Shown here: positions 1 through 30,900 of the stretch, piece after piece
Layout of the letters: each line of letters opens with the position of its first letter
How positions within the stretch are numbered: the first letter of the stretch is position 1
Source of the DNA: a virus
Lineage: Duplodnaviria; Heunggongvirae; Uroviricota; Caudoviricetes
Length of the DNA: 30,900 nucleotides
IMG/VR virus record: IMGVR_UViG_2617270950_000011
Reading direction: 5' to 3' (one strand)
Notes under the pieces: model-generated
Seen by the model: the letters and a program-made list of their open reading frames with translations, nothing else
The model's database searches: none
What the model was told of the DNA's origin: nothing
Position numbers and translations under genes: made by a program

Positions 1-732
1 GTTCTCTGCTCCCAGCCTGATATCCTGGATATATCGGGAATCCGCATCCTGCTGTGTTATACCAGAAGTGATGTTTATGTCCTGCGTCCCGTCAAAGGGA
101 ACACCATTAATTGTGTGGGCATTTGCCAGCCTGTTCGCGGCAACGGCGGTGCCGTCCGATGGCAGGGCATTCGCCGCCCTGTTTACCGTTTCCCGTAAAC
201 CGACGTTATCGATAAAAGCCCCTTTATCCGGAATGTCTGCGCCGTTCTGCTCCCTGCGCAGGTAACGGTTATCACCTTCGCTTTTGCTGTAAACATCCAG
301 ATTATTACGGGCGGTTCCCTTATTCTCCAGGTCGGCGAGATTCTGATCCTTCGCCAGGGCATTAACGTCAGCGGGACCAAGACTGTTTTTTGTGGCAAGC
401 GTCCCCAGACCAAGATAACCACGGGCCAGACGCTGGGCCTCCGCACCGGCATCAGCAATTTCTTTCAGGTTATTTTTCCGGGAAAAGGCATTCGCAGCGA
501 TAATGGCTTTAATGGACAGCGTAAGCTGGTTTAACTGCGCCTTATCCGGCTGAATACTGGCTTCAGCCAGAATATTCAGCAGTTCGGCCTGGAGAATATT
601 CAGCCAGTCCTGACCAATCCAGCTGATACCTTTTTGTCCGTCACCTTCGGTAAACCAGGTGGTGGTATTACTCTGCGCCGGTGCCAGCGCAGGCATATTC
701 GCCACGCCGGAATTATTATCAACATGAAACAT
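1..732 (-). CDS. Tail fibre protein, N-terminal part (partial; gene continues beyond window start)
   Basis: ATG at 732-730 overlaps the upstream stop (TAATG). My translation stays open to position 1 ([35 protein letters not shown]...[45 protein letters not shown]). It is absent from the ORF track only because no stop lies in the window. Last gene of the baseplate string; LGLxETVNRA motif as in P2 H-type fibres (recalled). Confidence 0.55.
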
Positions 733-1292
733 TAAATAGTCTCCTCTTCATGGCTGTTTGCATAAACGTAAATAAACGTCTGCCATGCAGGCTTATAACG
801 GTTCAGAATACATTCCAGCGCACCGCCTTCATAAATACGCAGCGGCGTGAGAATATCATCCAGCACATTCATATTCCGGTAGCCGGTTTCACTGTTAATC
901 GTGACAATACTGACCCACTGCGAATCCGGTGAGGGCTGAATGTCAATCTGATAACCAAACTCCGCCGCAAACCGGATATAAAATTCACGGTTCAGCGAGG
1001 GCTTCATCCGGTATTTATTTCCGGCATAACGCTGTCGCTCCGTGAGGGTGGCTCCGGCCATATCACACTCGGGAAGCCCGAGATAACGCTCCCAGTCTTC
1101 CAGCAGCAGGCGCGACGTGTCAGGGAAACGCTCTGCAAGCAGCTGTTTACCCGTCCAGGATACACGCGCTGTCGAATGACTGAGGCCCAGACATAATGAT
1201 GCCAGTACGGATGACGGACGCTTGTCCCATGCCAGCCCGTCAGGCAGTAACTGCAACAGGGCGCGCTGATGCGGGGTCAGGGTTACAGCCAT
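732..1292 (-). CDS. Phage tail/baseplate protein, DUF2313 (Mu gp48 / YmfQ-like)
   Basis: 186-aa ORF ([25 protein letters not shown]...) immediately downstream of the baseplate J-like gene, with overlapping stop/start; family assignment from memory. Confidence 0.55.
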
Positions 1293-2365
1293 GTGATTTC
1301 TCCTACCGTCAGCAGCTCACTGTCTCCCGCCTGAACTGACGTCAGCGGACTGCGCACTTCAAAATCCTCCAGATTTTTCACCCCTGCCACCGCCCGCCAG
1401 AAAGACGACGGCAGAACCAGACCGCCGGGCCGGGATTCGTTATACAACAGGTCGGTCAGCGCCTGTTTTACGGCCGCCTGATTCTCCGGTGTTTTCGGGA
1501 TGATCCTGATGCTGAAGGGCACCGGCTTATTGGTCAGTTTAAACACGGTCACCGTCGGCCCCAGAGGCTGTCCGACAGGCTGGCCGGTCGCCGGATCATC
1601 ATGACTGCGGATATAATCCGCCACCCGCTGAACATCACCGTCACCGGGGAAAATATCCGGGTTATTATCCTGAACAAACGTTACCCCCACGCTGCCCGCC
1701 TGCGGCCATTCCGGGCGGCACCATGCCCGCGTCACGCCCGGCACTTCACGCGCCCAGCGTTCAAAATCATACTGCGTGCCGCCGGACGGTGGATTCTGCA
1801 CCCGGAAAACCAGACGGGAAAGCAGCTCCGGCACGGTTTCCACATCCGCACCACCGGTGATCCCCGTTCCGGTCACCGTGGCCGTCTGGTTGATCCCCGC
1901 CTGCGGTGTGATAAATGTCAGTTTTGTCCCTGCCGGGGCATTCCCCGCACGACCGGCACTTTCGGCTTCCACACTGACATTCAGCGTACCGGCCTTACCG
2001 GTCAGGGAGGTGGTGATACGGTAAACCACGCCATCACTTCGCTGGAGAAGCACACCTTCCTTGATCCCCGCATCCGTGGTCAGCATCAGCTGAACCGGCC
2101 CGTCCCCCCGAGAGGCAGGCTTACGCATGACGCCCCAGAATGCACAGTGTTTCAGCAGTTCGGCTTCATCGGCTTCGGTCGGGATGATCTGACGCGCAAT
2201 CCAGGCCAGATGCTCATGCTCCTGAGCAGATAACCCTGCCTGAGCGTAAGCAATGGCATTCAGGGTGGTTTCATTCACACCCGGCTGCGAGCCGGGCAGG
2301 CGCTGGCTGATATCCTGCTGTGTCTGCGTGATTAACTGTGCCAGCGGTAAAGGCTGATAAGGCAT
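1283..2365 (-). CDS. Baseplate J-like protein (Mu gp47 family)
   Basis: 360-aa ORF, position and size typical of the baseplate wedge J protein; ATGA overlap with the upstream gene. Confidence 0.6.
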   Translation of the reverse strand: MPYQPLPLAQLITQTQQDISQRLPGSQPGVNETTLNAIAYAQAGLSAQEHEHLAWIARQIIPTEADEAELLKHCAFWGVMRKPASRGDGPVQLMLTTDAGIKEGVLLQRSDGVVYRITTSLTGKAGTLNVSVEAESAGRAGNAPAGTKLTFITPQAGINQTATVTGTGITGGADVETVPELLSRLVFRVQNPPSGGTQYDFERWAREVPGVTRAWCRPEWPQAGSVGVTFVQDNNPDIFPGDGDVQRVADYIRSHDDPATGQPVGQPLGPTVTVFKLTNKPVPFSIRIIPKTPENQAAVKQALTDLLYNESRPGGLVLPSSFWRAVAGVKNLEDFEVRSPLTSVQAGDSELLTVGEITWL

Positions 2366-2802
2366 TACTCCCCCTTAAGATCAGCATAAAAAATCATGGG
2401 CCTCACTGAACCATCAGGCAGGGTTATGCGCACCGAAAGCGCCAGCCGCGCGTGTCCCACACGTTCTGCATGACAGACCACGGATGACGCCACGCCATCC
2501 TGACTGAGCCAGCCCAGCGCCTCATCCGCGTAAGCACGGGCACGGCTTATCACCGAGGCCAGCGTTTTTTCCCGGCTGAGAAGCCACAGACGGGAGCCAA
2601 TGGGGCGCGGGCGAAAACTGTCTCCCCACCATCCCCGGCGGTCGCGCGTACCGTCAGGGATTTCATCCGATGCCAGCGCCCGGCGGTCAGTAAACAGCGA
2701 AATCAGAACGGCCGTCAGCAGACTGTCATCCGTCAGCAGGTCGGCACCGTTCAGTTGCAGCGAACCGCATCCCTGATCCCACACAATTGCAATATCAGCC
2801 AT
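2365..2802 (-). CDS. Baseplate protein, gpW/gp25-like (Mu gp46-like)
   Basis: ORF track gives 2365..2946, but the internal ATG at 2802 (MADIAIVWDQ...) has a GGAGA ribosome-binding site and sits 3 nt upstream of the preceding gene's stop (ATGGCTGA), so the shorter 146-aa product is preferred. Confidence 0.5.
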   Translation of the reverse strand: MADIAIVWDQGCGSLQLNGADLLTDDSLLTAVLISLFTDRRALASDEIPDGTRDRRGWWGDSFRPRPIGSRLWLLSREKTLASVISRARAYADEALGWLSQDGVASSVVCHAERVGHARLALSVRITLPDGSVRPMIFYADLKGE

Positions 2803-3409
2803 TCTCCGGCACTCCTGTCTTACTGCCTTCGCCGTTATCATGATGCACATGGCCGGAATACCGTATCCCTGCAATAACGGCATCCGACATTGTGAACAGT
2901 CCCTGAGATTTCCCCGTACCCTCAAGCGCGAAATTACCCTTAACATGCAGGTTCTTATCCACCGTCACATTGCCCGTAAAGGTGGCTTCCGGCGTATCCA
3001 CCCGCATCCCCTCGTCGGCGTAAATCTCCAGCATTTTGCATGTCACAATAATGCGGCCATCCTTTGTTAACCGTATCCGGTGCCCCTCATGGTGATACAC
3101 CCCCGTATCTCCGGCTGTGAGTCCGGTCGGGCGGCTGCGCCGGTCTTCCACCACAAGCACCACAGTCTGATCCCGCTGTCCGCCCAGACAGGCAAAAAAG
3201 GTTTCCGCACCCGGCAGGGGAACGCTGATCTGCCCGTACTGCTGGGGACGCTCCACATCATCAAAGGTTTCGCCGTCCATGCCGGTGAGCTGCACATTCT
3301 GCATTTTCAGTTCGTCATGTGTGCCGGTCAGAACGCCCCGGCCAAACAACAGGCGAATACCGCGCGTTACCGGGGCAATCAGGCGGCTGAACACTTCATC
3401 ATTCATCAA
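2795..3409 (-). CDS. Baseplate assembly protein V / spike (Mu gp45-like)
   Basis: 204-aa ORF with gpV-like size and position between the gpP-like and gpW-like genes. Confidence 0.55.
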   Translation of the reverse strand: MMNDEVFSRLIAPVTRGIRLLFGRGVLTGTHDELKMQNVQLTGMDGETFDDVERPQQYGQISVPLPGAETFFACLGGQRDQTVVLVVEDRRSRPTGLTAGDTGVYHHEGHRIRLTKDGRIIVTCKMLEIYADEGMRVDTPEATFTGNVTVDKNLHVKGNFALEGTGKSQGLFTMSDAVIAGIRYSGHVHHDNGEGSKTGVPENG

Positions 3410-3427
3410 AGCTGATCCCCTGTTTTT

Positions 3428-4522
3428 TCATCTGCTGGCGAATAAAGGCATCAACATCGTCACCGGAACCCCCCGGCCCTTACTGTCCGGCTCTGCCGGA
3501 ACGATAAAGCCGTCACGCGGTGCCAGTACCAGCCGGGTGACTTCCCCGTTATGCTCATCAAGTAAAAACTCCACCTGACAGACCAGCAGTTCAGTCTGTT
3601 CTATACCGAAACGCAGGGCTGAAACACCGGTCAGCAGATTGACATCCCATAACCGGCCATCATCCCGGAACCAGCCACGCACGGTGGCAGAAAACCGTTC
3701 TGAACGGGCAATCGCACGGCGCATTTCACGCAGGGCACGCTGCCGTGCACCGGTGATGTCTGTCTGTTGATCGGCGAGGATGATTTTCGGCCGGTAGCGG
3801 CCGATCTGCTCATCACTGATGACGCCCACAGGTGCTGCCAGACGGGCGGCGGATTCGCTGTCTCCCCGTTTGCCACCACCGCGCCCGTGTCCCCGGACAC
3901 GGTATTCGCTGTATCGTCCTCGCCAGTCCGTGTTGTAATCGGCATCAAGCAGGTTATCTCCCAGCACCAGTCTGTCCGTCTGCTGGCTTCCTGCCTGGGT
4001 GAACACCAGATCGCCGTCAGCATTACTGGTCACCAGCACCCCGCGATGCCGGGCAGCACGGGTCAGCGCATCCGCCACGGTTTCTGAGTTTTCCAGCGTA
4101 AAAGAGCTGAAGGGGCGTGCAGCCGTGTCGTCGTTAACCTGCCAGCGCACGGCTATCCCGAAGGGCGCACATAAATCTGCGGCAATCTGTGCCAGCGTCC
4201 GGTTGCGCCACTGGCTGCCGGGATGGATGGCGGCACAGTCCACCAGGTCGCCGGTTTTATCCCGACCGCTGATGCTGATCTGATGACGGGTTGCACTGAT
4301 CCGCTGACTGACCTGATCCAGCCAGCCACTGATGACCGTCTGCCCGTTAATTCTGAGCGTCAGGGACTGACCGGTCCGCAGGGCTGAGGGGATGCGCTCA
4401 CCGGGCAGCATCAGCCCCAGTTCAAACGACCCGGCCAGATGCTCCAGCGAGCGACGGACGCTGACCGTCAGCCAGCCGGAAAAAATACTGCCGCCGATAT
4501 ACAGTTCAATCCTGCTGCTCAC
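3428..4522 (-). CDS. Tail protein, Mu gpP / P2 gpD family
   Basis: 364-aa ORF following the gpN-like gene; size and position as Mu P. Confidence 0.55.
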   Translation of the reverse strand: MSSRIELYIGGSIFSGWLTVSVRRSLEHLAGSFELGLMLPGERIPSALRTGQSLTLRINGQTVISGWLDQVSQRISATRHQISISGRDKTGDLVDCAAIHPGSQWRNRTLAQIAADLCAPFGIAVRWQVNDDTAARPFSSFTLENSETVADALTRAARHRGVLVTSNADGDLVFTQAGSQQTDRLVLGDNLLDADYNTDWRGRYSEYRVRGHGRGGGKRGDSESAARLAAPVGVISDEQIGRYRPKIILADQQTDITGARQRALREMRRAIARSERFSATVRGWFRDDGRLWDVNLLTGVSALRFGIEQTELLVCQVEFLLDEHNGEVTRLVLAPRDGFIVPAEPDSKGRGVPVTMLMPLFASR

Positions 4523-5864
4523 TGATCACCTCCACGCGGCGGCCACCCGGAACAAAAACCGGATCGGGGATATTGTTTCTGCGGACAAAATACTGCCAGC
4601 GGCGGCTGTTACCGGTGGCACGGTACAGCGTGACCAGTGCCGGTTCGGTGGTTCGCACCATGACCTGAAAAGCACCGGGAAGATGCACGCTCCGCGTGGT
4701 TAAATCTTCTGTCAGCGCAAGCCCTGCATCACGTAATGCAAGGGCGGTGCCGGTATGGCCCTGTGCGGACAGATCCAGCACCTGTTGTTCCATGGCATCG
4801 CTCAAATCCCGGTTGATACGCTGCACATCAGCAGAACTTTCCAGCCAGGCCAGTCCGCCCGCACGGTCAGTATCCTGAACGTGCGTCGTATTCTGCCGGA
4901 TGACCTGATCCAGCAGTTTTCCGACCGTCTGCGCCTGCGACACCAGGGCTGCACTCTGCATGACGCTCCGCAGCAGACGGATATTGTTCTGTGCCGCAGG
5001 CGTCAGACCAATCAGGCGCTGCGGATCATCCTGTTCGCTGAGGGTGTAACGCAGGGAAGAAAGTGTGCGGTACAGCTGCGGCATGGCCTGCTCTGTCGTG
5101 CTGTCACGGTTTGTGGTCAGGCTGCCGGACGGCGTTCCGGCTTTTCCGGTCAGCGACAGGGAAGGATCGCCGGGCAGCCCCGCCAGCACGGCAAACATTC
5201 CGGCCAGCGATTCAGCCATGCGACGGGGCGCATTAATCAGGGCGGCGGCATTCCCTTTCAGGGCAGTAAAACTGGCCGTAAAGGCACTGATATCCTGCAC
5301 AATCCCCATCCCTGAAACGGCATTCTCCAGCGCATCAATTTTATCGCTGATGGTGTCGGTCATGGCCTGTACATCATGCAGACCGTCTGAAATCACCGTC
5401 CAGCCGTCTGAAAGTGTGTTAAACAGCTGATTCATTGCTGAGCCGCTTTTCTGCTCCAGCGCAGCTGCCGTATCTTCTGCCACCGAAGGGGCGGTATCGT
5501 CACTGGCGGGGATCACGTTGATCGTGAACTCAACCGTTCCCTGCTCGTTGGCGTTATAACGGCTTTCAAAGCTGTTTATCAGCACGTTTAACGTGCCGTA
5601 ATCCGGGTGCATCAGTTCACCGGCACCGGGTGCACGCAGCGCATCACGCAGGCGGCTTCGCTGTGTCTGAAGATCGTCTCCGGTCACTAGAACCGTGAAT
5701 GTGAACTCCGGGAGTTTTGGCCCCAGATCATCCGCACCGCCGCTTTCACGCAGTGGGTATTCACGGCGCACAATGTTACGTCCGCCCCGTTCCCGCTGCT
5801 CCTGATAAACCAGGAACGGTACGCCACGAAAGGAGCCACGCCCCGGCGTGTCAGTAGAGGCCAT
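4506..5864 (-). CDS. Mu gpN-like tail/DNA circularisation protein
   Basis: 452-aa ORF directly downstream of the tape measure gene with overlapping boundaries. Confidence 0.5.
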   Translation of the reverse strand: MASTDTPGRGSFRGVPFLVYQEQRERGGRNIVRREYPLRESGGADDLGPKLPEFTFTVLVTGDDLQTQRSRLRDALRAPGAGELMHPDYGTLNVLINSFESRYNANEQGTVEFTINVIPASDDTAPSVAEDTAAALEQKSGSAMNQLFNTLSDGWTVISDGLHDVQAMTDTISDKIDALENAVSGMGIVQDISAFTASFTALKGNAAALINAPRRMAESLAGMFAVLAGLPGDPSLSLTGKAGTPSGSLTTNRDSTTEQAMPQLYRTLSSLRYTLSEQDDPQRLIGLTPAAQNNIRLLRSVMQSAALVSQAQTVGKLLDQVIRQNTTHVQDTDRAGGLAWLESSADVQRINRDLSDAMEQQVLDLSAQGHTGTALALRDAGLALTEDLTTRSVHLPGAFQVMVRTTEPALVTLYRATGNSRRWQYFVRRNNIPDPVFVPGGRRVEVISEQQD

Positions 5865-7908
5865 AGTTCCCTCCGTTCCAGACGTTCACATCCAGGCCAT
5901 GCTGTGCGGTATCATCCACATCAATACTGCGCGCCCGCCAGCCTTCAGGGGCCACAAGCTCCACCCGTGCGGCGGTTTTCGCGGTGGCCTGTCCGCCGTT
6001 TTCGTCACTGCTGCCACGCAGTTTCTGCCAGGCCTGCGTCAGCCAGCCCCCCAGATAATCACCGAGATAGCTGCCCACCGTGGAACCAATGGCAACCCCG
6101 ACCGGACCGGCAGCCGCCCCCAGCGCGCCACCGGCGATACTTCCGGCAAGAGAACCCACGGCACCGGCTTTATCGGCTGCACTGGCGCTGCTGTCCAGCA
6201 GTACAGGAGCCGCCATGGCACCGGCCCACAGGGCACCACCACCCAGCCGACCGGCACCACGGAACAGCCCGGCAAAACGCCCCAGCCCCATGCGGTTTCC
6301 GGCCGCCGTTAGCAGACCACCGGCACGGCTCATCATACGACCGAAGAAGCCCTGTTTACCGGCACTCTCCGCCAGTTGCTCACCGGCAGTCACGACGGTC
6401 GTGACACCCCGTCCACGTCCGGGGCCGCGTTTTTTACGGCCGCGCACGGTTTTGCCGTCACCGCTGACCACCACATCCCCGCCACCTGAGGCCAGGCCAC
6501 CCGCAGGCCAGTTGGTGACCAGCACGGGCTGAACGGCAGCCGGATTTACCCCGGTAAGGAAATTCAGGAACCGGCCAGCGCGTCCGGGCTGCGTTCCCGG
6601 TACAGTGGTCTGCGGTTTGCGGAAGGGCGACGTCAGCACGGAGGTCATCGCCATGCCATAGCGTAAGGGGGTTGCGCCGAGACGTAATGCCCCCGTCCCT
6701 GCAAACCTGAGCACCTTCAGCGCACGGGAGGCGAGATACATATACATCAGGTACTTTGCGGCGGTCTGCGCACCCTGACCAATACGATCCAGCGCATCGC
6801 CATAACCGGCGTCGCGCAGTGCCTGAAGCGTTTCCCTGACTTTCTGAATGGCCCGGTAAAAGCCGGTCGCAGCATCTCTGGCATACTCAAATCCCTGATT
6901 CAGAGCTGAGGCCGTCTGTGTGGCCAGCTTATCCTGTAAGCCGCTTTTCTGTGCCGCATCGGCATAATCCAGGAAGCCTTTCAGGCTCTTTTTCAGGCTG
7001 TCAAACGGTCCCTTTGCCATCACCTCGCGGGCAAATCCGTCCCAGACGTCGCCCATCATGGACGTCATTCCCGTCCAGGAATTCATGGCGTTTTTCTGGG
7101 CACCTTTTGCCTGTTCGGCCATCACCTGAAATAACAGGCGAATGCTGTCCGGCCCCAGTTTTCCTTTTTCGCCTTTCTCACGGATGATCTTCTGGTTTAC
7201 GCCCAGCTTATCGGCCAGTAACTGGTAAACGTTAATCCCGTATCCGGTCAGAATATTGGCGTCCGCTGCCTGGATACTCTGGCGGGCAAACATCTGTTTG
7301 AGTTGCAGGGACGCACCCTGTGCATCTGACAGTGACCAGCCGTGATAGCCGCCCTGATCCTGAAGCATGGTAATAAAGCGACGGGCTTCCCTGTCACTCA
7401 TACCGAACCCGCGACTGGAGGCGTATTCCTGCATAACCCCCGCCAGCCCCCAGGTGGTGTCTTTGGCGTTCTGTACCGCCCAGGCTTTCACTGCTTCCGT
7501 TTTTGCCGTATCGCCATGATTAATGGCGTTGAGACGCAGAATATAGTTCTCCATCTCTGCGGCCGGGCGGATAAAGGCTTTATTAAACCCGTAGACCGCA
7601 GCCCCTCCCGCCAGCATCCCGTAAAGGTTGCTTATCCGCCCGATGGTGCCGGTAATGCTGCCCTGAAGGCGGTCAAAATCTGACGTCACCGTGCGGATAC
7701 TGCCACGAACACCGGCAAGCGTTCGCTGCATACGGGAGCCGACAAGTTCTGTCTCCTGACCGGCACGACGTGCTGCATTTCCAAGACCACCCAGCCCCGT
7801 CCTGCCGGAACGGGAGAATGCCCCCAGCTCCTGTGACCACTGGCGGGATTTGGCAGAAATATTGCCGAGTAAATCGACAATCAGGGAGGCTTTCAGGTTT
7901 TTTGCCAT
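5851..7908 (-). CDS. Tail tape measure protein
   Basis: 685-aa Gly/Ala-rich ORF in the canonical position between the tube/chaperone genes and the baseplate genes. Confidence 0.7.
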   Translation of the reverse strand: MAKNLKASLIVDLLGNISAKSRQWSQELGAFSRSGRTGLGGLGNAARRAGQETELVGSRMQRTLAGVRGSIRTVTSDFDRLQGSITGTIGRISNLYGMLAGGAAVYGFNKAFIRPAAEMENYILRLNAINHGDTAKTEAVKAWAVQNAKDTTWGLAGVMQEYASSRGFGMSDREARRFITMLQDQGGYHGWSLSDAQGASLQLKQMFARQSIQAADANILTGYGINVYQLLADKLGVNQKIIREKGEKGKLGPDSIRLLFQVMAEQAKGAQKNAMNSWTGMTSMMGDVWDGFAREVMAKGPFDSLKKSLKGFLDYADAAQKSGLQDKLATQTASALNQGFEYARDAATGFYRAIQKVRETLQALRDAGYGDALDRIGQGAQTAAKYLMYMYLASRALKVLRFAGTGALRLGATPLRYGMAMTSVLTSPFRKPQTTVPGTQPGRAGRFLNFLTGVNPAAVQPVLVTNWPAGGLASGGGDVVVSGDGKTVRGRKKRGPGRGRGVTTVVTAGEQLAESAGKQGFFGRMMSRAGGLLTAAGNRMGLGRFAGLFRGAGRLGGGALWAGAMAAPVLLDSSASAADKAGAVGSLAGSIAGGALGAAAGPVGVAIGSTVGSYLGDYLGGWLTQAWQKLRGSSDENGGQATAKTAARVELVAPEGWRARSIDVDDTAQHGLDVNVWNGGNYGLY

Positions 7909-8035
7909 GGGTTACTGCTTCGTTCTGAGAATTTTTTCGGTCTGTCGGCAGTGCCGGTAAAGCTGCGATAAGGGGAGGTTAAGCGCCCACTCCGGGCCGC
8001 TTTTTGTCACCATCCCCAGCACAATTGCGGCTTCT

Positions 8036-8512
8036 TCAATCTGATCCCGGCACTGCATCTGGTCGCCCCCGTTCAGCGACCAGCTTTCCGGCCATCGCGG
8101 AATCAAGCAGGCTTACTGCCGCCATCAGTCGGGAGAGATCGCGCTCGCTGAGCTGTCCTATCTGACGCGGAGACAATGGCCCCTCAATCTGGCCGACAGC
8201 GGCAATCTGACGGCGCAGCAGCGCAATGCCGCGCAGTGCCGGTGAGGCCACAAGAACCGGACCGTTTCGGGTTTCCATAAGACGCTCGGCCTCGCTCTCC
8301 GCATCAATGCTGTCTTTTGCCGTCAGTTCGCGGAAGGTGACGCGGTATTCACGGGATTCCCCGAACGGCAGACCGTCGAGCAGATCCACATAGCCGTTCG
8401 CCAGTTGTTCAGCCAGCCCGGCGGTGCGGGGATCGCCGTCTTCAAGTGCATCCCGGATAGCCTCCATCACGGCCTCGTCAGAAACCGCCGTTTTTTTCTT
8501 ACGTGTGCTCAT
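8036..8512 (-). CDS. Putative tail assembly chaperone
   Basis: 158-aa acidic ORF between tail tube and tape measure, the position chaperones occupy in contractile-tail phages. A 64-aa ORF in the +1 frame (7912..8106) bridges to the tape measure start. Confidence 0.4.
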   Translation of the reverse strand: MSTRKKKTAVSDEAVMEAIRDALEDGDPRTAGLAEQLANGYVDLLDGLPFGESREYRVTFRELTAKDSIDAESEAERLMETRNGPVLVASPALRGIALLRRQIAAVGQIEGPLSPRQIGQLSERDLSRLMAAVSLLDSAMAGKLVAERGRPDAVPGSD

Positions 8513-8526
8513 TACATTTTTCCTGA

Positions 8527-8892
8527 TTACTGGACACGGGTACTGGTGGCGCTGGCGAACTTCGCGGAGATATCACCACCACCGTCAAGCGAGGCCGGTT
8601 CACTGCTCCAGGCCTTCGTCATCATGTGGACTTCACCGGTATCGGCCACGAACTCAATCGTGACCGCAGTCCAGGTGTTGATTTCATCGGCAGCCGGTGA
8701 ACCTTCTCCGCCAGCCGGAAATTTACAGTCCAGCGTCGCCTCACGGGGTTTCTCGCGATAGCCGTAAACTTTCGCGCCTTTCACCACTTCACGCTCAAAG
8801 CCGGACGGGGAGAACGTGGCCCCCTCAAGGGTGTCGTACTCCTGCCCGTTCACACGGATGGTGGCCGTGCCCTGATACTGTTTTCCGCTCAT
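8527..8892 (-). CDS. Tail tube protein
   Basis: 121-aa ORF immediately downstream of the sheath gene. Confidence 0.6.
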   Translation of the reverse strand: MSGKQYQGTATIRVNGQEYDTLEGATFSPSGFEREVVKGAKVYGYREKPREATLDCKFPAGGEGSPAADEINTWTAVTIEFVADTGEVHMMTKAWSSEPASLDGGGDISAKFASATSTRVQ

Positions 8893-8900
8893 GCCTTACC

Positions 8901-10403
8901 TCACAAAATGAAACGGATCTGCGCGGCCATGAAGCGGAACTGGTTAACCAGATCCGGTGTACACATCACATCCAGACGGTTACGGTCTTTTGTGTTGCGC
9001 TCCACGAGCAGATTCTTTTTAAAGGTGTCCAGATTTTCGACCAGTCCCAGATCCACCCATTCTTCCCCCAGCGAAATTAACTGAAGTTTCATGATCTCCG
9101 GTGTCACGATATTCTGACCGGCACGAACGGGCGTCCCGTCATCAGCCAGTTTATGGCGCGGAAAACGCTGCGTGATAAAGGTGCGCAGGGAATAACGCAG
9201 ATATGACAGGGTGTAGATGGTTTCCACATCCAGATAGCTGGGATCGATTTCGCCGTATGCATTCTGACGGTACATCGTCACCTGACGTTCAATCTGCACC
9301 ACATCCGCGGCCGCGACGGTCACCGTGGACATGCCGGTATAAAGCAGGCTGTTTCGCTCTTCCCGCGTCAGACGATCCGGTGCTTCAGGTGCCATACGGG
9401 CAGGCAGCGCCAGTGTCTGTAATGGTCGGGCCGGATCCGTTGACAGGGAGGGCGCACAGACCGCACAAATGGAGGCAGCCCAGACATAATCCGGCTCTGG
9501 TGCTTTAGGAATAGAAGTGCAGGTAAACAGGAAGTCATTACGGGATTCACCAAAACTGGTTGCCGTACCGAAGGTGCCGGTATGCGCCATCCAGACCATA
9601 CCGTCCGACATTTTTACCGGTCCCCAGCGTTTCAGCAGTTCATCCGCCAGAATTTTGAGATTTGCCGCATCCTTATAGGGCATGACGATGTAGTTGTACT
9701 GACGATTCCCCATCCCTGAGACGCTACGGGTGATATCGGGGTTTGTTGCCTTCTGTGTTGGCGCGACGAGCTCCAGCGTAAGACCGGCCGGTGTAGTTTC
9801 ACCGTCATAATAGTTCACCCGTAAATCATGAGCTGAGCATTCACCGATAAAGCGGGCGTTAACCCCCATGCTGCCTTTAAGTCCTTCAGCATTATCACCA
9901 CTGACTTCAGCTGCGATAGCAGTGAATGGCGCATCAGTGTCAGCGTTAATGACCTTAGCCAGCTCTTCCACAAGCTCTTTACCTTTTTTCCCCTTACTGA
10001 CGGGCAGGAGGTAACGGCGACCGCCGATGTAAACACTTAACACCCCGTCTGCCAATGCTGTTCCAATGATATTCATCACGCATGCCCTGGACTGACCTGT
10101 TCCAGCCCCCTGTGCAATGGCATATAACTCTGTGTCAGGGTTAATGGCGATAAATTCCTCTACCATCAGTGCAATCATGGAACCTCGCCCCCAGAGTTCT
10201 CTTGCTTGTGAAGCTCGGGTAATACGTACTGGTACATCAAGCTGACCGCGCCCCTGAATGGTAGTGTCTTTCATTGCAGCCTGACCAAACAACAGTACCG
10301 CCTGACGCTGTGGTGGAGTGCCGGTCACGGCCATTGAATTATTGATTTCAATCTGTACCAGCGGAATGCGATTGTTATCGCCGATATAATCAAAGTTAAT
10401 CAT
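8901..10403 (-). CDS. Contractile tail sheath protein (Mu gpL-like)
   Basis: 500-aa ORF; C-terminus ...DVMCTPDLVNQFRFMAAQIRFIL resembles sheath C-termini; followed by tube, chaperone and tape measure. Confidence 0.75.
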   Translation of the reverse strand: MINFDYIGDNNRIPLVQIEINNSMAVTGTPPQRQAVLLFGQAAMKDTTIQGRGQLDVPVRITRASQARELWGRGSMIALMVEEFIAINPDTELYAIAQGAGTGQSRACVMNIIGTALADGVLSVYIGGRRYLLPVSKGKKGKELVEELAKVINADTDAPFTAIAAEVSGDNAEGLKGSMGVNARFIGECSAHDLRVNYYDGETTPAGLTLELVAPTQKATNPDITRSVSGMGNRQYNYIVMPYKDAANLKILADELLKRWGPVKMSDGMVWMAHTGTFGTATSFGESRNDFLFTCTSIPKAPEPDYVWAASICAVCAPSLSTDPARPLQTLALPARMAPEAPDRLTREERNSLLYTGMSTVTVAAADVVQIERQVTMYRQNAYGEIDPSYLDVETIYTLSYLRYSLRTFITQRFPRHKLADDGTPVRAGQNIVTPEIMKLQLISLGEEWVDLGLVENLDTFKKNLLVERNTKDRNRLDVMCTPDLVNQFRFMAAQIRFIL

Positions 10404-10681
10404 CAGGACGTCCCCTTATCTGATGCTGCGGTTTTTTCAGCCACCGCCGCAGTTTTTTCTGCTACCGCTCCCGCTGGTTTTGCCGCCGCGCCGGTATTAG
10501 CAGTTGTGGCAGCCGGGGCAGGCTCCGCCGTTTTATCCACCACAATGACGTCGCCATCATTAAGACGGCGGCACCAGAACGGAGTGAAGGGTTTCTCTTC
10601 CCCGTCCTGAGAGAGCGGAGTCATCGTGTCGGGATCGCGGATCAGGCATCCCGGCGCAGGTTTAATAAAAATGGTTGTCAT
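10403..10681 (-). CDS. Hypothetical phage protein (Mu gp38-like position)
   Basis: 92-aa ORF with an Ala/Thr-rich C-terminus, ATGA-coupled to the sheath gene. Confidence 0.4.
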   Translation of the reverse strand: MTTIFIKPAPGCLIRDPDTMTPLSQDGEEKPFTPFWCRRLNDGDVIVVDKTAEPAPAATTANTGAAAKPAGAVAEKTAAVAEKTAASDKGTS

Positions 10682-10684
10682 CTG

Positions 10685-11248
10685 TTATTCCTCTGACAGT
10701 CCGGCGTTTTCACCGGCGGCAGTTGCACCAGGCAGACGGATGTGTGCCTTAAATTCCGGCGTGCCTTCCGGTTCGGTAAAGGTTTCGTAATGGCGCAGGA
10801 AATCATCCAGCGAGCTGATATCCGTCAGCGGGTCGATCATTTCCTCGCATGAGAAATACAGGGCGTACATCACGGCACCGCTGCCTGCCTGCGTTTCGGT
10901 GTAACCGTTGACCGCCTTTTCAAAGTAAAGCGGTGAGGTTTTTTCTGCTCTGAAGCCGTCCAGCACGGTAATCAGGCGGGCCACAATCTGATAAAGCCCG
11001 GGACGGCTGACCTCACGGCCATTGAGCATGTCGCCGATGACGTAGAACACCCAGTGACTGACCAGACGCCCACGGGTACGCCCTTCACCGGCACCCAGCC
11101 AGGCAACATAGATAGCCGGGGCGTTAATCAGCATGGTGCGCAGTACGCTGTCGCTCCAGTCGCCGGGATGTGTGTCAACAGACACCAGTTCATTCCCGAA
11201 ATACTCACGGATACGGGCGATGTACGCCTGCTCGGTTTCCGTAATCAT
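10685..11248 (-). CDS. Phage morphogenesis protein (Mu gp37-like, DUF1834-type)
   Basis: 187-aa ORF (MITETEQAYIARIREYFGNELVSVDTHPGDW...) upstream of the sheath; family assignment from memory. Confidence 0.45.
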   Translation of the reverse strand: MITETEQAYIARIREYFGNELVSVDTHPGDWSDSVLRTMLINAPAIYVAWLGAGEGRTRGRLVSHWVFYVIGDMLNGREVSRPGLYQIVARLITVLDGFRAEKTSPLYFEKAVNGYTETQAGSGAVMYALYFSCEEMIDPLTDISSLDDFLRHYETFTEPEGTPEFKAHIRLPGATAAGENAGLSEE

Positions 11249-11372
11249 ATAAAGCCCTTCTGGTTGCGCCCGAACACCGCCGCATCAGACTGCACCTGCG
11301 GTAAATCCCCGGATTCAGGGGCCGCACCGTCTGTATCCACGCCGACCGGCACGTTACCGTTCATGACATCTT

Positions 11373-12518
11373 TCAGCCAGGCCAGCGCCTCACGGTATCC
11401 GAGTAATACAGAAACGGTTTGCCATGATGGCGAATACCGTGCTGTATGGCACCGGCTACGGCGAAAACATTTTCAGCCAGGTCAAGGCTCCAGCCCACCA
11501 CAAAGCGCGTGCCACCGTCGATAACAAAGGTCACTTCCGGTGCGAATGGCCGCCCGTGAACCGGGTGCGCGCATTTCAGCTTCATGCCGTGACCGTCACC
11601 AATCCAGACATAATTCACCGGCATTTTTGACCAGTCGCGGCGCGTGAATCCCTCAAGCTGGCGGTATTCACTGCCGGTAACCCGTCCTTTTTGTTTCACC
11701 ACTTCCGGCAGTTTCTTCATTGCGCGGCGAATGGTGTCATAAGACGGCATGATATCGAGCATATAAGGCTCATCAGCGTGCCGGTGCTGCCATTCGGCAA
11801 CAAAATCCTCGTAAGCCTCGGTCATTGGTCGGCCGTTTGACTGGCGATACTGCGCCAGAAATTCGGGCAACCAGTTAATATCTTCGGCTTTTATTTCCTG
11901 GCGTTTACCTGGTGCCAGCAAAAGCAGGCGTTCAGCAGCGTTCTGTGCCTTATTAAAGGCCGCAATCCAGCGTTTCAGCGTGATTTCACTCAACACGCGA
12001 CTGTTTCCCTTTCTGGCGTTCGCTATCTCAACCATTGCCACAATGCGCTCATCCAGTTGCGAGTGTGACAGGCGGTCAACGATGAACCAGATAGCTTTAG
12101 CGCAGCTGAAACCGGGTTGTTGCGTGAATTTCAGCACCTCACTGACGATCGCAATGCGTGCGTCTGCCACCTGGCGCTGGTTTTCAGTCAGGGCATTGAG
12201 GCGTTCGACCATCAGTTGTGGTGATCCGCGATATGCCTCCACCGCATCAACCACGGCAGACGAGCGTCTGGCCTTTGTCACCACCGGAGCCGGTGATTCA
12301 TCGGCTTTTTGCGTCATCAGTTGCAGGGCATAACGTTCGCGTAATGCCTGCTGTGTCACTTCAGGTAAACAGTCAATGCTGTATTCAAAACCTTTAGCGC
12401 CTTTCTTGCGGCGTCTGCTGGTTTCGCTGGTTGCATACTTCCTGATTGAATAGCGAACGCCTTGCTCCGTTCCCGGCATCCCCGGTAATCCAACCAGTTC
12501 TTTGACTGAAGCAAACAT
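11373..12518 (-). pseudogene. Mu-type DDE transposase (MuA-like), C-terminally truncated after the second catalytic Asp
   Basis: 381 aa. N-terminus has the Mu winged-helix end-binding pattern (SVKELVGLPGMPGTEQGVRYSI...GAKGFEYSIDCLP); WIGDGHGMKL and ...YYSDTVRRWPG* match the first two DDE aspartate regions of MuA (recalled). The catalytic Glu and C-terminal domains are missing, and the next gene is gp37-like, not B. Confidence 0.75.
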
Positions 12519-12520
12519 AA

Positions 12521-12751
12521 TTACGCGACCTTACGAATGTAGCGGCTGGGCCAAATCTCCTCGGGCGGCACCCCCAGGCATTCCGCGATAATCCCCTCAT
12601 ACTTGGGAACATGGCGGTATACCGCGTTGTACAGATTGTTCTGACCCACGCCAGCTTTACGGGCCAGCGCCCTCATGCTTCCTTCTCTGGCTCTGACTTC
12701 CCCCAAAATTCTTTGAGGATGCCAATCAGGCTTAACTTCATTTCTCGCCAT
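12521..12751 (-). CDS. ner: Ner-like DNA-binding regulator
   Basis: 76 aa; ...WHPQRILGEVRAR...ALARKAGVGQNNLYNAV...PEEIWPSRYI matches the Mu Ner/Nlp pattern (recalled); sits immediately upstream of the transposase on the same strand. Confidence 0.75.
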   Translation of the reverse strand: MARNEVKPDWHPQRILGEVRAREGSMRALARKAGVGQNNLYNAVYRHVPKYEGIIAECLGVPPEEIWPSRYIRKVA

Positions 12752-12780
12752 GATTCATCTATCCTAAAAAGTTACGAAAT

Positions 12781-12804
12781 TTGATAACTAAACTTAGTTA
12801 TCAA
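12781..12804. promoter_or_regulatory. Operator-like 24-bp palindrome in the divergent ner/repressor control region
   Basis: TTGATAACTAA-AC-TTAGTTATCAA: 11-bp perfect inverted arms, with further TTGATA half-sites just upstream (~12779) and downstream (~12806); lies between the divergent Ner-like and repressor genes. Confidence 0.5.
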
Positions 12805-12935
12805 GTTTGATATAAGTATTGATCCACTTCTGCTTCATGTAAAGCAAAAAAACATCTTTCTTTTGTCTATTGTGGATCAATGGTTGCTGACAACACTAAA
12901 AGTTAATAATTTCAAATTGATAGGAAGAAAAGAAA

Positions 12936-13481
12936 ATGAACAAGCAAACAACAACATCTCTTTCTTTTCCTGGTGGTAGAAAAGAAAGCATTGCTGAGCG
13001 TCTGAAAAGGCTGATTGGCTCCCGCAGCGTCAGAGCTGCAGCAAGAGATTGGGGGCTTTCATTTTCAACACTAAACAATTATCTGTCTCGTGGCACTGAG
13101 CCATCCTTAAGTGTCGCCCTTCAGATTGCGTCTATCGAAGGAGTAAGTGTTGAGTGGCTATGTGGATTCAGTGATGCATCACAAGTGAATCGGTGCGAGA
13201 TCAAAGAAAATCAAGATGAAAGCAAGAAGATAATTATGACGATTATCAGCGCACTTGATGAAAAAGACTTAGAGCAGCTATCGAAAAATTTGGTTCTGAA
13301 TGGAGCCAAGTACTTAGCTCGGTTGTTAGAGCCTGAAAATCAAGATCTAATCCGCTTAGAAGGAAGGAAAAGAATAGCTGCATTACAGCTTGAAGGTATG
13401 TCTGACGAACGCGTCAGAGAGATTTTGGAAGAAACTGAGAGAAGTCGCAAATCTAACGCGGTAGAACCAAAAGCGGGTTAA
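12936..13481 (+). CDS. Phage repressor with CI-type N-terminal HTH (Phage_CI_repr-like)
   Basis: 181 aa; ...ERLKRLIGSRSVRAAARDWGLSFSTLNNYLSRGTEPSLSVALQIASIEGVSVEWLCG is a CI-type helix-turn-helix; divergent from ner across the operator palindrome. Confidence 0.7.
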   Translation: MNKQTTTSLSFPGGRKESIAERLKRLIGSRSVRAAARDWGLSFSTLNNYLSRGTEPSLSVALQIASIEGVSVEWLCGFSDASQVNRCEIKENQDESKKIIMTIISALDEKDLEQLSKNLVLNGAKYLARLLEPENQDLIRLEGRKRIAALQLEGMSDERVREILEETERSRKSNAVEPKAG

Positions 13482-13555
13482 TAGCATTAGCCCGCATTTT
13501 GCACTATATCGAGTATTTCGCATTGTTTGGAACGCCTTAAAAGACTAAAACCACA

Positions 13556-13711
13556 GTATCAAATGAGTTGCCGATTTTATAATAAATGACTAATTATTGC
13601 ACAATCGGTATCAAATAGACCTTATCCGCACATCTAGCCATCACCTGTTTTATTTCAGTATCTTACAGGTGATTTCACCTCCTTTCACTAAAACCCTTGT
13701 CGGTATCAAAT
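13556..13711 (+). repeat. Three direct copies of GTATCAAAT plus a 9-bp inverted repeat at the repressor/gene A junction
   Basis: GTATCAAAT at 13556-13564, 13608-13616 and 13703-13711; inverted repeat ATCACCTGT / ACAGGTGAT at 13640-13648 and 13665-13673; TTATCCGCA (DnaA-box-like) at 13622-13630. Function unknown. Confidence 0.4.
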
Positions 13712-15715
13712 GATTCACCTGGTTATATTAACGAGGCCGCCGCAGCATTCTCATGGAACAGCCCGAAAAAGGCTATTAACCCTTATCTGGACCCGGCGGA
13801 AGTTGCGCCGGTTTCTGCGCTTTCAAACCTGATCACTCTGTACGCTGCCGATAACGAGCAGGAACAACTGCGCCGCGAGGCACTGAGTGATCAGGTTTGG
13901 GAGCGTTATTTCTTTAATGAATCCCGTGATCCTGTCCAGCGCGAAATGGAGCAGGATAAGTTCATTAGCCGGGCAAAGTTGGCGCATGAGCAGCAGCGTT
14001 TTAACCCGGACATGGTCATTCTGGCAGACGTTAACGCCCAGCCTTCCCATATCAGCAGGCCGCTGATGCAACGTATTGAATACTTCAGCAGCCTTGGTAG
14101 GCCAAAGGCTTATTCCCGCTATTTACGTGAGACGATTAAGCCATGTCTGGAACGGCTGGAGCATGTACGCGACAGTCAGCTATCCACTTCTTTTCGCTTT
14201 ATGGCAAGCCATGAAGGGCTGGACGGCCTGCTGATTCTGCCTGAAATGAGTCAGGATCAGGTGAAACGCCTGTCCACCCTTGTTGCTGCGCATATGAGCA
14301 TGTGCCTTGATGCAGCTTGTGGCGATTTGTATGCCACCGATGACGTTAAGCCAGAAGAAATCCGCAAGACATGGGAAAAGGTGGCAGCAGAAACCCTGCG
14401 ACTGGATGTCATACCGCCTGCGTTTGAGCAACTCCGCCGGAAAAGAAACCGCCGTAAACCCGTGCCCTATGAACTCATTCCGGGTTCGCTGGCGCGTATG
14501 TTGTGCGCCGATTGGTGGTACCGGAAATTATGGAAGATGCGTTGCGAATGGCGGGAAGAGCAGTTGCGTGCTGTTTGCCTGGTCAGCAAAAAAGCATCTC
14601 CCTATGTCAGCTATGAAGCCATGATGCATAAACGTGAGCAGCGCCGTAAGTCGCTGGAGTTTTTCCGTTCTCATGAACTGGTGAACGAAGACGGCGACAC
14701 GCTGGACATGGAGGATGTGGTAAACGCCAGCAGCAGCAACCCTGCGCATCGCCGCAATGAGATGATGGCCTGTGTTAAAGGTCTGGAGCTTATCGCGGAA
14801 ATGCGCGGTGACTGCGCCGTTTTCTACACCATCACCTGTCCGTCACGTTTCCATTCCACGCTAAATAACGGCAGGCCCAACGCTGAATACGTTAATGCCT
14901 GGGCGTCTCTGCATCGTGTTCAGCAATTCCGCTTCTTTGGCATTCCGGGGCGTCAGGCTTACCGTGAACTGCGATTGCTGGCTGGTCAGGCGGCAAGGCA
15001 ACAGGGGGACAAAAAAGCAGGTGCGCCGGTACTGGATAACCCGCGCCTTGATGCAATCCTGGCTGCTGCTGATGCTGGTTGTTTTGCCACCTACATCATG
15101 AAGCAGGGCGGCGTACTGGTTCCCCGCAAATATCACCTCATCAGAACTGCTTATGAAATCAACGAAGAACCGACCGCATATGGCGATCACGGTATTCGTA
15201 TTTATGGCATCTGGTCACCCATTGCAGAGGGCAAGATCTGCACTCATGCGGTGAAGTGGAAAATGGTTCGTAAGGCCGTTGACGTTCAGGAGGCGGCAGC
15301 CGACCAGGGCGCTTGCGCCCCTTGGACTCGTGGCAATAACTGTCCCCTTGCTGAAAATTTGAACCAACAAGGGAAAGACAAATCAGCTGATGGGGATACC
15401 AGGACGGACATTACCTGCATGGATGACAAGGAGTTGCACGATTACCTGCACAGTATGAGCAAAAAAGAGCGCCGGGAACTGGCTGCAAGGTTACGCCTGG
15501 TGAAACCGAAACGGCGTAAAGACTACAAACAGCGAATTACAGACCATCAGCGACAGCAGCTCGTCTATGAACTGAAGTCCAGAGGATTTAATGGCAGCGA
15601 GAAAGAGGTCGATTTACTCCTTCGCGGCGGCAGTATTCCGTCAGGAGCAGGCCTGCGTATCTTCTATCGGAACCAGCGTTTGCAGGAAGATGATAAGTGG
15701 CGAAACCTGTATTAA
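13697..15715 (+). CDS. P2 gene A-family replication initiator homologue, apparently missing the HUH/Tyr catalytic core
   Basis: 672-aa ORF from a TTG start (true start uncertain). [23 protein letters not shown] and [27 protein letters not shown] resemble recalled P2 A segments, but no HxH or YxxxY motif occurs anywhere in the ORF. Confidence 0.7.
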
Positions 15716-15807
15716 TTACGCGGGTTAACAATTCGTGCTCTTAATAATACCAGGCATATCAGGCTGATGAACGTAAAAAAACGTTTTACATCAGTAAGAT
15801 TATTATA

Positions 15808-15827
15808 TACTGTAAATATAAACAGTG
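15808..15827 (+). promoter_or_regulatory. LexA (SOS) box
   Basis: TACTGTAAATATAAACAGTG fits CTGT-N8-ACAG with an AT-rich spacer; about 40 bp upstream of the small ORF and DinI-like gene; a second half-site (TGTATACAGTA) follows at ~15832. Confidence 0.7.
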
Positions 15828-15868
15828 GTTATGTATACAGTATTGCTTGTGGTGTCATAGGAGGAAAG

Positions 15869-16057
15869 ATGCAGGACTATTTTTTGGAGTCTTTGAAGCT
15901 CCAGCGCATTGATTTTTTTCTTAAGCTTGTAGCGGCTAGTGAGTGTAGTGATGAAGAGAAGGGGCTGGCTTTGCAGTGGGTTTCTGAACTGACAGATGAA
16001 CTCATGGCAAAAATCAGAACCCACGAATACAACCGCTCAATGGATGTCATCAGCTGA
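15869..16057 (+). CDS. Small SOS-controlled protein, possibly Tum-type antirepressor N-domain homologue
   Basis: 62 aa from the ATG at 15869, preceded by AGGAGG. Downstream of the LexA box and upstream of a DinI-like gene, the arrangement of the 186 tum locus; the function is inferred from context only. Confidence 0.4.
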   Translation: MQDYFLESLKLQRIDFFLKLVAASECSDEEKGLALQWVSELTDELMAKIRTHEYNRSMDVIS

Positions 16058-16067
16058 GGTGACTTTT

Positions 16068-16301
16068 ATGCGCATTGAAATAATGATCGATAAAGAGCAG
16101 AAGATTAGCCAGTCTACCCTAGACGCCCTTGAATCCGAGCTTTACCGCAATCTGCGCCCCCTATATCCAAAAACGGTAATTCGCATCCGCAAAGGTAGCT
16201 CTAACGGTGTGGAACTGACCGGACTGCAACTGGACGAAGAAAGAAAACAAGTGATGAAAATTATGCAGAAGGTGTGGGAAGACGACAGCTGGCTGCATTA
16301 A
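16068..16301 (+). CDS. DinI-family protein
   Basis: 77 aa: MRIEIMIDK...LDALESELYRNLRPLYP...KQVMKIMQKVWEDDSW aligns along its length with E. coli DinI (MRIEVTIAK...IDALAGELSRRIQYAFP...ISEILQETWESADDW, recalled); GAGGTG ribosome-binding site. Confidence 0.8.
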   Translation: MRIEIMIDKEQKISQSTLDALESELYRNLRPLYPKTVIRIRKGSSNGVELTGLQLDEERKQVMKIMQKVWEDDSWLH

Positions 16302-16309
16302 GAAACCTT

Positions 16310-16345
16310 GCCCCCAAGAGAATTTATTCTGATGGGGGCTAGTTT
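16310..16345 (+). terminator. Putative intrinsic terminator after the DinI-like gene
   Basis: GCCCCCA ... TGGGGGC stem with an inner AGAAT/ATTCT stem, followed by TAGTTTGGG. Confidence 0.45.
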
Positions 16346-16707
16346 GGGCAACGAGTGAAACGAGGCGTAAGGTGGGCGGCCATTTTGATAAGTGATTGTA
16401 CGCTTTGTGTTGTGAGTTCAACGGGTCGATGCAACGCTATCCTTAATCAAGGGGACGTTGCTCATACCCATCGATGCAATGAAAATCCATACTCATGGGG
16501 AAGACCAGAATGTCCCTGCCTTTTTCATTTTGTTCAGCACATGCACTATGGCCATTGCCTTCCCAAGCTAGCTATCGTAATCACTCAGCGTCAGTAAACT
16601 ACTGAAAAATTGTTTTACCTTGTATATCAATAATGCCAAATCATACCCAAAAAATCGAAAATAATTAGATCGACAGGCAGAAGGCAATGTGAATAATCTT
16701 AAAAACC

Positions 16708-16737
16708 TTGACTGCCAGTGAGGTTTGGTTCTATAAA
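16708..16737 (+). promoter_or_regulatory. Candidate sigma70 promoter for darT-darG
   Basis: TTGACT (16708-16713), 18-bp spacer, TATAAA (16732-16737); AGGA ribosome-binding site before the ATG at 16769. Confidence 0.45.
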
Positions 16738-16768
16738 TAGACTTACGAATTTGAAAGGATGAGTTGAA

Positions 16769-17350
16769 ATGAGCGAAAGGAAAAGAATTGAAGATCAGTA
16801 TCTTCTCTATCATTTAACATGTATGGATAATCTACCTAGTATTTTAGACACAGGATTAAGATCTCGTGCATCAGTAAAAGGTGAGTTTGTTGATGTGGCC
16901 GACGGTGAAATAATAACAGGTCGCGAAGCATTAAATTTGCAAACAATGGTTCCTTTTCATTTCTTTACTAAGAATCCATTTGATGGAAGAGTCCTGAAAG
17001 ATCATAAGGAAAAATCATTTTGTATTATTTCGGTTTGTCGGGCATTTGCCAAAGAAAATGGTTGGAAAGTTATCCCTAAACATCCATTATCCACCAGTTC
17101 TGTTATAGACCTCTTAGATTATGAACAAGGAATGGCCCAAATTGACTGGGAGCTTATGAATATAAGGGATTATAAAAATGCAGAATGCAAATCTGTATGT
17201 ATGGCTGAGTGTTTATCAAGTGTAACGGTCGAGCCGAAAAATTTCCATTGCATCTTTGTCAAAAATGATAACGAAAAAAAATATGTTGAAGGGTTGATAA
17301 AACAACAAGGATTAAGTATATTGATAACGATCAACACTTATATGTTCTAA
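16769..17350 (+). CDS. darT: DarT, DUF4433 ssDNA ADP-ribosyltransferase toxin
   Basis: 193 aa; N-terminal LLYHLTCMDNLPSIL matches the DarT YHITHIDNL signature; VPFHFF and a downstream AECLS (candidate catalytic Glu) motif; followed 4 nt later by a macrodomain gene. Confidence 0.8.
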   Translation: MSERKRIEDQYLLYHLTCMDNLPSILDTGLRSRASVKGEFVDVADGEIITGREALNLQTMVPFHFFTKNPFDGRVLKDHKEKSFCIISVCRAFAKENGWKVIPKHPLSTSSVIDLLDYEQGMAQIDWELMNIRDYKNAECKSVCMAECLSSVTVEPKNFHCIFVKNDNEKKYVEGLIKQQGLSILITINTYMF

Positions 17351-17354
17351 TTCT

Positions 17355-18326
17355 ATGATTAAGTATGCAAGCGGAAATCTTCTAAACTCTACATCGCAAG
17401 CTCTTGTGAATGCTGTAAACTGCCAAGGAGTCATGGGAAAGGGTATTGCTTTGGCTTTTAAAGAAACTTTTCCCTATAATTTCGAAGTTTATAAGAGAGC
17501 ATGCACCACTGGTACAATGAAAATTGGACAGGTTTTAATTGTAGAGGAAAAGGGAAAAATAATCGTAAACTTTCCCACTAAAGATAGTTGGAGAAAAAAA
17601 TCAACATATGATTTTATCTCGCAAGGCCTTGAATCTTTAGCAAAAATTATAGACGAAAAAAAAATTACATCAATATCAATACCACCTTTAGGCTGTGGTA
17701 ATGGGGGCCTCGATTGGAATAAGGTTGAGGCTCTTATTTTAAAAACTTTTCAAAATTTAGATAATGTTGATGTGGTAATTTATCCGCCTGCAACTAACAA
17801 TCAGCTTTCAAAAAATAAAAATGTTATTAATGCTAAGCATCTTTTGGTTCACTACGCCTATGGAAAATTAAAAGTTAAGCAAAAATATTCCCTTTATACA
17901 GTTTTTTATATTTGCGAATGTATTGAGAAAGCAAATCTTTTTTTATTCGATTTTAAACATGGTCGGCCATACTCTTCTGAGTTAGAAAATATTATGAAGG
18001 ATATAGCAAACCTTAAAGTTGAGTTGCAAGGAGATTTTGATGCTTTTATTGAAGATTATATTAATACTCATCAATCCAAAGAGTTACAAACCGAGTTTGG
18101 TAAACTAATCTCAACTTTAAATCCAAGTATAAGTTTTCTCAATGCTCTTAAAAATAAGATTGATTATACAGATAGCGTACATGTGATCACGAGAATTGCT
18201 AAAGAAAAAGATCATGGCTTGCATATTGACAATTTCAAAGAATATGAAAATATTGTGCAGCATTTAATTAAAAATGGATTGGTAATCGAAGATATTTTTA
18301 ACGAACTAAAAATAAAGGGAAGTTAG
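17355..18326 (+). CDS. darG: DarG, macrodomain antitoxin
   Basis: 323 aa; N-terminal ALVNAVNCQGVMGKGIALAFKETFP is a macrodomain signature; translationally coupled to darT (stop 17348-17350, ATG 17355). Confidence 0.8.
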   Translation: MIKYASGNLLNSTSQALVNAVNCQGVMGKGIALAFKETFPYNFEVYKRACTTGTMKIGQVLIVEEKGKIIVNFPTKDSWRKKSTYDFISQGLESLAKIIDEKKITSISIPPLGCGNGGLDWNKVEALILKTFQNLDNVDVVIYPPATNNQLSKNKNVINAKHLLVHYAYGKLKVKQKYSLYTVFYICECIEKANLFLFDFKHGRPYSSELENIMKDIANLKVELQGDFDAFIEDYINTHQSKELQTEFGKLISTLNPSISFLNALKNKIDYTDSVHVITRIAKEKDHGLHIDNFKEYENIVQHLIKNGLVIEDIFNELKIKGS

Positions 18327-18999
18327 TAGCGCTATTTTCAATTTTTTTGCTGAAATTGCGCATGCACACTCTTACGCATTATAGATGCGGCGTTAATCCC
18401 GCCAGGAGTGTTGTTTAATAAATTGAACTATTTCTGCATTGAAGGATCAACTTACGCATTCGCTGACAACGCAGGCACTCTCCTGGCTAAGCAGAAATTC
18501 AGAGTAACCAACTGGCACTTTTACAACAATTTTCTTATCAGTTGCGGCTCCATGACTTTCTGGTGGGATAACAAAGCAATTAAGGCGTGGTATTGTAAGT
18601 ATCCCGCATAATCATGCTAGTAACATTTGTCCCCCATGTAACCTAATTAAGGCAACTTCCGCTCTTCGCTCACAGTGAACCTCCATGTTTGTAAACCCGT
18701 ATATTTCGTTTTTCAAGTGGTCATTCAGATACGGATTTTCACTTCTCTTGGCTGTGCATGTCTATGCCGCATGAATCCGCATGATCGTTTGAGGATCGTT
18801 TTTGCTGAGGCCCCCCAGAACTGGCGGGCTTTTGCTTATGTCATGCAGGTGCATGAAAACCACTGCATAAAGCGGGCAGGCGTGGCGGGGATACGAGCGC
18901 GCGCTAACTCATAAATCTTAGATTATTAGTGGATTTATCTCATTGAAATGTGCACTATTCCCAGCATTGAGTTGTACCAGATGTCTTTATGGAGGGACT

Positions 19000-20766
19000 G
19001 TGGCTTTTGTAACTGATATTCGGCTTGAAGATAATGCTATTGCTGCACCTGCGACAGCACAGGTTATGGCTCAGAGGCTAGGATCTGTATTACGTAAGAG
19101 ATATGAAGAATTCATCCATAAAAGAGAGTGTGCACCAGGCCAAGCAGACTATGATGTAAAAATGGCTAGCAGGGCTTTAGCTGCATTCACTATGTATCAG
19201 TTAGGATGTGTGGATGATAAGTATGCAGGGGAGTCTGTATGTGATAGTAGTGAAGATGGTGGTATAGATGGAATAGCAATCAACCATAACGAAAAAATCG
19301 TTGTTGTTGTTCAATCAAAATTTCACCAATCGGGAAACGGCACTTGGACAAGAGCCGATTTTATGTGTTTTAAGGATGCTTGTGAGAAGCTACAAAGTGA
19401 AAGATACGAATTATTTGATTCCATATTGCAAAATAAAAGCGGGGAAATAAGTGCGGCTTTAAGTAGTTTTGAATACAAGTTCATCTTTGCGATGGCGCAT
19501 ACAGGTAAAAAAGGTGCTGCAGAGGAAATATTAAATGATATGCGGGAATGGCAATATCAATTAAACGCTGCAGCTTTTACACCTGAGGATGAGCCTAAAG
19601 AGAACTGGGGATTTCAGGTTCATTTAATATCCTCTGAAGATATGATGCATTGGTTACAGAATGGCTCTCGAAATCAAATTGATCTTAACAGGGTTGAAAT
19701 TGAGCGTTTTGGATTTTTGAATGAACCATATCAAGCTTTTTACGGGGCTATTAGTGGTGATCAAGTTGCAGAATGGTGGGAAGAGCATGGTGCTCGATTA
19801 TTTACAAAAAACATAAGGAATATGCTTGGTAAAACAGAAGTGAATGAGGAAATAAAAAAGACAGCTATAGATAATCCTGATATGTTTTGGTTTTATAATA
19901 ATGGGATTACTGTACTGGTTAAGGAGGTTGTTCCTCATAGACGAAACGCAGCTCCTAATATAGAGAGAGGGATTTTTGATTTTCGTGATGTAAGTGTCAT
20001 TAATGGTGCACAAACAGTCAGTAGTATTGGCGCATGTAAAGATGCGCTTGGTGAAAACATATATAGACTCAAAGTGCCAGCTAGATTCATTGTTATAGAT
20101 GATGATACTGATAATTTAACTGCAAATGCGATTACAAAAGCTAACAATTTCCAAAATAGAGTATTGGGAAGAGATTTTGCGTCGCAGCAGGCAGATCAAC
20201 ATAGATTGGCAAGGGAGTTAGTGCTTGAAGGATATCAATATCAGTTACTAAGAACAGATGAAGATCATTCACAGACAAATACGAAAGTCATTGACTTGGA
20301 TGAGGCGCTCAATGCACTCGCATGTTTAAGTAAAAATAATACGGTTGTATCGACACTAAAATCAAATCGCGGTAGGTTTTTTGAAAATTTTGAAGGCTCT
20401 CTATATAAAACTATTTTCAATCCAAGATTAAGTGGTTTAAAACTTATCAATACTGTTCTACATTTTAGAGTTATAGATAAGTTGATCGGTAAAACATTAC
20501 TATCAGTAGATAAAACTACCCATAGTCGCAAGCATTTAATTATTACGCATGGTAATAGATACTATGCGTCTGTGCTATTGAGCAACGTTTCTGGGATACA
20601 TAATAGCTCAGAAATTCTTGTTCCAGATGAAAAAAATCTTTCCGAAGAATTAAGTGCATTAATTCAACGTGCTGAAGAGTACATTGAAGATAATTACCCG
20701 AATGCCTATCCGGCAAGATTTTTTGCAAATCCAACGAAAATACAAGAGTTATACGATAATGTTTAA
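19000..20766 (+). CDS. Uncharacterised 58x-aa to 607-aa protein, tentatively AIPR-family with an N-terminal PD-(D/E)xK-like motif; candidate defence gene
   Basis: Maximal ORF 18943..20766 starts at TTG; the GTG at 19000 follows GGAGGG and the ATG at 19066 is an alternative. Motifs seen: DGGIDGIAINHNEKIVVVVQSKF, FWFYNNGITVLV, VINGAQTVSSIG. No Walker A, so not P2 Old. AT-rich. Confidence 0.5.
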   Translation: MAFVTDIRLEDNAIAAPATAQVMAQRLGSVLRKRYEEFIHKRECAPGQADYDVKMASRALAAFTMYQLGCVDDKYAGESVCDSSEDGGIDGIAINHNEKIVVVVQSKFHQSGNGTWTRADFMCFKDACEKLQSERYELFDSILQNKSGEISAALSSFEYKFIFAMAHTGKKGAAEEILNDMREWQYQLNAAAFTPEDEPKENWGFQVHLISSEDMMHWLQNGSRNQIDLNRVEIERFGFLNEPYQAFYGAISGDQVAEWWEEHGARLFTKNIRNMLGKTEVNEEIKKTAIDNPDMFWFYNNGITVLVKEVVPHRRNAAPNIERGIFDFRDVSVINGAQTVSSIGACKDALGENIYRLKVPARFIVIDDDTDNLTANAITKANNFQNRVLGRDFASQQADQHRLARELVLEGYQYQLLRTDEDHSQTNTKVIDLDEALNALACLSKNNTVVSTLKSNRGRFFENFEGSLYKTIFNPRLSGLKLINTVLHFRVIDKLIGKTLLSVDKTTHSRKHLIITHGNRYYASVLLSNVSGIHNSSEILVPDEKNLSEELSALIQRAEEYIEDNYPNAYPARFFANPTKIQELYDNV

Positions 20767-20770
20767 ACTA

Positions 20771-20794
20771 AAGGGAGGTTGCCTCCCTTTTTTT
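20771..20794 (+). terminator. Intrinsic terminator after the 607-aa gene (hairpin plus T-run)
   Basis: AAGGGAGG-ttg-CCTCCCTT followed by a run of T; the reverse strand also ends in a shorter T-rich stretch (possibly bidirectional). Confidence 0.6.
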
Positions 20795-20796
20795 AA

Positions 20797-21321
20797 TTAG
20801 AAATGGTATTCTTGGAATTCAATAACACCTTCTTTTATGAAATTGTTTATTTCTTGTAATCTTTTTTGCAATGGCAATAATTCATTACGTACAAATACTT
20901 TACTCGCCTTCTCTACATCTCCAAAGCCCCCAACATTATTAGGCATTATCCCCATCATTTGCGGCGGCACACGGTGTGCCGCCATCATGTCGTCCCGGCT
21001 CACGTTCTTGATATTTAGAAACTCATCCTTCGCCGCGACTTCTGACAACGGGATAATCTGAAGCCCGTCCTTTTTGCCGTTAGGAGAGTACATAAACAGG
21101 TTGCGGAAGTTGCCTGGCCCTTTGGCGCTTTTCATTGCGTTGCGGAGGTTGTTCACATCTTCTTGGTTCTGCGCGGCATCGGTCATGTACATGATGAAGC
21201 CTGCATGACTACCGTTAATGTAATACTTGCGGCGGAACAGCGTGGCGGACTCGTTGAGCAGGGCCGACGGAATGGCAGAAAGATAACCGGGCAGGCCGTA
21301 GACCTCCTGGTTGATGTCCGG
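20797..21321 (-). pseudogene. Portal protein (P2 gpQ-like) C-terminal fragment
   Basis: Frame open from 21321 down to the stop at 20797; ...AHRVPPQMMGIMPNNVGGFGDVEKASKVFVRNELLPLQKRLQE resembles portal C-termini (recalled). The N-terminal portion is absent. Confidence 0.5.
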
Positions 21322-22244
21322 TTATCGGCTTTGTTGCGCCCACGGTTGAATAGCGCACCGGACCAGAACGGATAAGCACTGTGTGTCAGGCTGGATGGCG
21401 TGGAAAAATAGGTTTGTCGCCATTTCTTGTGAATAGCCATACCGGAAGCCACTTTGCGCAGCTCCTGGAATTTCGGTATCCAGAAATATTCATCCAGATA
21501 CAGGTTGCCGTGATAACTCTGGGCAGTGCGGGCATTGGTGCCGAGGAAGTAAAGCGTGGCCCCGTTAGGAAGCACCATCGGATCGCCTTTCAACTCCACC
21601 TCCACTTCTTTGGCGAAGTCGATGATGTACTGCTTAAAGACGTGGGCCTGTGCCTTGCTGGCGGAAAGGAAAATCTGGTTACGTCCGGTCAGCAGGGCGT
21701 CAATCAGGGCTTCACGGGCAAAGTAAAAGGTCGCGCCGATCTGGCGTGACTTCAGCAGGTTGCGGATGCGGTTGGTTTTTCCGGCTTCCCACCAGTGGCG
21801 CTGGTAGTTGAACATGGAGGAATGGAAGATTTCTTCCAGCTTCTCAATCTGCTCATCGGTGAAAACATTCTTTTCCGGCTGACGGCGTGGGCCTTTGTTG
21901 CGGTTGGCGACGTTAGGGTTTAAGTCGGATTCGTTGCCGCCATTGTTAAACTTGCCGATCCGCGCGTGGCGCTCAGACTGGCGCGCCAGCAGGTCAATCT
22001 CTTTGAAATCTTTCCCTTCTTTGTGCTCCTTCATGATGAGCTGGCAGTAGCGTGCGGCGGTGGTGAGCTGCATCTGATCCAGCGGCCCATAGTCACCCCA
22101 CTTGTCGCGTTTTTTCCAGCTGTGAACGGTTGCAACTTTCTCGCCCAGCATTTCAGCAATGCGGGCTACGCGGTATCCCTGAAAGTACAGCAGCATGGCC
22201 TGCCGACGGGGATCGAGATCTGCGGGTGTCAGTGTGGTGTTCAT
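21183..22244 (-). pseudogene. Terminase large subunit (P2 gpP-like) N-terminal ATPase fragment running out of frame into the portal fragment
   Basis: Walker A-like [12 protein letters not shown] and Walker B-like [10 protein letters not shown]; credible sequence ends near ...[11 protein letters not shown] (~21350), after which the frame reads low-complexity junk to the stop at 21183. The nuclease half is missing. Confidence 0.7.
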
Positions 22245-22290
22245 GGCACAAACCTACAGCCTTGAATGAAGGCTTTCCCCGCCTGCGGTT

Positions 22291-22308
22291 TGTGTGGTTG
22301 TCTGGACA
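22291..22308. promoter_or_regulatory. TGT-N12-ACA dyad (Ogr-type late promoter element) in the gpP upstream region
   Basis: TGTGTGGTTGTCTGGACA; the P2 late-promoter dyad is normally centred near -55. It lies about 50 bp from the gpP start and may be the PP or PO element. Confidence 0.4.
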
Positions 22309-22632
22309 GACGGCATTGGTAATACATCTGGTGTCATTCCAGGCAAAACCATTACGGAACGACAGGCAGCGGAAGGGCTGATCTCCAACGTGCTGCGTGT
22401 GGAGCGGGCGCTGGAAAGGTGTGTGAAGCAACAGCCGCCGCAGAAAGTGTATGACGCGGTGGTGTCATTTGCCTTCAACGTGGGGACAGGCAATGCCTGC
22501 AGCTCCACGCTGGTGAAATTGCTCAATCAGCGGCGCTGGGCGGATGCGTGCCGACAGTTGCCGCGCTGGGTTTATGTGAAAGGTGTTTTTAATCAGGGGC
22601 TGGATACTGGAGCTGAAGGTGTATGTGGATGA
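22294..22632 (+). pseudogene. T4-type (GH24) phage lysozyme fragment, truncated at both ends
   Basis: VSFAFNVGTGNACSSTLVKLLNQRRWADACRQLPRWVYVKG parallels the RrrD-type lysozyme core ([41 protein letters not shown], recalled). The N-terminal catalytic region is missing and the C-terminus reads into the fibre fragment. Confidence 0.65.
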
Positions 22633-23578
22633 CCTGATGGCAAAACACCTTGCCGCACAGGACCCACATTCACAGTATGCACCCAAAGAAAGTCCGACGT
22701 TTACCGGAACCCCCAAAGCGCCAACGCCAGCGGCGGGGAATAATACCACGCAGGTTGCGACCACTGCGTTTGTTCAGGCGGCACTGACGGCCCTTATTAA
22801 TGGTGCGCCAGCCACGCTGGACACGCTGAAAGAAATAGCCGCAGCCATTAACAATGATCCGAATTTCAGTACCACCATTAACAATGTGCTGGCACTAAAA
22901 GCACCGTTGTCGAGTCCGGCACTCACCGGAACGCCAACAGCCCCCACGGCGGCGCAGTCGGTCAACAATACACAGATTGCCACTACAGCTTTTGTGAAAT
23001 CGGCAATTGCAGCAATGGTGGGGTCTGCACCTGCGGCACTGGATACACTGAACGAACTGGCGGCGGCGCTGGGGAATGACCCGAACTTTGCCACGACAAT
23101 GCTTAATGCGCTGGCAGGCAAACAACCGCTGGATAATACGCTGACTAATTTGAGTGGAAAGGATATAGAAGGAATTCTTACTTATCTTGGTTTAGGGCAT
23201 TTGGGAAATGCGGCAGGTAGAAATGTTGGTAATGCTAATAGTTATGAAATCCCTGACATGAGCTATTTTCAGCTAACAGGAAAAGGAAGCGATAATTTGT
23301 TGGTTAAAGGTCCGAATGGTTTAATTATACAAATATTTCGAAGAAATCTTCCTAATAGTACAACTATTGGTATTCCACAACAGCTTCCTATTACATATCC
23401 AACGCCATTCCCTAACGGAGTATGGGGTGTGTTTGTCACAAAAATGACATATGCACAAGTCGTTACGTCGTGCGAAAGTATATATAATGATGGGTTTACT
23501 GCTGTAACTTGTTTGACATCAGGAACCAGCAGTGATTCAAAAGTTTCAGGCGCTGTATTTATTGCATTTGGATATTAA
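22583..23578 (+). CDS. Tail fibre protein, C-terminal portion (N-terminally truncated)
   Basis: VYVDDLMAKHLAAQDPH collar-like motif, then tail-fibre repeat units (TGTPKAPTPAAGNNTTQVATTAFVQAAL..., TGTPTAPTAAQSVNNTQIATTAFVKSAI...ALDTLNELAAALGNDPNF) and a variable AT-rich tip. About 185 residues of an H-type fibre are missing upstream. Confidence 0.65.
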   Translation: MFLIRGWILELKVYVDDLMAKHLAAQDPHSQYAPKESPTFTGTPKAPTPAAGNNTTQVATTAFVQAALTALINGAPATLDTLKEIAAAINNDPNFSTTINNVLALKAPLSSPALTGTPTAPTAAQSVNNTQIATTAFVKSAIAAMVGSAPAALDTLNELAAALGNDPNFATTMLNALAGKQPLDNTLTNLSGKDIEGILTYLGLGHLGNAAGRNVGNANSYEIPDMSYFQLTGKGSDNLLVKGPNGLIIQIFRRNLPNSTTIGIPQQLPITYPTPFPNGVWGVFVTKMTYAQVVTSCESIYNDGFTAVTCLTSGTSSDSKVSGAVFIAFGY

Positions 23579-23580
23579 AT

Positions 23581-24057
23581 ATGAAAAGTTGTGATGATTA
23601 TCAACATGATTCTTCTTATGATTTCATATGGGATAAGGTAAATGCCAGATTTATGGCGTATATATTAAAAAATGAATATGAAAGAAATGGAATGTGGCCT
23701 AAGGAAGGGGTGGATATTTCAAATGAGACTGCTTGTGAATTCATGAAACAACCTCCGGAAGGAAAAATTCTTGGGGCAGATGATAATGGTATGCCTGCAT
23801 GGATTGATACGCCACCACTCACATATACAGAGTTAGTGGCTAAAGCAAAAACTGAAAAACAAGCACGTATAATAGAAGCTGTAAATTATATAAATAACAA
23901 ACAATGGCAGGGGAAAGCATTGCTTGGGAGACTGAATGCTACTGAACTGGAAATGTATAACATATGGCTTGATTATATTGAAGCATTAGAGGCTATTGAT
24001 CCATCAAAAGCCTCTGATACAGCCTTTCCGACTAAGCCATTTAACGATTCAGTCTGA
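23581..24057 (+). CDS. Tail fibre assembly protein (Tfa / gpG-like)
   Basis: 158 aa with the typical C-terminus ...QWQGKALLGRLNATELEMYNIWLDYIEALEAIDPSKA; immediately follows the fibre. Confidence 0.75.
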   Translation: MKSCDDYQHDSSYDFIWDKVNARFMAYILKNEYERNGMWPKEGVDISNETACEFMKQPPEGKILGADDNGMPAWIDTPPLTYTELVAKAKTEKQARIIEAVNYINNKQWQGKALLGRLNATELEMYNIWLDYIEALEAIDPSKASDTAFPTKPFNDSV

Positions 24058-25072
24058 GAATTGGATTAACAAACAACCGATCAATAATCAAGCTTAAACC
24101 AAGGCTGATAAAAAAAATGACTAAAGACAGGGATGTTGTTTTTAGTAAAATGTTGTCCACGATAAAAGGAATATTGAAATATTTCTCTAAGACTCTGAAA
24201 ACACAAACATGAATTAAATAAATTCCGTATGTCAGAGGTGCTATTTTTTCAATGATTAAAATTATTTTTTTATTATTGATGTTTATTTTTGTAAATGCAA
24301 TTACTATCAAGGAACACATTAACAACATATTAATCCCTGAGTCAAATGGGTATATGTTAAAGTTATATTTGTTAACGCTAAAATAAACAAACATCACATG
24401 TAGTAAAAATATAAAAGGGATGCTATATACAATATAATGTGTTTTAATGTCAACTCTTTTTAATAATCCGCCGACAACAAAATATAAAACCCATGTATCT
24501 ATGCTCTGTAATGGGATTAAATGATGGTAGTATTGAGAGGATTGGCTTAGAGAGTATGAGTATAATGAATAATAAAAAATGAAAGCCAAAACTATAATCA
24601 CCTTAAGGCTGTCGGCTTGTGGGATTTTATTGACTATGTATTGAATTGCTGGAGCGGTTAAATACAAACCGATAAAGGCATAAACAAACCAGAAATGCAC
24701 AGAGAGTGAAATAGTGCTTTTAGATATTAATGAGAAATATTCAAGTAAATTCGATGACGTTCCATTATTCCAGCTAATAATATAGTAATGTGCTAATGAA
24801 TATATTACAAAAGGGATAATAATGGCGGGGATTCTTTTTTTATAAAACAAAAGTGGAGTGCTATTTTGTCTGTTGAGTAGGTAGTATCCACTTAACATAA
24901 AGAATATTGGTAAACCAATGCGTACAATTGATTGTGCAAAAAGAGTTTGTATTTGTATACTTTCTGTTTGGTTACTGGTAACAGTATAAGCATAGTCGGG
25001 CGTGACATGAATTCCTATTACAAAAATACAACAAATAATACGTAACAGGTCTAAAGAAATATCTCTTTTCAT
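24041..25072 (-). CDS. Acyltransferase-3 family integral membrane protein (O-antigen/surface glycan acyltransferase-like)
   Basis: 343 aa, polytopic and very AT-rich; N-terminal MKRDISLDLLRIICCIFVIGIHV fits the acyltransferase_3 start (R-x-D-x-x-R ... H). Opposite strand to flanking late genes, in the P2 Z/fun position; its 3' end overlaps tfa by 17 bp. Confidence 0.7.
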   Translation of the reverse strand: MKRDISLDLLRIICCIFVIGIHVTPDYAYTVTSNQTESIQIQTLFAQSIVRIGLPIFFMLSGYYLLNRQNSTPLLFYKKRIPAIIIPFVIYSLAHYYIISWNNGTSSNLLEYFSLISKSTISLSVHFWFVYAFIGLYLTAPAIQYIVNKIPQADSLKVIIVLAFIFYYSLYSYSLSQSSQYYHHLIPLQSIDTWVLYFVVGGLLKRVDIKTHYIVYSIPFIFLLHVMFVYFSVNKYNFNIYPFDSGINMLLMCSLIVIAFTKININNKKIILIIEKIAPLTYGIYLIHVCVFRVLEKYFNIPFIVDNILLKTTSLSLVIFFISLGLSLIIDRLFVNPILRLNR

Positions 25073-25133
25073 ATAGTATTCAATCTGATTTAAATGGATG
25101 ACAGATGCGCAATAGTAAAATAGATTTGCGTAT

Positions 25134-25166
25134 AATAATCAATACATATTGAGATATATTGATTAT
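25134..25166. promoter_or_regulatory. 10-bp perfect inverted repeat upstream of the acyltransferase gene
   Basis: ATAATCAATA ... TATTGATTAT separated by 13 bp, 60-95 bp upstream of the acyltransferase ATG; candidate operator. Confidence 0.3.
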
Positions 25167-25192
25167 TTTATGAAAAGCCCTCATGGCGCTGT

Positions 25193-25210
25193 TGTGCCAT
25201 TTCCCATACA
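25193..25210 (+). promoter_or_regulatory. Ogr-dependent late promoter element (PF-like) upstream of sheath gene FI
   Basis: TGT-GCCATTTCCCAT-ACA (TGT-N12-ACA), centred about 84 bp upstream of the FI start codon, consistent with a -55 dyad and a short leader. Confidence 0.5.
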
Positions 25211-25285
25211 ATCCCCATCGCGTGCACCCTGCGCGTATCAACCAGAACATAGGCAGACCCCCTCTACAACCGGAGAGACTGCCTT

Positions 25286-26458
25286 ATGGCTCAGGATTAC
25301 CACCACGGAGTGCGCGTTGTTGAAGTCAACGAAGGCACCCGATCCATTACCACGGTGAGCACCGCCATCGTGGGCATGGTCTGCACGGGCGATGATGCCG
25401 ATGCAAAAATGTTTCCTCTTAATAAACCCGTGCTGATCACTGATGTGCTGACTGCCAGCGGTAAAGCGGGTGAGTCCGGCACGCTGGCCCGTTCGCTGGA
25501 TGCCATCGCTGACCAGGCAAAACCCGTGACCGTTGTTGTGCGTGTGCCGCAGGGTGAAACGGAAGAAGAAACCACAACCAATATCATTGGCGCAGTGACC
25601 GCCGAGGGTAAAAAAACAGGTATGAAAGCCCTGTTATCTGCCCAGTCACAGCTCGGCGTTAAACCGCGCATTCTCGGCGTGCCGGGTCACGATAACAAAG
25701 CCGTTGCGACTGAGCTGCTGAGTGTGGCGCAAAGCCTGCGCGGGTTTGCTTACCTGTCAGCGTATGGCTGCAAGACAGTGCAGGAGGCGATCACTTACCG
25801 TGAAAACTTCAGTCAGCGCGAAGGGATGCTGATCTGGCCTGACTTTACTGGCTGGGACACGGTGCTGAATGCCGAAGCAACGGCATATGCCACCGCCCGT
25901 GCGCTCGGTCTGCGCGCCAAAATTGATGAGCAGACCGGGTGGCACAAGAGCCTGTCCAACGTAGGCGTGAACGGTGTCACCGGAATTTCTGCTGATGTGT
26001 TCTGGGATCTGCAGGACCCGGCAACCGATGCGGGACTGCTTAACCAGAACGACGTCACCACGCTTATCCGCAAAGACGGTTTCCGCTTCTGGGGTTCCCG
26101 CTGCCTGAGTGATGACCCGCTCTTTGCCTTCGAAAACTACACCCGCACGGCGCAGGTACTGATGGACACGATGGCAGAAGCGCATATGTGGGCGGTGGAC
26201 AAACCGCTGAACCCGTCGCTGGCCCGCGACATTATCGAAGGTATTCGCGCCAAAATGCGCAGCCTGGTCAGTCAGGGCTATCTCATTGGTGGTGATTGCT
26301 GGCTGGACGAGTCGGTGAACGATAAAGACACGCTGAAAGCCGGAAAACTCACCATCGATTACGACTACACGCCAGTACCGCCACTTGAAAACCTGATGCT
26401 GCGTCAGCGCATCACCGATCAGTACCTGGTGAATTTCTCCAGCCAGGTAAGCGCGTAA
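25286..26458 (+). CDS. Contractile tail sheath protein (P2 gpFI-like)
   Basis: 390 aa (P2 FI is about this size); in the FI position ahead of the tube gene; GGAGAG ribosome-binding site. Confidence 0.75.
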
Positions 26459-26467
26459 GGGGGCAAC

Positions 26468-27736
26468 ATGGCTTTACCACGTAAATTAAAACATCTGAAC
26501 CTGTTTAACGACGGGAACAACTGGCAGGGGATCGTAGAGTCGCTGACGCTGCCGAAATTCACCCGCAAATATGAGAAGTATCGCGGCGGCGGTATGCCGG
26601 GGGCGGTGGATGTGGATCTGGGACTGGATGACGGCGCACTGGATACTGAATTTTCCATTGGCGGTACTGAGCTGCTGCTGTTTAAGCAGATGGGCAAAGC
26701 TACGGTGGATGGCATCCAGCTGCGCTTTACCGGCTCTATCCAGCGTGACGATACCGGGGAAGTGCAGGCCGTGGAGCTTGTGGTGCGTGGACGTCACAAA
26801 GAAGTGGATTCCGGCGAGTGGAAGACGGGCGAAAGCAACACCACCAAAGTGACCAGTACCAACAGCTACGCGAAGCTGACCATCAATTGTGAGGTGCTCT
26901 ACGAAGTGGACCTTATCAACATGGTGGAAATTGTGGACGGTGTCCGGGCGCGAAGTGCTGATTTTCGGGAAACGCTGAATACCCGCCGTGAAAAATCGTG
27001 GCACAAGACCACAGTTGGGGAAGTGGTGAAGGAAATAGCCGCGCGTCACAAGCTGAAGATGGCACTGGGTAAAGACCTGTCAGATAAACCCGTGGAACAT
27101 ATAGACCAGACTAATGAGAGTGACGGCAGTTTTCTGATGCGGCTGGCGCGCCAGTACGGTGCTATTGCGTCGGTGAAAAATGGCAATCTGTTATTCATTC
27201 GGCAGGGACAGGGTAAAAGCGCCAGCGGTAAACCACTGCCGGTGATCACTATCACACGTAAGGACGGCGACAGTCACCGCTTTACCCTGGCAGATCGCGG
27301 ATCTTACACGGGCGTAATTGCCAGCTGGTTGCATACCCGCGAACCCGCGAAGAAAGAAAGCACCACGGTGAAGCGTAAGCGCAGGACCGCAAAGCAGAAG
27401 AAAGAGCCGGAAGCGAAGCAGGGCGATTACCTGGTGGGTACGGATGAAAACGTGCTGGTACTTAATCGTACTTATGCCAACCGGGGCAACGCTGAACGAG
27501 CGGCGAAAATGCAGTGGGAACGCCTGCAACGCGGCGTTGCGTCATTCTCGCTACAACTGGCGGAAGGGCGGGCAGATCTCTACACGGAAATGCCAGTGAA
27601 AGTCAGTGGCTTTAAACAGCCGATAGATGATGCGGAATGGACCATTACGACTCTGACACATACCGTCAGCCCGGATAATGGTTTTACGACCAGTCTGGAG
27701 CTTGAAGTGAGGATTGATGATTTCGAAATGGAATGA
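26468..27736 (+). CDS. In-frame fusion of tail tube FII (N-terminal ~145 aa) to tail protein D (C-terminal ~275 aa)
   Basis: N-terminus MALPRKLKHLNLFNDGNNWQGIVESLTLPKF is tube-like; from RARSADFRETLNTRREKSWH...HIDQTNESDGSFLMRLARQYGAIASVKNGNLLFIRQ the sequence is gpD-like (recalled). The FII 3' end, E/E', T, U and D 5' end are absent. Confidence 0.7.
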   Translation: MALPRKLKHLNLFNDGNNWQGIVESLTLPKFTRKYEKYRGGGMPGAVDVDLGLDDGALDTEFSIGGTELLLFKQMGKATVDGIQLRFTGSIQRDDTGEVQAVELVVRGRHKEVDSGEWKTGESNTTKVTSTNSYAKLTINCEVLYEVDLINMVEIVDGVRARSADFRETLNTRREKSWHKTTVGEVVKEIAARHKLKMALGKDLSDKPVEHIDQTNESDGSFLMRLARQYGAIASVKNGNLLFIRQGQGKSASGKPLPVITITRKDGDSHRFTLADRGSYTGVIASWLHTREPAKKESTTVKRKRRTAKQKKEPEAKQGDYLVGTDENVLVLNRTYANRGNAERAAKMQWERLQRGVASFSLQLAEGRADLYTEMPVKVSGFKQPIDDAEWTITTLTHTVSPDNGFTTSLELEVRIDDFEME

Positions 27737-27826
27737 TTCTTCGCAATGGAGAACTTTTAAGTTTGCAAAATGGGATAATGCGGTATCATTATTGTGAATT
27801 TAGCAAAAATGGGGAGAACTCGAAAA

Positions 27827-28045
27827 ATGATGATTTGCCCACTGTGTGGAAGTGCCGCCCATACTCGCAGCAGTTTTCAGGTATCTTCATTGACCAAAGA
27901 GCGTTACAACCAGTGCCAGAACATTAACTGCAGCCATACTTTTGTTACTCATGAAACTTTTGTTCGTTCGATTGCAACGCCAAAAGAGTCAAATCCGGTT
28001 CAGCCGCATCCAATGAAATCAGGGCAGGTGGCGCTCTCTCTTTGA
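27827..28045 (+). CDS. ogr: Ogr/Delta-family zinc-finger late gene activator
   Basis: MMICPLCGSAAHTRSS...KERYNQCQNINCSHTFVTHETF...VQPHPMKSGQ parallels P2 Ogr (MFHCPLCQHAAHARTS...KERYHQCQNVNCSATFITYES...VRPHPLPSGQ, recalled); start taken at the ATGATG at 27827 after GGGGAGAA. Confidence 0.85.
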   Translation: MMICPLCGSAAHTRSSFQVSSLTKERYNQCQNINCSHTFVTHETFVRSIATPKESNPVQPHPMKSGQVALSL

Positions 28046-28125
28046 CGCTGCCGCCATTTTGTCGCCATCGTTAAAAAACAGTTCTTCTAACATCATGATT
28101 TTAAACGGTATAAATTTCAGGCAAC

Positions 28126-28168
28126 AAAAAACCCATCAACCTTGAACCGAAATGGCGGGGTTGATGGG
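28126..28168 (-). terminator. Intrinsic terminator downstream of ybjL
   Basis: 10-bp perfect stem (CCCATCAACC / GGTTGATGGG, 28132-28141 and 28159-28168) followed on the minus strand by TTTTTT (28131-28126). Confidence 0.5.
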
Positions 28169-28280
28169 CTCCACAAAATGGGGACATCAAAGAAAAGCAG
28201 TGGCACTAATTAAGACTGATGCCCTGCGGAAAAGTTCTGCGGTTGTGCAAAAAAATTTCATTTTCAGGGCAACTTCAGTT

Positions 28281-29966
28281 TTATCCTAATCCTGGCCATA
28301 CCATGACGATGATTGTCCCTGCCAGCGTCAGCAGGACGTTGGCGATTGCATAGGTGCCCGCATAGCCCAGCGCCGGGATGTTACTGCGAGCTGTATCACT
28401 GATGATCTCCATTGCCGGCGCGCAGGTACGTGCGCCCATCATTGCGCCGAACAACAGCGCGCGGTTCATTCGCAATACATAAGCACCGAACAAGAAACAG
28501 ATAACCACGGGCACCAGACTGACAATCAATCCGGCAATCAACATCTGACCGCCAATCGCGCCCAGGCCGTTATTAATACCGCTACCGGCGCTCAGACCAA
28601 CGCCTGCCATAAACACCATCAAGCCGAACTCTTTCACCATGCTTAATGCACCCTGCGGAATGTAACCGAAGGTCGGGTGGTTAGCACGCATAAAGCCCAG
28701 CATAATTCCGGCGAATAACAACCCGGCAGCGTTCCCCATGCCGAAACTGAATGTGCTGAACTGGAAGGTGATCATCCCGATCATCAGCCCAATAACAAAG
28801 AAGGCGCAGAATGCCAGCAGGTCAGTGACCTGGCTGTGAATCGAGATAAAGCCGATGCGATCGGCGATGGTTTTTACGCGGCGGGCATCGCCGCTGACTT
28901 GTAAAACGTCACCTTTGTTAAGCACGACGTTGTCATCTATCGGCATCTCAATCTGGCTACGAATGACGCGGTTAAGGAAGCAACCGTGATCGGTCAACTT
29001 CAGTTGTGCGAGACGTTTACCTACAGCGTTATGGTTTTTAACGACCACTTCTTCAGTGACGATACGCATGTCGAGAAGGTCACGATCGAAAACTTCTTTA
29101 CCGTTACGGAAGCTGGGATCGAGTCGGGCATGGGCGTCGGGATAGCCTACCAACGCTATTTCATCGCCCATTTGTAGCACGGCATCACCGTCTGGATTTG
29201 CCAGAATCCCGTTACGTCGAATACGTTCAATGTAGCAGCCGGTTTGTCGATAAATACCCAGTTCACGCAGATTTTTGCCGTCGGTCCAGGCCACCAGTTC
29301 CGGGCCGACGCGATAGGCGCGGATCACCGGTAAATAAACCTTACGGTTGGCATCAGTGTCCAGGCCACGTTCGCGGGCGATTTGCTGGGCGCTGGTCTGT
29401 AAGTCCTGATGCTGCAATTTCGGCAAGTAACGCGCACCAACAATCAAACTCACCAGACCGATTAAATAGGTTAAGGCATACCCGAGGCTCAGATTATCCA
29501 GTGCCAGTGAGAGCTGCCTGCTTTCCATGCCGGAATGACGCAGTGTATCGCCAGCACCGACCAGAACCGGTGTCGACGTCATAGAGCCTGCTAACATACC
29601 GGCCGTCAGGCCAATATCCCAGCCAAACAGCTTACCTAACCCTAAGGCGATCACCAGCGCACTGCCAACCATCACCAGTGCTAACATTAGGTAATTTTTC
29701 CCATCGCGAAAAAAAATGGAAAAAAAGTTCGGTCCGGCTTCGACCCCGACGCAGAAAATAAACAGCATAAAGCCAAGATTAAGCGCATCGGTGTTAATGC
29801 TGAAATGTTGTTGGCCTAATAACAGCGATACGACTAAAACGCCAATGGAATTACCCAGTTGGATCGAACCAAGTCGTAACTTTCCGAGACATAGCCCAAG
29901 CGCGAGGACCACAAATAATAACAGAATGTAATTCCCATTTAACAATTCGGCGACGTTTATATTCAC
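28281..29966 (-). CDS. ybjL: Putative transporter YbjL (host gene)
   Basis: 561-aa polytopic membrane protein with two central soluble domains; recognised as E. coli YbjL from sequence and from the ybjL-ybjM-grxA arrangement. Confidence 0.85.
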
Positions 29967-30235
29967 GGAGGCTAACTTCTTGTTTACTAGTAAGCTGTTG
30001 AAAGAAATGGTAATTTACGATAATGTTTTTTACCAGAATTCAGGGCGCAGATTCATTCAGCGCACCTAAACGATAGTAAAGCAACAATATATTTTACTAG
30101 TGTAATCACATTAGGTATCAACGGCTATATGAATTGCGTTGGCCTATATTAGCATGGAATGCGAAGCGGCTTTATCTTACTGAACGCCACACTGGCGAAA
30201 AATGTGTTCGATAGACGCAGTGTCAGGAGGAACGA

Positions 30236-30613
30236 GTGAAACATAAACAACGTTGGGCGGGGGCAATCTGCTGTTTTGTCCTCTTCATTGTGGTGTGCCT
30301 TTTTCTGGCGACGCACATGAAAGGCGCTTTTCGGGCTGCCGGGCATCCTGAAATCGGCTTGCTATTTTTCATTCTTCCTGGAGCAGTCGCCAGCTTCTTT
30401 TCACAGCGTAGAGAAGTCCTGAAACCTCTGTTTGGCGCAATGCTGGCGGCACCCTGTTCGATGCTCATTATGCGGCTGTTTTTTTCACCGACGCGCTCAT
30501 TCTGGCAAGAGCTGGCATGGTTACTAAGCGCGGTGTTCTGGTGTGCGCTGGGGGCACTGTGTTTCTTATTTATCAGTAGTTTGTTTAAACCACAGCACAG
30601 AAAAAATCAGTAA
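30236..30613 (+). CDS. ybjM: Inner membrane protein YbjM (host gene)
   Basis: 125-aa hydrophobic ORF between ybjL and grxA, as in E. coli K-12. Confidence 0.8.
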   Translation: MKHKQRWAGAICCFVLFIVVCLFLATHMKGAFRAAGHPEIGLLFFILPGAVASFFSQRREVLKPLFGAMLAAPCSMLIMRLFFSPTRSFWQELAWLLSAVFWCALGALCFLFISSLFKPQHRKNQ

Positions 30614-30633
30614 AGCCCTCAACGCGAGGGCTT
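30613..30633. terminator. Hairpin between convergent ybjM and grxA
   Basis: AAGCCCTC-aacgc-GAGGGCTT immediately after the ybjM stop and before the grxA stop. Confidence 0.5.
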
Positions 30634-30642
30634 GTCAGACGA

Positions 30643-30900
30643 TCAGGCGTCCAGATTTTCTTTCACCCATGCAGCAAAATCGGTATAGCCGCCGATATGT
30701 TGCTGATCGACAAAAATCTGCGGCACGGTTTCTACGGGTTTACCTGCCTTTTGTTGTAGATCTTCTTTAGTGATCCCTTCCGCACGAATATCTACATACT
30801 GATACTGAAAATCATCGCGTTCATTGCTCAATTTCTCAGCCAGATCTTTTGCACGCACACAGTAAGGGCAACCCGAACGACCAAAAATAACGGTTTGCAT
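30643..30900 (-). CDS. grxA: Glutaredoxin 1 (host gene)
   Basis: 85 aa, MQTVIFGRSGCPYCVRAKDLAEKL... with the CPYC active site; essentially identical to E. coli GrxA as recalled; start codon at the window's last bases. Confidence 0.9.
   Translation of the reverse strand: MQTVIFGRSGCPYCVRAKDLAEKLSNERDDFQYQYVDIRAEGITKEDLQQKAGKPVETVPQIFVDQQHIGGYTDFAAWVKENLDA

What the first reader, a model, noticed from the sequence alone, without database searches (positions are those of the whole stretch)
11249..12518. Transposase truncated just after the second DDE aspartate; deletion junction to the late genes
The MuA-like ORF keeps the N-terminal end-binding domain and the first two catalytic aspartate regions, then stops (...YYSDTVRRWPG*) before the catalytic glutamate and the C-terminal domains. 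The next gene, 124 bp away, is a late morphogenesis gene. This marks a large internal deletion, so the element should be immobile.
Basis: partly seen in the sequence, partly recalled or inferred. Interest (0 to 1): 0.35.

Follow-up and report, generated by a model that had tools for sequence, protein, structure and literature searches.

The report
Deletion scar in Mu-like prophage transposase
A Mu-type prophage in E. coli lost about 18 kb, which cut its transposase gene right after the second catalytic aspartate and left it unable to move on its own; at least eight other independent deletions in related prophages break at exactly the same base.

Summary
ORF 11373..12518 (-) encodes 381 aa. Residues 1-374 are the N-terminal 374 aa of a 695-aa Mu-family transposase, with one substitution against an intact E. 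coli relative. The last 7 aa come from reading out of frame into the final 50 codons of a Mu gp36-like gene. About 18-19 kb are missing: the transposase C-terminal half, B, the early region, mor, lysis, terminase, portal, protease and capsid genes.

The same junction occurs in at least four isolate assemblies and in a metagenome assembly, so it is not an assembly artefact. No transposase family ends at this position. Of the 150 best representatives, 120 align through residue 372 or beyond, and a median of 343 residues follow.

The element is non-autonomous, not proven immobile, because helper proteins could move it if its right end is intact. The right end lies outside the window.

New lead: the transposase-side breakpoint is not random. 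Nine independent deletions in three phage groups all break at the same TA in ..TAYTCGGA[TA]AYGG.. . They join it to nine different partner sites, and all eight partners with a known parental sequence also carry a TA at the joint. What causes this hot spot is unresolved.

The parts
11373..12518 (-). Truncated transposase ORF (381 aa). Codons 1-374 are transposase; codons 375-381 (TVRRWPG) and the stop are out-of-frame gp36-like sequence.
11396..11397 (.). Deletion junction: a TA dinucleotide present in both parental sequences. On the coding strand the product reads ..TCGGA[TA]CCGTGAGG.., the intact transposase reads ..TCGGA[TA]ATGGCTCC.., and the gp36 donor reads ..ACCGT[TA]CCGTGAGG..
11245..11397 (-). 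Remnant of the Mu gp36-like gene: its last 50 codons plus the stop. It overlaps the start of the next gene, as in intact relatives.
10685..11248 (-). First intact late gene after the junction (Mu gp37 / DUF1834 family, 187 aa).
1..10681 (-). Retained tail module: DUF2635, sheath, tube, gp41-like, tape measure, DNA circularisation protein, baseplate gp44/45/46/47/48-like genes and the start of the tail fibre. Proteins are 97.8-100% identical to strain HH35, except for a 1-nt deletion near 3470-3479 in the gp44-like gene.
12521..12751 (-). ner-like early regulator (76 aa, PF13693). Its stop lies 2 nt before the transposase start codon.
12815..12843 (-). Sigma-70-like promoter upstream of ner, a candidate early promoter. 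It is a consensus match only.
12936..13481 (+). c-type immunity repressor (181 aa, HTH_3 / Phage_CI_repr). It lies inside the 2,332-nt block that is 99.87% identical to strain S1-CAM-01-A.
13600..13727 (-). Left end of the prophage. Read inward it is 5'-TATAACCAGGTGAATCATTTGATACC.., with repeated TTTGATACC motifs. The element ends at 13727.
13728..15715 (+). P2-like replication gene A, into which the Mu-like prophage inserted at about codon 12. The empty site is seen in E. coli E423.

Best explanation
Window 11249-12518 is the scar of an 18-19 kb internal deletion in a Mu-family transposable prophage. The prophage sits inside gene A of a decayed P2-like prophage in E. coli. The deletion joined codon 374 of the 695-codon transposase gene, which is the GAT codon of the second catalytic aspartate, to codon 90 of the gp36-like gene. 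The join is at a shared TA and is out of frame.

Shown: the element retains its left end, the c repressor, ner, the DNA-binding half of the transposase and the tail module. It lacks the catalytic glutamate, the C-terminal transposase domains, B, the early region, mor, lysis, terminase, portal, protease and capsid genes.

Inferred: it cannot transpose, replicate, lyse or form particles on its own, and it no longer kills its host on induction. It probably still confers repressor immunity. The allele is inherited vertically in a natural E. coli lineage.

Shown: the transposase-side breakpoint is a hot spot. Nine independent deletions in three phage groups start at this same TA and end at different places 8-35 kb to the right. 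One of them ends in the host gene lsrC. Every partner with a known parental sequence has a TA at the joint, and the 5 nt upstream of that TA resemble TCGGA more than chance predicts.

Inferred, with low confidence: a strand break or replication arrest recurs right at ..CGGATA|A.. . The 3' end that results is joined downstream by short-homology (TA-anchored) illegitimate recombination. One candidate for the break is the phage's own transposase, because the real ends of these phages also finish in ..ATA-3' or ..ACA-3'.
For: The deletion is placed to the base against intact relatives. Domain content and DDE positions come, and the gp36 remnant.

The same junction is in an NCBI isolate contig and an ENA metagenome contig. 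The two differ elsewhere by a 1-nt indel. The exact 381-aa protein is deposited from four isolate assemblies.

No natural short family exists.

The hot spot is supported by fusion proteins that break after YSD, by DNA junctions and parental donors, and by statistics. TA is present in 8 of 8 partners, against a chance expectation of (1/16)^8. Upstream matches are 19 of 40 (p=0.0017) and downstream matches 13 of 39 (not significant).

Real phage ends begin 5'-TATAACC, 5'-TGTAACC, 5'-TATGACT and 5'-TATAGCG.
Against: Nothing argues against the deletion itself. The hot-spot lead has several weaknesses.

All nine alleles come from draft, short-read or metagenome assemblies. The three alleles tested are absent from 5,426 complete E. 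coli genomes, although 248 of those genomes carry the transposase family.

The cases were found partly through a protein search that favours proteins retaining residues 1-374.

Three points argue against a transposase-made break. The three phage groups have different end-binding repeats. No well-placed binding repeat lies next to the hot spot. The upstream-pentamer N-Y-S-R-N signal (6 of 8) is confounded with plain similarity to TCGGA, and the real target duplications of this phage group mostly do not fit N-Y-S-R-N.

An ordinary second deletion in L020 shows the same '2 nt plus imperfect upstream repeat' junction style. The joint chemistry therefore looks like generic short-homology joining.
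Confidence: 0.9

Rival explanations
1. The 381-aa protein is a natural short member or isoform of the family, for example a DNA-binding regulator that normally ends here, and not a truncation.
For: It keeps a complete HTH_Tnp_Mu_1 region, and the identical protein is deposited from several isolates.
Against: The DNA after codon 374 is the 3' end of a gp36-like gene read out of frame. Relatives continue for a median of 343 residues beyond this point, and none stops within 10 residues of it. Intact 695-aa versions that are 99% identical exist.
Confidence: 0.01
2. The junction is an assembly or sequencing artefact.
For: The window starts about one base from a contig end. None of 5,426 complete genomes has the junction.
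Against: The identical junction is present in an NCBI isolate assembly and in an independent ENA metagenome assembly that differs elsewhere by an indel. The protein is deposited from four isolate assemblies. The parental sequences share only 2 nt at the joint, far less than any assembler overlap.
Confidence: 0.02
3. This is a one-off random illegitimate deletion, and the coincidence with the other truncated genes is due to selection or search bias, not to a site-specific process.
For: The joint looks like ordinary short-homology joining, as does the second deletion in L020. The search query ended at residue 374. Other disruptions of the gene also exist at other positions (P0084, P0117 and frameshifts).
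Against: Nine different partner sites are joined to the same nucleotide in phages whose transposases are only 45-46% identical at the protein level. Two of the nine were found by a DNA pattern scan that did not depend on the protein search. Selection on the protein cannot fix a breakpoint to the base, nor require a TA in the partner.
Confidence: 0.05
4. The deletion was made by the phage transposase itself. A cryptic end (..CGGATA-3') inside gene A is nicked. It is then either paired with the true left end for an intramolecular replicative transposition (a classical adjacent deletion) or converted into a one-ended break.
For: The pattern is one fixed end and one variable end, always keeping the left-end side, and in one case running past the right end into host lsrC. 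Real ends of these phages finish in ATA-3' or ACA-3'. The pentamer before the TA fits the Mu target pattern N-Y-S-R-N at the hot spot and at 6 of 8 partners.
Against: A strand transfer does not need a TA in the target, yet 8 of 8 partners have one. The 5 nt after the joint fit N-Y-S-R-N in only 2 of 8 cases. There is no end-binding repeat in register next to the hot spot. Three phage groups with different binding repeats share the site.
Confidence: 0.2
5. The remnant is kept because it is useful. It could serve as a repressor-controlled tail module (tailocin-like) or as an immunity cassette with a dominant-negative transposase fragment.
For: The repressor, ner and all tail genes are retained. 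No terminator-like site was found between the early promoter and the tail genes. Tail proteins are 97.8-100% identical to intact relatives.
Against: The high identity (99.2-99.9% DNA) shows the deletion is recent, so intact ORFs say nothing about selection. The lysis genes and the late activator gene mor are deleted. The gp44-like baseplate gene carries a frameshift in this lineage. Other hot-spot deletions keep quite different gene sets.
Confidence: 0.04

Closest known systems
Bacteriophage Mu transposase MuA (AAF01083.1, 663 aa) and the Mu early region c-ner-A-B
   Same: The gene order c (divergent), ner, A is the same. The N-terminal Mu DNA-binding domain is present (PF02316). D308 and D374 align with MuA D269 and D336.
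   Different: Identity to MuA is only 26%. The intact relative is 695 aa, and Pfam sees a weak rve-type core in it, not DDE_2. Here the glutamate, domain II-beta (Mu-transpos_C) and domain III are deleted, and B is absent.
Intact Mu-like prophages of E. coli (strains S1-CAM-01-A, HH35, JE86-ST05; also the Mu-like prophage family of O157:H7 genomes)
   Same: They are 98-99.9% identical on both sides of the junction, with the same ends and the same gene order.
   Different: They carry the 18-19 kb that is missing here, and they sit at other chromosomal sites.
Laboratory mini-Mu / Mud elements (internal-deletion derivatives moved by helper A and B; own knowledge, see also PMC3145075)
   Same: Both are Mu genomes with internal deletions that keep the left end and the immunity region and cannot transpose without functions supplied in trans.
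   Different: This one is natural. It retains a complete tail module, its right end could not be checked, and no helper is known in the source strain.
Transposon- or Mu-mediated adjacent deletions (intramolecular replicative transposition; own knowledge)
   Same: One endpoint is fixed and the other variable, and the element side is always retained.
   Different: In the classical cases the fixed endpoint is a true transposon end and no homology is needed at the target. Here the fixed endpoint lies inside the transposase gene, and every partner carries a TA.
Illegitimate-recombination hot spots at nick sites of rolling-circle origins (M13, pC194; Michel and Ehrlich 1986; recalled from memory, not retrieved here)
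   Same: One deletion endpoint is fixed to the base. Partner endpoints are variable and share a few nucleotides just 5' of the joint.
   Different: No rolling-circle initiator or origin is known at this site. A recalled P2 gene-A nick motif was searched for in the resident P2-like gene A and not found.

Membership tests
Mu-family DDE transposase (functional member) | N-terminal Mu end/enhancer DNA-binding domain | tested here: met
   PF02316 HTH_Tnp_Mu_1, E=5.5e-9, residues 6-140.
Mu-family DDE transposase (functional member) | Complete D, D, E catalytic triad | tested here: not met
   D308 and D374 are present. The glutamate (E414 of the 695-aa relative, MuA E392) lies in the deleted part.
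Mu-family DDE transposase (functional member) | C-terminal beta-barrel domain (Mu-transpos_C) and the domain III tail | tested here: not met
   PF09299 hits residues 532-592 of the intact relative. The window ORF ends at residue 381.
Mu-like transposable prophage (complete, autonomous) | Immunity and early region in the order c / ner / A / B | tested here: not met
   c, ner and the first 374 codons of A are present. B (an AAA ATPase in the intact relative) is deleted.
Mu-like transposable prophage (complete, autonomous) | Two ends with repeated transposase-binding motifs and a short target duplication | tested here: inconclusive
   The left end at 13727 carries TTTGATACC repeats and is identical to those of relatives. 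The right end and the target duplication lie beyond window position 1.
Mu-like transposable prophage (complete, autonomous) | Head, packaging and lysis genes | tested here: not met
   L001 positions 755-20000 are absent. They hold the rest of gp36, capsid, protease, portal, terminase, lysis, mor and the early genes.
Phage-tail-like bacteriocin (tailocin) | Complete tail and baseplate gene set with its own regulator and lysis cassette | tested here: not met
   Tail genes are present. The lysis genes are deleted, and the gp44-like baseplate gene is frameshifted.
Serine-invertase (Gin/Cin) quasi-site recombination | A 2-bp crossover core flanked by 12-bp half-sites that resemble gix | tested here: not met
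   A TA core is shared by all sites. By my own inspection the flanks of the hot spot match the recalled gix half-site consensus at only about 2 of 12 positions. The partner sites are also not gix sites.

The most novel reading that the evidence does not exclude
Enterobacterial Mu-like prophages carry, inside the codon for the second catalytic aspartate of their own transposase, a site (..TCGGA|TA|AYGG..) where an enzyme makes a specific strand break. The enzyme could be the transposase acting on a cryptic end, or a host or co-resident nickase. The break repeatedly produces rightward deletions. This would be a built-in, recurrent route by which these prophages are disarmed and natural mini-Mu-like remnants are made.
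Probability: 0.25. Interest if true: 0.7.

Novelty: new variant of a known kind. Interest (0 to 1): 0.5.

Why it matters
Taken alone, the scar is ordinary prophage decay: an internal deletion that removes the killing functions of a Mu-type prophage. What deserves attention is that nine independent lineages and three phage groups lost DNA starting from the same nucleotide.

If a defined break or replication arrest underlies this, it would explain how transposable prophages are repeatedly neutralised in enterobacterial genomes. It would predict which remnants arise, including gene fusions such as transposase-Mor or transposase-LsrC. It would also provide an experimentally tractable hot spot for studying short-homology end joining or template switching in E. 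coli. For annotation, 'Mu DNA-binding domain protein' entries of about 375-580 aa that end or change after ..YSD should be read as deletion fusions.

Tried and rejected
1. A natural short transposase family was rejected by the representative search.

2. An assembly artefact was rejected because independent assemblies share the junction.

3. IS-mediated deletion was rejected. No IS sequence is at the joint. The ISKpn26 copy in strain S1-CAM-01-A is specific to that strain.

4. A Gin-type quasi-site was rejected. Inspection of the flanks showed no gix-like half-sites.

5. A nick by the P2 gene-A protein was not supported. The recalled motif (GCGCCTCGGAGTCCTGTCAA / CTCGGA) is absent from the resident P2-like gene A. 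The recollection itself is unverified.

6. A DNA hairpin as the cause was not supported. A weak stem, CTCGGA/TCCGGG, places the TA at the start of its loop in one variant. The fold is not better than shuffles (z = -1.0 and -1.3), and the stem is not conserved in other variants.

7. A transposase-binding repeat beside the hot spot was looked for, and none lies in register.

8. The Mu target pattern N-Y-S-R-N is enriched upstream of the TA. However, the real target duplications of this phage group mostly do not fit it, so the signal may be plain similarity to TCGGA.

9. Further alleles were sought. Scans of metagenome contigs and genome contigs gave nothing relevant.

10. Reciprocal junctions that keep the C-terminal half were not found in IMG/VR for two sequence variants.

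11. The window, L007 and L014 alleles were not found in complete E. coli genomes.

12. More distant Mu-like families do not show the hot spot.

13. Four literature searches found no description of this hot spot.

Full report
THE OBSERVATION. The - strand ORF 11373..12518 encodes 381 aa ending ...GKPFLYYSDTVRRWPG*. Pfam finds the Mu DNA-binding domain in it (PF02316, residues 6-140). Its neighbours are a ner-like gene (12521..12751, -), a c-type repressor (12936..13481, +), and downstream a Mu gp37-like gene (10685..11248, -), DUF2635 and a tail sheath. The description is accurate at the stated coordinates.

PLACING THE BREAKPOINT. Megablast of 10600-13600 against 5,426 complete E. coli genomes found 248 genomes with related prophages. 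In every one of them the alignment to the transposase side starts at window 11393-11396, and none spans the junction.

The best relative is a prophage in strain S1-CAM-01-A, inserted in bcsA. It has a 695-aa transposase followed by an AAA ATPase (B), early genes, gam, mor, lysis genes, terminase, portal, protease, capsid, gp36-like and gp37-like genes. Pairwise BLAST gives window 10644-11397 = L001 1-754 (99.2%) and window 11396-13727 = L001 20001-22332 (99.87%). So 19,246 bp of that relative are missing, including its private ISKpn26 copy. Strain HH35 gives about 18.6 kb.

On the coding strand the intact gene reads ..TAC TCG GAT AAT GGC.. (Y S D N G) and the window reads ..TAC TCG GAT ACC GTG AGG... 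The gp36-like donor reads ..ACCGTTACCGTGAGG... The joint is therefore a shared TA.

The stretch 11245-11397 is the last 50 codons and the stop of the gp36-like gene (98% identity by tblastn; PF07030 on the intact gene). It is entered one base out of frame, which explains TVRRWPG*.

WHAT IS LOST FROM THE PROTEIN. In the three-way alignment with the intact relative and MuA, D308 aligns with MuA D269 and D374 with MuA D336. The relative continues DNGSGET...GRGIIERLN. This segment carries the glutamate (E414). The Mu-transpos_C domain follows at residues 532-592. The window protein has neither.

IS IT REAL, AND IS IT A NATURAL SHORT FORM? The exact 381-aa sequence is encoded on seven contigs. These include NCBI GCA_000711515.1 and an ENA metagenome assembly, both with the same neighbours. 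Both carry the 40-nt junction string, yet they differ by a 1-nt indel in a baseplate gene. The protein is deposited from four isolate assemblies.

A full HMMER scan of 1.84 billion cluster representatives gave 923 hits. Of the best 150, 120 align through query residue 372 or beyond, and 113 alignments end at residue 374-375. In those 120, a median of 343 residues follow. None stops within 10 residues of that point.

SURROUNDINGS AND CONSEQUENCES. The prophage's left end is at 13727. From 13728 the window matches, at 100%, a P2-like remnant near ybjL in E. coli E423. That strain shows the uninterrupted replication gene A. The Mu-like phage therefore inserted at about codon 12 of that gene.

The tail module (1-10681) matches HH35 protein by protein at 97.8-100%. 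The exception is a 1-nt deletion that frameshifts the last 24 or so codons of the gp44-like baseplate gene.

A promoter-like site lies upstream of ner. No terminator-like site was found on the - strand between ner and the tail genes. By inference, the element cannot transpose, replicate, lyse or package by itself. Repressor immunity is probably retained. Mobilisation in trans cannot be excluded, because the right end lies beyond the window, which starts about one base from a contig end.

AN UNEXPECTED REGULARITY. Among the homologues of the 381-aa protein were fusion proteins that switch to unrelated sequence right after ..YSD:
- P0002 switches to Mor.
- P0001 switches to a DUF6645 protein.
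- P0021 switches to a DUF2730 protein.
- P0022 switches to the host permease LsrC.
- P0109 switches to the tape measure protein, and P0113 to the sheath. Both belong to a phage whose transposase is only 45-46% identical.

I fetched their contigs and read the junctions. A DNA-pattern scan of IMG/VR added two more. L020 joins to the protease gene and L041 to the tape measure gene. The same scan returned 21 intact copies.

All nine junctions read ..TAYTCGGATA followed by nine different sequences. For eight of them I recovered the parental partner sequence from intact relatives or from the host gene. Every partner has a TA exactly at the joint. The shared stretch is TA in four cases, and TAA, TAAT, GGATA and CGGATAA in the other four. 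The chance expectation for TA in all eight is (1/16)^8.

The 5 nt upstream of the partner TA match TCGGA at 19 of 40 positions (p=0.0017). The 5 nt downstream match at 13 of 39 (not significant).

The left-end side is always the side retained. The distal end lies 8-35 kb to the right. In L013 it lies 545 bp beyond the prophage, in host lsrC.

Other large rearrangements of the gene at other positions are few (P0084 and P0117). More distant Mu-like families continue ..DNG.. normally, and two of them break 6-10 residues upstream instead. A Salmonella contig ends exactly at ..TCGGATAA. That is suggestive but was not counted.

WHAT COULD CAUSE IT. The joints look like ordinary short-homology illegitimate recombination. 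An unrelated second deletion in L020 has the same style, a TG joint plus an imperfect CACCGG repeat. What needs explaining is the fixed end.

A recurrent strand break or replication arrest at ..CGGATA|A.., followed by pairing of the terminal TA downstream, fits three features: the absolute TA requirement, the upstream-biased similarity and the polarity.

The phage transposase is a candidate nickase. The real ends of these phages finish in ATA-3' or ACA-3', since read inward they begin 5'-TATAACC, TGTAACC, TATGACT and TATAGCG. The pentamer before the TA fits the Mu target pattern at the hot spot and at 6 of 8 partners.

Several points argue against the transposase. No end-binding repeat lies in register next to the site. 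Three phage groups with different binding repeats share the site. A strand transfer would not require a TA in the target. The real target duplications seen here mostly do not fit N-Y-S-R-N.

Other ideas found no support. These were Gin-type quasi-sites, a P2 gene-A nick and a conserved hairpin. I leave the cause open.

CAVEATS ON THE HOT SPOT.
- All nine alleles come from draft or metagenome assemblies.
- The three alleles tested are absent from complete E. coli genomes, where every one of 248 carrier genomes has at least one copy intact across the site.
- Seven of the nine cases came from a protein search whose query ended at residue 374.
- Reciprocal junctions were not found in IMG/VR, but only two sequence variants were tried.
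- Four literature searches found no prior description.

VERDICT. The finding is a genuine, recent 18-19 kb deletion scar that disarms a Mu-like prophage. As such it is ordinary. The recurrent, base-precise, TA-anchored breakpoint inside the catalytic-aspartate codon is a new and testable lead. It raises the interest to moderate.

Noticed in passing
window 13690-13760; L002 3963-4033: The Mu-like prophage is inserted inside replication gene A of a P2-like prophage remnant, at about codon 12. It is a prophage nested within a prophage. E. coli E423 shows the empty site at 100% identity.
   Followed up: partly
window 14879-14881 (L002 5155-5544 absent): The same P2-like gene A also has a 390-bp in-frame deletion (130 codons, 3-nt overlap at the joint) relative to E423. 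The Pfam match to Phage_GPA stops at profile position 212 of 321.
   Followed up: partly
window 3470-3479: A 1-nt deletion (GGGGTGG to GGGGGG) frameshifts the last 24 or so codons of the gp44-like baseplate gene. It is present in the window and in the NCBI contig L004. It is absent from HH35 and from the metagenome contig L005, which has the same 18-kb deletion. It is either later decay or a homopolymer sequencing error.
   Followed up: partly
window 16769-18326 and 18943-20766: The P2-like remnant carries a DarT ADP-ribosyltransferase with a macro-domain partner (a DarTG-type pair) and an AIPR abortive-infection protein. This comes from the Pfam labels and the RefSeq annotation of E423.
   Followed up: no
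window 21375-22604: This stretch is not shared with E423, which has 553 different bases there. In the related contig it encodes terminase-like and portal fragments, so the P2-like remnant has decayed differently in the two strains.
   Followed up: no
window 13726-13727; L011 4722; L007 4600; L013 6795: The outermost dinucleotide of the left end is 5'-TA in the window, S1-CAM-01-A, HH35 and the L013 phage, but 5'-TG in L007 and L011. The right end is 5'-TA. In HH35 and L011 the flanking duplication appears to be 4 bp (CGTA, CTAA) and not the 5 bp expected for Mu.
   Followed up: partly
L012 5960-7495: In this metagenome contig the transposase-sheath fusion segment is also inverted relative to ner and the tail genes. 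The inversion joints lie at transposase codon 13/14 and 36 codons before the sheath stop, with 0 and 4 nt of homology. It may be a real second rearrangement or a misassembly.
   Followed up: partly
L020 5935-5945: This IMG/VR contig has a second internal deletion, from the sheath gene to the gp44-like gene. The joint is a TG preceded by an imperfect CACCGG repeat.
   Followed up: yes
L013 6740-9740: A hot-spot deletion fused the transposase N-terminal half in frame to host LsrC and removed 545 bp of the lsr operon (the 3' end of lsrA and the 5' end of lsrC). It probably inactivates autoinducer-2 uptake in that strain.
   Followed up: partly
L001 4178-4257: RefSeq annotates a 'tRNA-OTHER' feature between the head morphogenesis genes of the intact prophage in strain S1-CAM-01-A. 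It lies in the region deleted from the window.
   Followed up: no
output: The 90%-identity cluster that holds the 381-aa protein has a sialate O-acetylesterase / DUF6645 fragment as its representative. Most of its 387 members are of that kind, so the cluster is chained or mixed. This may explain why the intact 695-aa transposase did not appear in the word-indexed search.
   Followed up: no

Follow-up and report, generated by a model that had tools for sequence, protein, structure and literature searches.

A divergent control region in a Mu-like prophage

The window (the whole stretch of DNA that was analysed, 30,900 nucleotides) contains a Mu-like transposable prophage of E. coli, inserted in a P2-like prophage, and this Mu-like element has its early control region at the left end. 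The control region separates two divergent genes, a ner-like gene on the minus strand and a repressor gene on the plus strand, and corresponds to the exact interval between their start codons (ATG at 12751 and 12936, respectively). This gap of 184 bp (12752-12935) has a G+C content of 27.7%, compared with 50% for the whole window. The coordinates of the genes and of the features in and around the control region are listed in Table 1.

Table 1. Genes, control elements and element boundaries at the left end of the Mu-like prophage (window coordinates).
Feature	Position	Strand	Length or spacing	Description
Truncated Mu-type transposase gene	11373-12518	minus	about the first 374 codons	PF02316, E = 5.5e-9
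Deletion junction	11396/11397			transposase codon ~374 joined to the head-tail region
ner-like gene	12521-12751	minus	76 aa	Cro-like negative regulator of the early operon
Array of four alternating half-sites (proposed Ner operator)	12770-12814		45 bp	starts directly past the Pe -10
Half-site h1	12770-12776			AGTTACG
Half-site h2	12781-12788			TTGATAAC
Half-site h3	12797-12804			GTTATCAA
Half-site h4	12807-12814			TTGATATA
Perfect palindrome	12781-12804		24 bp; 11-nt arms, 2-nt centre	TTGATAACTAAACTTAGTTATCAA, i.e. TTGATAACTAA-AC-TTAGTTATCAA; half-sites h2 and h3
Predicted early promoter Pe	12815-12843	minus	17-bp spacer	-35 TTTACA (12843-12838), -10 AATACT (12820-12815)
Second inverted repeat (candidate repressor sites)	12818-12827 / 12872-12881		44 bp apart	ATTGATCCAC / GTGGATCAAT; flanks the Pe -35
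Heptamer copy	12856-12864	plus		CTTTCTTTT; -79 from the repressor ATG
Possible weak repressor -10	12905-12910	plus		AATAAT, by analogy with TATAAT in many relatives
Candidate IHF-type site (degenerate)	12909-12922	plus		includes the fourth TTGATA (12917-12922)
Heptamer copy	12927-12935			GAAAAGAAA; over the ribosome-binding site, -7
Repressor gene	12936-13481	plus	181 aa	XRE-type HTH N-domain; C-terminal half weakly Mu/D108 c-like
Heptamer copies	12960-12969 / 12979-12988			CTTTCTTTTC / GAAAAGAAAG; within repressor codons 9-18, +25 and +45
Prophage left end	13556-13727	minus		TCGGTATCAAAT(GA) repeats at 13556-13566, 13605-13616 and 13700-13713; end at 13727

The Ner-like protein matched the profiles Pfam PF13693 (E = 1e-21) and PHROG 769, and its structure matches were Mu Ner (1NEQ, E = 3.7e-13) and EnrR (7F9H, E = 2.9e-11). 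The transposase gene, recognised by its PF02316 domain, directly follows ner, as it does in Mu.

The repressor matched PHROG 3037, 'transcriptional repressor' (E = 4.5e-60). The initial annotation had called this protein a CI-type repressor, a term that turned out to be loose. The N-domain has an XRE-type helix-turn-helix (HTH), for which the matches to HTH_3 (E = 2e-4) and Phage_CI_repr (E = 7e-3) were both below the Pfam cut-offs. The Pfam domain search found no peptidase domain, and the C-terminal half weakly resembles the c repressors of Mu and D108 (reciprocal matches between PHROG 3037 and PHROG 7148 at about 1e-4; hhalign E = 0.002). The repressor also gave no match to PF02316, and thus does not share the transposase-homologous N-domain of the Mu repressor. 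A search of the structure database returned no significant relatives of the repressor among solved structures.

A palindrome within an array of half-sites

A 24-bp palindrome with additional TTGATA half-sites on each side had been reported in the AT-rich region between the two genes. Our analysis bore out the setting, with exact coordinates, and the palindrome, which is perfect (11+2+11); the flanking half-sites were borne out on one side. The arms of the palindrome can be extended to 15 nt at 93% complementarity (12777-12791 and 12794-12808), and it is the longest of all perfect inverted repeats with a spacer of at most 10 nt in the window. Arms of 11 nt or longer were found in 0.3% of 5000 composition-matched shuffles of the 184-bp region (P ~0.003). 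Only three perfect palindromes with arms of at least 10 nt occur in the window; one of the others, GGCGGCACACGGTGTGCCGCC (10+1+10), is located at 20963-20983, inside a minus-strand ORF.

TTGATA is present in four copies on the two strands of the 184-bp region, against 0.31 expected (P = 0.0002), and TTGAT in six copies, against 0.85 expected. Both extra exact copies of TTGATA (12807-12812 and 12917-12922) are on the right-hand side of the palindrome, and to its left we found only a degenerate inverted half-site, AGTTACGAA (12770-12778). The copy at 12807 is part of half-site h4. The copy at 12917, however, is not itself conserved and should not be counted as a half-site, because relatives hold the 3' part of an IHF-consensus site at this position.

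The palindrome is the central pair, h2 and h3, of an array of four half-sites, and the window form of this array consists of GTTACGAAATTTGATAAC, TAAACTTA and GTTATCAAGTTTGATATA in order (12771-12814). Judged from its letters, the array could be read in either of two registers, as h2 and h3 around an 8-bp spacer or as two 18-bp units (h1 with h2, and h3 with h4). Relative to the ner ATG, the palindrome occupies the stretch 30-53 bp upstream, and it begins 11 bp past the -10 of the predicted Pe. Its form is that expected of a Ner operator, an inverted repeat with arms of about 11-12 bp, a short spacer and a total of about 30 bp.

Pe was the only promoter-like site that a consensus scan returned from the region. 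The scan places it right before the array and upstream of ner, with a start that is given by prediction, and this geometry is that of Mu. A promoter scan of the region revealed no convincing sigma-70 promoter for the repressor gene.

Conservation of the control region in related loci

The repressor alignment served as query for a search of Enterobacterales genomes and viral contigs, which yielded 71 loci. The divergent ner/repressor pair was present in all 71 loci, with a gap of mostly ~170-185 bp, and the same layout recurred in them: a ner-proximal array, a conserved leftward promoter and a repressor-linked segment. In window order, the layout consists of the array, AGTATTGATCCA followed by TGTAAAGCAAA, an immunity-specific segment, CTTTCTTTT, and finally AATCAAT-NN-GTTA, GGAAAGAAA and the ATG. 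On the minus strand, AGTATTGATCCA and TGTAAAGCAAA carry the -10 and -35 hexamers of the predicted Pe, and few columns in the family alignment are as well conserved as these. The near-invariant box AGTATTGATCCA (12819-12826) in the Pe spacer contains GATC, a Dam site, in 46/51 loci, and the early promoter may be methylation-sensitive. A second GATC of the window (12875-12878) is located in the opposite arm of the second inverted repeat.

Conservation was scored on 44 non-redundant loci with other Ner types. Across these loci, which represent many enterobacterial genera, the array is conserved in position and in its 18+8+18-bp geometry (GTTATC-N6-GATAAC, N8, GTTATC-N6-GATAA). In most relatives it takes the form GTTATCCG-NN-CGGATAAC, 8 bp, GTTATCC-N4-GGATAA. 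We also searched viral and metagenome contigs for Ner relatives of 70-95% identity in other contexts, and this search returned only identical or distant copies.

The sequence TGATCCACT fits 7/9 positions of the DnaA-box consensus by eye, but the family consensus is TTGATCCAAAT, and DnaA boxes were rejected.

In the published descriptions of SfMu (PMC4406740) and of the Yersinia Mu-like phages (PMC10434027), the C repressor and Ner are described by annotation only. The control region studied here is an uncharacterised representative of a class of phage switches that is well known, the classical Mu type, and its general significance is modest for that reason. Mu-like prophages of this group are widespread in E. 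coli and related genera but unstudied, and the comparison assigns the parts of their control region. It also points to concrete candidate sites at which Ner, the repressor, IHF and perhaps the transposase may act.

The array as a candidate Ner operator

The relatives include natural mosaics, in which the two regulators have different partners. Prophages with a Ner that is 100% identical to that of the window but with repressors of 40-43% identity all keep the palindrome, and three or four different repressors are carried by mosaics in which the palindrome travels with Ner. Sequence shared with the window reaches the end of the extended palindrome, at 12808, in FORC_028 and in L051 and goes no further; in strain 48 it extends to about 12868. 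The reverse case is represented by L047. In this locus, Pe lies between the same GATCCAC arms as in the window, and no foreign repressor is closer (79% identity over the HTH). Its Ner, by comparison, shares only 54% identity with the window Ner, and the array belongs to the CGGATAAC type.

In relatives whose Ner is identical, TTTGATAAC and GTTATCAA(G/A)TTT stay constant and the central 8 bp vary (TAAACTTA, CAAAGTTA, TAAATTTT). Three bases in the inner arms of the palindrome vary among these phages (CTAAACTTAG, CCAAAGTTAG, CTAAATTTTG), so the perfection of the palindrome in the window is dispensable.

Across 56 loci, array identity correlated with Ner identity (Spearman 0.56, partial 0.52), although the array adjoins ner physically and linkage alone would yield much of this correlation and of the co-inheritance. 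The correlation of the array was -0.08 with the repressor N-domain, and with the transposase N-terminus it was 0.23 (partial 0.05 with the other two controlled). The segment to the right of the array followed repressor identity (0.46, partial 0.47). The recognition helix (helix 3) of the window Ner, QNNLYNAVYR, is unique, and so are the flanks of its half-sites, TTGATAAC/GTTATCAA. In nearly every other Ner protein the helix reads (P/K)D(T/S)LKNALxR, together with CGGATAAC/GTTATCCG flanks, a match between helix and flank behind which lies essentially one independent change of type.

In the mosaics, the correlations and the helix-flank match, the site follows the type of Ner and not the type of repressor, with linkage as a confounder. 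These comparisons suggest that the array, with the palindrome at its centre, is probably an operator for Ner rather than for the repressor. The palindrome and the TTGATA at 12807 are likely Ner sites because they are kept with an identical Ner across repressor swaps and because they occupy the position of the Ner sites in Mu and D108. In the mechanism that we propose, in which the start of the promoter, the protein that binds and the effect on regulation are inferred, leftward transcription from Pe would drive ner and the transposase gene, with the array directly downstream of the Pe -10. Ner made from Pe would bind the array as cooperating monomers, and bound Ner would then dampen early transcription, in the way known from Mu and D108, whose Ner proteins act at equivalent palindromes.

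Alternatively, the palindrome and the half-sites could be repressor operators, comparable to Mu O3 or to the lambda type, that block elongation from Pe or a rightward repressor promoter in the lysogen. The recognition helix of the repressor, STLNNY, is invariant family-wide, as is the GATAAC core of the half-sites, and TTGAT is also found in both arms flanking Pe (12819 and 12880), such that one protein could read all six copies. We consider this unlikely, given that the window-specific array is unchanged where the repressor has been replaced and that array identity does not rise with repressor identity. Most relatives, moreover, have CGGATAAC and not TTGAT in the array, yet they keep the Pe box TTGATCCA; the resemblance between array and Pe box is therefore peculiar to the window type. 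The initial annotation implied that both regulators bind the same array with different preferences, like CI and Cro at lambda OR, and the divergent genes, their common 184-bp control region and the several similar half-sites would suit such sharing. However, the region consists of two modules with different co-variation partners and different mosaic boundaries, and it has no set of three equivalent ~17-bp operators shared by both proteins. In Mu and D108, the closest systems studied by experiment, Ner and the repressor each have sites of their own. A shared array is accordingly quite improbable.

The array could also belong to a transposition enhancer bound by the N-domain of the transposase, or be related to the TTGATA-containing end sites. 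The transposase does carry PF02316, and the three end repeats of the prophage contain TTTGATAC, which is similar to TTTGATAAC. The region is located ~940 bp from the left end, a distance that we take to be comparable to that of the Mu enhancer. Yet the end repeats of the relatives change completely (GTATCAAAT, CCTATCTTGAAT, AGTGCAGAAT) with no matching change in the array, and the partial correlation with the transposase N-terminus is close to zero. The CTTTTYNRWAW sites of Mu are on the repressor side of Pe and not at the Ner site, and the invariant TTTCTTT heptamers described below are better enhancer candidates; a role of the array in the enhancer is very improbable. That the palindrome is a functionless chance feature is hardly credible: AT-rich, low-complexity DNA is richer in palindromes than average DNA, but such arms are rare in the shuffled sequences and the array keeps its position and geometry in the 44 non-redundant loci.

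We also considered one protein for both the end sites and the operator half-sites, which share TTTGATA. This idea was rejected, as the class of end repeat changes without a change in the array.

Comparison with known control regions

In D108, a perfect inverted repeat, CCGTGAGCTAC-N8-GTAGCTCACGG (11+8+11), is located 25-54 bp upstream of the ner ATG. The window shares with this Ner operator a unique perfect inverted repeat ~25-55 bp before the ner ATG, about 30 bp overall, with conserved arms around an AT-rich 8-bp spacer that is free to vary, and a homologous Ner protein. The arms themselves are unrelated (TTTGATAAC in the window vs CCGTGAGCTAC in D108). The window differs further in its two additional flanking half-sites and in the DNA-binding domain of the partner repressor.

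The promoter scan used for the window placed Pe of Mu at 993-1021 (TTTACA-17-TATCTT), immediately followed by an inverted repeat, AGCTAGCTAAGT-TTTTAC-ACTTAGTTAAAT, with 18-nt arms (1023-1040/1047-1064, 78%) and a 6-nt spacer. The flanks of this repeat are annotated in the Mu record as part of the Ner binding region. The early region of Mu runs through c, O1, the IHF site, O2, Pe, the Ner site, ner and A. The window agrees with it in gene order, in the distance from the left end, in the -35 hexamer TTTACA of the predicted Pe and in the place of the proposed Ner palindrome right after the predicted -10, and the half-site core TAACTAA fits the Mu consensus TA(A/G)CTAA. Short T-rich repeats within the first repressor codons and near Pe are also common to both, and most relatives have an IHF-consensus site between these repeats, as in Mu; the window itself has no exact consensus. 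In contrast, the Ner arms of Mu are 6 bp apart and have CTAAGT at their inner ends; the inner CTAA/TTAG of the window varies among phages that share its Ner. The N-domain of the Mu repressor is a winged helix homologous to the transposase, and here it is an XRE-type HTH.

Another relative of Ner, with a solved structure in complex with DNA, is EnrR of Edwardsiella piscicida (7F9H/7F9I), which binds short AT-rich palindromes, AATAAAT-N-ATTTATT, as two adjacent monomers (PMC9023278). EnrR is a homologue within the Ner family, and the ATAA...TTAT core is found at both sites. Unlike the phage protein, EnrR is a domesticated global regulator that counteracts H-NS, and its consensus is a continuous ATAA-N5-TTAT compared with ATAA-N10-TTAT in the window.

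The arrangement also resembles lambda OR in its divergent promoters, in the genes for a repressor and a small antagonist, and in the palindromic sites between them. However, the repressor of the window has no RecA-sensitive (S24) peptidase domain, and the small protein has the Ner fold and not the Cro fold. Together with the two modules and their different partners, this sets the region apart from a lambda-type operator. The initial annotation proposed the operator region of a divergent lysis/lysogeny switch, and homology, position and comparative data support this proposal, with the amendment that the switch is of the Mu type.

Candidate repressor sites around the early promoter

If the array serves Ner, the sites of the prophage repressor would most likely be located further right, over and beyond Pe (12815-12990). 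This stretch includes the second inverted repeat, ATTGATCCAC/GTGGATCAAT, of which the initial annotation made no mention. In relatives (L041, L053, L019 and L047), arms are found at the same positions with other sequences (AAATTAGGACT/AGTCCTAATTT, ATTGAACCCA/TGGGTTCAAT and TTGATCCAAATTTCAC/GTGGAATTTGAATCAA). Folded as if it were RNA, the stretch with the second inverted repeat gave z = -3.3. Because this stretch is not one transcript in the Pe model, a role at the level of DNA is favoured, and we infer that the two arms are two repressor sites, five helical turns apart.

Between Pe and the repressor gene, the exact IHF consensus WATCAANNNNTTR is found at -25/-26 from the repressor ATG in 20/51 relatives, whereas 1.3 would be expected in all of them. 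The window has two mismatches to the consensus at this position, and it also lacks an exact TATAAT.

Conserved heptamers in and before the repressor gene

We found TTTCTTT/AAAGAAA heptamers at fixed offsets from the repressor ATG (-79, -7, +12, +25 and +45) in 51 non-redundant loci. An extra offset, -95, characterises a second class of loci, which have a shorter intergenic segment over Pe. The heptamer cores of the window (12857-12863, 12929-12935, 12961-12967 and 12981-12987) are at the same offsets in L002-L078. The heptamer at -79 is present in 38/51 non-redundant loci and forms highly conserved columns. The two copies CTTTCTTTTC and GAAAAGAAAG make up one of the three perfect palindromes of the window with arms of at least 10 nt.

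The heptamers inside the gene encode FSF and KES, and their synonymous sites are frozen. K-E-S is written AAA-GAA-AGY in 37/42 distinct 5' ends, against 13.7% expected from the codon use elsewhere in the same genes, and FSF is written TTT-TCT-TTT in 13/17. The codon pattern indicates a nucleotide-level (DNA) element embedded in the coding region, which appears to be laid out like the O1/O2 repeats of Mu. Mu has six CTTTTYNRWAW sites, compared with 0.32 expected: three are within the first codons of c, another pair lies over Pe, and the last (978, minus strand) falls between these clusters. We take this consensus to represent the enhancer-forming O1/O2 sites.

We also considered whether the purine and pyrimidine heptamers pair into an RNA switch at the 5' end of the repressor mRNA. 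The fold of this RNA was no stabler than that of shuffled sequences (z = +0.7), and the idea was rejected. A search of Rfam gave nothing meaningful as a known RNA family.

A tentative model can be drawn from the arrangement of the sites. This large enterobacterial family of Mu-like phages may have kept the layout of Mu (O1, IHF, O2, Pe and Ner) and exchanged the winged helix of the Mu repressor for an XRE-type HTH, with the Mu-c-like C-terminal half retained. The heptamers might then be the transposition enhancer for the N-domain of the transposase, and the TTGAT arms around Pe might be the new repressor sites. We consider this possible, though doubtful. If it is true, the repressor and the transposase no longer compete via homologous domains. 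The heptamers and the possible domain swap are a more unusual lead than the switch itself.

The defective prophage and its ends

Alignment with the full-length copy in NZ_CP145714 shows that 19.2 kb are missing from the window, starting within the transposase gene and reaching as far as the head-tail genes. The 2332 bp that remain at the left end have 99.87% identity to NZ_CP145714. Nine complete E. coli genomes contain the same 1.3 kb at 99.5-99.8% identity, and three more contain it at ~94%. Four insertion sites of identical-Ner prophages were inspected and all differ (bcsA, xdhA, a TerC-family gene and a site next to tesA).

The deletion leaves ner, the repressor gene and the whole control region intact, and they are identical or nearly identical to copies that recently transposed elsewhere. 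The initial annotation suggested that the switch may still be functional in the defective element. Retained function is plausible, since full-length copies have matching regulators and control DNA. Going by these matches, an active immunity module in the defective copy is likewise plausible, and the seemingly intact module could protect the host against related transposable phages. As a side effect of the deletion, transcripts from the early promoter could read into tail genes across the deletion junction.

The three end repeats lie ~14-27, 111-122 and 161-171 bp from the end of the element, and the L1-L3 end sites of Mu presumably have similar positions and spacing. The palindrome is ~930 bp from the left end, and a Mu-type control region is expected at about 0.9-1.0 kb from an end that carries three transposase end sites. 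Past 13727, the window runs within gene A (replication) of the P2-like prophage (13728-15715). The 672-aa ORF listed with a start at 13697 joins Mu end sequence to truncated gene A. The deletion junction and the Mu/P2 junction were each absent from 5426 complete E. coli genomes.

Independent insertions diverge past GGTTATA or GGTTACA. The left end of the window (13721-13727) is GGTTATA (TA-3'), and relatives have GGTTACA (CA-3'), the canonical Mu-type terminus. The TA-type end is nevertheless found at no fewer than five different insertion sites. The copy in NZ_CP145714 carries an ISKpn26 insertion between the early and middle genes (9435-10415 in L079), and this reference prophage may not be fully functional either.

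Follow-up and report, generated by a model that had tools for sequence, protein, structure and literature searches.

Each end of bacteriophage Mu carries three MuA sites, the spacings of which differ (PMC3145075); the repressor gene is followed outwards by attL, and packaging begins at the left (PMC5977238). According to a review, Mu duplicates 5 bp of its target DNA, and B3 duplicates 6 bp (PMC8705779). The Sp18 family of Mu-like prophages from E. coli is likewise published (PMC2669165, PMC7430833), and Sp18-type phages often lie within other mobile elements, as was seen for six of the 10 copies considered in one study (PMC10132054); we found no paper that discusses a 4-bp duplication for this family.

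The stretch of DNA analysed here, IMG/VR record IMGVR_UViG_2617270950_000011 (30,900 nt; hereafter, the window), carries a Mu-like element that abuts a P2/186-like gene A. From sequence comparisons, we put at roughly 0.88 the probability that the segment 13482-13727 is the left (repressor-proximal, attL-equivalent) end of an Sp18-family Mu-like prophage inserted in gene A, and that the three copies of GTATCAAAT within it represent transposase sites. In kind, the segment is ordinary: it belongs to a known transposable-prophage family, nested in a P2/186-like remnant. The genes immediately to its left are as follows:

11373-12518, minus strand: truncated Mu-type transposase gene (381 aa versus 695 aa for the full protein; Pfam HTH_Tnp_Mu_1)
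12521-12751, minus strand: Ner-like early regulator gene (Pfam HTH_35, E = 1e-21; gene order as in strain HH35)
12936-13481, plus strand: repressor (c-type) gene, an ORF with a weak HTH_3 match, which reads towards the left end of the element

In many E. coli genomes, the counterparts of the repressor gene carry the annotation 'transcriptional regulator'. Further left, the window contains Mu gp37-like and tail sheath genes, whereas to the right of the segment come the Phage_GPA replication endonuclease gene, then DarT and the macro-domain DarG. In the ORF list, the repressor frame ends at 13481 and the gene A-like frame begins at a TTG at 13697.

The boundary between the two elements was located by megablast, using positions 13000-14300 as the query against 5,426 complete E. 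coli genomes. The Mu-like part matched a series of unrelated loci (elyC, citD, sgrR, xdhA, paaA and a P2 capsid gene), with every match stopping at 13727, whereas the matches to 'replication endonuclease' genes started at 13728; no record spanned the two parts together. L001 is an intact 186-like prophage, the gene A of which occupies 3967-6381 and encodes 804 aa; its match to the window starts from 4001, corresponding to nt 35 of gene A. At the breakpoint, the uninterrupted gene reads CAGCGGCT followed by TTAACGAGG (GGCT directly before TTAACGAGG), whereas the window reads CCTGGTTATA followed by TTAACGAGG; since the two sequences part there, the last base of the element is 13727:

13727-13728, no strand: junction between the last Mu-like base (...GGTTATA, i.e. 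...CACCTGGTTATA) and the first gene A base
13728-15715, plus strand: gene A pseudogene of the P2/186-type replication endonuclease, from nt 35 onward

The original prediction had two prophage lineages meeting within 13482-13720: the junction is real, but it falls 7 nt beyond that interval. The expected 4-bp target duplication at this end is TTAA, at 13728-13731.

A segment that immediately precedes a gene A-like ORF, and that combines direct repeats with an 8/9 match to a DnaA box, could in principle be P2/186 regulatory DNA, with the repeats as iterons and the DnaA box as parts of an origin or of an intergenic control region. We regard the chance of this as practically negligible. In intact 186-like prophages, a Dam methylase gene overlaps the gene A start and the repeat segment has no counterpart; P2-type similarity begins only at 13728, i.e. 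at nt 35 of gene A; at unrelated loci, the whole segment accompanies the Mu-like element; and the DnaA-like box is not conserved. Collinearity with P2/186-like references upstream of gene A was not observed, and the end-to-end alignment with a P2-like reference that would have spoken against a Mu-type end was not found for the segment. As judged from these alignments, all of 13482-13727 is Mu-like DNA, to which P2/186 intergenic DNA contributes nothing. The TTG at 13697 is in frame with gene A by chance only, and, because it lies inside the Mu-like end, this 'start' is an artefact; the native N-terminus of the gene A protein, MSHADMNNCSGF, is swapped for 11 residues in the window ORF. Doubt had already been cast on this start on the grounds that the third repeat overlaps it; the doubt was well placed, but there is no overlap, as 4 nt downstream of the TTG is where the repeat is located.

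The relationship to complete elements is clearest for E. coli strain HH35, in which a full-length copy of 38.6 kb interrupts dgcE. This copy encodes a transposase, an AAA ATPase, Gam, Mor, head and tail proteins, Com and Mom, and its genes are ordered as in Mu-type elements (c, ner, A, B ... tail genes, com, mom), with an end beyond the repressor. Window positions 77-11397 correspond to 13472-24793 of the HH35 locus (L003), and 11396-13727 to 43429-45761, with 99% identity across 13.6 kb. The intervening 18.6 kb (L003 24794-43428) is deleted from the window element, which has thereby lost B, the genes for early functions, lysis and the head, and the larger part of the transposase gene; the transposase gene is shortened because this deletion cuts it at about 11396. 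The left end found in the window recurs in 233 of the 5,426 complete E. coli genomes. A search for related loci with the transposase gave two relatives only, and a search of a phage collection did not find a close sequenced phage. The arrangement of the window itself, sought via the deletion-specific 381-aa transposase, was seen in GCA_000711515.1 (JONB01000024.1) and in one ENA metagenome scaffold, both of which end short of the right end of the element.

Within the segment, the three copies of GTATCAAAT, the 9-bp inverted repeat and the DnaA-box-like TTATCCGCA all lie where the original prediction had placed them. The GTATCAAAT copies occupy 13556-13564, 13608-13616 and 13703-13711 on the plus strand, and the second and third share a longer match, TCGGTATCAAAT. 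When read inwards from the terminus, the word is TTTGATACYG (i.e. TTTGATAC followed by C or T), and its starts at nt 18, 113 and 165 of the left end define three putative transposase sites, with the extents of L3 and L2 inferred:

13553-13575, minus strand: putative transposase site L3, with core TTTGATACTG starting at nt 165 from the terminus
13605-13627, minus strand: putative transposase site L2, with core TTTGATACCG starting at nt 113 from the terminus
13622-13630, plus strand: DnaA-box-like TTATCCGCA, a single 8/9 match
13700-13722, minus strand: putative transposase site L1, with core TTTGATACCGA starting at nt 18, the same distance as for R1

At the right end of the HH35 copy, the word starts at nt 18, 40 and 75, and all six words of the two ends face inwards. 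The same layout (left 18/113/165, right 18/40/75) is present in JNE082796, where the Mu-like phage sits in the Stx phage LC727881 and its left end is 78% identical to that of the window, and in Sp18 of the O157:H7 strain Sakai, the left end of which matches the window at 160 of 176 positions; the right end of the full-length HH35 relative is matched in O157:H7 strains with 95% identity. In relatives 91-99% identical to the window copy, a single word thus recurs, inverted, at the two ends, and its outermost copies are equally distant from their termini. A matching inverted set at the other end of the element had been anticipated, and it is present in the 99%-identical full-length copies and in Sp18. 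A different sequence, GTACGCGGCGTA, was considered as the right-end sequence of the element in HH35 and was rejected, as comparison with the uninterrupted K-12 dgcE identifies it as host DNA; the misreading arose from right-end matches that start at variable query positions.

Six left ends (the window, CI5, JNE082796, NCCP13905, 95NR1 and strain 107) were aligned. Nucleotides 1-88, comprising the terminus, L1 and the spacer with its inverted repeat, are almost invariant; between nt ~89 and ~106, where the DnaA-like box is found, the sequence changes from lineage to lineage; the L2 and L3 blocks form conserved islands; and past nt ~176 all six ends diverge. The conserved blocks could derive in part from recent recombination rather than from selection. 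The DnaA consensus box TTATCCACA was not found in a conserved or clustered state, only as the single 8/9 match, the sequence of which varies by lineage. Because this box is not conserved among the left ends, and since the window holds 16 such one-mismatch matches, with the identical 9-mer TTATCCGCA again at 26064, it is probably a chance match. Additionally, an Rfam scan of 12700-14000 yielded chance-level matches only, with no family.

Could the repeats and the inverted repeat be functionless, chance features of AT-rich non-coding DNA? The region is indeed AT-rich, and a degenerate 10-mer, with one mismatch allowed, is not enriched across the window. Three exact 9-mers are, however, packed into 156 bp (13556-13711), with no others in the whole 30.9 kb, compared with an expectation of 0.37 for the window and a count of three reached in none of 100 shuffles; moreover, the words are kept as islands in otherwise divergent copies and are mirrored at the opposite end. 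An origin by chance is, on this evidence, extremely improbable.

A sister lineage, represented by an element in Shigella flexneri (L016) and by that in E. coli VL40 (L018), offers stronger evidence than the alignment. Its word is TTCAAGATA, starting at nt 18, 89 and 141 on the left and at nt 18, 40 and 75 on the right. The transposases of the two lineages are 75% identical overall; the identity falls to 47-49% over residues 1-180, a stretch that takes in the HTH_Tnp_Mu_1 region, versus 87-91% in the catalytic core. A changed word at nearly the same positions, together with a diverged DNA-binding region, is the pattern expected of transposase-binding sites and gives indirect support to the suggestion that the transposase binds these words. 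As a separate observation on VL40, the RefSeq call for its Vgr gene shows the same chimeric-start artefact as that described above for gene A.

The same comparison bears on whether the three words might instead be operator sites for the repressor or for Ner. They are found just downstream of the repressor gene, and a related palindrome, TTGATAACTAAACTTAGTTATCAA, is present in the c-ner control region, both of which would suit such a role; the exact word itself, however, is absent from that region, as it is from the remainder of the window. Furthermore, the word is present three times at the mom-side end, 38 kb off, and its first copy starts exactly at nt 18 from both termini, which fits a protein that acts on the termini, and, in the comparison of the transposases of the two lineages, it co-varies with their N-terminal region. 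An operator function is, in our estimation, improbable, and we retain the putative assignment of the words to the transposase, in keeping with the Mu-type end with transposase-binding repeats that had been envisaged here and that is now recognizable as a left end of the Sp18 type.

Two potential hairpins and a conserved spacer accompany these sites:

13468-13501, plus strand: candidate repressor terminator hairpin, overlapping the repressor stop and followed by AUUUUG
13640-13699, no strand: near-invariant L1-L2 spacer, a candidate pac or host-factor site, containing the 9-bp inverted repeat

The arms of the inverted repeat, ATCACCTGT and ACAGGTGAT, occupy 13640-13648 and 13665-13673; they are 100% complementary and enclose a 16-nt loop. 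On the repressor-sense strand, the predicted hairpin (-11.5 kcal/mol, z = -3.4) is followed by a pyrimidine-rich tail, and might on that account serve as the repressor terminator rather than as a pac or host-factor site. The RNA fold at the repressor stop is nevertheless the stronger of the two (-18.8 kcal/mol, z = -4.2, with none of 200 shuffles as stable) and has a U-run; the inverted repeat, in contrast, combines its long loop with the lack of a T-run, and, among the six left ends, its flanks vary as little as do its arms, which is unusual in terminators. A scan for a simple consensus terminator called neither hairpin. The hairpin at the stop codon is, therefore, the likelier repressor terminator, and we consider this role for the inverted repeat unlikely.

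The spacer as a whole has one variable position in about 60 across the six left ends. In Mu, the pac site and an HU-binding bend are located between L1 and L2, and by analogy we infer a packaging (pac) or host-factor role for the spacer and its inverted repeat. The VL40-type lineage has a different, shorter spacer that lacks the conserved block, and the terminase proteins of the two lineages are 45-48% identical; these differences are compatible with, and not proof of, a lineage-specific pac site.

The element has inserted at many unrelated sites, and each of six independent insertions of the family is flanked by a duplication of 4 bp:

HH35 insertion: CGTA (checked against the uninterrupted K-12 dgcE)
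AST46 insertion: GGCG
23CRST047 insertion: TCTA
JNE082796 insertion: GATG (annotated likewise by the depositors)
VL40 insertion: TTCA
Sakai Sp18 insertion: TAAA

A 5-bp duplication was tried for each insertion by shifting the termini and failed every time. Terminal 5'-TG...CA-3' sequences were not found either: the left end in the window finishes in ...GGTTATA-3', and the right ends of the relatives begin 5'-TATAGCG. A TG at the left end is confined to the Sp18/JNE subtype.

The element can be assigned to the Sp18 family by the nucleotide similarity of both its ends and its body. With Sp18 of Sakai and the STEC Mu-like phages, it shares the word positions, the right terminus (TATAGCGCGG), the 4-bp duplication and the gene order, and, like the Sp18-type phages, it resides inside another prophage. 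It differs from them in its left terminus (TA in the window subtype versus TG in Sp18), in a divergent repressor region and in the 18.6-kb deletion.

With Mu, the likeness is one of architecture. In both, an end is located beyond the repressor gene, each end has three sites, L1 and R1 lie at equal distances from their termini, R1 and R2 are spaced by 22 bp, and L2 and L3 come after a long L1-L2 spacer. R3 is inverted in Mu, whereas it is direct here, and the sequences of the Mu sites are unrelated to the present words. The MuA site consensus is YGTTTCAYTNNAARYRCGAAAR; a scan with this consensus recovered Mu's own sites (L1 at 6-27, L3 at 151-172, R1 at 6-27, R2 at 28-49 and R3, inverted, at 56-77) with scores of 18-22 out of 22, whereas the best score in the Sp18-type ends was 15 out of 22, which is not a convincing match. 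The transposase shares 23% identity with MuA, and the TG...CA termini and 5-bp duplication of Mu are replaced by TA and 4 bp here. The architecture is thus shared, and we do not claim membership of Muvirus proper.

Taken together, the proposed sequence of events is that an Sp18-family prophage would have transposed into codon 12 of gene A in an older P2/186-like prophage. The copies of GTATCAAAT would form the cores of the transposase-binding sites L1, L2 and L3, which, together with the right-end sites at nt 18, 40 and 75, would place transposase subunits such that the two termini are paired; the paired termini would then be cleaved and joined to the target with a 4-bp stagger. On this scheme, the mom-side end should lie some 6.3 kb past window position 1, reading ...TCGCCGCGCTATA on the plus strand (5'-TATAGCGCGGCGA... 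inwards), and should be adjoined by a copy of TTAA, then by gene A nt 1-38 and dam. An exact scan of the genome and metagenome contigs for the predicted right junction, CTGCAGCGGCTTTAA(N0-2)TATAGCGCGGCG, gave no match.

From 13728, the ORF carries the Phage_GPA domain and matches the gene A of a 186-like prophage of E. coli with 100% identity; the identity to L001 extends over 4001-5154 and 5545-8573. Compared with the intact gene of the 186/P2 type, the first 34 nt are missing on the window side, separated by the Mu-like insertion, and an in-frame deletion of 390 bp at about 14879-14881 deprives the GPA domain of its C-terminal third, such that the Pfam profile is covered from 1 to 212 of 321 positions, versus 1-321 in the intact protein. 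Further right, the P2/186-like remnant continues with a portal fragment, a truncated terminase and a tube-gpD fusion, beyond which are the host genes ybjL and ybjM. Both of the nested prophages are defective, and the left end described here is a relic.

We tentatively suggest, at somewhat less than even odds, that the Sp18 family constitutes a mechanistically distinct Mu-like branch, characterized by a 4-bp stagger, 3' ends in TA rather than CA and a swappable word, TTTGATACYG, and that the spacer is an undescribed cis element, namely, a left-end pac site or a site for a host factor in the transposition complex. Much of what has been gained is housekeeping: the boundary of two nested defective prophages is now fixed to the base, and the start of the gene A-like ORF is revealed as a chimeric artefact made by the end of a transposable phage. 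The clean end map, the word swap, the invariant spacer and the 4-bp duplication give the locus a modest interest of its own. For the family, which often disrupts other prophages, including Stx phages, the map of the ends (L1-L3, R1-R3, the termini and the 4-bp duplication) would let annotators delimit its elements to the base, and the pair of lineages with swapped end words offers natural material for the study of transposase-end specificity.

The Sp18-family Mu-like prophages are flanked by a 4-bp target duplication, which was found at six independent insertions (CGTA, GGCG, TCTA, GATG, TTCA and TAAA), in contrast to the duplications of 5 bp for Mu and 6 bp for B3 (PMC8705779). The right terminus is 5'-TA in all copies, and the left terminus is either TA or TG. 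The positions of the duplications are:

L003 (E. coli HH35 locus) 7132-7135 and 45762-45765: target duplication
L018 (E. coli VL40) 501-504 and 35124-35127: target duplication
L023/L024 flanks (E. coli O157:H7 Sakai): target duplication of Sp18
Window 13728-13731: expected 4-bp duplication at the studied element

The start of the VL40 RefSeq Vgr CDS (L018 35112) falls within the right end of the Mu-like prophage, the terminus of which is at L018 35123; like the TTG at window 13697, this start is a chimeric artefact. Within the invariant L1-L2 spacer, the + strand of window 13674-13687, TTCACCTCCTTTCA, is similar to the 3' end of 16S rRNA, and the inward strand thus carries a strong Shine-Dalgarno-like AAGGAGGTGA, after which no convincing ORF follows on that strand.

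Beyond the junction, the P2/186-type gene A has an in-frame deletion of 390 bp (5155-5544 of L001, the intact 186-like prophage; window about 14879-14881), with 3-nt microhomology, through which the Pfam Phage_GPA domain loses its C-terminal third. Between gene A and the portal gene, the P2/186-like remnant has a variable region that encodes a DarT/DarG pair (ADP-ribosyltransferase and macro domain) and an AIPR abortive-infection protein (window 16769-18326 and 18943-20766). The P2/186-like prophage is strongly decayed (window 20797-22244 and 26468-27736); features of this part of the window are:

Portal fragment of the P2/186-like prophage: 131 aa
Large terminase of the P2/186-like prophage, truncated: 353 aa
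Tail tube (FII)-gpD fusion in the P2/186-like prophage
Window 24041-25072: acyltransferase gene
From window about 28281: host ybjL/ybjM

The Mu-like element has itself undergone an internal deletion of 18.6 kb (L003 24794-43428; window about 11396-11397), with 2-nt microhomology, that cuts the transposase to 381 aa and leaves it adjoining a gp37-like gene. Window 1-220 aligns in inverted orientation to the HH35 copy (L003 12482-12264) and is adjoined by a recombinase gene; this is probably an invertible tail-fibre segment, caught the opposite way round to that in HH35. Finally, the repressor-ner intergenic region (window about 12781-12804) contains a palindrome, TTGATAACTAAACTTAGTTATCAA, followed by TTTGATATAAG; the palindrome is similar to the end word TTTGATAC and may serve as an operator or as a transposition enhancer.

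Follow-up and report, generated by a model that had tools for sequence, protein, structure and literature searches.

A P2-family gene A reading frame lacking its catalytic core and native start in a decaying Escherichia coli prophage

The closest described relatives of the reading frame examined here are the gene A proteins (gpA) of P2-family phages, namely those of P2 (NP_046795.1, 761 aa) and 186 (NP_052289.1, 694 aa) and the Elveevirus-type gpA of 804 aa, which is represented by CARTA_43 of phage Cartapus and by WP_089649367.1 of E. coli. In P2 A, the HUH metal-binding motif appears as HWH at residues 399-401, and YIAKY is found at residues 450-454. Y450 and Y454, which we take to be the two active-site tyrosines of P2 A, have reportedly been assigned this role, and the assignment is supported by the presence of YIAKY at just these positions of the P2 sequence.

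The DNA analysed in this study (30,900 nucleotides; hereafter the window) carries an open reading frame that is approximately 30% identical to P2 A and 186 A and belongs with them to Phage_GPA. As in these two proteins, motif I is conserved and the 3' third of the gene contains a predicted origin nick site, whereas HWH and YIAKY, both present in P2 A, are missing. When the reading frame was compared with the Elveevirus-type gpA, the retained residues were found to be 100% (E. coli E423) and ~97% (Cartapus) identical, and the downstream neighbours and the in-gene origin core are the same; the remnant is, however, without residues 397-527, the native codons 1-11 and the coupling to the upstream gene dam. 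In terms of its overall state, the locus resembles the pseudogenes of E. coli cryptic prophages, where multiple deletions and a nested mobile element are seen, cargo and defence genes are kept, and replication and morphogenesis genes are lost. The sole oddity in this comparison is the long open frame that remains after both lesions and is called as a protein by automatic annotation. The reading frame is, with high probability, a doubly disrupted pseudogene of a P2-like rolling-circle initiator, and it represents no new kind of protein but an ordinary form of gene remnant, left behind as the prophage decays. The features of the remnant are as follows.

13697..15715, plus strand: open reading frame of 672 codons with a TTG start, remnant of P2-family gene A (replication endonuclease)
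13728..14881, plus strand: 5' segment of gene A, nt 35-1188 of the intact 2415-bp gene, 100% identical to E423
14822..14854, plus strand: retained Rep motif I block (11 residues), aligned with P2 FITLTAPSKYH
14879..14881, plus strand: deletion junction with a 3-bp AAC microhomology, AAC being present at both breakpoints
14882..15715, plus strand: 3' segment of gene A, nt 1582-2415 of the intact gene, 100% identical to E423

By descent, the 672-aa product is a member of the gpA family. The initial annotation had recognized a gene A-family replication initiator, and the assignment is borne out by the P2-family gene A relatives and by matches to Phage_GPA (PF05840; E = 3.9e-70) and to the PHROGs family phrog_91, "nicking at origin of replication" (E = 4e-201). 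The Phage_GPA match covers only profile positions 1-212 of 321 and ends at residue 402, and no match was returned when NCBIfam was searched with the truncated 672-aa protein. Approximately 375 N-terminal and 270 C-terminal residues of gpA are kept. As a working enzyme, the product lacks three defining features: the HUH motif, the tyrosines and a start of its own. At NCBI, the E. coli product is entered either as "replication endonuclease" or as "hypothetical protein"; the entries deposited as "replication endonuclease" should be flagged as a pseudogene. We also noticed that two PHROGs families cover only the C-terminal 246 or 118 residues of gpA, namely phrog_14885 (residues 427-672) and phrog_23581 (residues 555-672), with the corresponding region of the reading frame at 15212-15715 of the window; these families suggest that fragments of gene A are often annotated elsewhere as separate phage proteins.

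The two conserved gene A-like blocks that had first drawn attention to this protein are indeed present and abnormally close to each other: Rep motif I (the FuTuTxPS strand) occupies residues 376-386, and the block NAWASLHRV... starts at residue 400, leaving 13 residues in between. In intact relatives, the same two blocks are separated by 144 (E423), 150 (P2) and 146 (186) residues, and the spacing of roughly 115 residues given for P2 A in the initial annotation was thus too low. A regular-expression scan of all 672 residues found neither HxH, the HUH metal-binding motif, nor YxxxY, the paired active-site tyrosines, in agreement with what had been read from the sequence by eye. In the intact allele of E423, exactly one HxH (HWH, residues 444-446) and one YxxxY (YIAKY, residues 498-502) exist, and both are located within the missing segment.

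Base-by-base comparison with E423 revealed a gap of exactly 393 bp (131 codons), the flanks of which are 100% identical. The 131 missing residues correspond to residues 397-527 of the intact 804-aa protein and contain ...RVAEPHHDGTVHWHLLCF... and ...TSYIAKYISKNIDG...; in the alignment with P2 A and 186 A, the missing HWH and YIAKY align with HWH at 399-401 and YIAKY at 450-454 of P2. An in-frame internal deletion that removed the HUH motif and both tyrosines, as proposed in the initial annotation, is therefore confirmed by the gap relative to E423 as well as by the alignment with the P2 and 186 proteins. Since the loss of the motifs is seen directly on comparison with the sequences of intact relatives, the question of chance does not arise. 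Profile searches give the same picture: with the intact proteins of E423 and P2, Phage_GPA is matched over its full length (1-321), as is REP_ORF2-G2P, the catalytic module common to gpA and the gene II proteins of filamentous phages, whereas in the remnant the Phage_GPA match is cut off at 212/321. In E423, the REP_ORF2-G2P match extends over residues 408-506 and hence lies wholly inside the deleted segment.

The deletion begins 10 residues past motif I, and the conserved AWAS...QF block lies beyond its end. It is not a clean domain excision but a cut through the catalytic domain, in which the motif I strand stays and the rest of that domain is lost. With this segment, the strands and helices bearing the HUH motif and the two tyrosines are gone, which makes nicking and joining at the origin impossible, and the product cannot initiate rolling-circle replication. 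An AlphaFold2 model of the intact 804-aa homologue (mean pLDDT 36.6, pTM 0.24) was based on a shallow alignment of 28 homologues with 83-98% identity, and only its secondary-structure string was used, with low weight; the PDB yielded no sequence match to the intact protein at E <= 1. For a deletion bounded by two AAC triplets, the most likely origin is microhomology-mediated illegitimate recombination or replication slippage, in which case the frame would have been preserved by chance. An in-frame outcome has a prior of about 1 in 3 for a random deletion and is unremarkable, but it does leave room for selection and in this respect speaks against the pseudogene explanation.

The initial annotation had itself considered that some gene A subfamily might naturally lack the catalytic motifs. 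When gene A was searched by megablast against 5,426 complete E. coli genomes, it was found in 1,289 of them, and in each of the best 30 of the 1,289 records the match is split in two, with 1,988 query bases extending over 2,381 bp. The best match is E. coli E423, in which gene A is annotated as a "replication endonuclease" of 804 aa; gpA of phage Cartapus (Peduoviridae, Elveevirus) is likewise 804 aa in length. The best 120 homologues have 783-949 aa, every one of them with both Pfam domains, and an alignment of 28 homologues shows no variation at H444, H446, Y498 and Y502. These results rule out a natural gene A subfamily without the HUH and tyrosine motifs.

An assembly or sequencing artefact was considered only because the deletion junction falls exactly on a codon boundary, and nothing was found in its favour. 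The exact 672-aa product is present in the public collection on at least 17 contigs according to a cluster look-up, and 23 contigs were read in a look-up of the encoding contigs. The carriers are E. coli drafts from NCBI, ENA and Logan assemblies (e.g., GCA_000711515.1 and GCA_009824785.1), and the neighbouring genes agree among the five places shown, with which similar places are grouped. An assembly artefact is excluded by this recurrence of an identical product in independent assemblies from the three sources with the same neighbours, and the allele is real. Taken together, an artefact or a motif-less subfamily as the source of this allele is hardly conceivable. The carrier contigs are near-identical (0-5 mismatches over 22 kb), and two of them have no mismatch to the window over 22 kb. 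Short probes for the deletion junction and for the joint between the Mu-like element described below and gene A detected neither in the 5,426 complete E. coli genomes, and an exact 42-mer over the deletion junction was absent from the GTDB species representatives and the JGI metagenome contigs. Since it is confined to near-identical contigs and its junctions are absent elsewhere, the allele serves as a marker of one narrow lineage.

The second lesion, which the initial annotation had missed, concerns the 5' end of the gene. Homology to intact gene A starts only at position 13728 of the window, which is nt 35 of the gene, and the first 10 codons and part of codon 11 of the reading frame come from the DNA of a Mu-like prophage. 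The features of this prophage in the vicinity of gene A are listed below.

11373..12518, minus strand: Mu-type transposase of 381 aa, compared with 695 aa in the intact form, shortened by a deletion inside the Mu-like prophage
12521-12751, minus strand: Ner-like gene of the Mu-like prophage
12936..13481, plus strand: Mu-like prophage gene for a repressor-type HTH protein, reading in the direction of the gene A remnant
13482..13727: terminal non-coding stretch, the repressor-side end of the Mu-like prophage, with its last base at 13727 (...CACCTGGTTATA)

In other E. coli genomes, the Mu-like element stops at the identical base, and the genes next to this end there are disrupted bcsA, sgrR, citD, xdhA and paaA as well as a P2 capsid gene. 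Judged from these junctions, a Mu-like phage appears to have transposed into codon 12 of gene A, after nt 34. The target pentamer expected to be duplicated by the insertion is TTAAC (13728-13732); upon simple transposition, dam-ATGAGCCATGCTGATATGAACAACTGCAGCGGCTTTAAC would adjoin the right end of the Mu-like element, with TTAAC duplicated. The other end of the element falls outside the window. Public draft contigs break near the start of the window, probably due to several copies of the element in the genome, and a search for its far end via the gp48 protein gave matches in other genomes only.

The first 13,727 nucleotides of the window constitute the remnant of this Mu-like transposable prophage. 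Genes for the tail sheath, tube, tape measure, DNA-circulation and baseplate proteins are found on its minus strand, while its early, lysis and head genes are gone. The transposase gene is joined to the late region, with the deletion joint located between ~11282 and 11395. With only 381 of the 695 aa of its transposase left and the gene fused in this way, the Mu-like element, too, is defective. In E. coli AST46 (NZ_AP043639.1), furthermore, the same Mu-like end adjoins a P2-family major capsid gene, and the element has therefore entered P2-like prophages more than once.

In E423 and Cartapus, gene A begins at its native ATG, which forms an ATGA overlap with the stop codon of dam, the gene upstream, and has ACGGAG in front of it. 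The remnant has no start codon of its own in the early operon, and Mu-like DNA up to position 13727 stands in its place; the insertion parts the remnant from the ATG, the Shine-Dalgarno sequence, the dam overlap and the early operon. Transposition after nt 34 would thus explain how the gene came to be deprived of its start codon, ribosome-binding site, coupling to dam and early promoter. The TTG listed as the start is inside the Mu-like DNA, nine codons past an in-frame TGA. No Shine-Dalgarno pairing was found at this TTG (position 13697; dG of +1.8 kcal/mol, compared with -6.1 kcal/mol at the native ATG), nor was a Shine-Dalgarno sequence found at the next in-frame ATG (codon 84). A consensus scan of the plus strand from 12700 to 16400 detected no sigma-70-like promoter. 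In the record of phage 186, the translation of A is annotated as dependent on that of the upstream reading frame, and a terminator early in A works when A is untranslated. Because the 186 gene needs upstream translation and has this early terminator, the loss of the coupling to dam is all the more serious.

The initial annotation had concluded that a stable but catalytically dead protein would be left in the prophage. This is not supported, as the native start and the Shine-Dalgarno sequence were lost to the Mu-like insertion and the TTG is without pairing; no positive indication of translation was seen, and the remnant is presumably not expressed. The only conceivable source of a transcript is a possible read-through from the Mu-like repressor gene, which is transcribed towards the reading frame, and no terminator-like site was predicted on the plus strand between this gene and position 14639. 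Such read-through, together with the open frame of 672 codons and the listing of the protein by gene callers and NCBI, speaks against the pseudogene explanation. The same observations, namely the long frame left by an in-frame deletion and the repressor gene reading towards it with no predicted terminator in between, along with the origin nick core retained within the gene, would favour an expressed and stable dead initiator, which keeps both terminal regions and might still bind the origin or partners in the host, serving for instance as a decoy against superinfecting P2-like phages. We nonetheless regard such an initiator as very unlikely, given that the reading frame is cut off from its native start, Shine-Dalgarno sequence, dam coupling and early operon with only an unpaired TTG in their place, that the catalytic domain is cut through with the motif I strand orphaned (as far as the secondary structure of a low-confidence model can tell), and that the lesions are too recent for any signal of conservation. 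P2 A is, in addition, said to act in cis, which weakens the idea of a decoy acting in trans. Even more improbable is a specific version of this idea, in which read-through supplies a low level of nicking-dead gpA that binds the origin or a host partner and interferes with P2-like phages, the frame having been retained for this purpose.

In the 3' part of the pseudogene, the following feature was identified.

15324..15343, plus strand: P2-type origin nick-site core GGACTCGTGGCAATAACTGT, retained, which aligns with the annotated nick sites of P2 (29892) and 186 (28576)

The P2 nick-site sequence aligned to this core is GGAGTCCTGTCAATAACTGT, and CAATAACTGT is invariant among the four aligned nick-site sequences. 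A cis-acting origin nick site is accordingly predicted, by alignment, to be kept inside the remnant. Downstream of gene A, a small hypothetical gene is followed by a DinI-family gene, like tum in 186. Inactivation of gene A might then have been adaptive, with the loss of nicking itself selected, since nicking or over-replication of the chromosome in situ could follow when a dead prophage with an origin and an SOS-linked DinI/Tum-type gene is derepressed. The retained origin core, the DinI-family gene in the position of tum and two independent hits in one gene within a very short time would fit with such selection; however, E423 and many other genomes keep gene A intact, in E423 within the same dead prophage and with no apparent problem, the head, lysis and tail genes have also been lost by similar deletions, and two events in one lineage provide no statistical support. 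Selection for the loss of nicking is hence considered unlikely; in any case, it concerns the cause of the loss and is compatible with the pseudogene explanation.

The relative age of the lesions can be read from E423 (NZ_CM173464.1, 3488000-3519500), in which this prophage is found at an identical location, with rcdA and ybjL on either side, and shows 3 mismatches to the window over ~16 kb. In the E423 copy, gene A is intact and the Mu-like insertion is absent, while deletions of 1,343 bp and 4,387 bp are common to E423 and the window. Because these two deletions are shared, the capacity to make particles had already been lost from the prophage of the common ancestor, and because gene A of E423 is intact, both lesions of gene A are recent events in an already dead prophage. 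Their recency has left no time for further decay, which is why the frame is still open; that it is open at all would be due only to both lesions being very recent and neither of them shifting the frame. Exact look-ups found no record of a single-event intermediate, either with the deletion and without the Mu-like insertion or vice versa. The locus accordingly offers a tidy and datable case of prophage decay, in which a prophage dead in the ancestor shared with E423 then lost the core of its initiator and was split by a Mu-like phage. The E423 copy also has a separate central deletion that joins a terminase fragment to tail gene I, and it is useful as an outgroup for ordering the steps of decay.

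The P2-like prophage itself extends from 13728 to ~27957 of the window, is of the Elveevirus, Cartapus type, and is inserted at the rcdA/ybjL site of E. coli, with the host genes ybjL and ybjM following it. Relative to Cartapus, it has five internal deletions, one being the 393-bp deletion in gene A and the other four falling in 20852-27957 of the window.

1,343-bp deletion: across portal and terminase, junction overlap of 15 nt
3,771-bp deletion: from scaffold to endolysin, junction overlap of 13 nt
4,970-bp deletion: from lysB to the tail fibre gene, junction overlap of 2 nt
4,387-bp deletion: from tail tube FII to baseplate hub D, junction overlap of 1 nt
26468-27736, plus strand: FII::D fusion reading frame, open over 422 codons, product of the 4,387-bp deletion

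Fragments of the portal, terminase, endolysin and tail-fibre genes remain after these four deletions. The FII::D fusion matches Phage_tube (1-154 of 165) and Phage_GPD (78-302 of 305, the C-terminal part of D); E423 has the same fusion, and RefSeq annotates both halves there as pseudogenes. The cos region is found in its joined form at 18753-18905 of the window, where the right end of Cartapus (33275-33368) passes directly into its left end (1-59), an arrangement that integration of the genome would be expected to produce.

The cargo genes, in turn, are intact, namely those for DarT (PF14487) and its macro-domain partner DarG, an AIPR protein and an acyltransferase, and the DarT/DarG and AIPR defence cargo has stayed so throughout the decay of the prophage. 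The DarT/DarG and AIPR-family genes are located at 16769-18326 and 18943-20766 of the window with a GC content of 32-42%; this defence cargo sits in variable regions and has outlasted the deleted essential phage genes. The acyltransferase gene (Acyl_transf_3; 24041-25072, minus strand; GC ~31%) lies between the tail-fibre assembly and sheath genes, is also found in E423, and may be a lysogenic-conversion gene.

Follow-up and report, generated by a model that had tools for sequence, protein, structure and literature searches.

In an Escherichia coli prophage of the Fels-2/186 type (Peduoviridae), the two small genes just 5' of the DarTG defence genes very probably form the SOS operon of this phage group in its split tumA-tumB form, with repression by LexA, induction by DNA damage and partial read-through into the genes behind it. 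Prophages of the Fels-2/186 type sense DNA damage through a LexA-repressed antirepressor, not through cleavage of their repressor. We propose that in an undamaged cell LexA would occupy two overlapping boxes over the -10 region and keep the promoter off and that, by homology, DNA damage would yield activated RecA, bring about the self-cleavage of LexA and allow the operon to be transcribed. The product of the first gene, TumA, would bind the 186-type immunity repressor CI and keep it off its operators, so that the lytic genes would be derepressed with the repressor left uncleaved. The DinI-like product of the second gene, TumB, would bind RecA filaments and modulate the SOS response, and part of the transcription would pass a structured 3' element into the cargo of the gpA-gpQ hotspot, here DarTG. 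All the features that a first-pass annotation had listed were found in place in the window, by which we mean the whole 30.9-kb stretch of DNA that was analyzed.

A predicted promoter with two overlapping LexA boxes

We counted as a LexA operator any 20-nt palindrome of the type TACTG(TA)5CAGTA that contains the core CTGT-N8-ACAG. The operator in front of the two genes consists of two overlapping boxes of this kind (15808-15842), offset by 15 nt. The distal box, box 1 (TACTGTAAATATAAACAGTG, 15808..15827), has three mismatches to the 20-nt consensus and a perfect core, and it is the sole site in the window with three or fewer mismatches (shuffled sequences with a match: 0/100). The near-consensus LexA box of the first-pass annotation is therefore real and unique in the window, and its claimed overlap with the promoter also stands: box 1 begins at the proposed -10, a geometry that is the same in the annotated p95 promoter of phage 186. 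The putative -10 hexamer, TACTGT (15808..15813, + strand), makes up the first six bases of box 1 and corresponds to the annotated -10 of p95 in both sequence and overlap. We assigned the -35 hexamer, TTTACA (15785..15790, + strand), 17 nt from TACTGT, by the same p95 annotation. This hexamer is kept in all six aligned Fels-2-type sequences (6/6), with a divergent spacer. The promoter TTTACA-17-TACTGT is thus predicted by likeness to the p95 layout; a generic sigma-70 scan missed it, since TACTGT and TATAAT agree at just three of six positions.

Box 2, which the first-pass annotation overlooked, is the proximal one (CAGTGGTTATGTATACAGTA, 15823..15842). It has a degenerate left half, overlaps box 1 by 5 nt and is kept in relatives; in the alignment of Fels-2-type phages its CAGTGG...TACAG pattern is retained. 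The single consensus LexA box of phages 186, PSP3 and ESSI-2 aligns with the position of box 2. When an equal region was scanned in all species-representative loci, a LexA-like 20-mer lay within 100 nt upstream of tumA in 32 out of 33, and among the IMG/VR contigs a LexA box lies upstream of tumA in 72 out of 73. Double boxes occur in 21 of 34 loci (the window counted), and the operator stands out as an alignment footprint, retained in orthologous loci with divergent flanks.

The double operator of the window can be aligned nearly position by position with the colicin N, colicin Y and pesticin promoters, which share the double overlapping SOS boxes in a near-identical 36-nt operator (window TACTGTAAATATAAACAGTGGTTATGTATACAGTATT, colicin Y TACTGTACATAAAACCAGTGGTTATGTATACAGTATT). 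When PLSDB was searched with the 51-bp operator region, 207 plasmid records matched, including many small mobilisable plasmids and 48 records from Yersinia; in each of the three matches that we inspected (colicin N, pesticin and colicin Y), the operator lies just 5' of the bacteriocin gene. The resemblance is confined to the operator: neither the -35 region nor the sequence 3' of the operator is related, and the colicin and pesticin promoters drive a bacteriocin, whereas the window operator drives a predicted phage antirepressor. Overlapping SOS boxes of the colicin type are reported to be occupied by two LexA dimers and to keep basal expression very low (PMC2994835); by analogy, the predicted boxes of the window probably also hold two LexA dimers.

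A split tum module

The first gene of the operon (15869..16057, + strand) encodes a 62-aa protein that we predict to be a TumA-like antirepressor (phrog_698, 3.6e-38). Its strong ribosome-binding site, pointed out by the first-pass annotation, is an AGGAGG (15859..15864, + strand) that can be read from the sequence 4 nt before the ATG, and most related loci retain (A/C/T)AGGAGG ahead of their start codon. We take the median dN/dS of tumA (0.077, 342 pairs) as evidence that the gene is coding. The protein is 98.4% identical to STM2728 of Fels-2 and 100% identical to copies in many P2-like phages of Klebsiella and E. coli. The second gene, tumB (16068..16301, + strand), begins 10 nt past the stop codon of tumA, has a GAGG ribosome-binding site of its own and encodes a 77-aa protein whose proposed membership of the DinI family is borne out by Pfam (DinI, 6.6e-23; 81.3 bits, cut-off 24.2; all 63 profile positions covered). 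It also matches E. coli DinI (PDB 1GHH) over its full length (2.7e-6). With the chromosomal DinI of E. coli it shares the Pfam family, but it scores only 42.7 bits against the cut-off of 111 bits of the NCBIfam chromosomal DinI equivalog, and it is a phage paralogue of the TumB type, not an orthologue. In 21 out of 33 related loci, DinI follows tumA, with a gap of 9-12 nt and one exception at 38 nt.

The first-pass annotation took the gene pair for a split version of phage 186 tum, and each half supports this. The DinI-like protein shares 41% identity with the C-terminal half of 186 Tum (residues 71-145, E 3e-24). For the 62-aa protein, the expected similarity to the N-terminal half did not appear in BLASTP, which gave no alignment with 186 Tum, but it did emerge at the profile level: a 28-member TumA family profile (A3) aligned with 186 Tum in register over residues 3-44 (hhalign, E 4.5e-8, probability 94.9%), and the N-terminal half of 186 Tum matched TumA's own PHROG family, phrog_698 (5.9e-6), with reciprocal cross-matches between the PHROGs. 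BLASTP likewise gave no alignment between TumA and the TumA of PSP3, or between the latter and 186 Tum; the TumA profile linked weakly to PSP3 TumA (E 0.0039). When 1.84 billion cluster representatives were searched with HMMER, TumA had 66 matches, nearly all of them stand-alone proteins of 50-100 aa. We found no DinI fusion in the four longest matches that we inspected (P0121, P0143, P0163 and P0179), which look mis-called or chimeric.

The split reading is correct and already known, since the PSP3 record names tumA and tumB and Lemire et al., 2011 describe the split. In the PSP3 record, tumA ('UV induction of prophage') and tumB are annotated in an arrangement like that of the window. Lemire et al., 2011 report that tum is split by a stop codon in Fels-2 and PSP3 and that in PSP3 the antirepressor activity lies in the upstream gene, for which a personal communication is cited (PMC3121763). 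Antirepressor activity of the Fels-2-type protein is likewise given there second-hand, from genetics and personal communication (PMC3121763), while 186 Tum binds CI and blocks operator binding (186 record annotation; PMC3121763). In Fels-2-positive Salmonella, STM2727 rose 5.5-14.8-fold after mutagen treatment (PMC2225428).

The closest of these counterparts to the window is Fels-2 of Salmonella Typhimurium, in which STM2726.1 (STM2727 in LT2 numbering) is 100% identical to the DinI-like protein and both the double operator and the position after gpA are as in the window. Fels-2 differs in being inducible, with its own CI, Apl and CII, whereas the window prophage is dead, lacks CI and carries DarTG as cargo; Fels-2 also lacks the 83-nt element described below and has an orf97-like gene directly after dinI. 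In PSP3, too, the split tum follows gpA under a LexA box, with a TumB 78% identical to the DinI-like protein of the window and the 83-nt element 3' of tumB, but its TumA is only about 22% identical to that of the window, its LexA box is a single consensus box rather than a double one, its CI (286 aa) is of a different build and the 3' element is present in two copies. Phage 186 has its LexA-repressed p95 promoter after gene A, with the -10 TACTGT inside the box, and the module of the window occupies exactly the position of p95-tum, after gpA. As in the window, an antirepressor half and a DinI half are present in 186, hotspot cargo follows and the 83-nt element is found; the cargo of 186, orf97, lies on the p95 transcript. 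The two halves are, however, fused in 186 into a 146-aa Tum with internal starts, the LexA box is single, and the element lies between orf97 and the canonical terminator t95b, close to the latter. A further parallel is offered by the dinI-gfoA/gftA operons of the Gifsy prophages of Salmonella, which combine a LexA-controlled small antirepressor with a DinI homologue and can act in trans on other prophages (PMC3121763), but there dinI comes first, the phages are lambdoid and the repressors and antirepressors are unrelated. P2 was considered as another possible carrier and rejected: its orf91 is a DUF3850 protein and not DinI-like, and P2 is without such a module.

The module sits in a dead prophage

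The remnant of the replication gene A (gpA, 13729..15715, + strand) matches Pfam Phage_GPA (3.9e-70) at profile positions 1-212 of 321 only. It lacks 393 bp in frame compared to Klebsiella phage KP12, homology begins only at 13728, and the 5' end has been swapped for foreign DNA; we did not find the gpA/Mu-like junction in 5,426 complete E. coli genomes. Portal and terminase are present in the window as fused remnants, and no homologues of CI, Apl or CII were found in its 30.9 kb. The prophage in the window is dead. With a gpA replicase that is cut short and carries an internal deletion, and with no CI target encoded in the window, the module is left an orphan; its sole routes of action would be in trans, on another, related prophage resident in the cell, via DinI, or via read-through.

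This setting raises the possibility, which we consider unlikely, that the operon is an inert relic, inherited with the decaying prophage, without a target or role, and intact only because the decay is recent. Besides the damaged gpA, portal and terminase and the missing switch genes, the high identity of the module itself is consistent with this: intact phages carry copies that encode identical TumA and DinI proteins (100%) and match the DNA at 98%, leaving little time for decay. Yet the promoter, both LexA boxes, both open reading frames and the 3' element are all intact next to phage genes with large deletions, and E. coli E423 retains the module together with DarTG in the same defective prophage. 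Antirepressors of defective or foreign prophages are, moreover, able to act in trans (PMC3121763), and the window covers only 30.9 kb, so that a target prophage could lie elsewhere in the genome.

The 3' element and the cargo

The operon ends in a conserved 83-nt element (16297..16378, + strand) that consists of a covarying hairpin (16308-16341) and a block, GTTTGGGCAACGAG-TGAAA-CGAGGCGTAAG; past this element, the variable cargo starts. The hairpin that the first-pass annotation had seen after dinI is present at 16310-16339, with a predicted folding energy of -25.6 kcal/mol (z = -2.2) and compensatory changes in 10 of 14 pairs. In the alignment, 92.5% of cells are paired, compared to 76% in shuffles (0/500 reaching this value) and 38-56% when the partner is slid, and a covariance model (R1) scores 74.3 bits at the element in the window. 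The conserved block comes after the LexA box, tumA and dinI in 72 of 73 IMG/VR contigs. A search of Rfam with positions 15000-17500 (E <= 1) returned nothing, and the element is absent from Rfam. We rejected an interpretation of the element as an integron attC-like cassette-boundary repeat: it occurs once per locus in 30 loci and the window, with a single exact match per contig in 83 IMG/VR contigs, forms no arrays, and is present twice only in PSP3.

On the 3' side of the hairpin, the window has UAGUUUGGG and most relatives have AAGGUUGAACAACG. The U-tract of an intrinsic (Rho-independent) terminator is missing, and a terminator scan did not call the hairpin. In the 186 record, the p95 transcript covers tum, passes the partial terminator t95a, continues across orf97 and stops at t95b, beyond the element. 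In several species, an open reading frame begins 2-3 nt past the element, using the GAGG of the element as its ribosome-binding site and leaving no room for a promoter. Given the missing U-tract, the place of the element 5' of t95b in 186 and the genes that directly follow it elsewhere, read-through past the hairpin is likely, and because the element does not have the form of a canonical terminator, some of the transcription probably enters the cargo.

In the window, the first cargo of the gpA-gpQ hotspot is darT-darG (16769..18326, + strand; PADLOC DarT 2.2e-36, DarG 5e-80), with darT at 16769-17350 (+ strand, Pfam DarT 9.2e-22) and the macrodomain gene darG at 17355-18326 (+ strand, Pfam Macro 6.9e-19), and an AIPR/AbiU-like protein is encoded at 18943-20766; the module does lie directly 5' of defence genes, as had been noted. 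The DarTG toxin damages DNA and triggers SOS. The darT gene is co-oriented with the operon and starts 468 nt after the dinI stop codon, and the terminator scan called no terminator-like site between the hairpin and darT. It is plausible that SOS-driven transcription reaches darTG. The coupling of the defence island to DNA damage that the first-pass annotation envisaged may follow from this, although some 390 nt of DNA specific to the cargo lies ahead of darT and contains a good promoter-like site (TCGACA-16-AATAAT, 16670-16697, 10/12 matches) and no LexA-like box was found near darT in consensus and core scans.

These observations bear on a second alternative, that damage-dependent transcription into the cargo DarTG is the main selected role of the operon and that antirepressor function is secondary. 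A covarying hairpin without a U-tract, the extent of the p95 transcript, the genes placed directly past the element and the lack of a called terminator-like site up to darT would all fit such a role, and the Salmonella study lists STM2726-STM2727-STM2728, that is, a cargo gene together with both module genes, as one operon among those picked out under mutagen treatment (PMC2225428). We nevertheless regard this role as improbable, in view of the separate promoter-like site within the cargo-specific DNA, the lack of a LexA-like box near darT and the orientation of the cargo across loci. The idea that cargo is always co-oriented with the operon proved weak: the first cargo open reading frame is co-oriented in 21 of 34 loci and antisense in 13, so read-through into the cargo is not a universal design.

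The 83-nt element sits exactly where cargo is swapped and marks the left edge of the defence hotspot; its presence suggests that an SOS promoter often drives the hotspot cargo. Two published studies of the gpA-gpQ hotspot state that the mechanism of cargo exchange is unknown, and their main text makes no mention of LexA, SOS, DinI or Tum. A tentative and rather doubtful extension would be that the SOS promoter and the non-terminating element together form an 'entry port' that puts the first gpA-gpQ cassette, here DarTG, under DNA-damage control and functions even in dead prophages; the element would then both set SOS transcription into the cargo and mark the left recombination boundary.

The partner repressor and the identity of TumA

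The switch that is missing from the window, 186-type CI with Apl and CII, is present in relatives that carry the same protein, namely E423, KP12, Fels-2, SopEPhi, MLG42 and phi4.1. In phages with an identical or near-identical TumA, CI is homologous to 186 CI over its full length (E 1e-34 to 1e-37), accompanied by Apl and CII. TumA identity follows that of the N-terminal domain of CI (Spearman 0.83) far more closely than that of the C-terminal domain (0.34). The specificity of TumA for CI is not simple, as E423 and KP12 have identical TumA proteins but CI proteins that are only 55% identical.

AlphaFold2 predicts a helical hairpin for TumA (pLDDT 88), for which Foldseek found only generic helical hairpins in the PDB (best E 0.49), an uninformative result. 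A PDB sequence search with the TumA family profile found nothing, and the protein has no family in Pfam or NCBIfam and no match in PADLOC. Many database records label the gene 'hypothetical' or 'levan regulatory'. That the protein is not an antirepressor but does something else linked to SOS, such as partnering DinI or acting as the 'levan regulatory protein' of these records, would accord with the negative family, fold and BLASTP searches and with its pairing with divergent CI proteins, but is highly improbable given the in-register profile homology to the N-terminal half of Tum, the gene order, promoter type and genome position shared with tum and tumA, the co-occurrence with 186-type CI/Apl/CII switches and the tracking of the CI N-terminal domain, and the absence of DinI from 12 of 33 loci, which shows that TumA is not an obligate DinI partner. 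The 'levan regulatory' label is apparently wrong.

Implications

Overall, reading these genes as the split tumA-tumB SOS operon of a Fels-2/186-type prophage mostly confirms textbook biology, and the finding is real but ordinary. Its practical value lies in the annotation of the 62-aa gene; a query spanning it matches 1,629 out of 5,426 complete E. coli genomes (about 30%). For the biology of these prophages, a double operator of the colicin type implies that induction is tight, late and of the subpopulation type.

A split tum-type operon under a predicted SOS promoter

The first-pass annotation had described a near-consensus LexA box at the promoter of a two-gene unit directly upstream of defence genes, and had read the unit as a split form of the tum antirepressor gene of phage 186. 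The observation is confirmed and its interpretation supported. From the sequence we read a predicted -35 hexamer, TTTACA (15785-15790), 17 nt before the TACTGT that opens the LexA 20-mer TACTGTAAATATAAACAGTG (15808-15827). The 20-mer differs from the LexA consensus by no more than three mismatches; no other site in the window comes that near, and 0 of 100 shuffles gave one. AGGAGG (15859-15864) precedes a 62-codon ORF (tumA, 15869-16057), and 10 nt past its stop follows a 77-codon ORF with its own GAGG (dinI or tumB, 16068-16301; Pfam DinI, 81 bits). A stable hairpin (16310-16339) comes after the second ORF, and DarT, DarG and an AIPR/AbiU-like protein are encoded downstream on the same strand. 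The terminator scan flagged a small stem-loop at 16046-16063 (GTCATCAGCTGAGGTGAC, then TTTT) that covers the tumA stop and the ribosome-binding site of dinI; through it, translation of dinI could be coupled to that of tumA.

Residues 71-145 of 186 Tum and the DinI-like protein share 41% identity (E 3e-24). The proposed alignment of the 62-aa protein with the Tum N-terminal half failed in pairwise comparison, which gave no similarity, and held at the profile level: the Tum N-half (residues 1-70) matched phrog_698, the family of the 62-aa protein, in register (5.9e-6), both sequences matched phrog_8554 and phrog_1993, and a profile built from 28 diverse members of the family, drawn from an exhaustive search, aligned with Tum residues 3-44 (E 4.5e-8, probability 94.9%). 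The protein is tied to Tum because of these matches, together with the gene order, promoter type and genome position shared with 186. Its gene is under strong purifying selection (median dN/dS 0.077), and the protein is predicted to fold as a two-helix hairpin. Several records, from phages and from UniRef, call it a 'levan regulatory (domain) protein', a name for which we found no support in this analysis, and most of the others examined call it hypothetical.

The split tumA-tumB module is already known. The PSP3 record, with the same layout as the window, annotates tumA as 'similar to 5' end 186 tum; UV induction of prophage' and tumB as 'similar to dinI and 3' end of 186 tum'; tum in Fels-2 and PSP3 is divided in two by a stop codon, and the PSP3 antirepressor activity is reported to reside in the upstream gene (Lemire et al., 2011; PMC3121763). 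Fels-2 STM2728 is 98.4% identical to the window's 62-aa protein, and the DinI proteins are identical. In a Fels-2+ Salmonella strain a mutagen raised STM2727 5.5-14.8-fold, and this gene was placed in a STM2726-STM2727-STM2728 operon and among LexA-regulon genes (PMC2225428). The module is also very common: the unit is 89-98% identical to matching DNA in 55 phage records, and a 2.7-kb query across it was matched by 1,629 of 5,426 complete E. coli genomes, only 10 of which matched most of the query including its DarTG part. Across 33 loci from different Enterobacterales species the constant core is TumA plus the LexA box, with DinI present in only 21.

A double LexA box

A second LexA box, CAGTGGTTATGTATACAGTA (15823-15842), shares 5 nt with the first. 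The pair is kept in Fels-2-type phages though the flanks diverge, and the arrangement occurs in 21 of 34 loci, whereas only one box, a consensus one, is present in 186, PSP3 and ESSI-2, and it aligns with the second position. Near-identical sequence to the window's 36-nt double operator is found in the colicin N, colicin Y and pesticin promoters, and the 51-bp tumA operator region matched 207 plasmid records in a PLSDB search. Overlapping LexA boxes of this kind are reported to bind two LexA dimers, to leave basal expression undetectable and to fire in few cells (PMC2994835). By analogy, we infer that Fels-2-type prophages would use a tight, late SOS trigger.

A conserved element at the 3' end of the operon

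The hairpin (16308-16341) belongs to a conserved 83-nt element (16297-16378) that lies at the end of the SOS operon and borders the variable cargo on the left; copies also lie at L001:6338-6420, in a related locus, and in PSP3 at L005:5550-5631 and L005:5954-6036. Its stem varies across species with compensatory changes, 10 of 14 pairs being altered on both sides, and 92.5% of cells are paired, against 76% in shuffles (0/500) and 38-56% with the partner slid. Because G.U pairs outnumber A.C mismatches (22 vs 9 by our count), the sequences favour an element that acts as RNA, transcribed from the operon's direction. The stem is followed by a near-invariant block, GGTTGAACAACGAG-N5/6-GCGAGGCGTTAG, and past it the loci are wholly divergent. 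The element is not represented in Rfam. An attC-like cassette site was rejected because the copies form no arrays: a covariance model found one per locus, always after dinI or, where dinI is missing, after tumA (two in PSP3), and each of 83 matching IMG/VR contigs has a single block copy. Of the 73 contigs that were usable, 72 have LexA box, tumA and dinI immediately before the block.

Read-through past 16340 is likely. No U-tract follows the hairpin, which the terminator scan did not call. The single 186 copy lies after orf97, a short way ahead of t95b, the terminator annotated for p95, so that the 186 SOS transcript would, on the record's annotation, pass through it. In several species (L031, L034, L041 and L044, about 4514 onward; truncated in L030) a conserved 85-89-aa ORF (MGKKD.NYQIVYRG...FFQRPKECGGGYW...) begins 2-3 nt past the element with the block's GAGG as ribosome-binding site; in Pseudescherichia (L039:4290 onward) a UmuD-like ORF (MGFPSPAQDY...) takes that place, likewise using GAGG, and these loci leave no room for a promoter between block and ORF. 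In the window darT, which such transcripts may reach, lies about 390 nt further downstream, with no terminator-like site called between; darT also has its own good promoter-like site (16670-16697), and in 13 of 34 loci the cargo runs antisense to the operon. Two papers define this gpA-gpQ hotspot and call the exchange mechanism unknown (PMC9122126, PMC13586616); their main texts do not mention LexA, SOS, DinI or Tum. The double colicin-type operator and the covarying element are modest additions to the known module; we found no description of them, and two older papers may cover them.

An orphaned probable antirepressor and its immunity context

The unit directly follows a P2/186-type replication gene A, and the order in Klebsiella phage KP12 and E. 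coli E423 is int, CI, apl, cII, early genes, gpA, unit, variable cargo, portal. The prophage in the window is dead. Homology to gpA starts only at 13728, without a start and abutting foreign Mu-like DNA. Relative to KP12 and E423, gpA has also lost 393 bp in frame (at 14879-14881), including part of the catalytic domain, so that Pfam covers profile positions 1-212 of 321; in E423, which carries the same DarTG-bearing prophage, gpA is intact. Downstream of the AIPR gene, at about 20797-22308, portal and terminase survive as remnants fused to each other, with 20863-21323 and 21309-22308 corresponding to parts of KP12 that are not adjacent there. The window as a whole has no gene for a CI, Apl or CII homologue, and the module there is orphaned from its repressor target.

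The Mu-like DNA (1-13728) takes the place of the gpA start and the entire early and immunity region. Among its genes are an HTH repressor-like ORF (12936-13481), Mu gp37, a tail sheath, a tape measure and, on the minus strand, one for a protein whose DNA-binding domain is of the Mu transposase type (11373-12518). CACCTG/CAGGTG motifs are repeated near its junction with gpA (13630-13715); a search of 5,426 complete E. coli genomes found this junction in none of them. The darG-AIPR interval (about 18480-18905) holds a fragment annotated in E423 as partial IS5/IS1182 transposase and 150 bp matching KP12.

All phages with the same or a similar TumA have CII and a CI whose homology to 186 CI extends along the full length (E 1e-34 to 1e-37). 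Across nine phages, in pairs that are non-independent and whose p-values are to be disregarded, TumA identity followed that of the N-terminal, DNA-binding domain of CI (Spearman 0.83) much more closely than that of the C-terminal domain (0.34). These comparisons, made on sequences, support a probable antirepressor role for TumA. E423 and KP12, which share an identical TumA, have CI proteins that are only 55% identical. PSP3 and Fels-2-type loci show a mosaic breakpoint between tumA and tumB (window 16055-16070). Because PSP3 TumB is 78-94% identical to Fels-2-type DinI but its TumA only 10-22% identical to Fels-2-type TumA, the antirepressor half appears to swap independently and to follow immunity type.

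Follow-up and report, generated by a model that had tools for sequence, protein, structure and literature searches.

The window analysed here is a stretch of 30,900 nucleotides, IMG/VR virus record IMGVR_UViG_2617270950_000011. It carries a two-gene operon, darT and darG, followed by a transposase fragment and a third gene, and damaged phage genes lie on either side. In window coordinates, the features are as follows:

13697..16301, + strand: left flank of the hotspot, with a damaged gpA, a small orf and a DinI-like gene
within 13697..16301, + strand: P2 gpA replication gene, damaged (the first 34 nt are missing, and 393 nt have been lost internally, in frame, at 14881/14882)
15869..16057, + strand: small orf (from annotation)
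16068..16301, + strand: DinI-like gene (DinI Pfam match, 1.3e-22)
16648..16768, + strand: region upstream of darT with the native promoter (a published forward primer starts at 16648)
16670-16697, + strand: candidate sigma-70 site TCGACA-16-AATAAT, from a consensus scan
16708-16737, + strand: candidate sigma-70 site TTGACT-18-TATAAA (-35 at 16708-16713, -10 at 16732-16737), read from the sequence
16754-16759, + strand: Shine-Dalgarno-like AAAGGA upstream of darT
16769..17350, + strand: darT, 193 aa, DNA ADP-ribosyltransferase toxin of the DarT2 class
17355..18326, + strand: darG, 323 aa, macrodomain antitoxin
DarG residues ~1-148, N-terminal: TARG1-like macrodomain (PDB matches and Foldseek)
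DarG residues ~150-323, C-terminal: predicted DarT-binding-type domain (family profile match)
18483..18590, + strand: IS5/IS1182-family transposase fragment (RefSeq annotation of the identical E423 DNA, placed by coordinate offset)
19000..20766, + strand: AIPR-family (AbiU-like) gene, 588 aa counted from the annotated ATG (TTG 18943 is the start of the mechanical ORF)
20797..22244, - strand: right flank, a C-terminal fragment of the portal gene (Q) and an N-terminal fragment of the terminase gene (P), joined by a deletion

The two genes are bicistronic, with darT first, an order found again in all six related P2-like prophage loci examined. The stop codon of darT (TAA, 17348-17350) is followed by “ttct” and then by the ATG of darG at 17355, so that the 4-nt gap reported in an earlier sequence-only reading of this DNA is exact. 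Given this short gap, and since no purine-rich Shine-Dalgarno sequence precedes the darG ATG, translational coupling of darG to darT is plausible. The same reading gave the pair a sigma70-like promoter of its own: the motif is indeed there, at 16708-16737, but taken alone it is no better than chance, since a consensus scan returned 12 promoter-like sites in this AT-rich stretch against 8.9 +/- 3.0 in shuffles, i.e., no enrichment. One has to note that the scanner demands a T at the last -10 position, which is why TTGACT-18-TATAAA is left off its list. The motif is nonetheless a plausible functional promoter, and a promoter somewhere within 16648-16768 is supported by a published clone, 16648..18353, described as natively expressed; the 121 nt upstream of darT are identical in strains E423 and RM10809-3. 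A search of 16560-16800 revealed neither inverted nor direct repeats, and thus no evidence of an RptR-like or autoregulatory site upstream of darT, and a scan of the + strand downstream of darG found no terminator-like site. The GC content of the hotspot cargo is 29-35%, versus about 52% in the phage backbone.

The assignment of the first gene product, a DUF4433 protein, to DarT holds at the levels of profile, residues and fold. The protein matches DarT/DUF4433 (PF14487) in Pfam at 9.2e-22 (78.2 bits for a cut-off of 22.5, over profile positions 1-199 of 201) and the PADLOC DarT model at 2.2e-36, and it is 100% identical to RefSeq WP_016239482. Among 31 homologues, H15 (the NAD-binding His), R52 (the catalytic Arg) and E147 (the conserved Glu) do not vary, so that the catalytic residues are all present. 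In a profile alignment, H13 and R51 of the Thermus protein are the counterparts of H15 and R52, once a shift of one residue in the chain numbering is allowed for; in the T. africanus DarTG chain 7omu, the residue opposite E147 (motif MAECL) is an Ala (motif MAACL), presumably an E-to-A substitution of the crystallised construct. We also examined the conservation of the remaining Thermus active-site residues (H65, Y71, M78 and H119): Thermus Y71, M78 and H65 lie opposite H64, F71 and Q58, in a profile alignment whose register is uncertain at 18% identity. The apparent replacements of Y71 by H64 and of M78 by F71 suggest that NAD+ handling or the target motif may differ in detail from those of Thermus DarT. 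The AlphaFold model of DarT has a pLDDT of 92.6, and its best eight Foldseek matches are all DarT structures (TM 0.70-0.83), headed by Thermus DarT (TM 0.80-0.83), T. africanus DarTG and Mtb DarTG, in spite of a sequence identity of only about 18% to the Thermus and Mtb toxins.

The second gene product, proposed earlier as DarG on the strength of its macrodomain, is equally well placed. It matches Macro (PF01661) at 6.9e-19, this Pfam match and that of PF14487 both exceeding their gathering scores, and the PADLOC DarG model at 5e-80 over residues 1-305. Searched against the PDB, it retrieves the macrodomains of Mtb DarG (2.6e-43; 50% identity over the macrodomain) and of Taq DarG (3.2e-37), and Foldseek superposes the macrodomain on 5m3i with a TM of 0.94 and an rmsd of 0.7. 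The macrodomain active-site residues are conserved: N22, G28-K29-G30, K76, which corresponds to Taq K80 (FPTK76 aligning with FPTK80), and the diphosphate loop GCGNGG (G113-C-G-N-G-G118). As a single sequence, the C-terminal domain gave no significant match in the PDB, while the DarG family profile matches the Mtb DarG C-terminal domain (7yk3_B) with E = 1.4e-5 over profile positions 177-319. DarG is WP_016239483 with the change A51T; both RefSeq alleles compared have A51, and the position varies across the family (T/D/K/N/R and others). Truncation of DarG was considered and rejected, as the 297-aa RefSeq entry WP_052773454 reflects another choice of start codon on the same DNA; the alignment of the 323-aa version with Mtb and Taq DarG begins at residue 1.

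A subtype had been left to a profile search, and the DarTG2 class is the one obtained: the antitoxin is a macrodomain, which defines this class (PMC11543638), and not a NADAR domain, for which reason DarTG1 was rejected. The evidence thus supports a toxin-antitoxin pair of the DarTG2 class, in which the catalytic residues are intact; neither the DarT catalytic Glu nor the DarG macrodomain residues are lost, the two outcomes that would have refuted the earlier reading. RefSeq gives the two proteins the family-level names “DarT ... family protein” and “macro domain-containing protein” because the NCBIfam equivalog cut-offs are not reached, either by the toxin (toxin_DarT, NF048013; 53 vs. 150 bits) or by the antitoxin (antitoxin_DarG, NF048014; 229.9 vs. 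250 bits); these cut-offs delimit narrow NCBI naming families around Thermus/Mtb-like proteins and not the DarTG2 class of the literature.

The pair is already known. The primers published for “darTG2 including promoter” (PMC11257639) have exact matches in the window, at 16648-16677 and 18326-18353, and delimit 16648..18353, that is, promoter, darT and darG; the cloned darTG2 was expressed from its native promoter (PMC11257639). These exact matches point to the locus being the model DarTG2 system of LeRoux et al. 2022, already cloned and shown to block phages, a link that we draw through the primers of a later paper from the same group. Identity is proven at the two primer sites, and the sequence between them is taken to be the same because all 10 E. 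coli copies are at least 99.3% identical. A review of this work (LeRoux et al. 2022, Nat Microbiol 7:1028) has DarT2/DarG2 targeting T5 and SECphi18 and ADP-ribosylating viral DNA; from a plasmid, darTG2 restricts T5, and T4 escapes via the macrodomain protein AdfM (PMC11257639; bioRxiv 10.1101/2025.11.20.689424). The allele is rare, being present in 10 of 5426 complete E. coli genomes. Megablast against a collection of 50,697 phage records returned no match for the locus, so that the allele is absent from the sequenced free phages of that collection. Neither WP_016239482 nor WP_016239483 turned up in full-text searches of the literature; DarT WP_016239482 is, along with AIPR WP_021542068, among the entries of the P2-hotspot tables in Rousset et al. 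2022 (PMC9122126), where the presence of darTG in the P2 hotspot is thus already tabulated.

Set beside other described systems, the pair has both expected likenesses and some features of its own. With the DarTG2 of LeRoux et al. 2022, it shares the combination of DarT and a macrodomain DarG, and no difference is detectable at the primer sites, where the two were compared. The DarTG of Thermus aquaticus, Thermus sp. 2.9 and M. tuberculosis (PMC5179494; PDB 7omv-7on0, 5m31, 5m3i, 7yk3) have the same darT-darG order and the same folds (TM 0.76-0.83 for DarT and 0.92-0.94 for the DarG macrodomain); the equivalents of DarT H13, R51 and E160 and of DarG N22 and K80 are conserved here, the roles of E160 and K80 and the DarTG chemistry being described in PMC5179494. 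Their DarG C-terminal domain is homologous to the present one, which is shorter than in many relatives, and their context is chromosomal or a type I RM locus, whereas ours is a prophage hotspot. The DarTG2 of EPEC E2348/69 (WP_000312835/WP_000634203) is also an E. coli DarTG2-class system with anti-phage activity; it lies inside a type I restriction-modification island, with hsdS on one side and hsdR on the other, under repression by RptR (PMC12255303). The EPEC proteins are different ones: even in distant mode, blastn found no divergent copies of our locus in other E. coli genomes and returned only the 10 near-identical loci. Unlike the EPEC system, the pair stands alone after DinI in the P2 hotspot, with no upstream repeats found. 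The E. coli C7 DarTG1 (PMC11543638, PDB 8baq) is likewise a toxin-antitoxin phage-defence system that ADP-ribosylates DNA, and its DarT has the same fold (Foldseek TM 0.70), but sequence similarity to DarT1 is confined to the N-terminal NAD-binding motif, and DarTG1 has a NADAR antitoxin and a guanine target (PMC11543638), in contrast to the macrodomain antitoxin found here.

The genomic position proved to be the P2 tin/old site, as previously suggested. Indeed, darTG lies between gpA, the small orf and the DinI-like gene on one side and the portal gene Q on the other, in synteny with six P2-like prophages, all of which are at rcdA/ybjL where their flanks are seen. This gpA-Q hotspot is a documented reservoir of anti-phage systems (Rousset et al. 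2022, PMC9122126; Vassallo et al. 2022, PMC9519451); the cargo occupies the same interval as in these studies, from the replication endonuclease gene to the portal gene, but differs from tin and old, and DarTG at this site is not discussed in the main texts of either paper. The description of the E. coli P2-like prophage as degraded is also correct: much of it is deleted and a Mu-like prophage remnant interrupts it, and around the cargo the gpA, portal, terminase, capsid, lysis and tail genes are deleted or truncated. The gpA deletions were mapped by blastn against E423 and RM10809-3, and the Phage_GPA Pfam match (3.9e-70) covers only positions 1-212 of 321. On the right flank, we found a partial Phage_portal match and Terminase_5/Terminase_6N matches in Pfam, and the segments were mapped against an intact-looking P2-like prophage.

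We consider with high confidence that the locus is a DarTG2-class toxin-antitoxin operon for phage defence, which rides as cargo in the gpA-to-portal (tin/old) hotspot; the P2-like prophage around it has decayed since. Our analysis established the gene structure, the family membership, the conserved catalytic residues and the folds, along with the genomic position and the identity with the published locus; toxicity, chemistry and the defence phenotype are taken from the literature. Put together, they give the following mechanism as the most likely one. The two genes would be co-transcribed from a promoter at most about 120 nt upstream of darT, with darG probably translated by coupling to darT. 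DarT, a PARP-like enzyme, would use NAD+ to put ADP-ribose on thymidine bases in single-stranded DNA. In the uninfected cell, the DarG macrodomain would strip this ADP-ribose through its catalytic Lys76, and the C-terminal domain of DarG would bind DarT as a second restraint. Upon infection by a sensitive phage, DarT would escape DarG control and ADP-ribosylate the phage DNA, the replication of which would be blocked, so that no progeny would be released.

The second candidate defence gene noticed beside the pair in the sequence-only reading turned out to be of the AIPR/AbiU type. It matches AIPR (PF10592) in Pfam at 7.3e-35 (121.5 bits for a cut-off of 25), over profile positions 1-305 of 308 and in the C-terminal half of the protein, as well as the PADLOC AbiU model (7.4e-25) and PHROG 1841, “Abi alpha-like” (7.1e-173), and it falls far short of the MzaE equivalog cut-off (58 vs. 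1050 bits). Its DNA is identical to that of E423 WP_021542068. The neighbour is thus a putative defence gene, of abortive-infection type to judge by these matches. The IS5 fragment, which the annotations also give in 5 of the 6 related loci, sits between DarTG and this second module, which across P2-like loci consists of an AIPR gene, a hypothetical plus a STAS-like gene, three hypotheticals or an AAA ATPase. Since the order of DarTG, IS5 fragment and variable module recurs across related P2-like prophages, DarTG could be imagined as a fixed first slot working with a variable Abi-type gene in the second, either by synergy or shared triggering or with the IS5 scar as a recombination joint for module swapping. 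We regard this two-slot organisation as rather unlikely; if it were true, an intact two-module block in a decayed prophage would mark a host-domesticated defence cassette.

The contrast between cargo and surroundings could also be given another meaning. The DarTG and AIPR cargo is intact, a single nucleotide away from the E423 copy, with its neighbours deleted or truncated, and in Thermus and Mtb, DarTG act as a classical toxin-antitoxin pair (PMC5179494); the pair might then be mainly an addiction or stabilisation module holding the prophage remnant or its cargo, with phage defence incidental. Retention of cargo in a decaying prophage is, however, equally expected under host selection for defence, the hotspot is a documented anti-phage reservoir, and the cloned locus protects against phage when carried on a plasmid, where prophage stabilisation is irrelevant; we, thus, give this explanation a low probability. 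Least credible of all, to the point of being nearly negligible, is that DarTG here is a silent or inactive relic, unexpressed or disabled by A51T in DarG or by the loss of a phage-encoded regulator: the regulatory region (int-C-cox-B) is indeed lost from its position, the Mu-like element interrupts the prophage, residue 51 differs from the two reference alleles and the promoter motifs do not rise above chance, but both ORFs are full length with DarT unchanged from its RefSeq entry, residue 51 is variable across the DarG family, the upstream region shared with two other strains lies within the natively expressed clone, and a cell with an active DarT and a dead DarG would not survive, so that the intact darT favours a working pair.

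As a DarTG2 defence operon in a P2 hotspot, the locus is of an importance that goes little beyond annotation. The window shows where in a genome a widely used model DarTG2 occurs in nature, namely in the P2 tin/old hotspot, beside an AIPR gene. An intact DarTG in an otherwise collapsed prophage fits the established picture of hotspots that supply host immunity and are kept after the death of the phage.

The toxin–antitoxin pair is made of two genes:
16769..17350, +, darT, 193 aa, stop codon TAA at 17348-17350
17355..18326, +, darG, 323 aa, start codon ATG
Only four bases (ttct) lie between the darT stop and the darG ATG, as the sequence-only reading had stated; because of this 4-nt gap, and because no Shine-Dalgarno sequence precedes darG, we infer that the two genes are translationally coupled. 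DarT matches the Pfam family DarT/DUF4433 over its full length (9.2e-22, exceeding the gathering score) and the PADLOC DarT profile (2.2e-36), while DarG matches Pfam Macro (6.9e-19) and, through residues 1-305, PADLOC DarG (5e-80). Neither reaches the narrow NCBIfam equivalog cut-offs (53 vs 150 bits for DarT, 229.9 vs 250 bits for DarG), and for that reason RefSeq calls them no more than “DarT ... family protein” and “macro domain-containing protein”. The window DarT is WP_016239482 at 100%, and DarG is WP_016239483 with the substitution A51T, residue 51 being variable across the family. In published usage (PMC11543638), a system that modifies thymidine and whose antitoxin is a macrodomain is a DarTG2, and one that modifies guanine and has a NADAR antitoxin is a DarTG1; having a macrodomain antitoxin, the window pair is a DarTG2.

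RefSeq annotates this darG DNA with two different starts among genomes, at 17355 (M1, 323 aa) and at 17433 (M27, 297 aa). The 297-aa form would drop the first strand of the macrodomain together with N22; since the 323-aa form aligns to the Mtb and Taq DarG proteins from residue 1, the shorter annotation is probably wrong.

We confirm what the sequence-only reading observed, and the evidence supports its interpretation. Earlier publications already cover the system, how it works, its role in defence and its occurrence in the P2 hotspot. Two primers tabulated in PMC11257639, given there to “Amplify darTG2 including promoter”, have locus-specific 3' parts with exact, unique matches in the window at 16648-16677 (+) and 18326-18353 (−), the amplicon extending from 121 nt 5' of darT to 27 nt beyond the darG stop. 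As all E. coli copies are at least 99.3% identical, we infer that the window and the published clone are identical between the primer sites. The same darTG2 plasmid, provided by M. LeRoux, restricts T5, and T4 escapes it through the macrodomain protein AdfM (10.1101/2025.11.20.689424). As summarized in a review, DarT2/DarG2 acts on T5 and SECphi18 via ADP-ribosylation of viral DNA and is more active when growth is slow (LeRoux et al. 2022).

A sigma70-like promoter of its own had also been attributed to the pair. The motif is present (TTGACT at 16708-16713, 18 nt, TATAAA at 16732-16737) and a clone including the promoter is published. Promoter-like sites are not enriched over shuffled sequence (12 vs 8.9 +/- 3.0), and a promoter scanner picks a different site (TCGACA-16-AATAAT, 16670-16697). 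The evidence for the promoter is the published clone rather than the motif. No operator-type repeats were found upstream of darT.

In DarT, the catalytic Glu is in place (E147): H15, R52 and the block C144-M-A-E147-C148 do not vary among 31 aligned homologues, which reach down to 47% in identity. The profile of this alignment sets H15 and R52 opposite a His and an Arg of Thermus sp. 2.9 DarT, which would be H13 and R51 allowing for a one-residue offset in chain numbering; the roles of DarT E160, R51 and H13 are taken from PMC5179494 and PMC9967889. In the same profile, E147 (“MAECL”) falls opposite the Ala in the “MAACL” stretch of chain 7omu (T. africanus DarTG), presumably because the crystallised construct carries an E-to-A substitution. 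With a pLDDT of 92.6, the AlphaFold model is confident, and its best eight Foldseek matches among PDB entries are without exception DarT structures, T. africanus DarTG and Mtb DarTG among them; TM is 0.80-0.83 for Thermus DarT and 0.70 for E. coli C7 DarT1. The Thermus active-site residues H65, Y71 and M78 lie opposite Q58, H64 and F71, in a register that is uncertain at 18% identity; H64 and F71 are invariant in the enterobacterial/pseudomonad subfamily, and the comparison suggests that the nicotinamide pocket may differ somewhat.

In DarG, residues 1-148 share 50% identity with the macrodomain of Mtb DarG (2.6e-43), “FPTK76” stands opposite the catalytic lysine of Taq “FPTK80”, N22 is conserved, as is the GCGNGG loop, and the model superposes on 5m3i with TM 0.94 and rmsd 0.7 A. 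The C-terminal half, searched as a single sequence, has no match in the PDB; a profile of 29 homologues reaches 7yk3_B (1.4e-5), the Mtb DarG C-terminal domain from the DarT–DarG complex. Catalytic residues, whose absence the sequence-only reading had named as refuting it, are present in both proteins, and the assignment therefore stands.

The prophage carrying the pair is degraded, as had been proposed. P2-like homology begins at 13728, 34 nt into gpA (13697..15715), which has an in-frame 393-nt (131-codon) deletion at 14881/14882 relative to E. coli strains E423 and RM10809-3 and matches only positions 1-212 of the 321 in the Pfam GPA profile. The portal is reduced to a C-terminal fragment and the terminase to an N-terminal one; the blocks for capsid, lysis and baseplate have been lost by deletion, and two tail domains are fused:
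26468..27736, +, tail-tube (FII) domain and gpD domain in a single ORF
This fusion indicates that a deletion took out the P2-like tape-measure region; in E423, RefSeq annotates both halves as partial pseudogenes. Over 14879-21374, the window and E423 differ by one nucleotide, and the cargo is, therefore, intact inside a collapsed phage.

E423 lacks 21375-22604 (1.2 kb, holding fragments of the terminase N-terminus and of a lysozyme gene), the remnants being otherwise near-identical; the two strains, thus, show different decay stages of the same prophage. Between the genes for tail-fibre assembly and tail sheath, a position corresponding to the second P2 variable locus (Z/fun; Vassallo 2022), is an Acyl_transf_3 acyltransferase gene (24041..25072, −) that may be a moron acting on the cell surface.

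To the left, 1-13727 is what is left of a Mu-like transposable prophage, internally deleted, lying on the opposite strand and ending 34 nt within P2 gpA:
about 77-11397, Mu-like tail module, joined directly to the left-end block
11373..12518, −, truncated Mu-transposase-like gene, left-end block
12936..13481, +, HTH repressor-like gene, left-end block
Because the left-end block occurs at many different chromosomal sites in other genomes, and about 18.6 kb away from the tail module in strain HH35, the element seems to have inserted itself into the P2-like prophage before losing its own middle.

Of 5426 complete E. coli genomes, 10 carry the allele; none of the records in the phage collection does. 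In all six loci examined, darTG lies 3' of gpA, a small orf and a DinI-like gene, and 5' of the P2-like portal gene, which bears out the proposed tin/old position, a hotspot known from Rousset 2022 and Vassallo 2022; the host prophage sits between rcdA and ybjL in E423 and RM10809-3, where flanks were retrieved. The P2-hotspot table of Rousset 2022 (supplementary) contains WP_016239482 as “DarT ... Macro + DinI”, and likewise WP_021542068, the product of the neighbouring AIPR gene. Two features follow darG:
about 18483-18590, IS5/IS1182 transposase fragment, 108 nt, separating darG from the next cargo gene
19000..20766, AIPR gene (Pfam AIPR 7.3e-35; PADLOC AbiU-like 7.4e-25; PHROG 1841 “Abi alpha-like”)
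The second candidate defence gene announced beside DarTG is this AIPR gene, and “stacked defence cargo” is a fair label for darTG and AIPR. GC content is 29-35% in darTG, 31-42% in AIPR and about 52% in the phage backbone.

The IS5/IS1182 fragment is annotated in five of the six related P2-like prophages (none in 2018-18.25PC), with different downstream genes:

Modules 3' of the IS5/IS1182 fragment (3' of darG in 2018-18.25PC)
Window, E423: AIPR
2018-18.25PC: another AIPR allele
LR-46: hypothetical and STAS-like gene
S40, RM10809-3: three hypotheticals
2018-11-3CC: AAA ATPase

DarTG, the IS5 scar and a variable module form a recurrent layout, in which the fragment could be a recombination joint for module exchange.

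Follow-up and report, generated by a model that had tools for sequence, protein, structure and literature searches.

A divergent AbiU/AIPR-family gene between cos and portal of a P2-like prophage as a candidate single-gene anti-phage defence

Does a long, AT-rich reading frame that lies behind DarTG in a heavily degraded P2-like prophage encode a defence against phages, and is it a new one? The DNA analysed here, hereafter the window, is a stretch of 30,900 nucleotides (IMG/VR record IMGVR_UViG_2617270950_000011), in which an earlier note made from the letters alone had singled out this reading frame as an uncharacterised 607-aa protein and an under-described system. The open reading frame has been found as described at 18943..20766 on the plus strand, with 607 aa if counted from TTG, a GC content of 0.367 as compared to 0.53–0.55 in the flanking gpA and terminase DNA, and a strong terminator at its end. 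It is real and intact, and it represents a single-gene candidate anti-phage defence of the AbiU/AIPR family within the cargo of a P2-like prophage. Its obscurity, however, had been overstated: the protein translated from GTG 19000 is identical to a RefSeq entry named “AIPR family protein”, PGAP names the gene, AbiU is included in PADLOC as well as in DefenseFinder (the latter according to a 2026 paper), and the exact accession WP_021542068.1 is present in the P2 hotspot table of Rousset et al. (2022, Table S5A). The gene is already annotated and catalogued, and hence ordinary rather than new.

The start codon, which had been left undecided between TTG 18943, GTG 19000 and ATG 19066, is resolved by homologue comparison in favour of GTG 19000, giving 588 aa, because the N-terminal segment that begins there is conserved: the 22 residues from GTG 19000 to ATG 19066 (MAFVxDIRxEDNAxAAxATA) recur in every one of the 17 homologues aligned, the most distant of which share 52% identity, and none of the 17 extends to TTG 18943. 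The TTG has accordingly been rejected as lacking homologue support, and the ATG as well, since it would drop the conserved segment, although the PHROG profile begins there; PGAP also starts at GTG 19000. A promoter scan has revealed no sigma-70-like promoter between cos and the start codon, its sole nearby match lying within the gene (19007–19035), and Rfam and tRNA scans have returned nothing relevant at the locus. The intrinsic terminator follows the end of the reading frame after 3 nt, separates the convergent AIPR and portal genes, and matches in position the tQ terminator of P2, which adjoins Q in that phage (Table 1).

Table 1. Coordinates of the AIPR gene, its predicted domains and the neighbouring features in the window
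Feature	Position	Strand	Remarks
DarTG (context)	16769..18326	+	DarT 16769–17350, DarG 17355–18326; PADLOC DarT 2e-36, DarG 5e-80; A-cos (tin/old) slot
IS5/IS1182 transposase remnant (context)	18483..18590	+	annotated by PGAP as a pseudogene in record E423 (100% identical); between DarG and cos
Conserved P2-family cos block	18754..18905	.	identity of 89–95% across 85 records of P2-like phages; delimits the cos-Q slot on the left
Homologue of the cos 19-mer, GGCGTGGCGGGGATACGAG	18879..18897	+	14/19 identical to P2 cosL GGCGAGGCGGGGAAAGCAC
Shine-Dalgarno GGAGG	18991..18995	+	4 nt before the GTG start; read from the sequence
AIPR/AbiU-family gene	19000..20766	+	588 aa, GTG start, RefSeq WP_021542068.1; same CDS in PGAP
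Predicted N-terminal PD-(D/E)xK nuclease-fold domain	19000..19671	+	residues 1–224
Putative catalytic motif D82-x3-D86-x-G-I-D90 ... Q105-x-K107	19243..19323	+	from conservation in homologues
AIPR core	19672..20334	+	residues 225–445; invariant N271, R273, N300-N301-G302, N335-G336-x-Q338, N383-x-Q385-N386
C-terminal all-helical domain	20335..20763	+	residues 446–588; predicted secondary structure
Intrinsic terminator	20770..20790	+	9-bp stem, 5 G-C pairs, T-run
Truncated portal (gpQ) fragment (context)	20797..21192	-	partial Pfam Phage_portal match; PGAP partial portal in E423; right slot boundary

By profile comparison, the gene product falls into the AbiU/AIPR family as one of its divergent members. 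The AIPR model of Pfam (PF10592) is matched over profile positions 1–305 of 308 with 121.5 bits (E 7e-35; cutoff 25), which bears out the AIPR assignment that had been proposed from motifs, and further matches have been obtained to PADLOC AbiU (PDLC02357; E 7.4e-25, 86 bits, model positions 45–512 of 537, i.e., 87% of the model) and to PHROG 1841 (8e-173). On the AbiU model the window protein scores weakly, its 86 bits being set against 385 in a homologue from Staphylococcus and 228 in phage RE2010, and Firmicutes-type members score far higher. A Staphylococcus plasmid protein, which matches PADLOC AbiU over its full length (2e-115), has the same architecture of a D..D..D...QxK motif followed by the AIPR core. 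The window protein belongs to a mainly gamma-proteobacterial subfamily of 588 aa, which includes members from cyanobacteria and in which an extra N-terminal segment is conserved; for the whole family, the search made here has returned 4026 clusters at 50% identity, mostly full-length. No relatives in the PDB have been found by single-sequence search or by a search with a 53-sequence profile. Two other assignments have been rejected. The P2 Old nuclease had been discounted in the earlier note for want of a Walker A motif, and indeed neither this motif nor an AAA/ATPase or Toprim match in Pfam has been detected, which sets the protein apart from the P2 old/tin cargo. A component of the MZA system (MzaE) shares the AIPR core, as seen from NCBIfam NF041935 and PADLOC MzaE matches over ~150 residues, but the score of 58 bits falls well short of the equivalog cutoff (1050), the core alone aligns, and no MzaA-D genes are nearby.

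The protein is divided into three parts. Its predicted N-terminal domain shows the alpha-beta-beta-beta-alpha-beta core fold of the PD-(D/E)xK superfamily and carries a putative catalytic motif, in which 103 homologues of 24–40% identity show no variation at D82, D86, G88 and D90 and a conservation of at least 90% at Q105 and K107. D90 is located just before a predicted strand (91–95), and Q105 and K107 lie inside another (100–107). A glutamine thus replaces the acidic residue, and this D...QxK form is known from active Mrr/MspJI-type enzymes. All motifs that had first drawn attention to the protein are present in it, at residues 82–91 (DSSEDGGIDG), 101–108 (VVVVQSKF), 296–305 (FWFYNNGITV) and 333–340 (VINGAQTV) of the 588-aa numbering. 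The proposed PD-(D/E)xK-like signature has held up with regard to residue conservation, but not with regard to Pfam Mrr_cat (PF04471), for which the match, although it falls exactly on the putative catalytic motif, has remained sub-threshold (E 0.05, 14.2 bits vs a cutoff of 21). As this match is sub-threshold and also rare in the family, with only 2 of 53 members reaching E<0.1, the domain has been filed under the PD-(D/E)xK fold and superfamily and not under Mrr_cat. Nuclease activity is predicted from fold and motif. In the AIPR core, the residues from N300 to N386 listed in Table 1, which make up the motifs FxxNNGIT, NGAQT and NNxQNR, are invariant in the 103 homologues and all present in the window protein. 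The helical C-terminal domain is where the protein varies most (residues 521–560, with the highest column entropy in both close and distant alignments), as would be expected for a recognition surface.

Regarding its location, the gene had been described as immediately downstream of DarTG in the tin/old cargo position of P2, and neither statement has withstood inspection. The distance from DarG amounts to 673 bp, which hold an IS5/IS1182 remnant and cos, and the gene is situated across cos from the tin/old slot. The cos block aligns with the junction of right end, cos and left end in P2. When the window was searched for the P2 cos 19-mer itself, allowing 3 mismatches at most, nothing was found; the homologue, with 5 mismatches, has been recovered by alignment, in which it corresponds column-for-column to the annotated cosL/cosR of P2 with conserved flanks. 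The same 19-mer sequence is found in Salmonella phage RE2010, and by homology it is probably a functional cos. Similarity to P2 and RE2010 ends 8 nt past cos, and homology between the window and the other E. coli genomes that carry AIPR begins at the cos block. The slot of the AIPR gene is the cos-portal (cos-Q) interval, a separate variable cargo slot on the opposite side of cos from tin/old. It is empty in P2 itself, and the gene is therefore dispensable for the P2 life cycle. The likeness to P2 old/tin thus consists in being lysogenic-conversion-type cargo of a P2-like phage near cos, whereas old/tin is sited between gene A and cosR and the window gene between cosL and Q. The locus shows that P2-like phages possess two cargo slots, one on either side of cos, that assort independently, which refines the parsing of the published gpA-gpQ ‘hotspot’ when systems are called, in that neighbouring cargos should not be mistaken for multi-gene systems.

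This bears directly on the idea that the gene supplies a third component or accessory of DarTG, as might be supposed from its position behind DarG, in the same orientation, in the window as well as in E423. Apart from the intervening IS5 remnant and cos, the identical protein adjoins the portal gene in the genomes examined, where the cargo preceding it is DarTG, ComF-like, DUF2971 or AAA+HNH, and it follows a KAP_NTPase cargo in Table S5A of Rousset et al. (2022), i.e., with four other upstream cargos. Conversely, an identical block of DarTG, IS5 and cos is followed in strain LR-46 by a different cos-Q cargo, and homologues occur elsewhere with no DarTG nearby. Because the same protein is combined with other upstream cargos and the same DarTG block with another downstream cargo, the AIPR gene assorts independently of DarTG, and the accessory role is effectively refuted. 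Homologues with 74–81% identity reside in lambdoid prophages beside replication genes, in Cronobacter upstream of ninB; a 35% homologue directly follows the CI-like repressor of Aggregatibacter phage S1249; others are found in integrase-bordered islands lacking a conserved neighbour, and family members are also carried on plasmids. Across these P2-like, lambdoid, island and plasmid contexts no conserved partner gene has emerged, in agreement with the single-gene character that had been proposed, and the gene is standalone and mobile with no obligatory partner.

Its retention in a prophage stripped of most structural genes had been taken as a sign of selection for a benefit to the host. Retention as such has proved to be weak evidence, as the identical protein is also encoded in three other genomes, in which head, lysis and first tail genes of the P2-like prophage are annotated as complete. 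The degraded surroundings, with portal and terminase fragments and a left arm replaced by Mu-like DNA, could suggest a decaying, non-functional remnant of a dying prophage. This is very improbable in view of the intact reading frame, the identity of the protein in the three more complete prophages, the 2–5 nucleotide differences among the E. coli copies, which are all synonymous, and the presence of every family-invariant residue.

What the protein does may be approached through its relatives. AbiU of Lactococcus lactis (AbiUi/AbiU1) is likewise a single polypeptide of ~540–590 aa carried on mobile elements, and members covered by the PADLOC model have the same N-terminal D..D..D...QxK motif followed by an AIPR core with NNG, NGxQT and NxQN; the window protein differs by its weak score on that model and by the extra N-terminal segment of the 588-aa subfamily. 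AbiUi alone has been reported to confer modest resistance with delayed phage transcription, and AbiU as modelled by AlphaFold can be superimposed on FokI (2026 review, PMC13064643, in which the AbiU mechanism is listed as unknown). For Vibrio, an AbiU has been listed with the defence types whose verification was reported, and a phage anti-defence against it has been validated (bioRxiv 10.1101/2024.06.14.598830); the Vibrio anti-AbiU protein is named ‘Surt’. An E. coli P4-satellite AIPR (pFR77, close to P0173), which shares the three-part architecture and the cos-adjacent P2/P4 hotspot, has been assayed from its native promoter against eight coliphages and appears among the ‘additional tested systems’, not among the validated ones (Rousset et al., 2022). 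This result says little about the window protein, because the two are only 33% identical and the pFR77 protein belongs to a 561–565-aa subfamily that includes the protein of Aggregatibacter phage S1249. A precedent for auto-inhibition is provided by Upx (Gao_Upx), a single-protein PD-(D/E)XK defence of solved structure, whose auto-inhibition is relieved by a phage protein and which is nearest to AbiU-1 in a published tree (PMC13099982); it differs in its ~1200 residues, two nuclease domains and lack of an AIPR domain.

Taken together, we favour, with a probability of about 60%, the reading of the locus as a divergent AbiU/AIPR single-polypeptide candidate defence that acts as a triggered nuclease and that a P2-like prophage carries between its cos and portal gene as a self-contained cassette of cos, gene and terminator. 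The effector would be the N-terminal domain, predicted to be a nuclease of Mrr/MspJI/FokI type with a D...QxK active site. The AIPR core and the variable helical C-terminus, both with a sensing or regulatory part, may hold the nuclease silent before infection and recognise as release cue a protein or nucleic-acid form of the infecting phage, whereupon the activated nuclease would cut DNA and thereby block phage gene expression and replication. The defence phenotype of WP_021542068.1, a DNA substrate and triggered activation are in this way inferred from homology and architecture. AbiU/AIPR ranks among the more widespread single-gene defence families, with members in phages, plasmids and chromosomal islands, and the E. 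coli-native copy, a compact cassette of ~1.9 kb from cos to terminator with clear candidate catalytic residues and a tractable host, would offer a convenient model for the mechanism.

Alternatively, the protein could be a modification-dependent restriction endonuclease of type IV-like character. Modified or non-self DNA would here be bound directly by the AIPR core and C-terminus and cut by the Mrr/MspJI-type nuclease, so that immunity would be direct and involve neither cell death nor an activation step. The D...QxK variant familiar from the Mrr/MspJI family would fit such an enzyme, which, being encoded by a prophage, would not damage host or P2 DNA that lacks modification. AIPR genes are moreover frequent in restriction-modification operons (PMC2292703, PMC3506569). 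We nevertheless consider this reading unlikely, as the related P4 AIPR has given no protection in the eight-phage panel of Rousset et al., lactococcal AbiU targets phages for which hypermodified DNA is not known and is reported to delay transcription, and the link to ParB-like modules discussed below is marginal. Compared with MspJI, AspBHI, Mrr and FokI, the domain order is reversed, since the predicted nuclease of the window protein is N-terminal; its partner domain is AIPR where those enzymes have an SRA-like or winged-helix reader, and the similarity to their nuclease domains is sub-threshold.

A role in the service of the phage, for instance as a nuclease that acts solely in competition between phages or with satellites (rival P2-like phages, P4-like satellites) or in processing near cos, with no general defence, appears still less probable. 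The gene directly adjoins cos, in a region common to P2 and P4 and contested between them, AIPR genes are also found in the cos-adjacent hotspot of P4 satellites, hotspot systems can act on P2 relatives (Rousset et al., 2022), and a narrow target range would accord with the negative result of the P4 AIPR against unrelated phages. Homologues in lambdoid prophages, plasmids and chromosomal islands devoid of a P2-type cos argue against such a role, as does the empty slot of P2, which renders the gene dispensable there.

The AIPR core may tentatively be pictured as a highly diverged nucleotide- or DNA-binding switch of the ParB/sulfiredoxin fold, a doubtful proposal that is weakly suggested. A relationship of DndB and AIPR has been asserted by Makarova et al. 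(2012, PMC3506569). The strand-NGAQT-helix element would then stand in for the DGQQR/DGQHR/GxxR motifs of DUF262, DndB and ParB. Alignment of the family profile with BrxU and a plasmid ParB by hhalign has yielded probabilities below 1%, a weak test given that the targets were single sequences, and searches of NCBIfam, PADLOC and Pfam, with E values as high as 10 admitted, have yielded no DndB, DGQHR or DUF262 match. If the proposal were true, AbiU/AIPR proteins would be domain-swapped analogues of GmrSD/BrxU-type enzymes, their NTP-gated ParB-like module controlling an Mrr/MspJI-type nuclease where those enzymes have an HNH nuclease, and a testable mechanism would be at hand for the more than 4000 50%-identity clusters of the AbiU family.

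The ORF at 18943-20766 on the plus strand has been recovered as the earlier note had described it, being AT-rich (GC 0.367 vs 0.53-0.55 in the adjoining gpA and terminase DNA), devoid of a Walker A motif in its product and followed by a strong terminator (Table), and every motif quoted in that note is present in the protein. Among the starts that it had left undecided (TTG 18943, GTG 19000 or ATG 19066), GTG 19000 is the true one: MAFVxDIRxEDNAxAAxATA opens all of the 17 aligned homologues (52-87% identity; from Enterobacterales, Pseudomonas, Vibrio, Shewanella, Aeromonas and cyanobacteria), none of which extends to the TTG, so that this option has been dropped. As the conserved N-terminus matches GTG 19000, which a GGAGG precedes, the product has 588 aa, to which all residue numbers here refer; it is identical to RefSeq WP_021542068.1, named 'AIPR family protein' by PGAP with the same start. 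The identification is essentially correct and the finding is real, whereas the description as an under-described protein does not hold: the gene belongs to a defence family that is known, and it has already been both annotated and catalogued; WP_021542068.1 itself has been entered as 'AIPR' in Table S5A of Rousset et al., 2022 (PMC9122126).

Features of the P2-like prophage and its surroundings in the window (coordinates in nt)
Feature	Position	Strand	Remarks
Protein with Mu DNA-binding domain	11373-12518		381 aa; after Mu-like tail genes
HTH protein	12936-13481		after Mu-like tail genes
P2 gpA ORF	starts 13697		672 aa vs 804 aa in E. coli E423
IS5/IS1182-family transposase remnant	18327-18753		PGAP pseudogene 18483-18590; fixed downstream of DarG
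Conserved 150-bp block	18754-18905		89-95% identical in 85 P2-like phage records
Counterpart of cos 19-mer	18879-18897		GGCGTGGCGGGGATACGAG; aligns with annotated 19-nt cohesive end of P2, flanks conserved
GGAGG	18991-18995		ahead of GTG 19000; read from sequence
AIPR gene	19000-20766	+	GTG start, 588 aa
Intrinsic terminator	20770-20790		strong; 9-bp stem and T-run; begins 3 nt past AIPR stop codon
Portal fragment	20797-21192		abuts terminase gpP fragment
Terminase gpP fragment	21183-22244
Acyltransferase	24041-25072	opposite	low local GC (~0.31)
RybB sRNA gene	28123-28201	-	Rfam RF00110, 105 bits; prophage right edge, adjoins ybjL

Profile searches of the window protein, the check proposed in the earlier note, have borne out the AIPR assignment: Pfam AIPR (PF10592) matches residues 268-563 at 7e-35 (121 bits, cutoff 25), PADLOC AbiU matches at 7.4e-25 over model positions 45-512 of 537, and PHROG 1841 ('Abi alpha-like abortive infection mechanism') at 8e-173. 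An MZA component has been rejected, since the MzaE models match the core only, with 58 bits vs an equivalog cutoff of 1050. Sequence searches have detected no relatives with a solved structure, and Foldseek of an AlphaFold2 model (53 sequences from two subfamilies; mean pLDDT 84, pTM 0.70) has given no significant match in the PDB. The Foldseek matches of the full model disappear once the N-terminal 224 residues are cut off, and therefore belong to the N-terminal domain. There, the model places D90 directly ahead of strand 91-95 and Q105-x-K107 inside strand 100-107, a predicted arrangement canonical for PD-(D/E)xK nucleases, in the D...QxK variant of the Mrr/MspJI family. Membership of Pfam Mrr_cat is not reached by sequence (E 0.05; match in 2 of 53 family members). 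A set of 103 representatives, which share only 24-40% identity with the window protein, shows no exchange at D82, D86, G88 or D90 and a conservation of 90% or more at Q105 and K107; in the AIPR core N271, R273, N300-N301-G302, N335-G336-x-Q338 and N383-x-Q385-N386 are retained without exception. Both motif sets recur in a Staphylococcus plasmid protein (PADLOC AbiU full-length, 2e-115) and in the AIPR of Salmonella phage RE2010 (AbiU 8e-68), and by this comparison the nuclease-plus-AIPR design is the canonical AbiU architecture, with the window protein as a divergent member. Within the 588-aa subfamily H40, C44, C81, C128 and C442 (window 19117-20325) are also invariant and could possibly form a subfamily-specific metal site or disulfide; C442 is the only one of them still conserved in the wider family.

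For the AIPR core, a possible relation to the ParB/sulfiredoxin fold is a lead from the model, in which a strand-NGAQT-helix element resembles, on our reading of the secondary structure, the strand-DGQQR/GxxR-helix of that fold. In a domain-only search PadC and sulfiredoxin are still matched nearly full-length, but generic helical matches rank above them; hhalign against BrxU and a ParB sequence has returned probabilities below 1%, and the DndB, DGQHR and DUF262 models give no match at E up to 10. Comparative genomics has related the DndB N-terminal domain to AIPR, has associated AIPR with restriction-modification operons, and has found an N-terminal HEPN domain instead in some AIPR proteins (PMC2292703, PMC3506569).

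The window protein is most likely a single-polypeptide sensor-effector nuclease, whose effector would be the N-terminal D...QxK nuclease, computed in fold and conservation and presumed in activity, while the AIPR core and the helical C-terminus would regulate or sense. Such a role is suggested by the strict conservation of both halves, by the most variable segment being C-terminal (residues 521-560), and by the precedent of Upx, beside which AbiU-1 has been placed among PD-(D/E)XK defences and which is auto-inhibited until a phage protein relieves the inhibition (2026 paper, PMC13099982). A restriction enzyme of a type IV-like kind, dependent on DNA modification, is the chief competing reading, as suggested by matches to AspBHI, MspJI and Mrr and, among the weaker ones, BrxU. 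For the sensor-effector nuclease, activation through oligomerisation would be plausible, since FokI-type domains, to which its nuclease fold is matched, act as dimers when cutting double-stranded DNA. A resemblance of the AbiU AlphaFold model to FokI has been noted, with no mechanism given, in a 2026 review (PMC13064643), which also describes modest resistance (efficiency of plating 0.1-0.01) and delayed phage transcription for Lactococcus AbiUi alone. A Vibrio AbiU is among the defence types reported verified, and a phage anti-defence against it has been validated (2024 preprint, 10.1101/2024.06.14.598830). A P4-satellite AIPR (pFR77) has been cloned and challenged with eight coliphages, and is listed under 'additional tested systems' alone, outside the validated set (Rousset et al., 2022, PMC9122126); it shares the architecture of the window protein but only 33% identity, and its negative result hence transfers weakly. 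The gene is of practical worth as a small AbiU-type cassette native to E. coli, in which the targets for mutation are clear, and would be a convenient model for working out the mechanism of its family.

The gene had been placed immediately after DarTG, in the P2 tin/old position, which is not fully accurate. The 673 bp from DarG to the AIPR start codon hold the IS5/IS1182 remnant and the conserved 150-bp block, which is identified as the cos region by aligning it with the P2 reference after circularisation of its ends, and the similarity of the window to P2 and to RE2010 ends 8 nt past cos. P2 carries old and tin between gene A and cosR, and its cosL-to-Q interval, only ~167 bp, contains the terminator tQ alone, whose position the AIPR terminator matches. 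With cos lying between the two cargos, this layout assigns DarTG to the A-cos (tin/old) slot and the AIPR gene to the cos-Q interval. The cos-Q interval of RE2010 harbors a 22.6%-identical AIPR annotated 'prevents superinfection', and E. coli LR-46 has a 100%-identical DarTG, IS5 and cos block followed by an unrelated two-gene cargo. The identical AIPR protein lies downstream of ComF-like, DUF2971 or AAA+HNH cargo in other genomes, and behind KAP_NTPase cargo in Table S5A of Rousset et al. As partners are swapped on both sides of cos, AIPR and DarTG assort independently, and comparison of window 18754-20796 with P2, RE2010 and LR-46 shows two independently assorting cargo slots flanking cos in P2-like phages. 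The A-cos slot holds old/tin in P2 and DarTG in the window; the cos-Q slot is empty in P2, holds AIPR in the window and RE2010, and a hypothetical plus a STAS-like protein in LR-46. Rousset et al. (2022, PMC9122126) defined a gpA-gpQ hotspot for P2-like phages; when it is taken as one unit, unrelated cargos can be merged. Several other E. coli genomes, which lack the AIPR gene, have the IS5/IS1182 remnant together with DarTG, at 98-100% identity. DarG (17355-18326) probably starts at ATG 17355 (323 aa), 4 nt past the DarT stop, a longer form that the PADLOC DarG model covers from its first residue; PGAP has 297 aa only, for a 'macro domain-containing protein' whose start corresponds to 17433.

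Few E. coli strains carry the AIPR gene: it occurs in 12 of 5426 complete genomes, with a portal gene adjoining in all 12. Its E. coli copies differ by 2-5 nucleotides in the CDS, synonymous without exception, and at one position between cos and the start codon, vs 18-28 positions in the 120 bp upstream of cos; the cos-gene-terminator unit thus seems to be a cassette that was exchanged recently and is subject to purifying selection. The interval from cos to the start codon shows no sigma-70-like promoter, which speaks against taking expression in the lysogen for granted.

The family is large: at E<=1e-3 it numbers 4026 clusters of 50% identity, of which 425 are reached at E<=1e-30, and most of the proteins are full-length, with 550-590 aa. 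Homologues of 74-81% identity occur next to replication genes in lambdoid prophages of Klebsiella and Cronobacter, in the latter upstream of ninB; others lie in islands bordered by an integrase in Pectobacterium (where PDDEXK_4 and RES genes are also present) and in Vibrio parahaemolyticus, alone in Pseudomonas, and on plasmids. In Aggregatibacter phage S1249 a 35%-identical AIPR (4233-6614) lies 25 bp downstream of a CI-like repressor on the same strand, a rexAB-like position, which suggests that lysogens express it along with the repressor, as for lambda rexAB. Across these prophage, island, standalone and plasmid contexts no conserved neighbor has been found, in keeping with the single-gene system proposed earlier, and such a spread is typical of a defence or moron gene that is self-sufficient and traded horizontally.

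The left 12.5 kb (window 1-13700; GC 0.58-0.63) lies wholly on the minus strand and encodes Mu-like tail and baseplate proteins (Gp48, Baseplate_J, GP46, gp44/GpP, DNA_circ_N, tape measure, sheath, Gp37). Where the P2-like prophage should have its left arm (int, CI, gpA start), this Mu-like element seems to have taken its place, with the junction at ~13500-13700. Rightward (20797-27736) the prophage is badly degraded: beyond the gpP fragment follow a lysozyme-like fragment and tail fibre and tail-fibre assembly genes, and beyond the acyltransferase tail sheath and a fused tube/gpD-like ORF. E. coli E423 and LR-64-2 match this stretch at 100% identity over only 88-90% of its length, and deletion patterns therefore differ between strains. 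RybB may mark the attachment region of the P2-like element.

Follow-up and report, generated by a model that had tools for sequence, protein, structure and literature searches.

The window analysed here, a stretch of 30,900 nucleotides, is Escherichia coli chromosome with a decayed P2-like prophage. The gene order in the part of interest is A (replication endonuclease), a hypothetical gene, a DinI-like gene, DarT, the macro-domain DarG, a spacer, an AIPR gene and, on the opposite strand, a remnant of the portal gene. The interval between the replication gene A and the portal gene Q constitutes a hotspot; in P2, the hotspot between gpA and gpQ has been described as 'adjacent to the cos site' (PMC9122126). 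The prophage is defective, and most of the portal and terminase genes have been lost. Terminase P is reduced to a 353-aa N-terminal fragment (21183-22244) that abuts a 131-aa C-terminal portal ORF (20797-21192), and gene A is broken at its 5' end, where homology breaks off at 13728, at Mu-like prophage genes. In E423, a strain nearly identical here, the portal is flagged by RefSeq as partial. The window does not represent strain E423 itself, as the match to that strain is confined to window positions 13728-21374 and 22605-30900.

What lies between the two defence systems? The darG gene ends with the TAG stop codon at 18324-18326, and the next credible start is that of the AIPR gene, a GTG at 19000 preceded by GGAGGG at 18991-18996. 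The spacer is 18327-18999. RefSeq places the start of the AIPR protein (WP_021542068.1, 588 aa, from strain E423, near-identical) at the same GTG. The initial annotation described about 0.6 kb of apparently non-coding DNA between darG and a 607-aa gene, and the spacer is indeed without a credible gene. The 607-aa ORF, however, is the AIPR frame extended upstream to a TTG at 18943, so the gene length and the spacer end (18999) given there make use of two different starts. The two short ORFs that were judged implausible lie exactly at 18408-18611 (67 aa) and 18675-18914 (79 aa), and a Pfam search with both of these and one sub-ORF produced zero significant matches; a match to DUF5448 (E = 0.17) was discarded as noise. 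The base composition is also unlike that of the flanking genes, with a G+C content of 44.0% in the spacer vs 34.2% in darT, 31.2% in darG and 36.7% in the AIPR gene. The main source of this contrast is a sub-block at 18754-18905, which has 56.6% G+C.

The spacer is thus real, non-coding and compositionally distinct. It is not a single feature; it consists of at least five juxtaposed modules of differing evolutionary history:

18327-18406, plus strand: 3' flank of darG, where the DarTG cassette tails off, with no recognisable feature (98.5-100% identity between loci)
18407-18611, plus strand: IS903-family (IS5 family) relic, with the left inverted repeat and 37 transposase codons followed by a stop (blastn, blastx, RefSeq)
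18596-18753, no strand assigned: junction DNA (recurrence in other loci)
18754-18905, plus strand: cos region (packaging signal), P2-like, of the Fels-2/SEN8 type, assigned by homology to P2-family cos regions
18906-18999, plus strand: 5' leader of the AIPR gene, with the ribosome-binding site GGAGGG and the GTG start; promoter presumed (co-occurrence with AIPR)

The DarTG side of the spacer

Segment 18327-18406 accompanies DarTG in all of the prophage loci that have DarTG on the left, and the darG 3' flank down to about position 18380 is found also with DarTG homologues in other contexts. It is followed by the truncated left end of an IS903-family element. Here 18407-18424 matches the IS903 left inverted repeat (IRL) at 13 of 18 positions, and blastn aligns 18411-18593 with positions 5-188 of the IS903 of phage P7 (136/184 identical, 74%, E = 4e-29); further IS903 matches are to P7 and HK022. 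At the peptide level, blastx from 18483 shows 23 of 37 residues identical (62%) to transposase residues 1-37 (E = 7e-14), and transposase similarity past residue 37 is absent from the spacer. RefSeq records the corresponding region, window 18483-18590, as a pseudogene, 'IS5/IS1182 family transposase, incomplete'. The first short ORF is accounted for by the relic.

Compared with IS903, the relic holds only about 18% of the element and has neither a recognisable right end nor a recognisable target duplication. A repeat search and the comparison with IS903 found no IS right end or flanking direct repeats in the spacer, only short two-copy matches, and by Pfam and blastx the relic contains neither the DDE domain nor a complete transposase gene. 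Thus, 18407-18611 is an IS903-family relic and not a functional IS. No closer parent IS was found in the plasmid collection, where thousands of IS903 and IS903B copies all stand at about 73-74% identity. The proposal in the initial annotation that the spacer may hold the scar of a previously resident system is in part supported, though in another form, that of a truncated transposable element.

Of interest are DarTG homologues of 88-90% identity that reside in other contexts, namely three plasmid-like loci and one P2-type tail-fibre/acyltransferase locus. The plasmid-like locus that was checked (L050) carries resolvase, UmuDC-like and colicin-M-like genes. The tail-fibre/acyltransferase locus resembles the Z/fun hotspot. 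The homologues in these other contexts have pieces of the same IS relic behind darG, and in all four loci there is in addition an extra insert behind darG that looks like an IS3-type orfA. Since IS debris is present in the other-context loci too, it is part of the DarTG module and not of the P2 backbone. IS903-like debris, accompanied in the relatives by IS3-like debris, is seen with DarTG wherever DarTG was found, and may be a trace of the first mobilisation of the cassette.

To the right of the relic, 18596-18683 recurs 3' of DarTG homologues in unrelated contexts. Segment 18650-18753 recurs, with about 89% identity, to the left of cos in P2-like prophages of the E2348/69 and W types, whose left cargo is an unrelated minus-strand 111-aa gene. 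The notion of a scar also holds for this part, as the same DNA is common to prophages that have a different cargo gene left of cos. Segment 18612-18753 would appear to be junction or leftover DNA.

A P2-like cos site

The conserved and G+C-rich part of the spacer, 18754-18905, is by homology the cos site of a P2-like prophage. Segment 18840-18908 aligns over the circularised ends of phage 186 (52/65, E = 1e-12) and over those of P2 (48/62, E = 7e-10). The annotated 19-nt cohesive ends of the two phages, in each case bases 1-19 of the record (GGCGTGGCGGGGAAAGCAT in 186 and GGCGAGGCGGGGAAAGCAC in P2), fall on the following feature:

18879-18897, plus strand: putative 19-nt cohesive end GGCGTGGCGGGGATACGAG, aligned with the 186, P2 and SEN8 termini

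Bases 1-19 of the Salmonella phage SEN8 are the identical 19-mer, annotated as 'putative cos site', and the last base of the SEN8 record is the equivalent of window position 18878. Fels-2, Klebsiella Peduoviridae and all of the Fels-2-type E. coli prophages that were inspected also have this 19-mer. With the annotation of the 186 record as a guide, the top strand is predicted to be nicked by the terminase before 18879 and the bottom strand after 18897. Cleavage and packaging at the Fels-2/SEN8-type 19-mer are putative.

An alignment of 19 sequences was made that comprises P2, 186, P4, Fels-2, SEN8, ENT90, pro483, Yersinia and Klebsiella phages and E. coli prophages, and the whole 150-bp block is homologous across it. 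The shared elements are, from left to right, three (T/C)GCATG boxes, a GC-rich stem-loop, TCATGCAnnTGCAT(G/T)AAAAC, AAAGCGGGC(A/G), the 19-mer and (C/T)GCGCGC. The core, which extends from TGCAT(G/T)AAAAC through AAAGCGGGC(A/G) and the 19-mer to (C/T)GCGCGC, is kept in all 19 sequences, P2, 186 and P4 included. A 55-bp core common to the cos regions of P2-family phages is attributed to Ziermann and Calendar (1990), as cited in PMC5694545 and PMC9122126; it corresponds to the part of the alignment that is invariant around the cut.

The position of the block in the prophage genome is consistent with this assignment. In every locus inspected (at least 10 other loci) it is situated between the portal gene and the group formed by the A and DinI-like genes and cargo. 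A nucleotide search of E. coli genomes, proposed in the initial annotation, did reveal homology at prophage hotspots; the conserved core is cos, the main content of the spacer, which had gone unnoticed, and not an RNA gene. With 18740-18925 as the query, the cos block is found at a coverage of at least 80% in 1248 of 5426 complete E. coli genomes, and also in 91 phage records. In nearly all cases the homology runs from about 18754 to about 18905, with sharp edges in unrelated loci.

How does this cos compare with those already described? In P2, 186 and P4 it occupies the same place between the right-end accessory genes and Q, has its cohesive end at the same position and is flanked by the same AAAGCGGGC(A/G) and (C/T)GCGCGC sequences, with TGCAT(G/T)AAAAC and GCATG boxes upstream. 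The window 19-mer differs, however, from that of P2 and P4 at 5 of 19 positions and from that of 186 at 4, and in the comparison with these three phages an GATCGTTTGAGGATCG repeat and a T-run after the hairpin stand out as restricted to the Fels-2-type clade. Q follows cos within about 190 bp in P2 and 186, whereas in the window the 1.8-kb AIPR gene is found between cos and Q. The resemblance is closer to Fels-2, SEN8, the Klebsiella Peduoviridae and the majority E. coli P2-like type, which have the identical 19-mer and a 150-bp block of 88-95% identity. Loci of the Fels-2/SEN8 type carry cargo on both sides of cos, and only this flanking cargo differs from that of the window; the window copy is set apart from the type by a C.C mismatch in the hairpin and by its location in a defective prophage.

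The lambda cos consists of cosQ, cosN and cosB, and staggered nicks at this site leave a 12-nt overhang. As an analogy for mechanism, lambda cos is likewise a staggered-nick site with short repeats arrayed on one side of it, to which the small terminase subunit presumably binds. The lambda and P2-like cos regions have no sequence similarity, and the overhang is 12 nt in the one and 19 nt in the other.

Some phage records annotate a 'hypothetical protein' over the cos block, and both short ORFs are open in the window. Might one or both be real small-protein genes? This is hardly credible. The first ORF consists of 37 IS903-type transposase residues, then of unrelated residues and a stop, and its transposase part bears the RefSeq pseudogene flag mentioned above. 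The second (18675-18914) has its first 26 codons outside of the conserved block, and among the 19 homologous cos regions 14 have stop codons in its frame. The lack of a significant Pfam match for either ORF also speaks against a coding function.

Motifs within the cos block

Two motifs are prominent to the left of the predicted cut:

18755-18785, plus strand: three (T/C)GCATG boxes, 10-13 bp apart; candidate terminase recognition repeats (conservation)
18810-18833, plus strand: GC-rich stem-loop followed by TTTT, intrinsic-terminator-like for rightward transcripts (covariation)

Additional GCATG copies are found at 18843 (inverted), 18851 and 18865. The GCAT cores are near-invariant in all 19 aligned cos regions, including those of P2, 186 and P4, and GCAT/ATGC occurs seven times in the 125 bp left of the cut vs 0.98 times in shuffled sequences (P = 1.5e-4). 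Conservation reaches about 125 bp to the left of the cut and only 8 bp to the right; the terminase recognition elements are therefore likely to be on the left, which represents the right end of the mature genome. The pattern of conservation suggests the GCATG boxes as the candidate elements.

In the stem-loop, 18810-18817 pairs with 18822-18829 around a GAAC loop. The stem shows covariation in 18 cos regions: 87.5% of the cells are paired, 6 of the 8 pairs are changed on both sides, and the score was reached by none of 500 shuffles, with slid controls at 30-45% paired. In the window, LR-46 and L048 the centre of the stem has a C.C mismatch (18814/18825), and a terminator scan did not call the 18810-18833 hairpin in the window, where the stem carries this mismatch. 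The T-run after the stem is present in the Fels-2-type clade and in ENT90. The hairpin with its T-run has the form of a terminator, at which transcripts running rightward from the left cargo would probably end before cos is reached. The T-run is not found, however, in 186, P4 and pro483, so 'terminator' may not be the role that the hairpin has in common in these phages, and a shared structural role in cos may be considered. A minus-strand terminator call at 18875-18860, a 5-bp stem inside the cos core, was set aside, as one such site was found vs 0.7 expected by chance.

A hairpin that covaries raises again the prospect of a structured non-coding RNA, as entertained in the initial annotation. 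Such an RNA might be a small RNA, might resemble an antitoxin for DarTG or might, like a riboswitch, form the leader of the AIPR gene. The spacer is long, non-coding, compositionally distinct and in part highly conserved, all of which would be in keeping with an RNA gene, but the one covarying structure is the 8-bp hairpin in cos, and the minimum free energy of the whole spacer is indistinguishable from that of shuffled sequences on both strands (z = -0.24 and -0.06). The covariance-model scan that was proposed found nothing credible in 18200-19100. No Rfam 15 family reaches the gathering score in the spacer, and in the whole window only RybB does, at 28123-28201. Under relaxed settings, 18200-19100 gave three chance-level matches, at 18200-18366 and outside of the conserved block; the best, from a miRNA model, has E = 0.48 and scores 19 bits vs a gathering score of 60. 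In 18327-18406, Rfam gave no more than a chance-level miRNA match. In addition, the conserved block stays put while both of the neighbouring cassettes change. It is homologous to the cos of P2, 186 and P4, phages in which the flanking genes are different, and its conservation is thereby fully explained. A regulatory RNA is thus a very improbable reading of the spacer.

Returning to cos, how might the block function? The terminase is composed of gpM and gpP (PMC13100340). In an intact relative this enzyme, with gpM as the small and gpP as the large subunit, would recognise the cos block, the recognition elements likely being the repeated GCATG boxes found only left of the cut. Two nicks 19 nt apart, at the equivalents of 18879-18897, would then generate the cohesive ends of virion DNA, and the embedded hairpin and T-run would probably end rightward transcription of the left cargo ahead of cos. 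The window copy cannot serve its own phage, as the portal and terminase genes are mostly lost and gene A is broken. It is probably a relic; at most, a superinfecting relative could cut it.

The AIPR leader

The last module of the spacer, 18906-18999, accompanies the AIPR gene in ARL09/232 and in L027-L029, and is missing from the remaining DarTG-left loci, in which homology goes no further than about 18905. This co-occurrence, and the requirement of the AIPR gene for a promoter if read-through from darTG does not serve it, bring up the idea that the spacer is mainly a promoter/operator region of the AIPR gene and is conserved for that reason. The idea is an unlikely one. Linkage to AIPR is limited to the last 94 bp of the spacer, and the conserved block itself adjoins many unrelated right genes (GmrSD, DUF4145, TIGR02391, DprA, HNH and STAS-like), or the portal gene directly. 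A scan for sigma-70 sites (-35/-10 with 16-18 nt spacing) found no plus-strand site in 18906-18999, the nearest plus-strand matches being at 18226 and 19007. The initial annotation suggested that the spacer could hold the promoter of this gene, and 18906-18999 may do so; transcription may be by way of a weak or non-consensus promoter, or by read-through from darTG.

The preferred interpretation, in which confidence is high, is that of a composite: an IS903-family relic, a P2-like cos site and an AIPR leader, inside the anti-phage hotspot of a defective P2-like prophage. Its parts are ordinary, already-known biology. The value of the finding is mainly one of annotation, in that seemingly mysterious DNA between two defence systems turns out to be a packaging site and IS debris; the spacer need not be pursued, therefore, as a new RNA or a new system.

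Two cargo bays and a junction at the cos core

How did DarTG and the AIPR gene come to lie on the two sides of one cos? A megablast search with the spacer against the 5426 complete E. coli genomes produced three nested patterns. Bases 1-580 of the query are matched in only 10 genomes, always behind DarTG. Bases 328-584 are matched in more than 1200 records. Bases 428-673 are found in front of the AIPR gene, e.g. in ARL09/232, which has a DUF2971 gene to the left in place of DarTG. Nine loci, i.e. the window, LR-46 and seven IMG/VR contigs, share the module of DarTG, IS relic and cos at 98.5-100% identity, and these nine carry nine mutually unrelated right cargos, with homology to the window ending at 18905-18938. 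Conversely, loci with AIPR on the right show at least three different left contexts.

The identity breakpoints define one further feature:

18869-18904, no strand assigned: crossover interval between the DarTG-side and the AIPR-side modules (identity breakpoints)

The window is identical to LR-46 and L048 through 18904, where homology ends. In comparison with the AIPR-right loci ARL09/232 and L027, the window shows 17 differences in 18754-18868 and only 6 over the 1.9 kb that follow. Identity with the DarTG-left loci through 18904, together with AIPR-type similarity from 18869, places the joint of the two halves within 18869-18904, the interval that holds the 19-mer. The window locus is a recombinant, and a crossover within the invariant cos core brought its left and right bays together. 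Such a join calls for no more than ordinary homologous recombination in the one sequence of the region that does not vary.

Most loci sampled have cargo on both sides of cos. To the right of cos, ahead of the portal gene, the cargo is as follows:

E. coli W: GmrSD
LF82: DUF4145
CFT073: TIGR02391-family protein
E2348/69: DprA-like
LR-46: hypothetical protein and STAS-like protein
SEN8: hypothetical protein and HNH endonuclease

P2, 186 and some E. coli prophages have no cargo between cos and Q. The cosL-Q interval has already been proposed as a site of foreign-gene acquisition in P2-like phages (PMC5694545). The cos site divides the hotspot into two bays. The left one contains DarTG here and corresponds to the tin/old position in P2; the right one extends from cos to Q and contains AIPR here. 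The published 'gpA-gpQ hotspot' is thus, for most of the E. coli P2-like prophages in this sample, physically two bays split by cos, and 'gene arrangements' that are scored over the whole gpA-gpQ interval mix two independently exchanged cassettes.

A broader proposal, possible but held only tentatively, is that the cos block acts as a fixed anchor, which splits the hotspot into two independently assorting bays whose cassettes are exchanged by crossovers at or inside the cos core. Double-strand breaks at lambda cos stimulate recombination of lambda; by analogy, and as a more speculative extension, cutting by terminase at the P2-like cos might stimulate the exchange of cassettes. The cos core as a crossover anchor between two defence bays is a lead that merits follow-up at the population scale.

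Could the block be instead a dedicated recombination site, similar to an integron attC, at which a recombinase inserts defence cassettes? Cassette boundaries recur at both edges of the block, one crossover maps to its core, and a covarying hairpin is part of it. Ordinary homologous recombination is, however, expected to leave boundaries just there, where the one conserved sequence of a variable region begins and ends. The block is homologous to the experimentally defined cos of P2, 186 and P4 and sits at phage genome ends, and no recombinase gene is tied to the hotspot in the loci inspected. A dedicated site thus has a very low probability.

A promoter scan detected a minus-strand promoter-like site with a -35 sequence at 18764-18759 and a -10 sequence at 18740-18735. 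The implied start, at about 18728, lies about 150 bp to the left of cos; in the P2 record the old-tin mRNA starts are at 33424/33426 and cosR is at 33575, a similar distance from cos. By analogy of position with P2, the minus-strand site could be the orphaned promoter of a leftward cargo gene that has been displaced.

Motifs in and beside the cos block

Two motifs stand out at the cos block (18754-18905):

18764-18735, minus strand, promoter-like site (TAGACA, 18-nt spacer, GAAAAT)
18783-18801, direct repeat GATCGTTT...GATCGTTT, inside the cos block

The promoter-like site is directed left: transcription from it would enter the IS relic and run antisense to darG. What might it represent? The old-tin promoter of P2 is found about 150 bp from cos, and the site in the window has the same spacing; by this analogy, it may be an orphan left by a displaced cargo gene. 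Within the direct repeat are two Dam (GATC) sites with a spacing of 11 bp, and conservation of this repeat is restricted to the Fels-2-type clade (cos regions like those of Fels-2 and SEN8). In the intact form of the prophage in E. coli strain E423, a DNA adenine methylase gene is present upstream of gene A; it is missing from the window because the window diverges from E423 left of 13728.

DarTG homologues and insertion-sequence debris

DarTG homologues (88-90% identity) are found away from the cos-left bay, the part of the hotspot left of cos, at four loci (own coordinates):

L045 and L050, about 5030-5450
L047, 970-1400
L046, 4909-5700

The setting is plasmid-like in three of these (L045, L047 and L050), with neighbours checked in L050 only, where they are resolvase, UmuDC-like and colicin-M-like genes. 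The L046 pair is at a P2 Z/fun-like site, downstream of tail-fibre assembly and acyltransferase genes. IS903-like relic fragments, as in the window, are found 3' of darG in all four loci, and an extra insert there looks, by its sequence, like an IS3-type orfA. Transposable elements have been described as nearly missing from these hotspots (PMC13586616), and the IS903-like and orfA-like debris behind the DarTG homologues is at odds with this.

As to darG in the window, RefSeq starts the macro-domain protein at 17433 (297 aa), and the initial annotation chose the maximal open reading frame (ATG 17355, 323 aa), with the darT stop 4 bp upstream; the two candidate starts differ by 17355-17432.

Rearrangements of the prophage

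At 13728, P2 gene A is joined by its 5' end to a defective Mu-like prophage, which fills 1-13727; the near-identical strain E423 has a normal P2 early region in its place. The Mu-like prophage includes:

genes for tail sheath, tape measure, DNA-circulation and baseplate gp44/gp47/gp48-like proteins
11373-12518, MuA-like N-terminal fragment, 381 aa
12936-13481, HTH repressor-like open reading frame

The window and E423 also differ over 21375-22604 (region of interest also 20797-22244), and therefore represent one degraded prophage in two deletion states. The window retains an N-terminal terminase P fragment (353 aa), fused beside the C-terminal portal remnant, but in E423 a tail-protein-I remnant comes after the portal remnant.

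Other features to the right

20769-20793, perfect hairpin AAAGGGAGG-TTG-CCTCCCTTT, with T- and A-runs on its flanks
24041-25072, minus strand, acyltransferase gene
28123-28201, minus strand, RybB sRNA gene (Rfam RF00110, 105 bits)

AIPR (stop 20766) and portal (stop 20797) are convergent genes separated by a 30-bp gap; the hairpin is located in this gap and looks like a bidirectional terminator, the counterpart of P2 tQ. The acyltransferase gene, flanked by tail-fibre assembly and tail-sheath genes, occupies the second P2 hotspot (Z/fun position). The RybB gene is in the chromosomal flank, immediately beyond the ogr end of the prophage.

Follow-up and report, generated by a model that had tools for sequence, protein, structure and literature searches.

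The window analysed here, the whole 30,900 nt of the IMG/VR virus record IMGVR_UViG_2617270950_000011, contains a P2-like prophage in which an acyltransferase gene, neaT, lies on the opposite strand between the tail fibre assembly gene and the tail sheath gene. The features discussed below are as follows.

22583..23578, plus strand: tail fibre gene H, N-terminally truncated (Pfam Gp53-like_C 6.1e-07; PHROG tail fibre families).
23197..25187, no strand: variable low-GC module of fibre tip, tfa, neaT and the neaT upstream region (from homology breaks, divergence and GC).
23581..24057, plus strand: tail fibre assembly gene tfa (P2 G / yfdK homologue), intact (Pfam Caudo_TAP 7e-23; PHROG 188 2.5e-34).
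23985..24018, minus strand: stable hairpin 23-56 nt past the neaT stop, inside the 3' end of tfa and without a U-run (inverted repeat I8).
24041..25072, minus strand: neaT, AT3-family integral membrane acyltransferase, 343 aa.
25073..25187, minus strand: AT-rich neaT upstream region with the native promoter inside (CFT073 expression data).
25134-25143 / 25158-25167, no strand: perfect 10-bp inverted repeat AATAATCAAT / ATTGATTATT (shuffle test; RNA fold z -3.75).
25193..25210, plus strand: Ogr/Delta activator site of the FI (pF) late promoter, TGT-N12-ACA (read from the sequence; aligns with the annotated P2 pF site).
25286..26458, plus strand: tail sheath gene FI, intact (Pfam Phage_sheath_1, Phage_sheath_1C, Gp18_domIII_N).
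26468..27736, plus strand: in-frame FII::D fusion (Pfam Phage_tube at residues 4-159 and Phage_GPD at residues 172-401).

A preliminary description of this DNA had assigned the span 24041-25285 to a membrane acyltransferase gene of the AT3 family. The gene is there and intact; its open reading frame ends at 25072, and the remaining 25073..25285 is made up of the upstream region and the FI late promoter. The product matches Pfam PF01757 Acyl_transf_3 with an E-value of 1.9e-40 and 139.3 bits (cut-off 31), over residues 5-330 and model positions 2-324 of 326, that is, along the full length and above the gathering score. PHROG 3333, 'O-acetyltransferase', is matched at 2.4e-22.

The protein shares 341 of 343 residues with NeaT of uropathogenic E. 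coli CFT073 (locus C_RS04585, WP_000817508.1), the two substitutions being M252L and I273T, and the genes differ at 8 nucleotides. Both prophages have the same genes flanking neaT and occupy the same chromosomal site adjoining ybjL (rcdA/ybjL). On the strength of this sequence identity, the common flanks and site, and the fit to the published description (PMC3573123), we take the open reading frame to be an allele of neaT ('nomadically evolved acyltransferase'), and this identity is not in doubt. The gene was described in 2013 in the P2-like prophage of CFT073, with its position, AT-richness, rarity and bloodstream-fitness phenotype (Wiles et al. 2013, PLoS Pathog 9:e1003175, PMC3573123), and is thus not a new find; a search of the later literature on neaT gave nothing beyond citations. 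The present analysis adds a larger mobile unit, fibre-adjacent relatives, purifying selection in decayed prophages and co-occurrence with serogroup O6. In the CFT073 lysogen neaT has its own promoter, is transcribed opposite to the late operons, and alters swarming, aggregation, macrophage association and bloodstream fitness (PMC3573123).

The gene order is that of P2: H, G, fun(Z) on the opposite strand, the pF activator site and FI. The placing of the gene at the P2 Z/fun position, on the opposite strand between tfa and the FI late promoter, therefore agrees with the P2 map, and the 17-bp overlap with the convergent tfa is confirmed at 24041-24057. The TGT-N12-ACA element is conserved in Citrobacter, and homology to the P2 backbone restarts just ahead of it. 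Two cargo-less P2-like relatives, L015 and L016, have a tfa-FI gap of 135 bp. neaT has the features of P2 cargo ('moron'): it lies between G and the pF activator site, runs against the late operons and is missing from close relatives. These observations establish neaT as a lysogenic-conversion gene that uses the second of the cargo sites of P2-like phages, the one between tfa/G and FI.

As had been noted, the gene is far more AT-rich than its flanks (29.7% GC against 53-57%), with 27.8% GC in the upstream region, 56.8% in FI and 53.1% in proximal H. Since GC is also low in the fibre tip (37.2%) and in tfa (36.5%), the AT-rich block is wider than neaT and has its start near 23197. This is also where the receptor-binding tip of H (Gp53-like_C) begins. 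Homology to L015 and L016 stops at 23196 and restarts at 25188, and in the comparison with CFT073 22 mismatches (0.9%) fall in the segment 23195-25587, against a divergence of 4.9% and 5.4% on its two sides. Among complete E. coli genomes, the 9 with neaT are also precisely those with fibre tip and tfa at a minimum of 95% identity; four further genomes, K-15KW01, ECE170, Ecol_545 and C1, have a distant homologue of the fibre tip only and no AT3 gene. The unit swapped between P2-like backbones is thus fibre tip, tfa and neaT together (23197-25187), larger than neaT itself. The proposed cassette insertion stands as regards foreign composition and horizontal exchange, with this three-gene unit in place of the acyltransferase alone.

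A syntenic triple of tip, tfa and acyltransferase (56%, 41% and 42% identity) was found in a myovirus prophage of different organisation, apparently outside the P2 group. All the full phage-borne relatives examined adjoin a fibre, tailspike or tfa gene, except L105, with tfa 2.4 kb off, and L107, for which no such neighbour was found. This adjacency could also reflect nothing other than end-of-operon sites tolerant of insertion.

In CFT073, 211 bp upstream of neaT were enough for expression and complementation (PMC3573123), and the upstream sequence in the window is nearly identical. By our own reading, the candidate promoter hexamers TTGATT and TACTAT, with a spacer of 19 nt, are kept in the Citrobacter orthologue. 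A consensus scan of the minus strand at neaT gave no strong promoter and no canonical terminator, and no obvious Shine-Dalgarno sequence precedes the gene. The hairpin at 23985..24018 is a candidate 3'-end structure for neaT (16-nt arms, 88% complementary; 86-nt RNA fold of -27.8 kcal/mol, z -3.7).

The previously reported 10-bp inverted repeat upstream of the gene is present, its right arm reaching 25167. Shuffling produced a comparable perfect repeat in 0.8% of trials when applied to the 115-bp upstream region and in 10% when applied to the 1.15-kb AT-rich stretch. Ahead of the 76%-identical Citrobacter orthologue the left arm has not been kept, and a role as regulatory site was rejected as unsupported.

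The prophage around neaT has lost much of its length. Measured against its CFT073 counterpart, H has lost about 156 N-terminal codons to a deletion with its junction at 22606, and a 4.4-kb deletion, mapped against CFT073 to a junction at 26943, has created the FII::D fusion; LR-64-2 and E423 carry the same deletion. Head, lysis, baseplate and most tail genes are absent, while the other (first) cargo slot holds DarTG defence genes and an AbiU-like gene. Judged from the sequence, the FII::D fusion marks the prophage as defective and no longer able to make virions.

Such surroundings, together with the lack of an obvious Shine-Dalgarno sequence or consensus promoter, might suggest that neaT is itself a decaying, non-functional remnant or a chance reading frame in AT-rich DNA. 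We find this scarcely credible, and it is already contradicted by data on selection and expression. The frame is full-length and spans the Pfam model from one end to the other, dN/dS is 0.06-0.09 (0.089 against CFT073 and 0.061 against Citrobacter), and in CFT073 the gene is transcribed and complements. In all the decay states examined it is intact, namely in three differently deleted descendants of one E. coli prophage (that of the window and those of LR-64-2 and E423, whose alleles are 100% identical) and in a C. freundii remnant in which the sheath gene is split by frameshifts. neaT is functional and has been kept under purifying selection, in two genera, while the prophage decays.

The N-terminal signature given earlier for the protein, R-x-D-x-x-R...H, is not literally present; it reads R3-D4-x3-D8-x2-R11...H22. 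Its key positions are nevertheless conserved, as among 35 homologues R3, R11 and also R51 are at least 90% conserved, and H22 is invariant along with R80, S61-G62, H126, H288 and 22 further columns. The AT3 hallmarks, a histidine in TM1, basic residues and an S-G motif after TM3, are thus present. The AF2 model (pLDDT 93.6) is all-helical, with a single Pfam domain and no SGNH domain, and its polytopic membrane fold is related to HGSNAT and GWT1; searches of the PDB by sequence and with Foldseek found no bacterial AT3 membrane domain. NeaT is accordingly an integral membrane AT3 enzyme with about ten transmembrane helices.

The profile search and comparison with Oac/OafA-type enzymes that the preliminary description had called for did not place NeaT among them, the protein having no SGNH domain and no NCBIfam equivalog. 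The sole NCBIfam match with E<1 was VanT (0.42), and the WecH and OpgC equivalog models, which we presume NCBIfam to hold, gave no match at E up to 1. NeaT would therefore lie outside the Oac, OafA, WecH and OpgC subfamilies. The source names of ten homologue clusters are all the generic 'acyltransferase'.

The acyl donor of AT3 enzymes is cytoplasmic acyl-CoA; the acyl group, in most cases acetyl, crosses the membrane domain via the conserved TM1 histidine and is joined, on the periplasmic side, as an ester to a sugar hydroxyl of an envelope glycan. By analogy with the family, NeaT would pass an acyl group derived from acyl-CoA via H22 to a sugar hydroxyl of a periplasmic glycan. One such glycan is peptidoglycan, and O-acetylation of the OatA type was the option first weighed by Wiles et al. 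(PMC3573123), the two proteins being of one Pfam family. NeaT, with 343 aa, has no SGNH/esterase domain, however, and a context of receptor-binding genes suits a surface glycan better. Sensitivity to lysozyme, tested in the deletion mutant, is unchanged by neaT, as is sensitivity to polymyxin and serum (PMC3573123). A peptidoglycan substrate is thus highly improbable. Hardly more promising, and in our opinion very unlikely, is a phage-exclusion or defence gene acting in the manner of P2 Fun(Z) and not through glycan acylation. The slot and orientation are those of fun(Z), and DarTG and the AbiU-like gene in the other slot would be fitting company, but no PADLOC defence-protein family matched NeaT (0 families), which is unrelated to Fun(Z), and the conservation of all AT3 catalytic positions under purifying selection points to enzymatic activity.

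Further we examined which bacteria carry neaT. It was found in 9 of 5,426 complete E. coli genomes, and all nine have the O6 wzx/wzy genes (serogroup O6), which occur in only 154 of the 5,426 (2.8%). The nine represent two chromosomal backgrounds and three phage backbones, and the strains are not phylogenetically independent. The restriction to O6 could stem from the host range of the fibre alone.

Outside E. coli, orthologues with 56-76% identity are present in Citrobacter and Enterobacter, and a 36%-identical relative is common to Salmonella serovars Waycross and Bron, which are believed to differ in O antigen. A tblastn search of 50,697 phage records gave no close homologue, only N-terminal matches with 23-34% identity. 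In a scan of one genome per species a few gammaproteobacterial relatives (Enterobacterales, Allochromatium) had 32-41% identity; the remaining ones (22-34%) belong to other phyla, mostly Bacteroidota and Firmicutes, and are uninformative on the substrate.

The best explanation, and one we hold to be rather probable, is that the AT3 enzyme encoded by neaT acylates an envelope glycan, probably the receptor of the fibre tip, with the O6 O-antigen as the leading candidate. The tip inherited along with the gene would probably use the acylated glycan as receptor or co-receptor, and modification of this glycan may give the phage superinfection exclusion, the change of the host surface being a side effect. 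The published data speak against O-antigen acetylation and receptor masking, suggested from the start, when judged by the refutation criterion that the preliminary description itself had set. The O serotype was the same for CFT073 with and without neaT and for strain HS expressing neaT, and the LPS gel profile was also unchanged (Table S2, PMC3573123). We would not, however, expect O serotyping or LPS PAGE to resolve a 42-Da acetyl group. O-antigen acylation is revived as a hypothesis by the presence of O6 in 9/9 carriers, the linkage to the tip and the fibre-adjacent relatives, with the O6 O-antigen as the leading candidate substrate. A literature search gave no evidence of O-acetylation of the O6 antigen. 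The repeat-unit mass reported for O6 strain ATCC 25922 is 892, which by our arithmetic fits an unacetylated unit of 3 hexoses and 2 N-acetylhexosamines, and no match to neaT was found in this strain.

Alternatively, NeaT may acylate a glycan common to all E. coli and relatives (enterobacterial common antigen, LPS core, colanic acid, cellulose/poly-GlcNAc or osmoregulated periplasmic glucans), the O6 link then being a matter of phage host range only. P2-type phage fibres usually bind the LPS core, and ED1a and S88 are not O6. Over-expression of neaT caused the same aggregation in Nissle 1917, ED1a, S88 and F11 and suppressed the cellulose/curli morphotype in Nissle (Text S1, PMC3573123). The aggregation in non-O6 strains speaks against an O-antigen substrate and argues for an E. 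coli-wide one or an artefact of over-expression. The unchanged O serotype and LPS ladder and the relatives in Citrobacter, Enterobacter, Waycross and Bron also suit a shared glycan. Against it, the phenotypes come from over-expression, no WecH or OpgC equivalog was matched, and O6 in all nine carriers is left as a coincidence of host range. We regard this alternative as doubtful.

The preferred reading, acylation of the probable fibre-tip receptor, has a narrower form, in which NeaT is specific for the O6 O-antigen and is inherited with an O6-recognising tip and its chaperone as a three-gene host-range unit, the receptor change altering bloodstream behaviour. We put this forward tentatively, as a possibility short of an even chance.

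Few prophage cargo genes have been shown, as neaT has, to affect bloodstream infection. With carriers confined to O6, joint movement with tip and chaperone, and retention during decay, O6 acylation becomes experimentally addressable. If the O6-specific form is true, the substrate that a known virulence-associated gene has long lacked would be identified, and P2-like and other myoviruses would share a portable cassette of receptor-binding tip, chaperone and receptor-modifying enzyme.

Compared with known systems, NeaT has about 10% identity to HGSNAT and GWT1, which are eukaryotic transmembrane acyl-CoA acyltransferases of solved structure and differ in substrates and organisms. OafA and GtrC (OafB) of Salmonella and OatA of Gram-positives share the AT3 domain with the TM1 histidine, but have about 600 aa and a periplasmic SGNH domain, while NeaT has 343 aa and no such domain. 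P2 Fun(Z) is likewise non-essential cargo between G and the pF promoter in the same orientation; it is an unrelated protein from a 1,587-bp gene, blocks the growth of T5 and is not an acyltransferase.

Oac of Shigella phage Sf6 (gene 15), a membrane acyltransferase of about 333 aa, resembles NeaT in consisting of the AT3 domain alone, and its gene is also a conversion gene with its own promoter, convergent to and directly downstream of the receptor-binding (tailspike) gene. Identity is 29% and limited to the first ~120 residues (pairwise E 0.003; hhalign probability 47%), and tblastn with NeaT at E up to 1 found no Oac of isolated phages. For Sf6 Oac both the substrate and seroconversion are established, whereas O serotyping and LPS PAGE were negative for NeaT (PMC3573123), in assays presumed insensitive to acetylation; the finding of O6 in every carrier points in the opposite direction.

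The closest counterpart is NeaT of CFT073. The backbone in the window is about 5% diverged and heavily deleted, and the first cargo site holds other cargo (DarTG and the AbiU-like gene); the P2-like prophage family, the rcdA/ybjL site, the slot between tfa (yfdK) and FI, the opposite strand and the GC content of about 30% are the same.

The acyltransferase gene in the window is neaT of Wiles et al. 2013 (PMC3573123). The region is 97.4% identical to E. coli CFT073 overall, and neaT alone is 99.2% identical over 1,032 bp, with two positions (M252L and I273T) differing between the window protein and WP_000817508.1 of CFT073. The preliminary description had read the gene correctly, but as it is already published the novelty is low. 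The gene is rare, and in CFT073 it has 30% GC and is transcribed against the direction of the tail genes. It adds to virulence when zebrafish are infected through the blood and to fitness during bacteraemia in mice; swarming, macrophage association and aggregation on swim plates are altered by it as well, and 211 bp of upstream DNA is enough for its expression (PMC3573123). Our literature search found no later paper naming a NeaT substrate.

Features around neaT (window coordinates)
23581..24057, + strand: tfa, the tail fibre assembly gene, convergent with neaT
24041..25072, - strand: neaT, 343 aa
25193-25210, + strand: TGT-N12-ACA element, aligning with the annotated activator site of the P2 FI late promoter pF
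25286, + strand: start of the sheath gene FI

NeaT aligns with Pfam PF01757 (Acyl_transf_3) from end to end (E 1.9e-40; 139 bits, gathering score 31) and also matches PHROG 3333 'O-acetyltransferase' (2.4e-22), in agreement with the acyltransferase-3 family proposed for it. In P2 the genes H and G are followed by fun(Z), which is on the opposite strand, and then by the pF activator site and FI; the gene was therefore rightly placed at the Z/fun position, and the 17-bp overlap with the convergent tfa is borne out by the two reading frames. The gene is also, as described, more AT-rich than its flanks, with 29.7% GC against 56.8% in FI and 53.1% in proximal H, and the fibre tip and tfa are low in GC too, at 37.2% and 36.5%. 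The 10-bp inverted repeat reported upstream is present (arms 25134-25143 and 25158-25167); it occurs in 0.8% of shuffles of the short upstream region, and is uncommon by that measure, and in 10% of shuffles of the whole AT-rich stretch, by which it is not, and its left arm shows no conservation in the DNA upstream of the Citrobacter neaT orthologue. Directly past the neaT stop codon, within the 3' end of tfa, lies an imperfect 16-bp hairpin (23985-24018; 86-nt fold -27.8 kcal/mol, z -3.7) lacking a U-run, and no canonical terminator was seen between the two convergent genes.

The proposed insertion of a cassette holds in that the unit is foreign and exchanged, but the cassette is larger than the acyltransferase gene and takes in the fibre tip and tfa. 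In cargo-less P2-like prophages tfa leads directly to FI over a 135-bp gap, and their homology to the window is lost at 23196 and returns at 25188. Against CFT073, 23195-25587 holds 22 mismatches (0.9%), while 22606-23194 holds 29 (4.9%) and 25588-26943 holds 73 (5.4%); hence tip, chaperone and neaT were exchanged together between diverged backbones. The left end of the module falls exactly on the tip boundary. Among complete E. coli genomes, the nine that carry neaT are also precisely those with tip and tfa at 95% identity or above, and distant tips (64-71% nucleotide identity) lie in other myovirus prophages without an acyltransferase gene.

The P2-like prophage of the window (13697-28045) is defective and, compared with CFT073, has at least five deletions.

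Deletions in the window prophage relative to CFT073
14881: internal deletion of 390 bp in gene A
~21309-21323: portal and terminase deletion, giving a portal/terminase fusion
~22296-22302: O-to-K deletion, giving a terminase-to-lysozyme junction
22606: deletion from lysB to the N-terminus of H, giving a lysozyme-to-H junction
26468-27736: in-frame FII::D fusion ORF left by an FII-to-D deletion, junction at 26943

Only the FII::D deletion is common to the window and the neaT-bearing strains LR-64-2 and E423, the remaining ones differing, which indicates three independent paths of decay; tip, tfa, neaT and FI are kept in all three. For neaT, dN/dS comes to 0.089 in the comparison with CFT073 and to 0.061 in that with Citrobacter. 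The gene in the window is an intact, selected neaT for an AT3 membrane acyltransferase at the Z/fun slot, within a three-gene exchanged module of a defective prophage.

Three defence genes, also found in E423, occupy the other P2 cargo site (16769-20766), which lies between gene A/DinI and the portal fragment.

Genes at the other cargo site
16769-17350: DarT (PADLOC 2.2e-36)
17355-18326: DarG (PADLOC 5e-80)
18943-20766: AIPR/AbiU-like protein (PADLOC AbiU 7.4e-25)

In strain PEC399 the neaT prophage is intact, and its cargo at this site (contig L125, 3861-8270: a PD-(D/E)XK nuclease, two hypothetical genes and a ParA-family gene) differs from that of both CFT073 and the window. Left of 13728 (1-13727) the window is not P2-like.

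Features left of the P2-like prophage
1-11400: Mu-like myovirus tail module, sharing 99.5% identity with prophages of other E. coli
10685-11248: Mu Gp37 homologue
11373-12518: protein with a Mu DNA-binding domain

Compared with E423, the junction falls 34 nt into replication gene A, so the left arm of the P2-like prophage has apparently either taken up an insertion of another element or been replaced by one.

In 2013 no NeaT homologue above 34% identity was known (PMC3573123); current collections hold several closer ones. The Citrobacter freundii orthologue, recorded on dozens of contigs, is 76% identical and sits at the same ybjL-adjacent site (L003-L005; L003 6348-9373). Its flanks retain only a tube fragment, a sheath gene in three frameshifted ORFs and a truncated tfa, and the locus looks like a domesticated remnant, in which the acyltransferase gene is intact despite the damage to sheath gene and tfa. 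Another homologue, 56% identical, is found in a myovirus prophage with a flanking gene order unlike P2, where its neighbours are a tfa of 41% and a Gp53-like_C fibre tip of 42% identity. Nearly all of the 19 full viral-contig loci and the genome loci have the acyltransferase directly beside a tfa, tail fibre or tailspike gene, usually convergent, and the unannotated neighbours submitted to PHROG all matched tail fibre or tailspike families (10/10). Three apparently P2-like (pro)phages (L112, L115 and L116, IMG/VR contigs) carry alleles 31-35% identical in the same slot between fibre/tfa and sheath; as of 2013 such alleles were known in none of 45 P2-like phages. This adjacency may mark only sites permissive for insertion.

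The O6 wzx and wzy genes are present in LR-64-2 and CFT073, and O6 wzx-wzy was found in 154 of 5,426 complete genomes, among them VE-F10, PEC399, E423 and UPEC_U013; by these matches all nine neaT records from complete E. coli genomes carry the O6 cluster. The nine genomes represent two chromosomal backgrounds (flank 98.5% identical to CFT073 and 99.96% to PEC399) and three phage backbones: that of CFT073, that of PEC399 (97.8% to CFT073 and carrying other cargo at the first site) and that of the window (~95-96%). If three independent events are assumed, about 0.028 cubed (2e-5) would be expected by chance, a figure that is indicative only as the strains are not independent samples. Two of six genomes with distant tips, there in other prophages, are also O6 (EC43 and EC16). 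The O6 restriction may reflect the host range of the fibre alone.

Going by its family, NeaT would move an acyl group from acyl-CoA onto a glycan facing the periplasm; its context suggests that this glycan may be what the co-travelling fibre binds as its receptor, the O6 antigen being the leading candidate. Against this, over-expression phenotypes are seen also in strains that we take not to be O6, and a relative is common to Salmonella serovars that presumably differ in O antigen. Further, serotyping and gels gave negative results in the published work: CFT073 remains O6 and strain HS is not converted, and no neaT-linked difference was found in LPS gel profile or in lysozyme, polymyxin and serum sensitivity (PMC3573123). 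In our view O serotyping and LPS gels are not sensitive enough to show a change of 42 Da. Co-occurrence with O6, together with the three-gene module, sharpens the earlier suggestion of O-antigen acetylation into a testable form.

Across 35 homologues H22 (in TM1), S61-G62, Y77, R80, H126, W128, G201-G202 and H288 are invariant, and conservation is 90% or higher at R3, R11, R51 and D244. The AlphaFold model built on this alignment is all-helical with a mean pLDDT of 93.6, and NeaT has no SGNH domain and matches no NCBIfam equivalog or PADLOC model. The suggested comparison with Oac, the O-antigen acetylase of phage Sf6, does not make NeaT a close relative, the identity being only 29% over ~120 residues. 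Sf6 has the layout of the neaT loci, with tailspike gene 14 followed by a convergent oac that has its own promoter.
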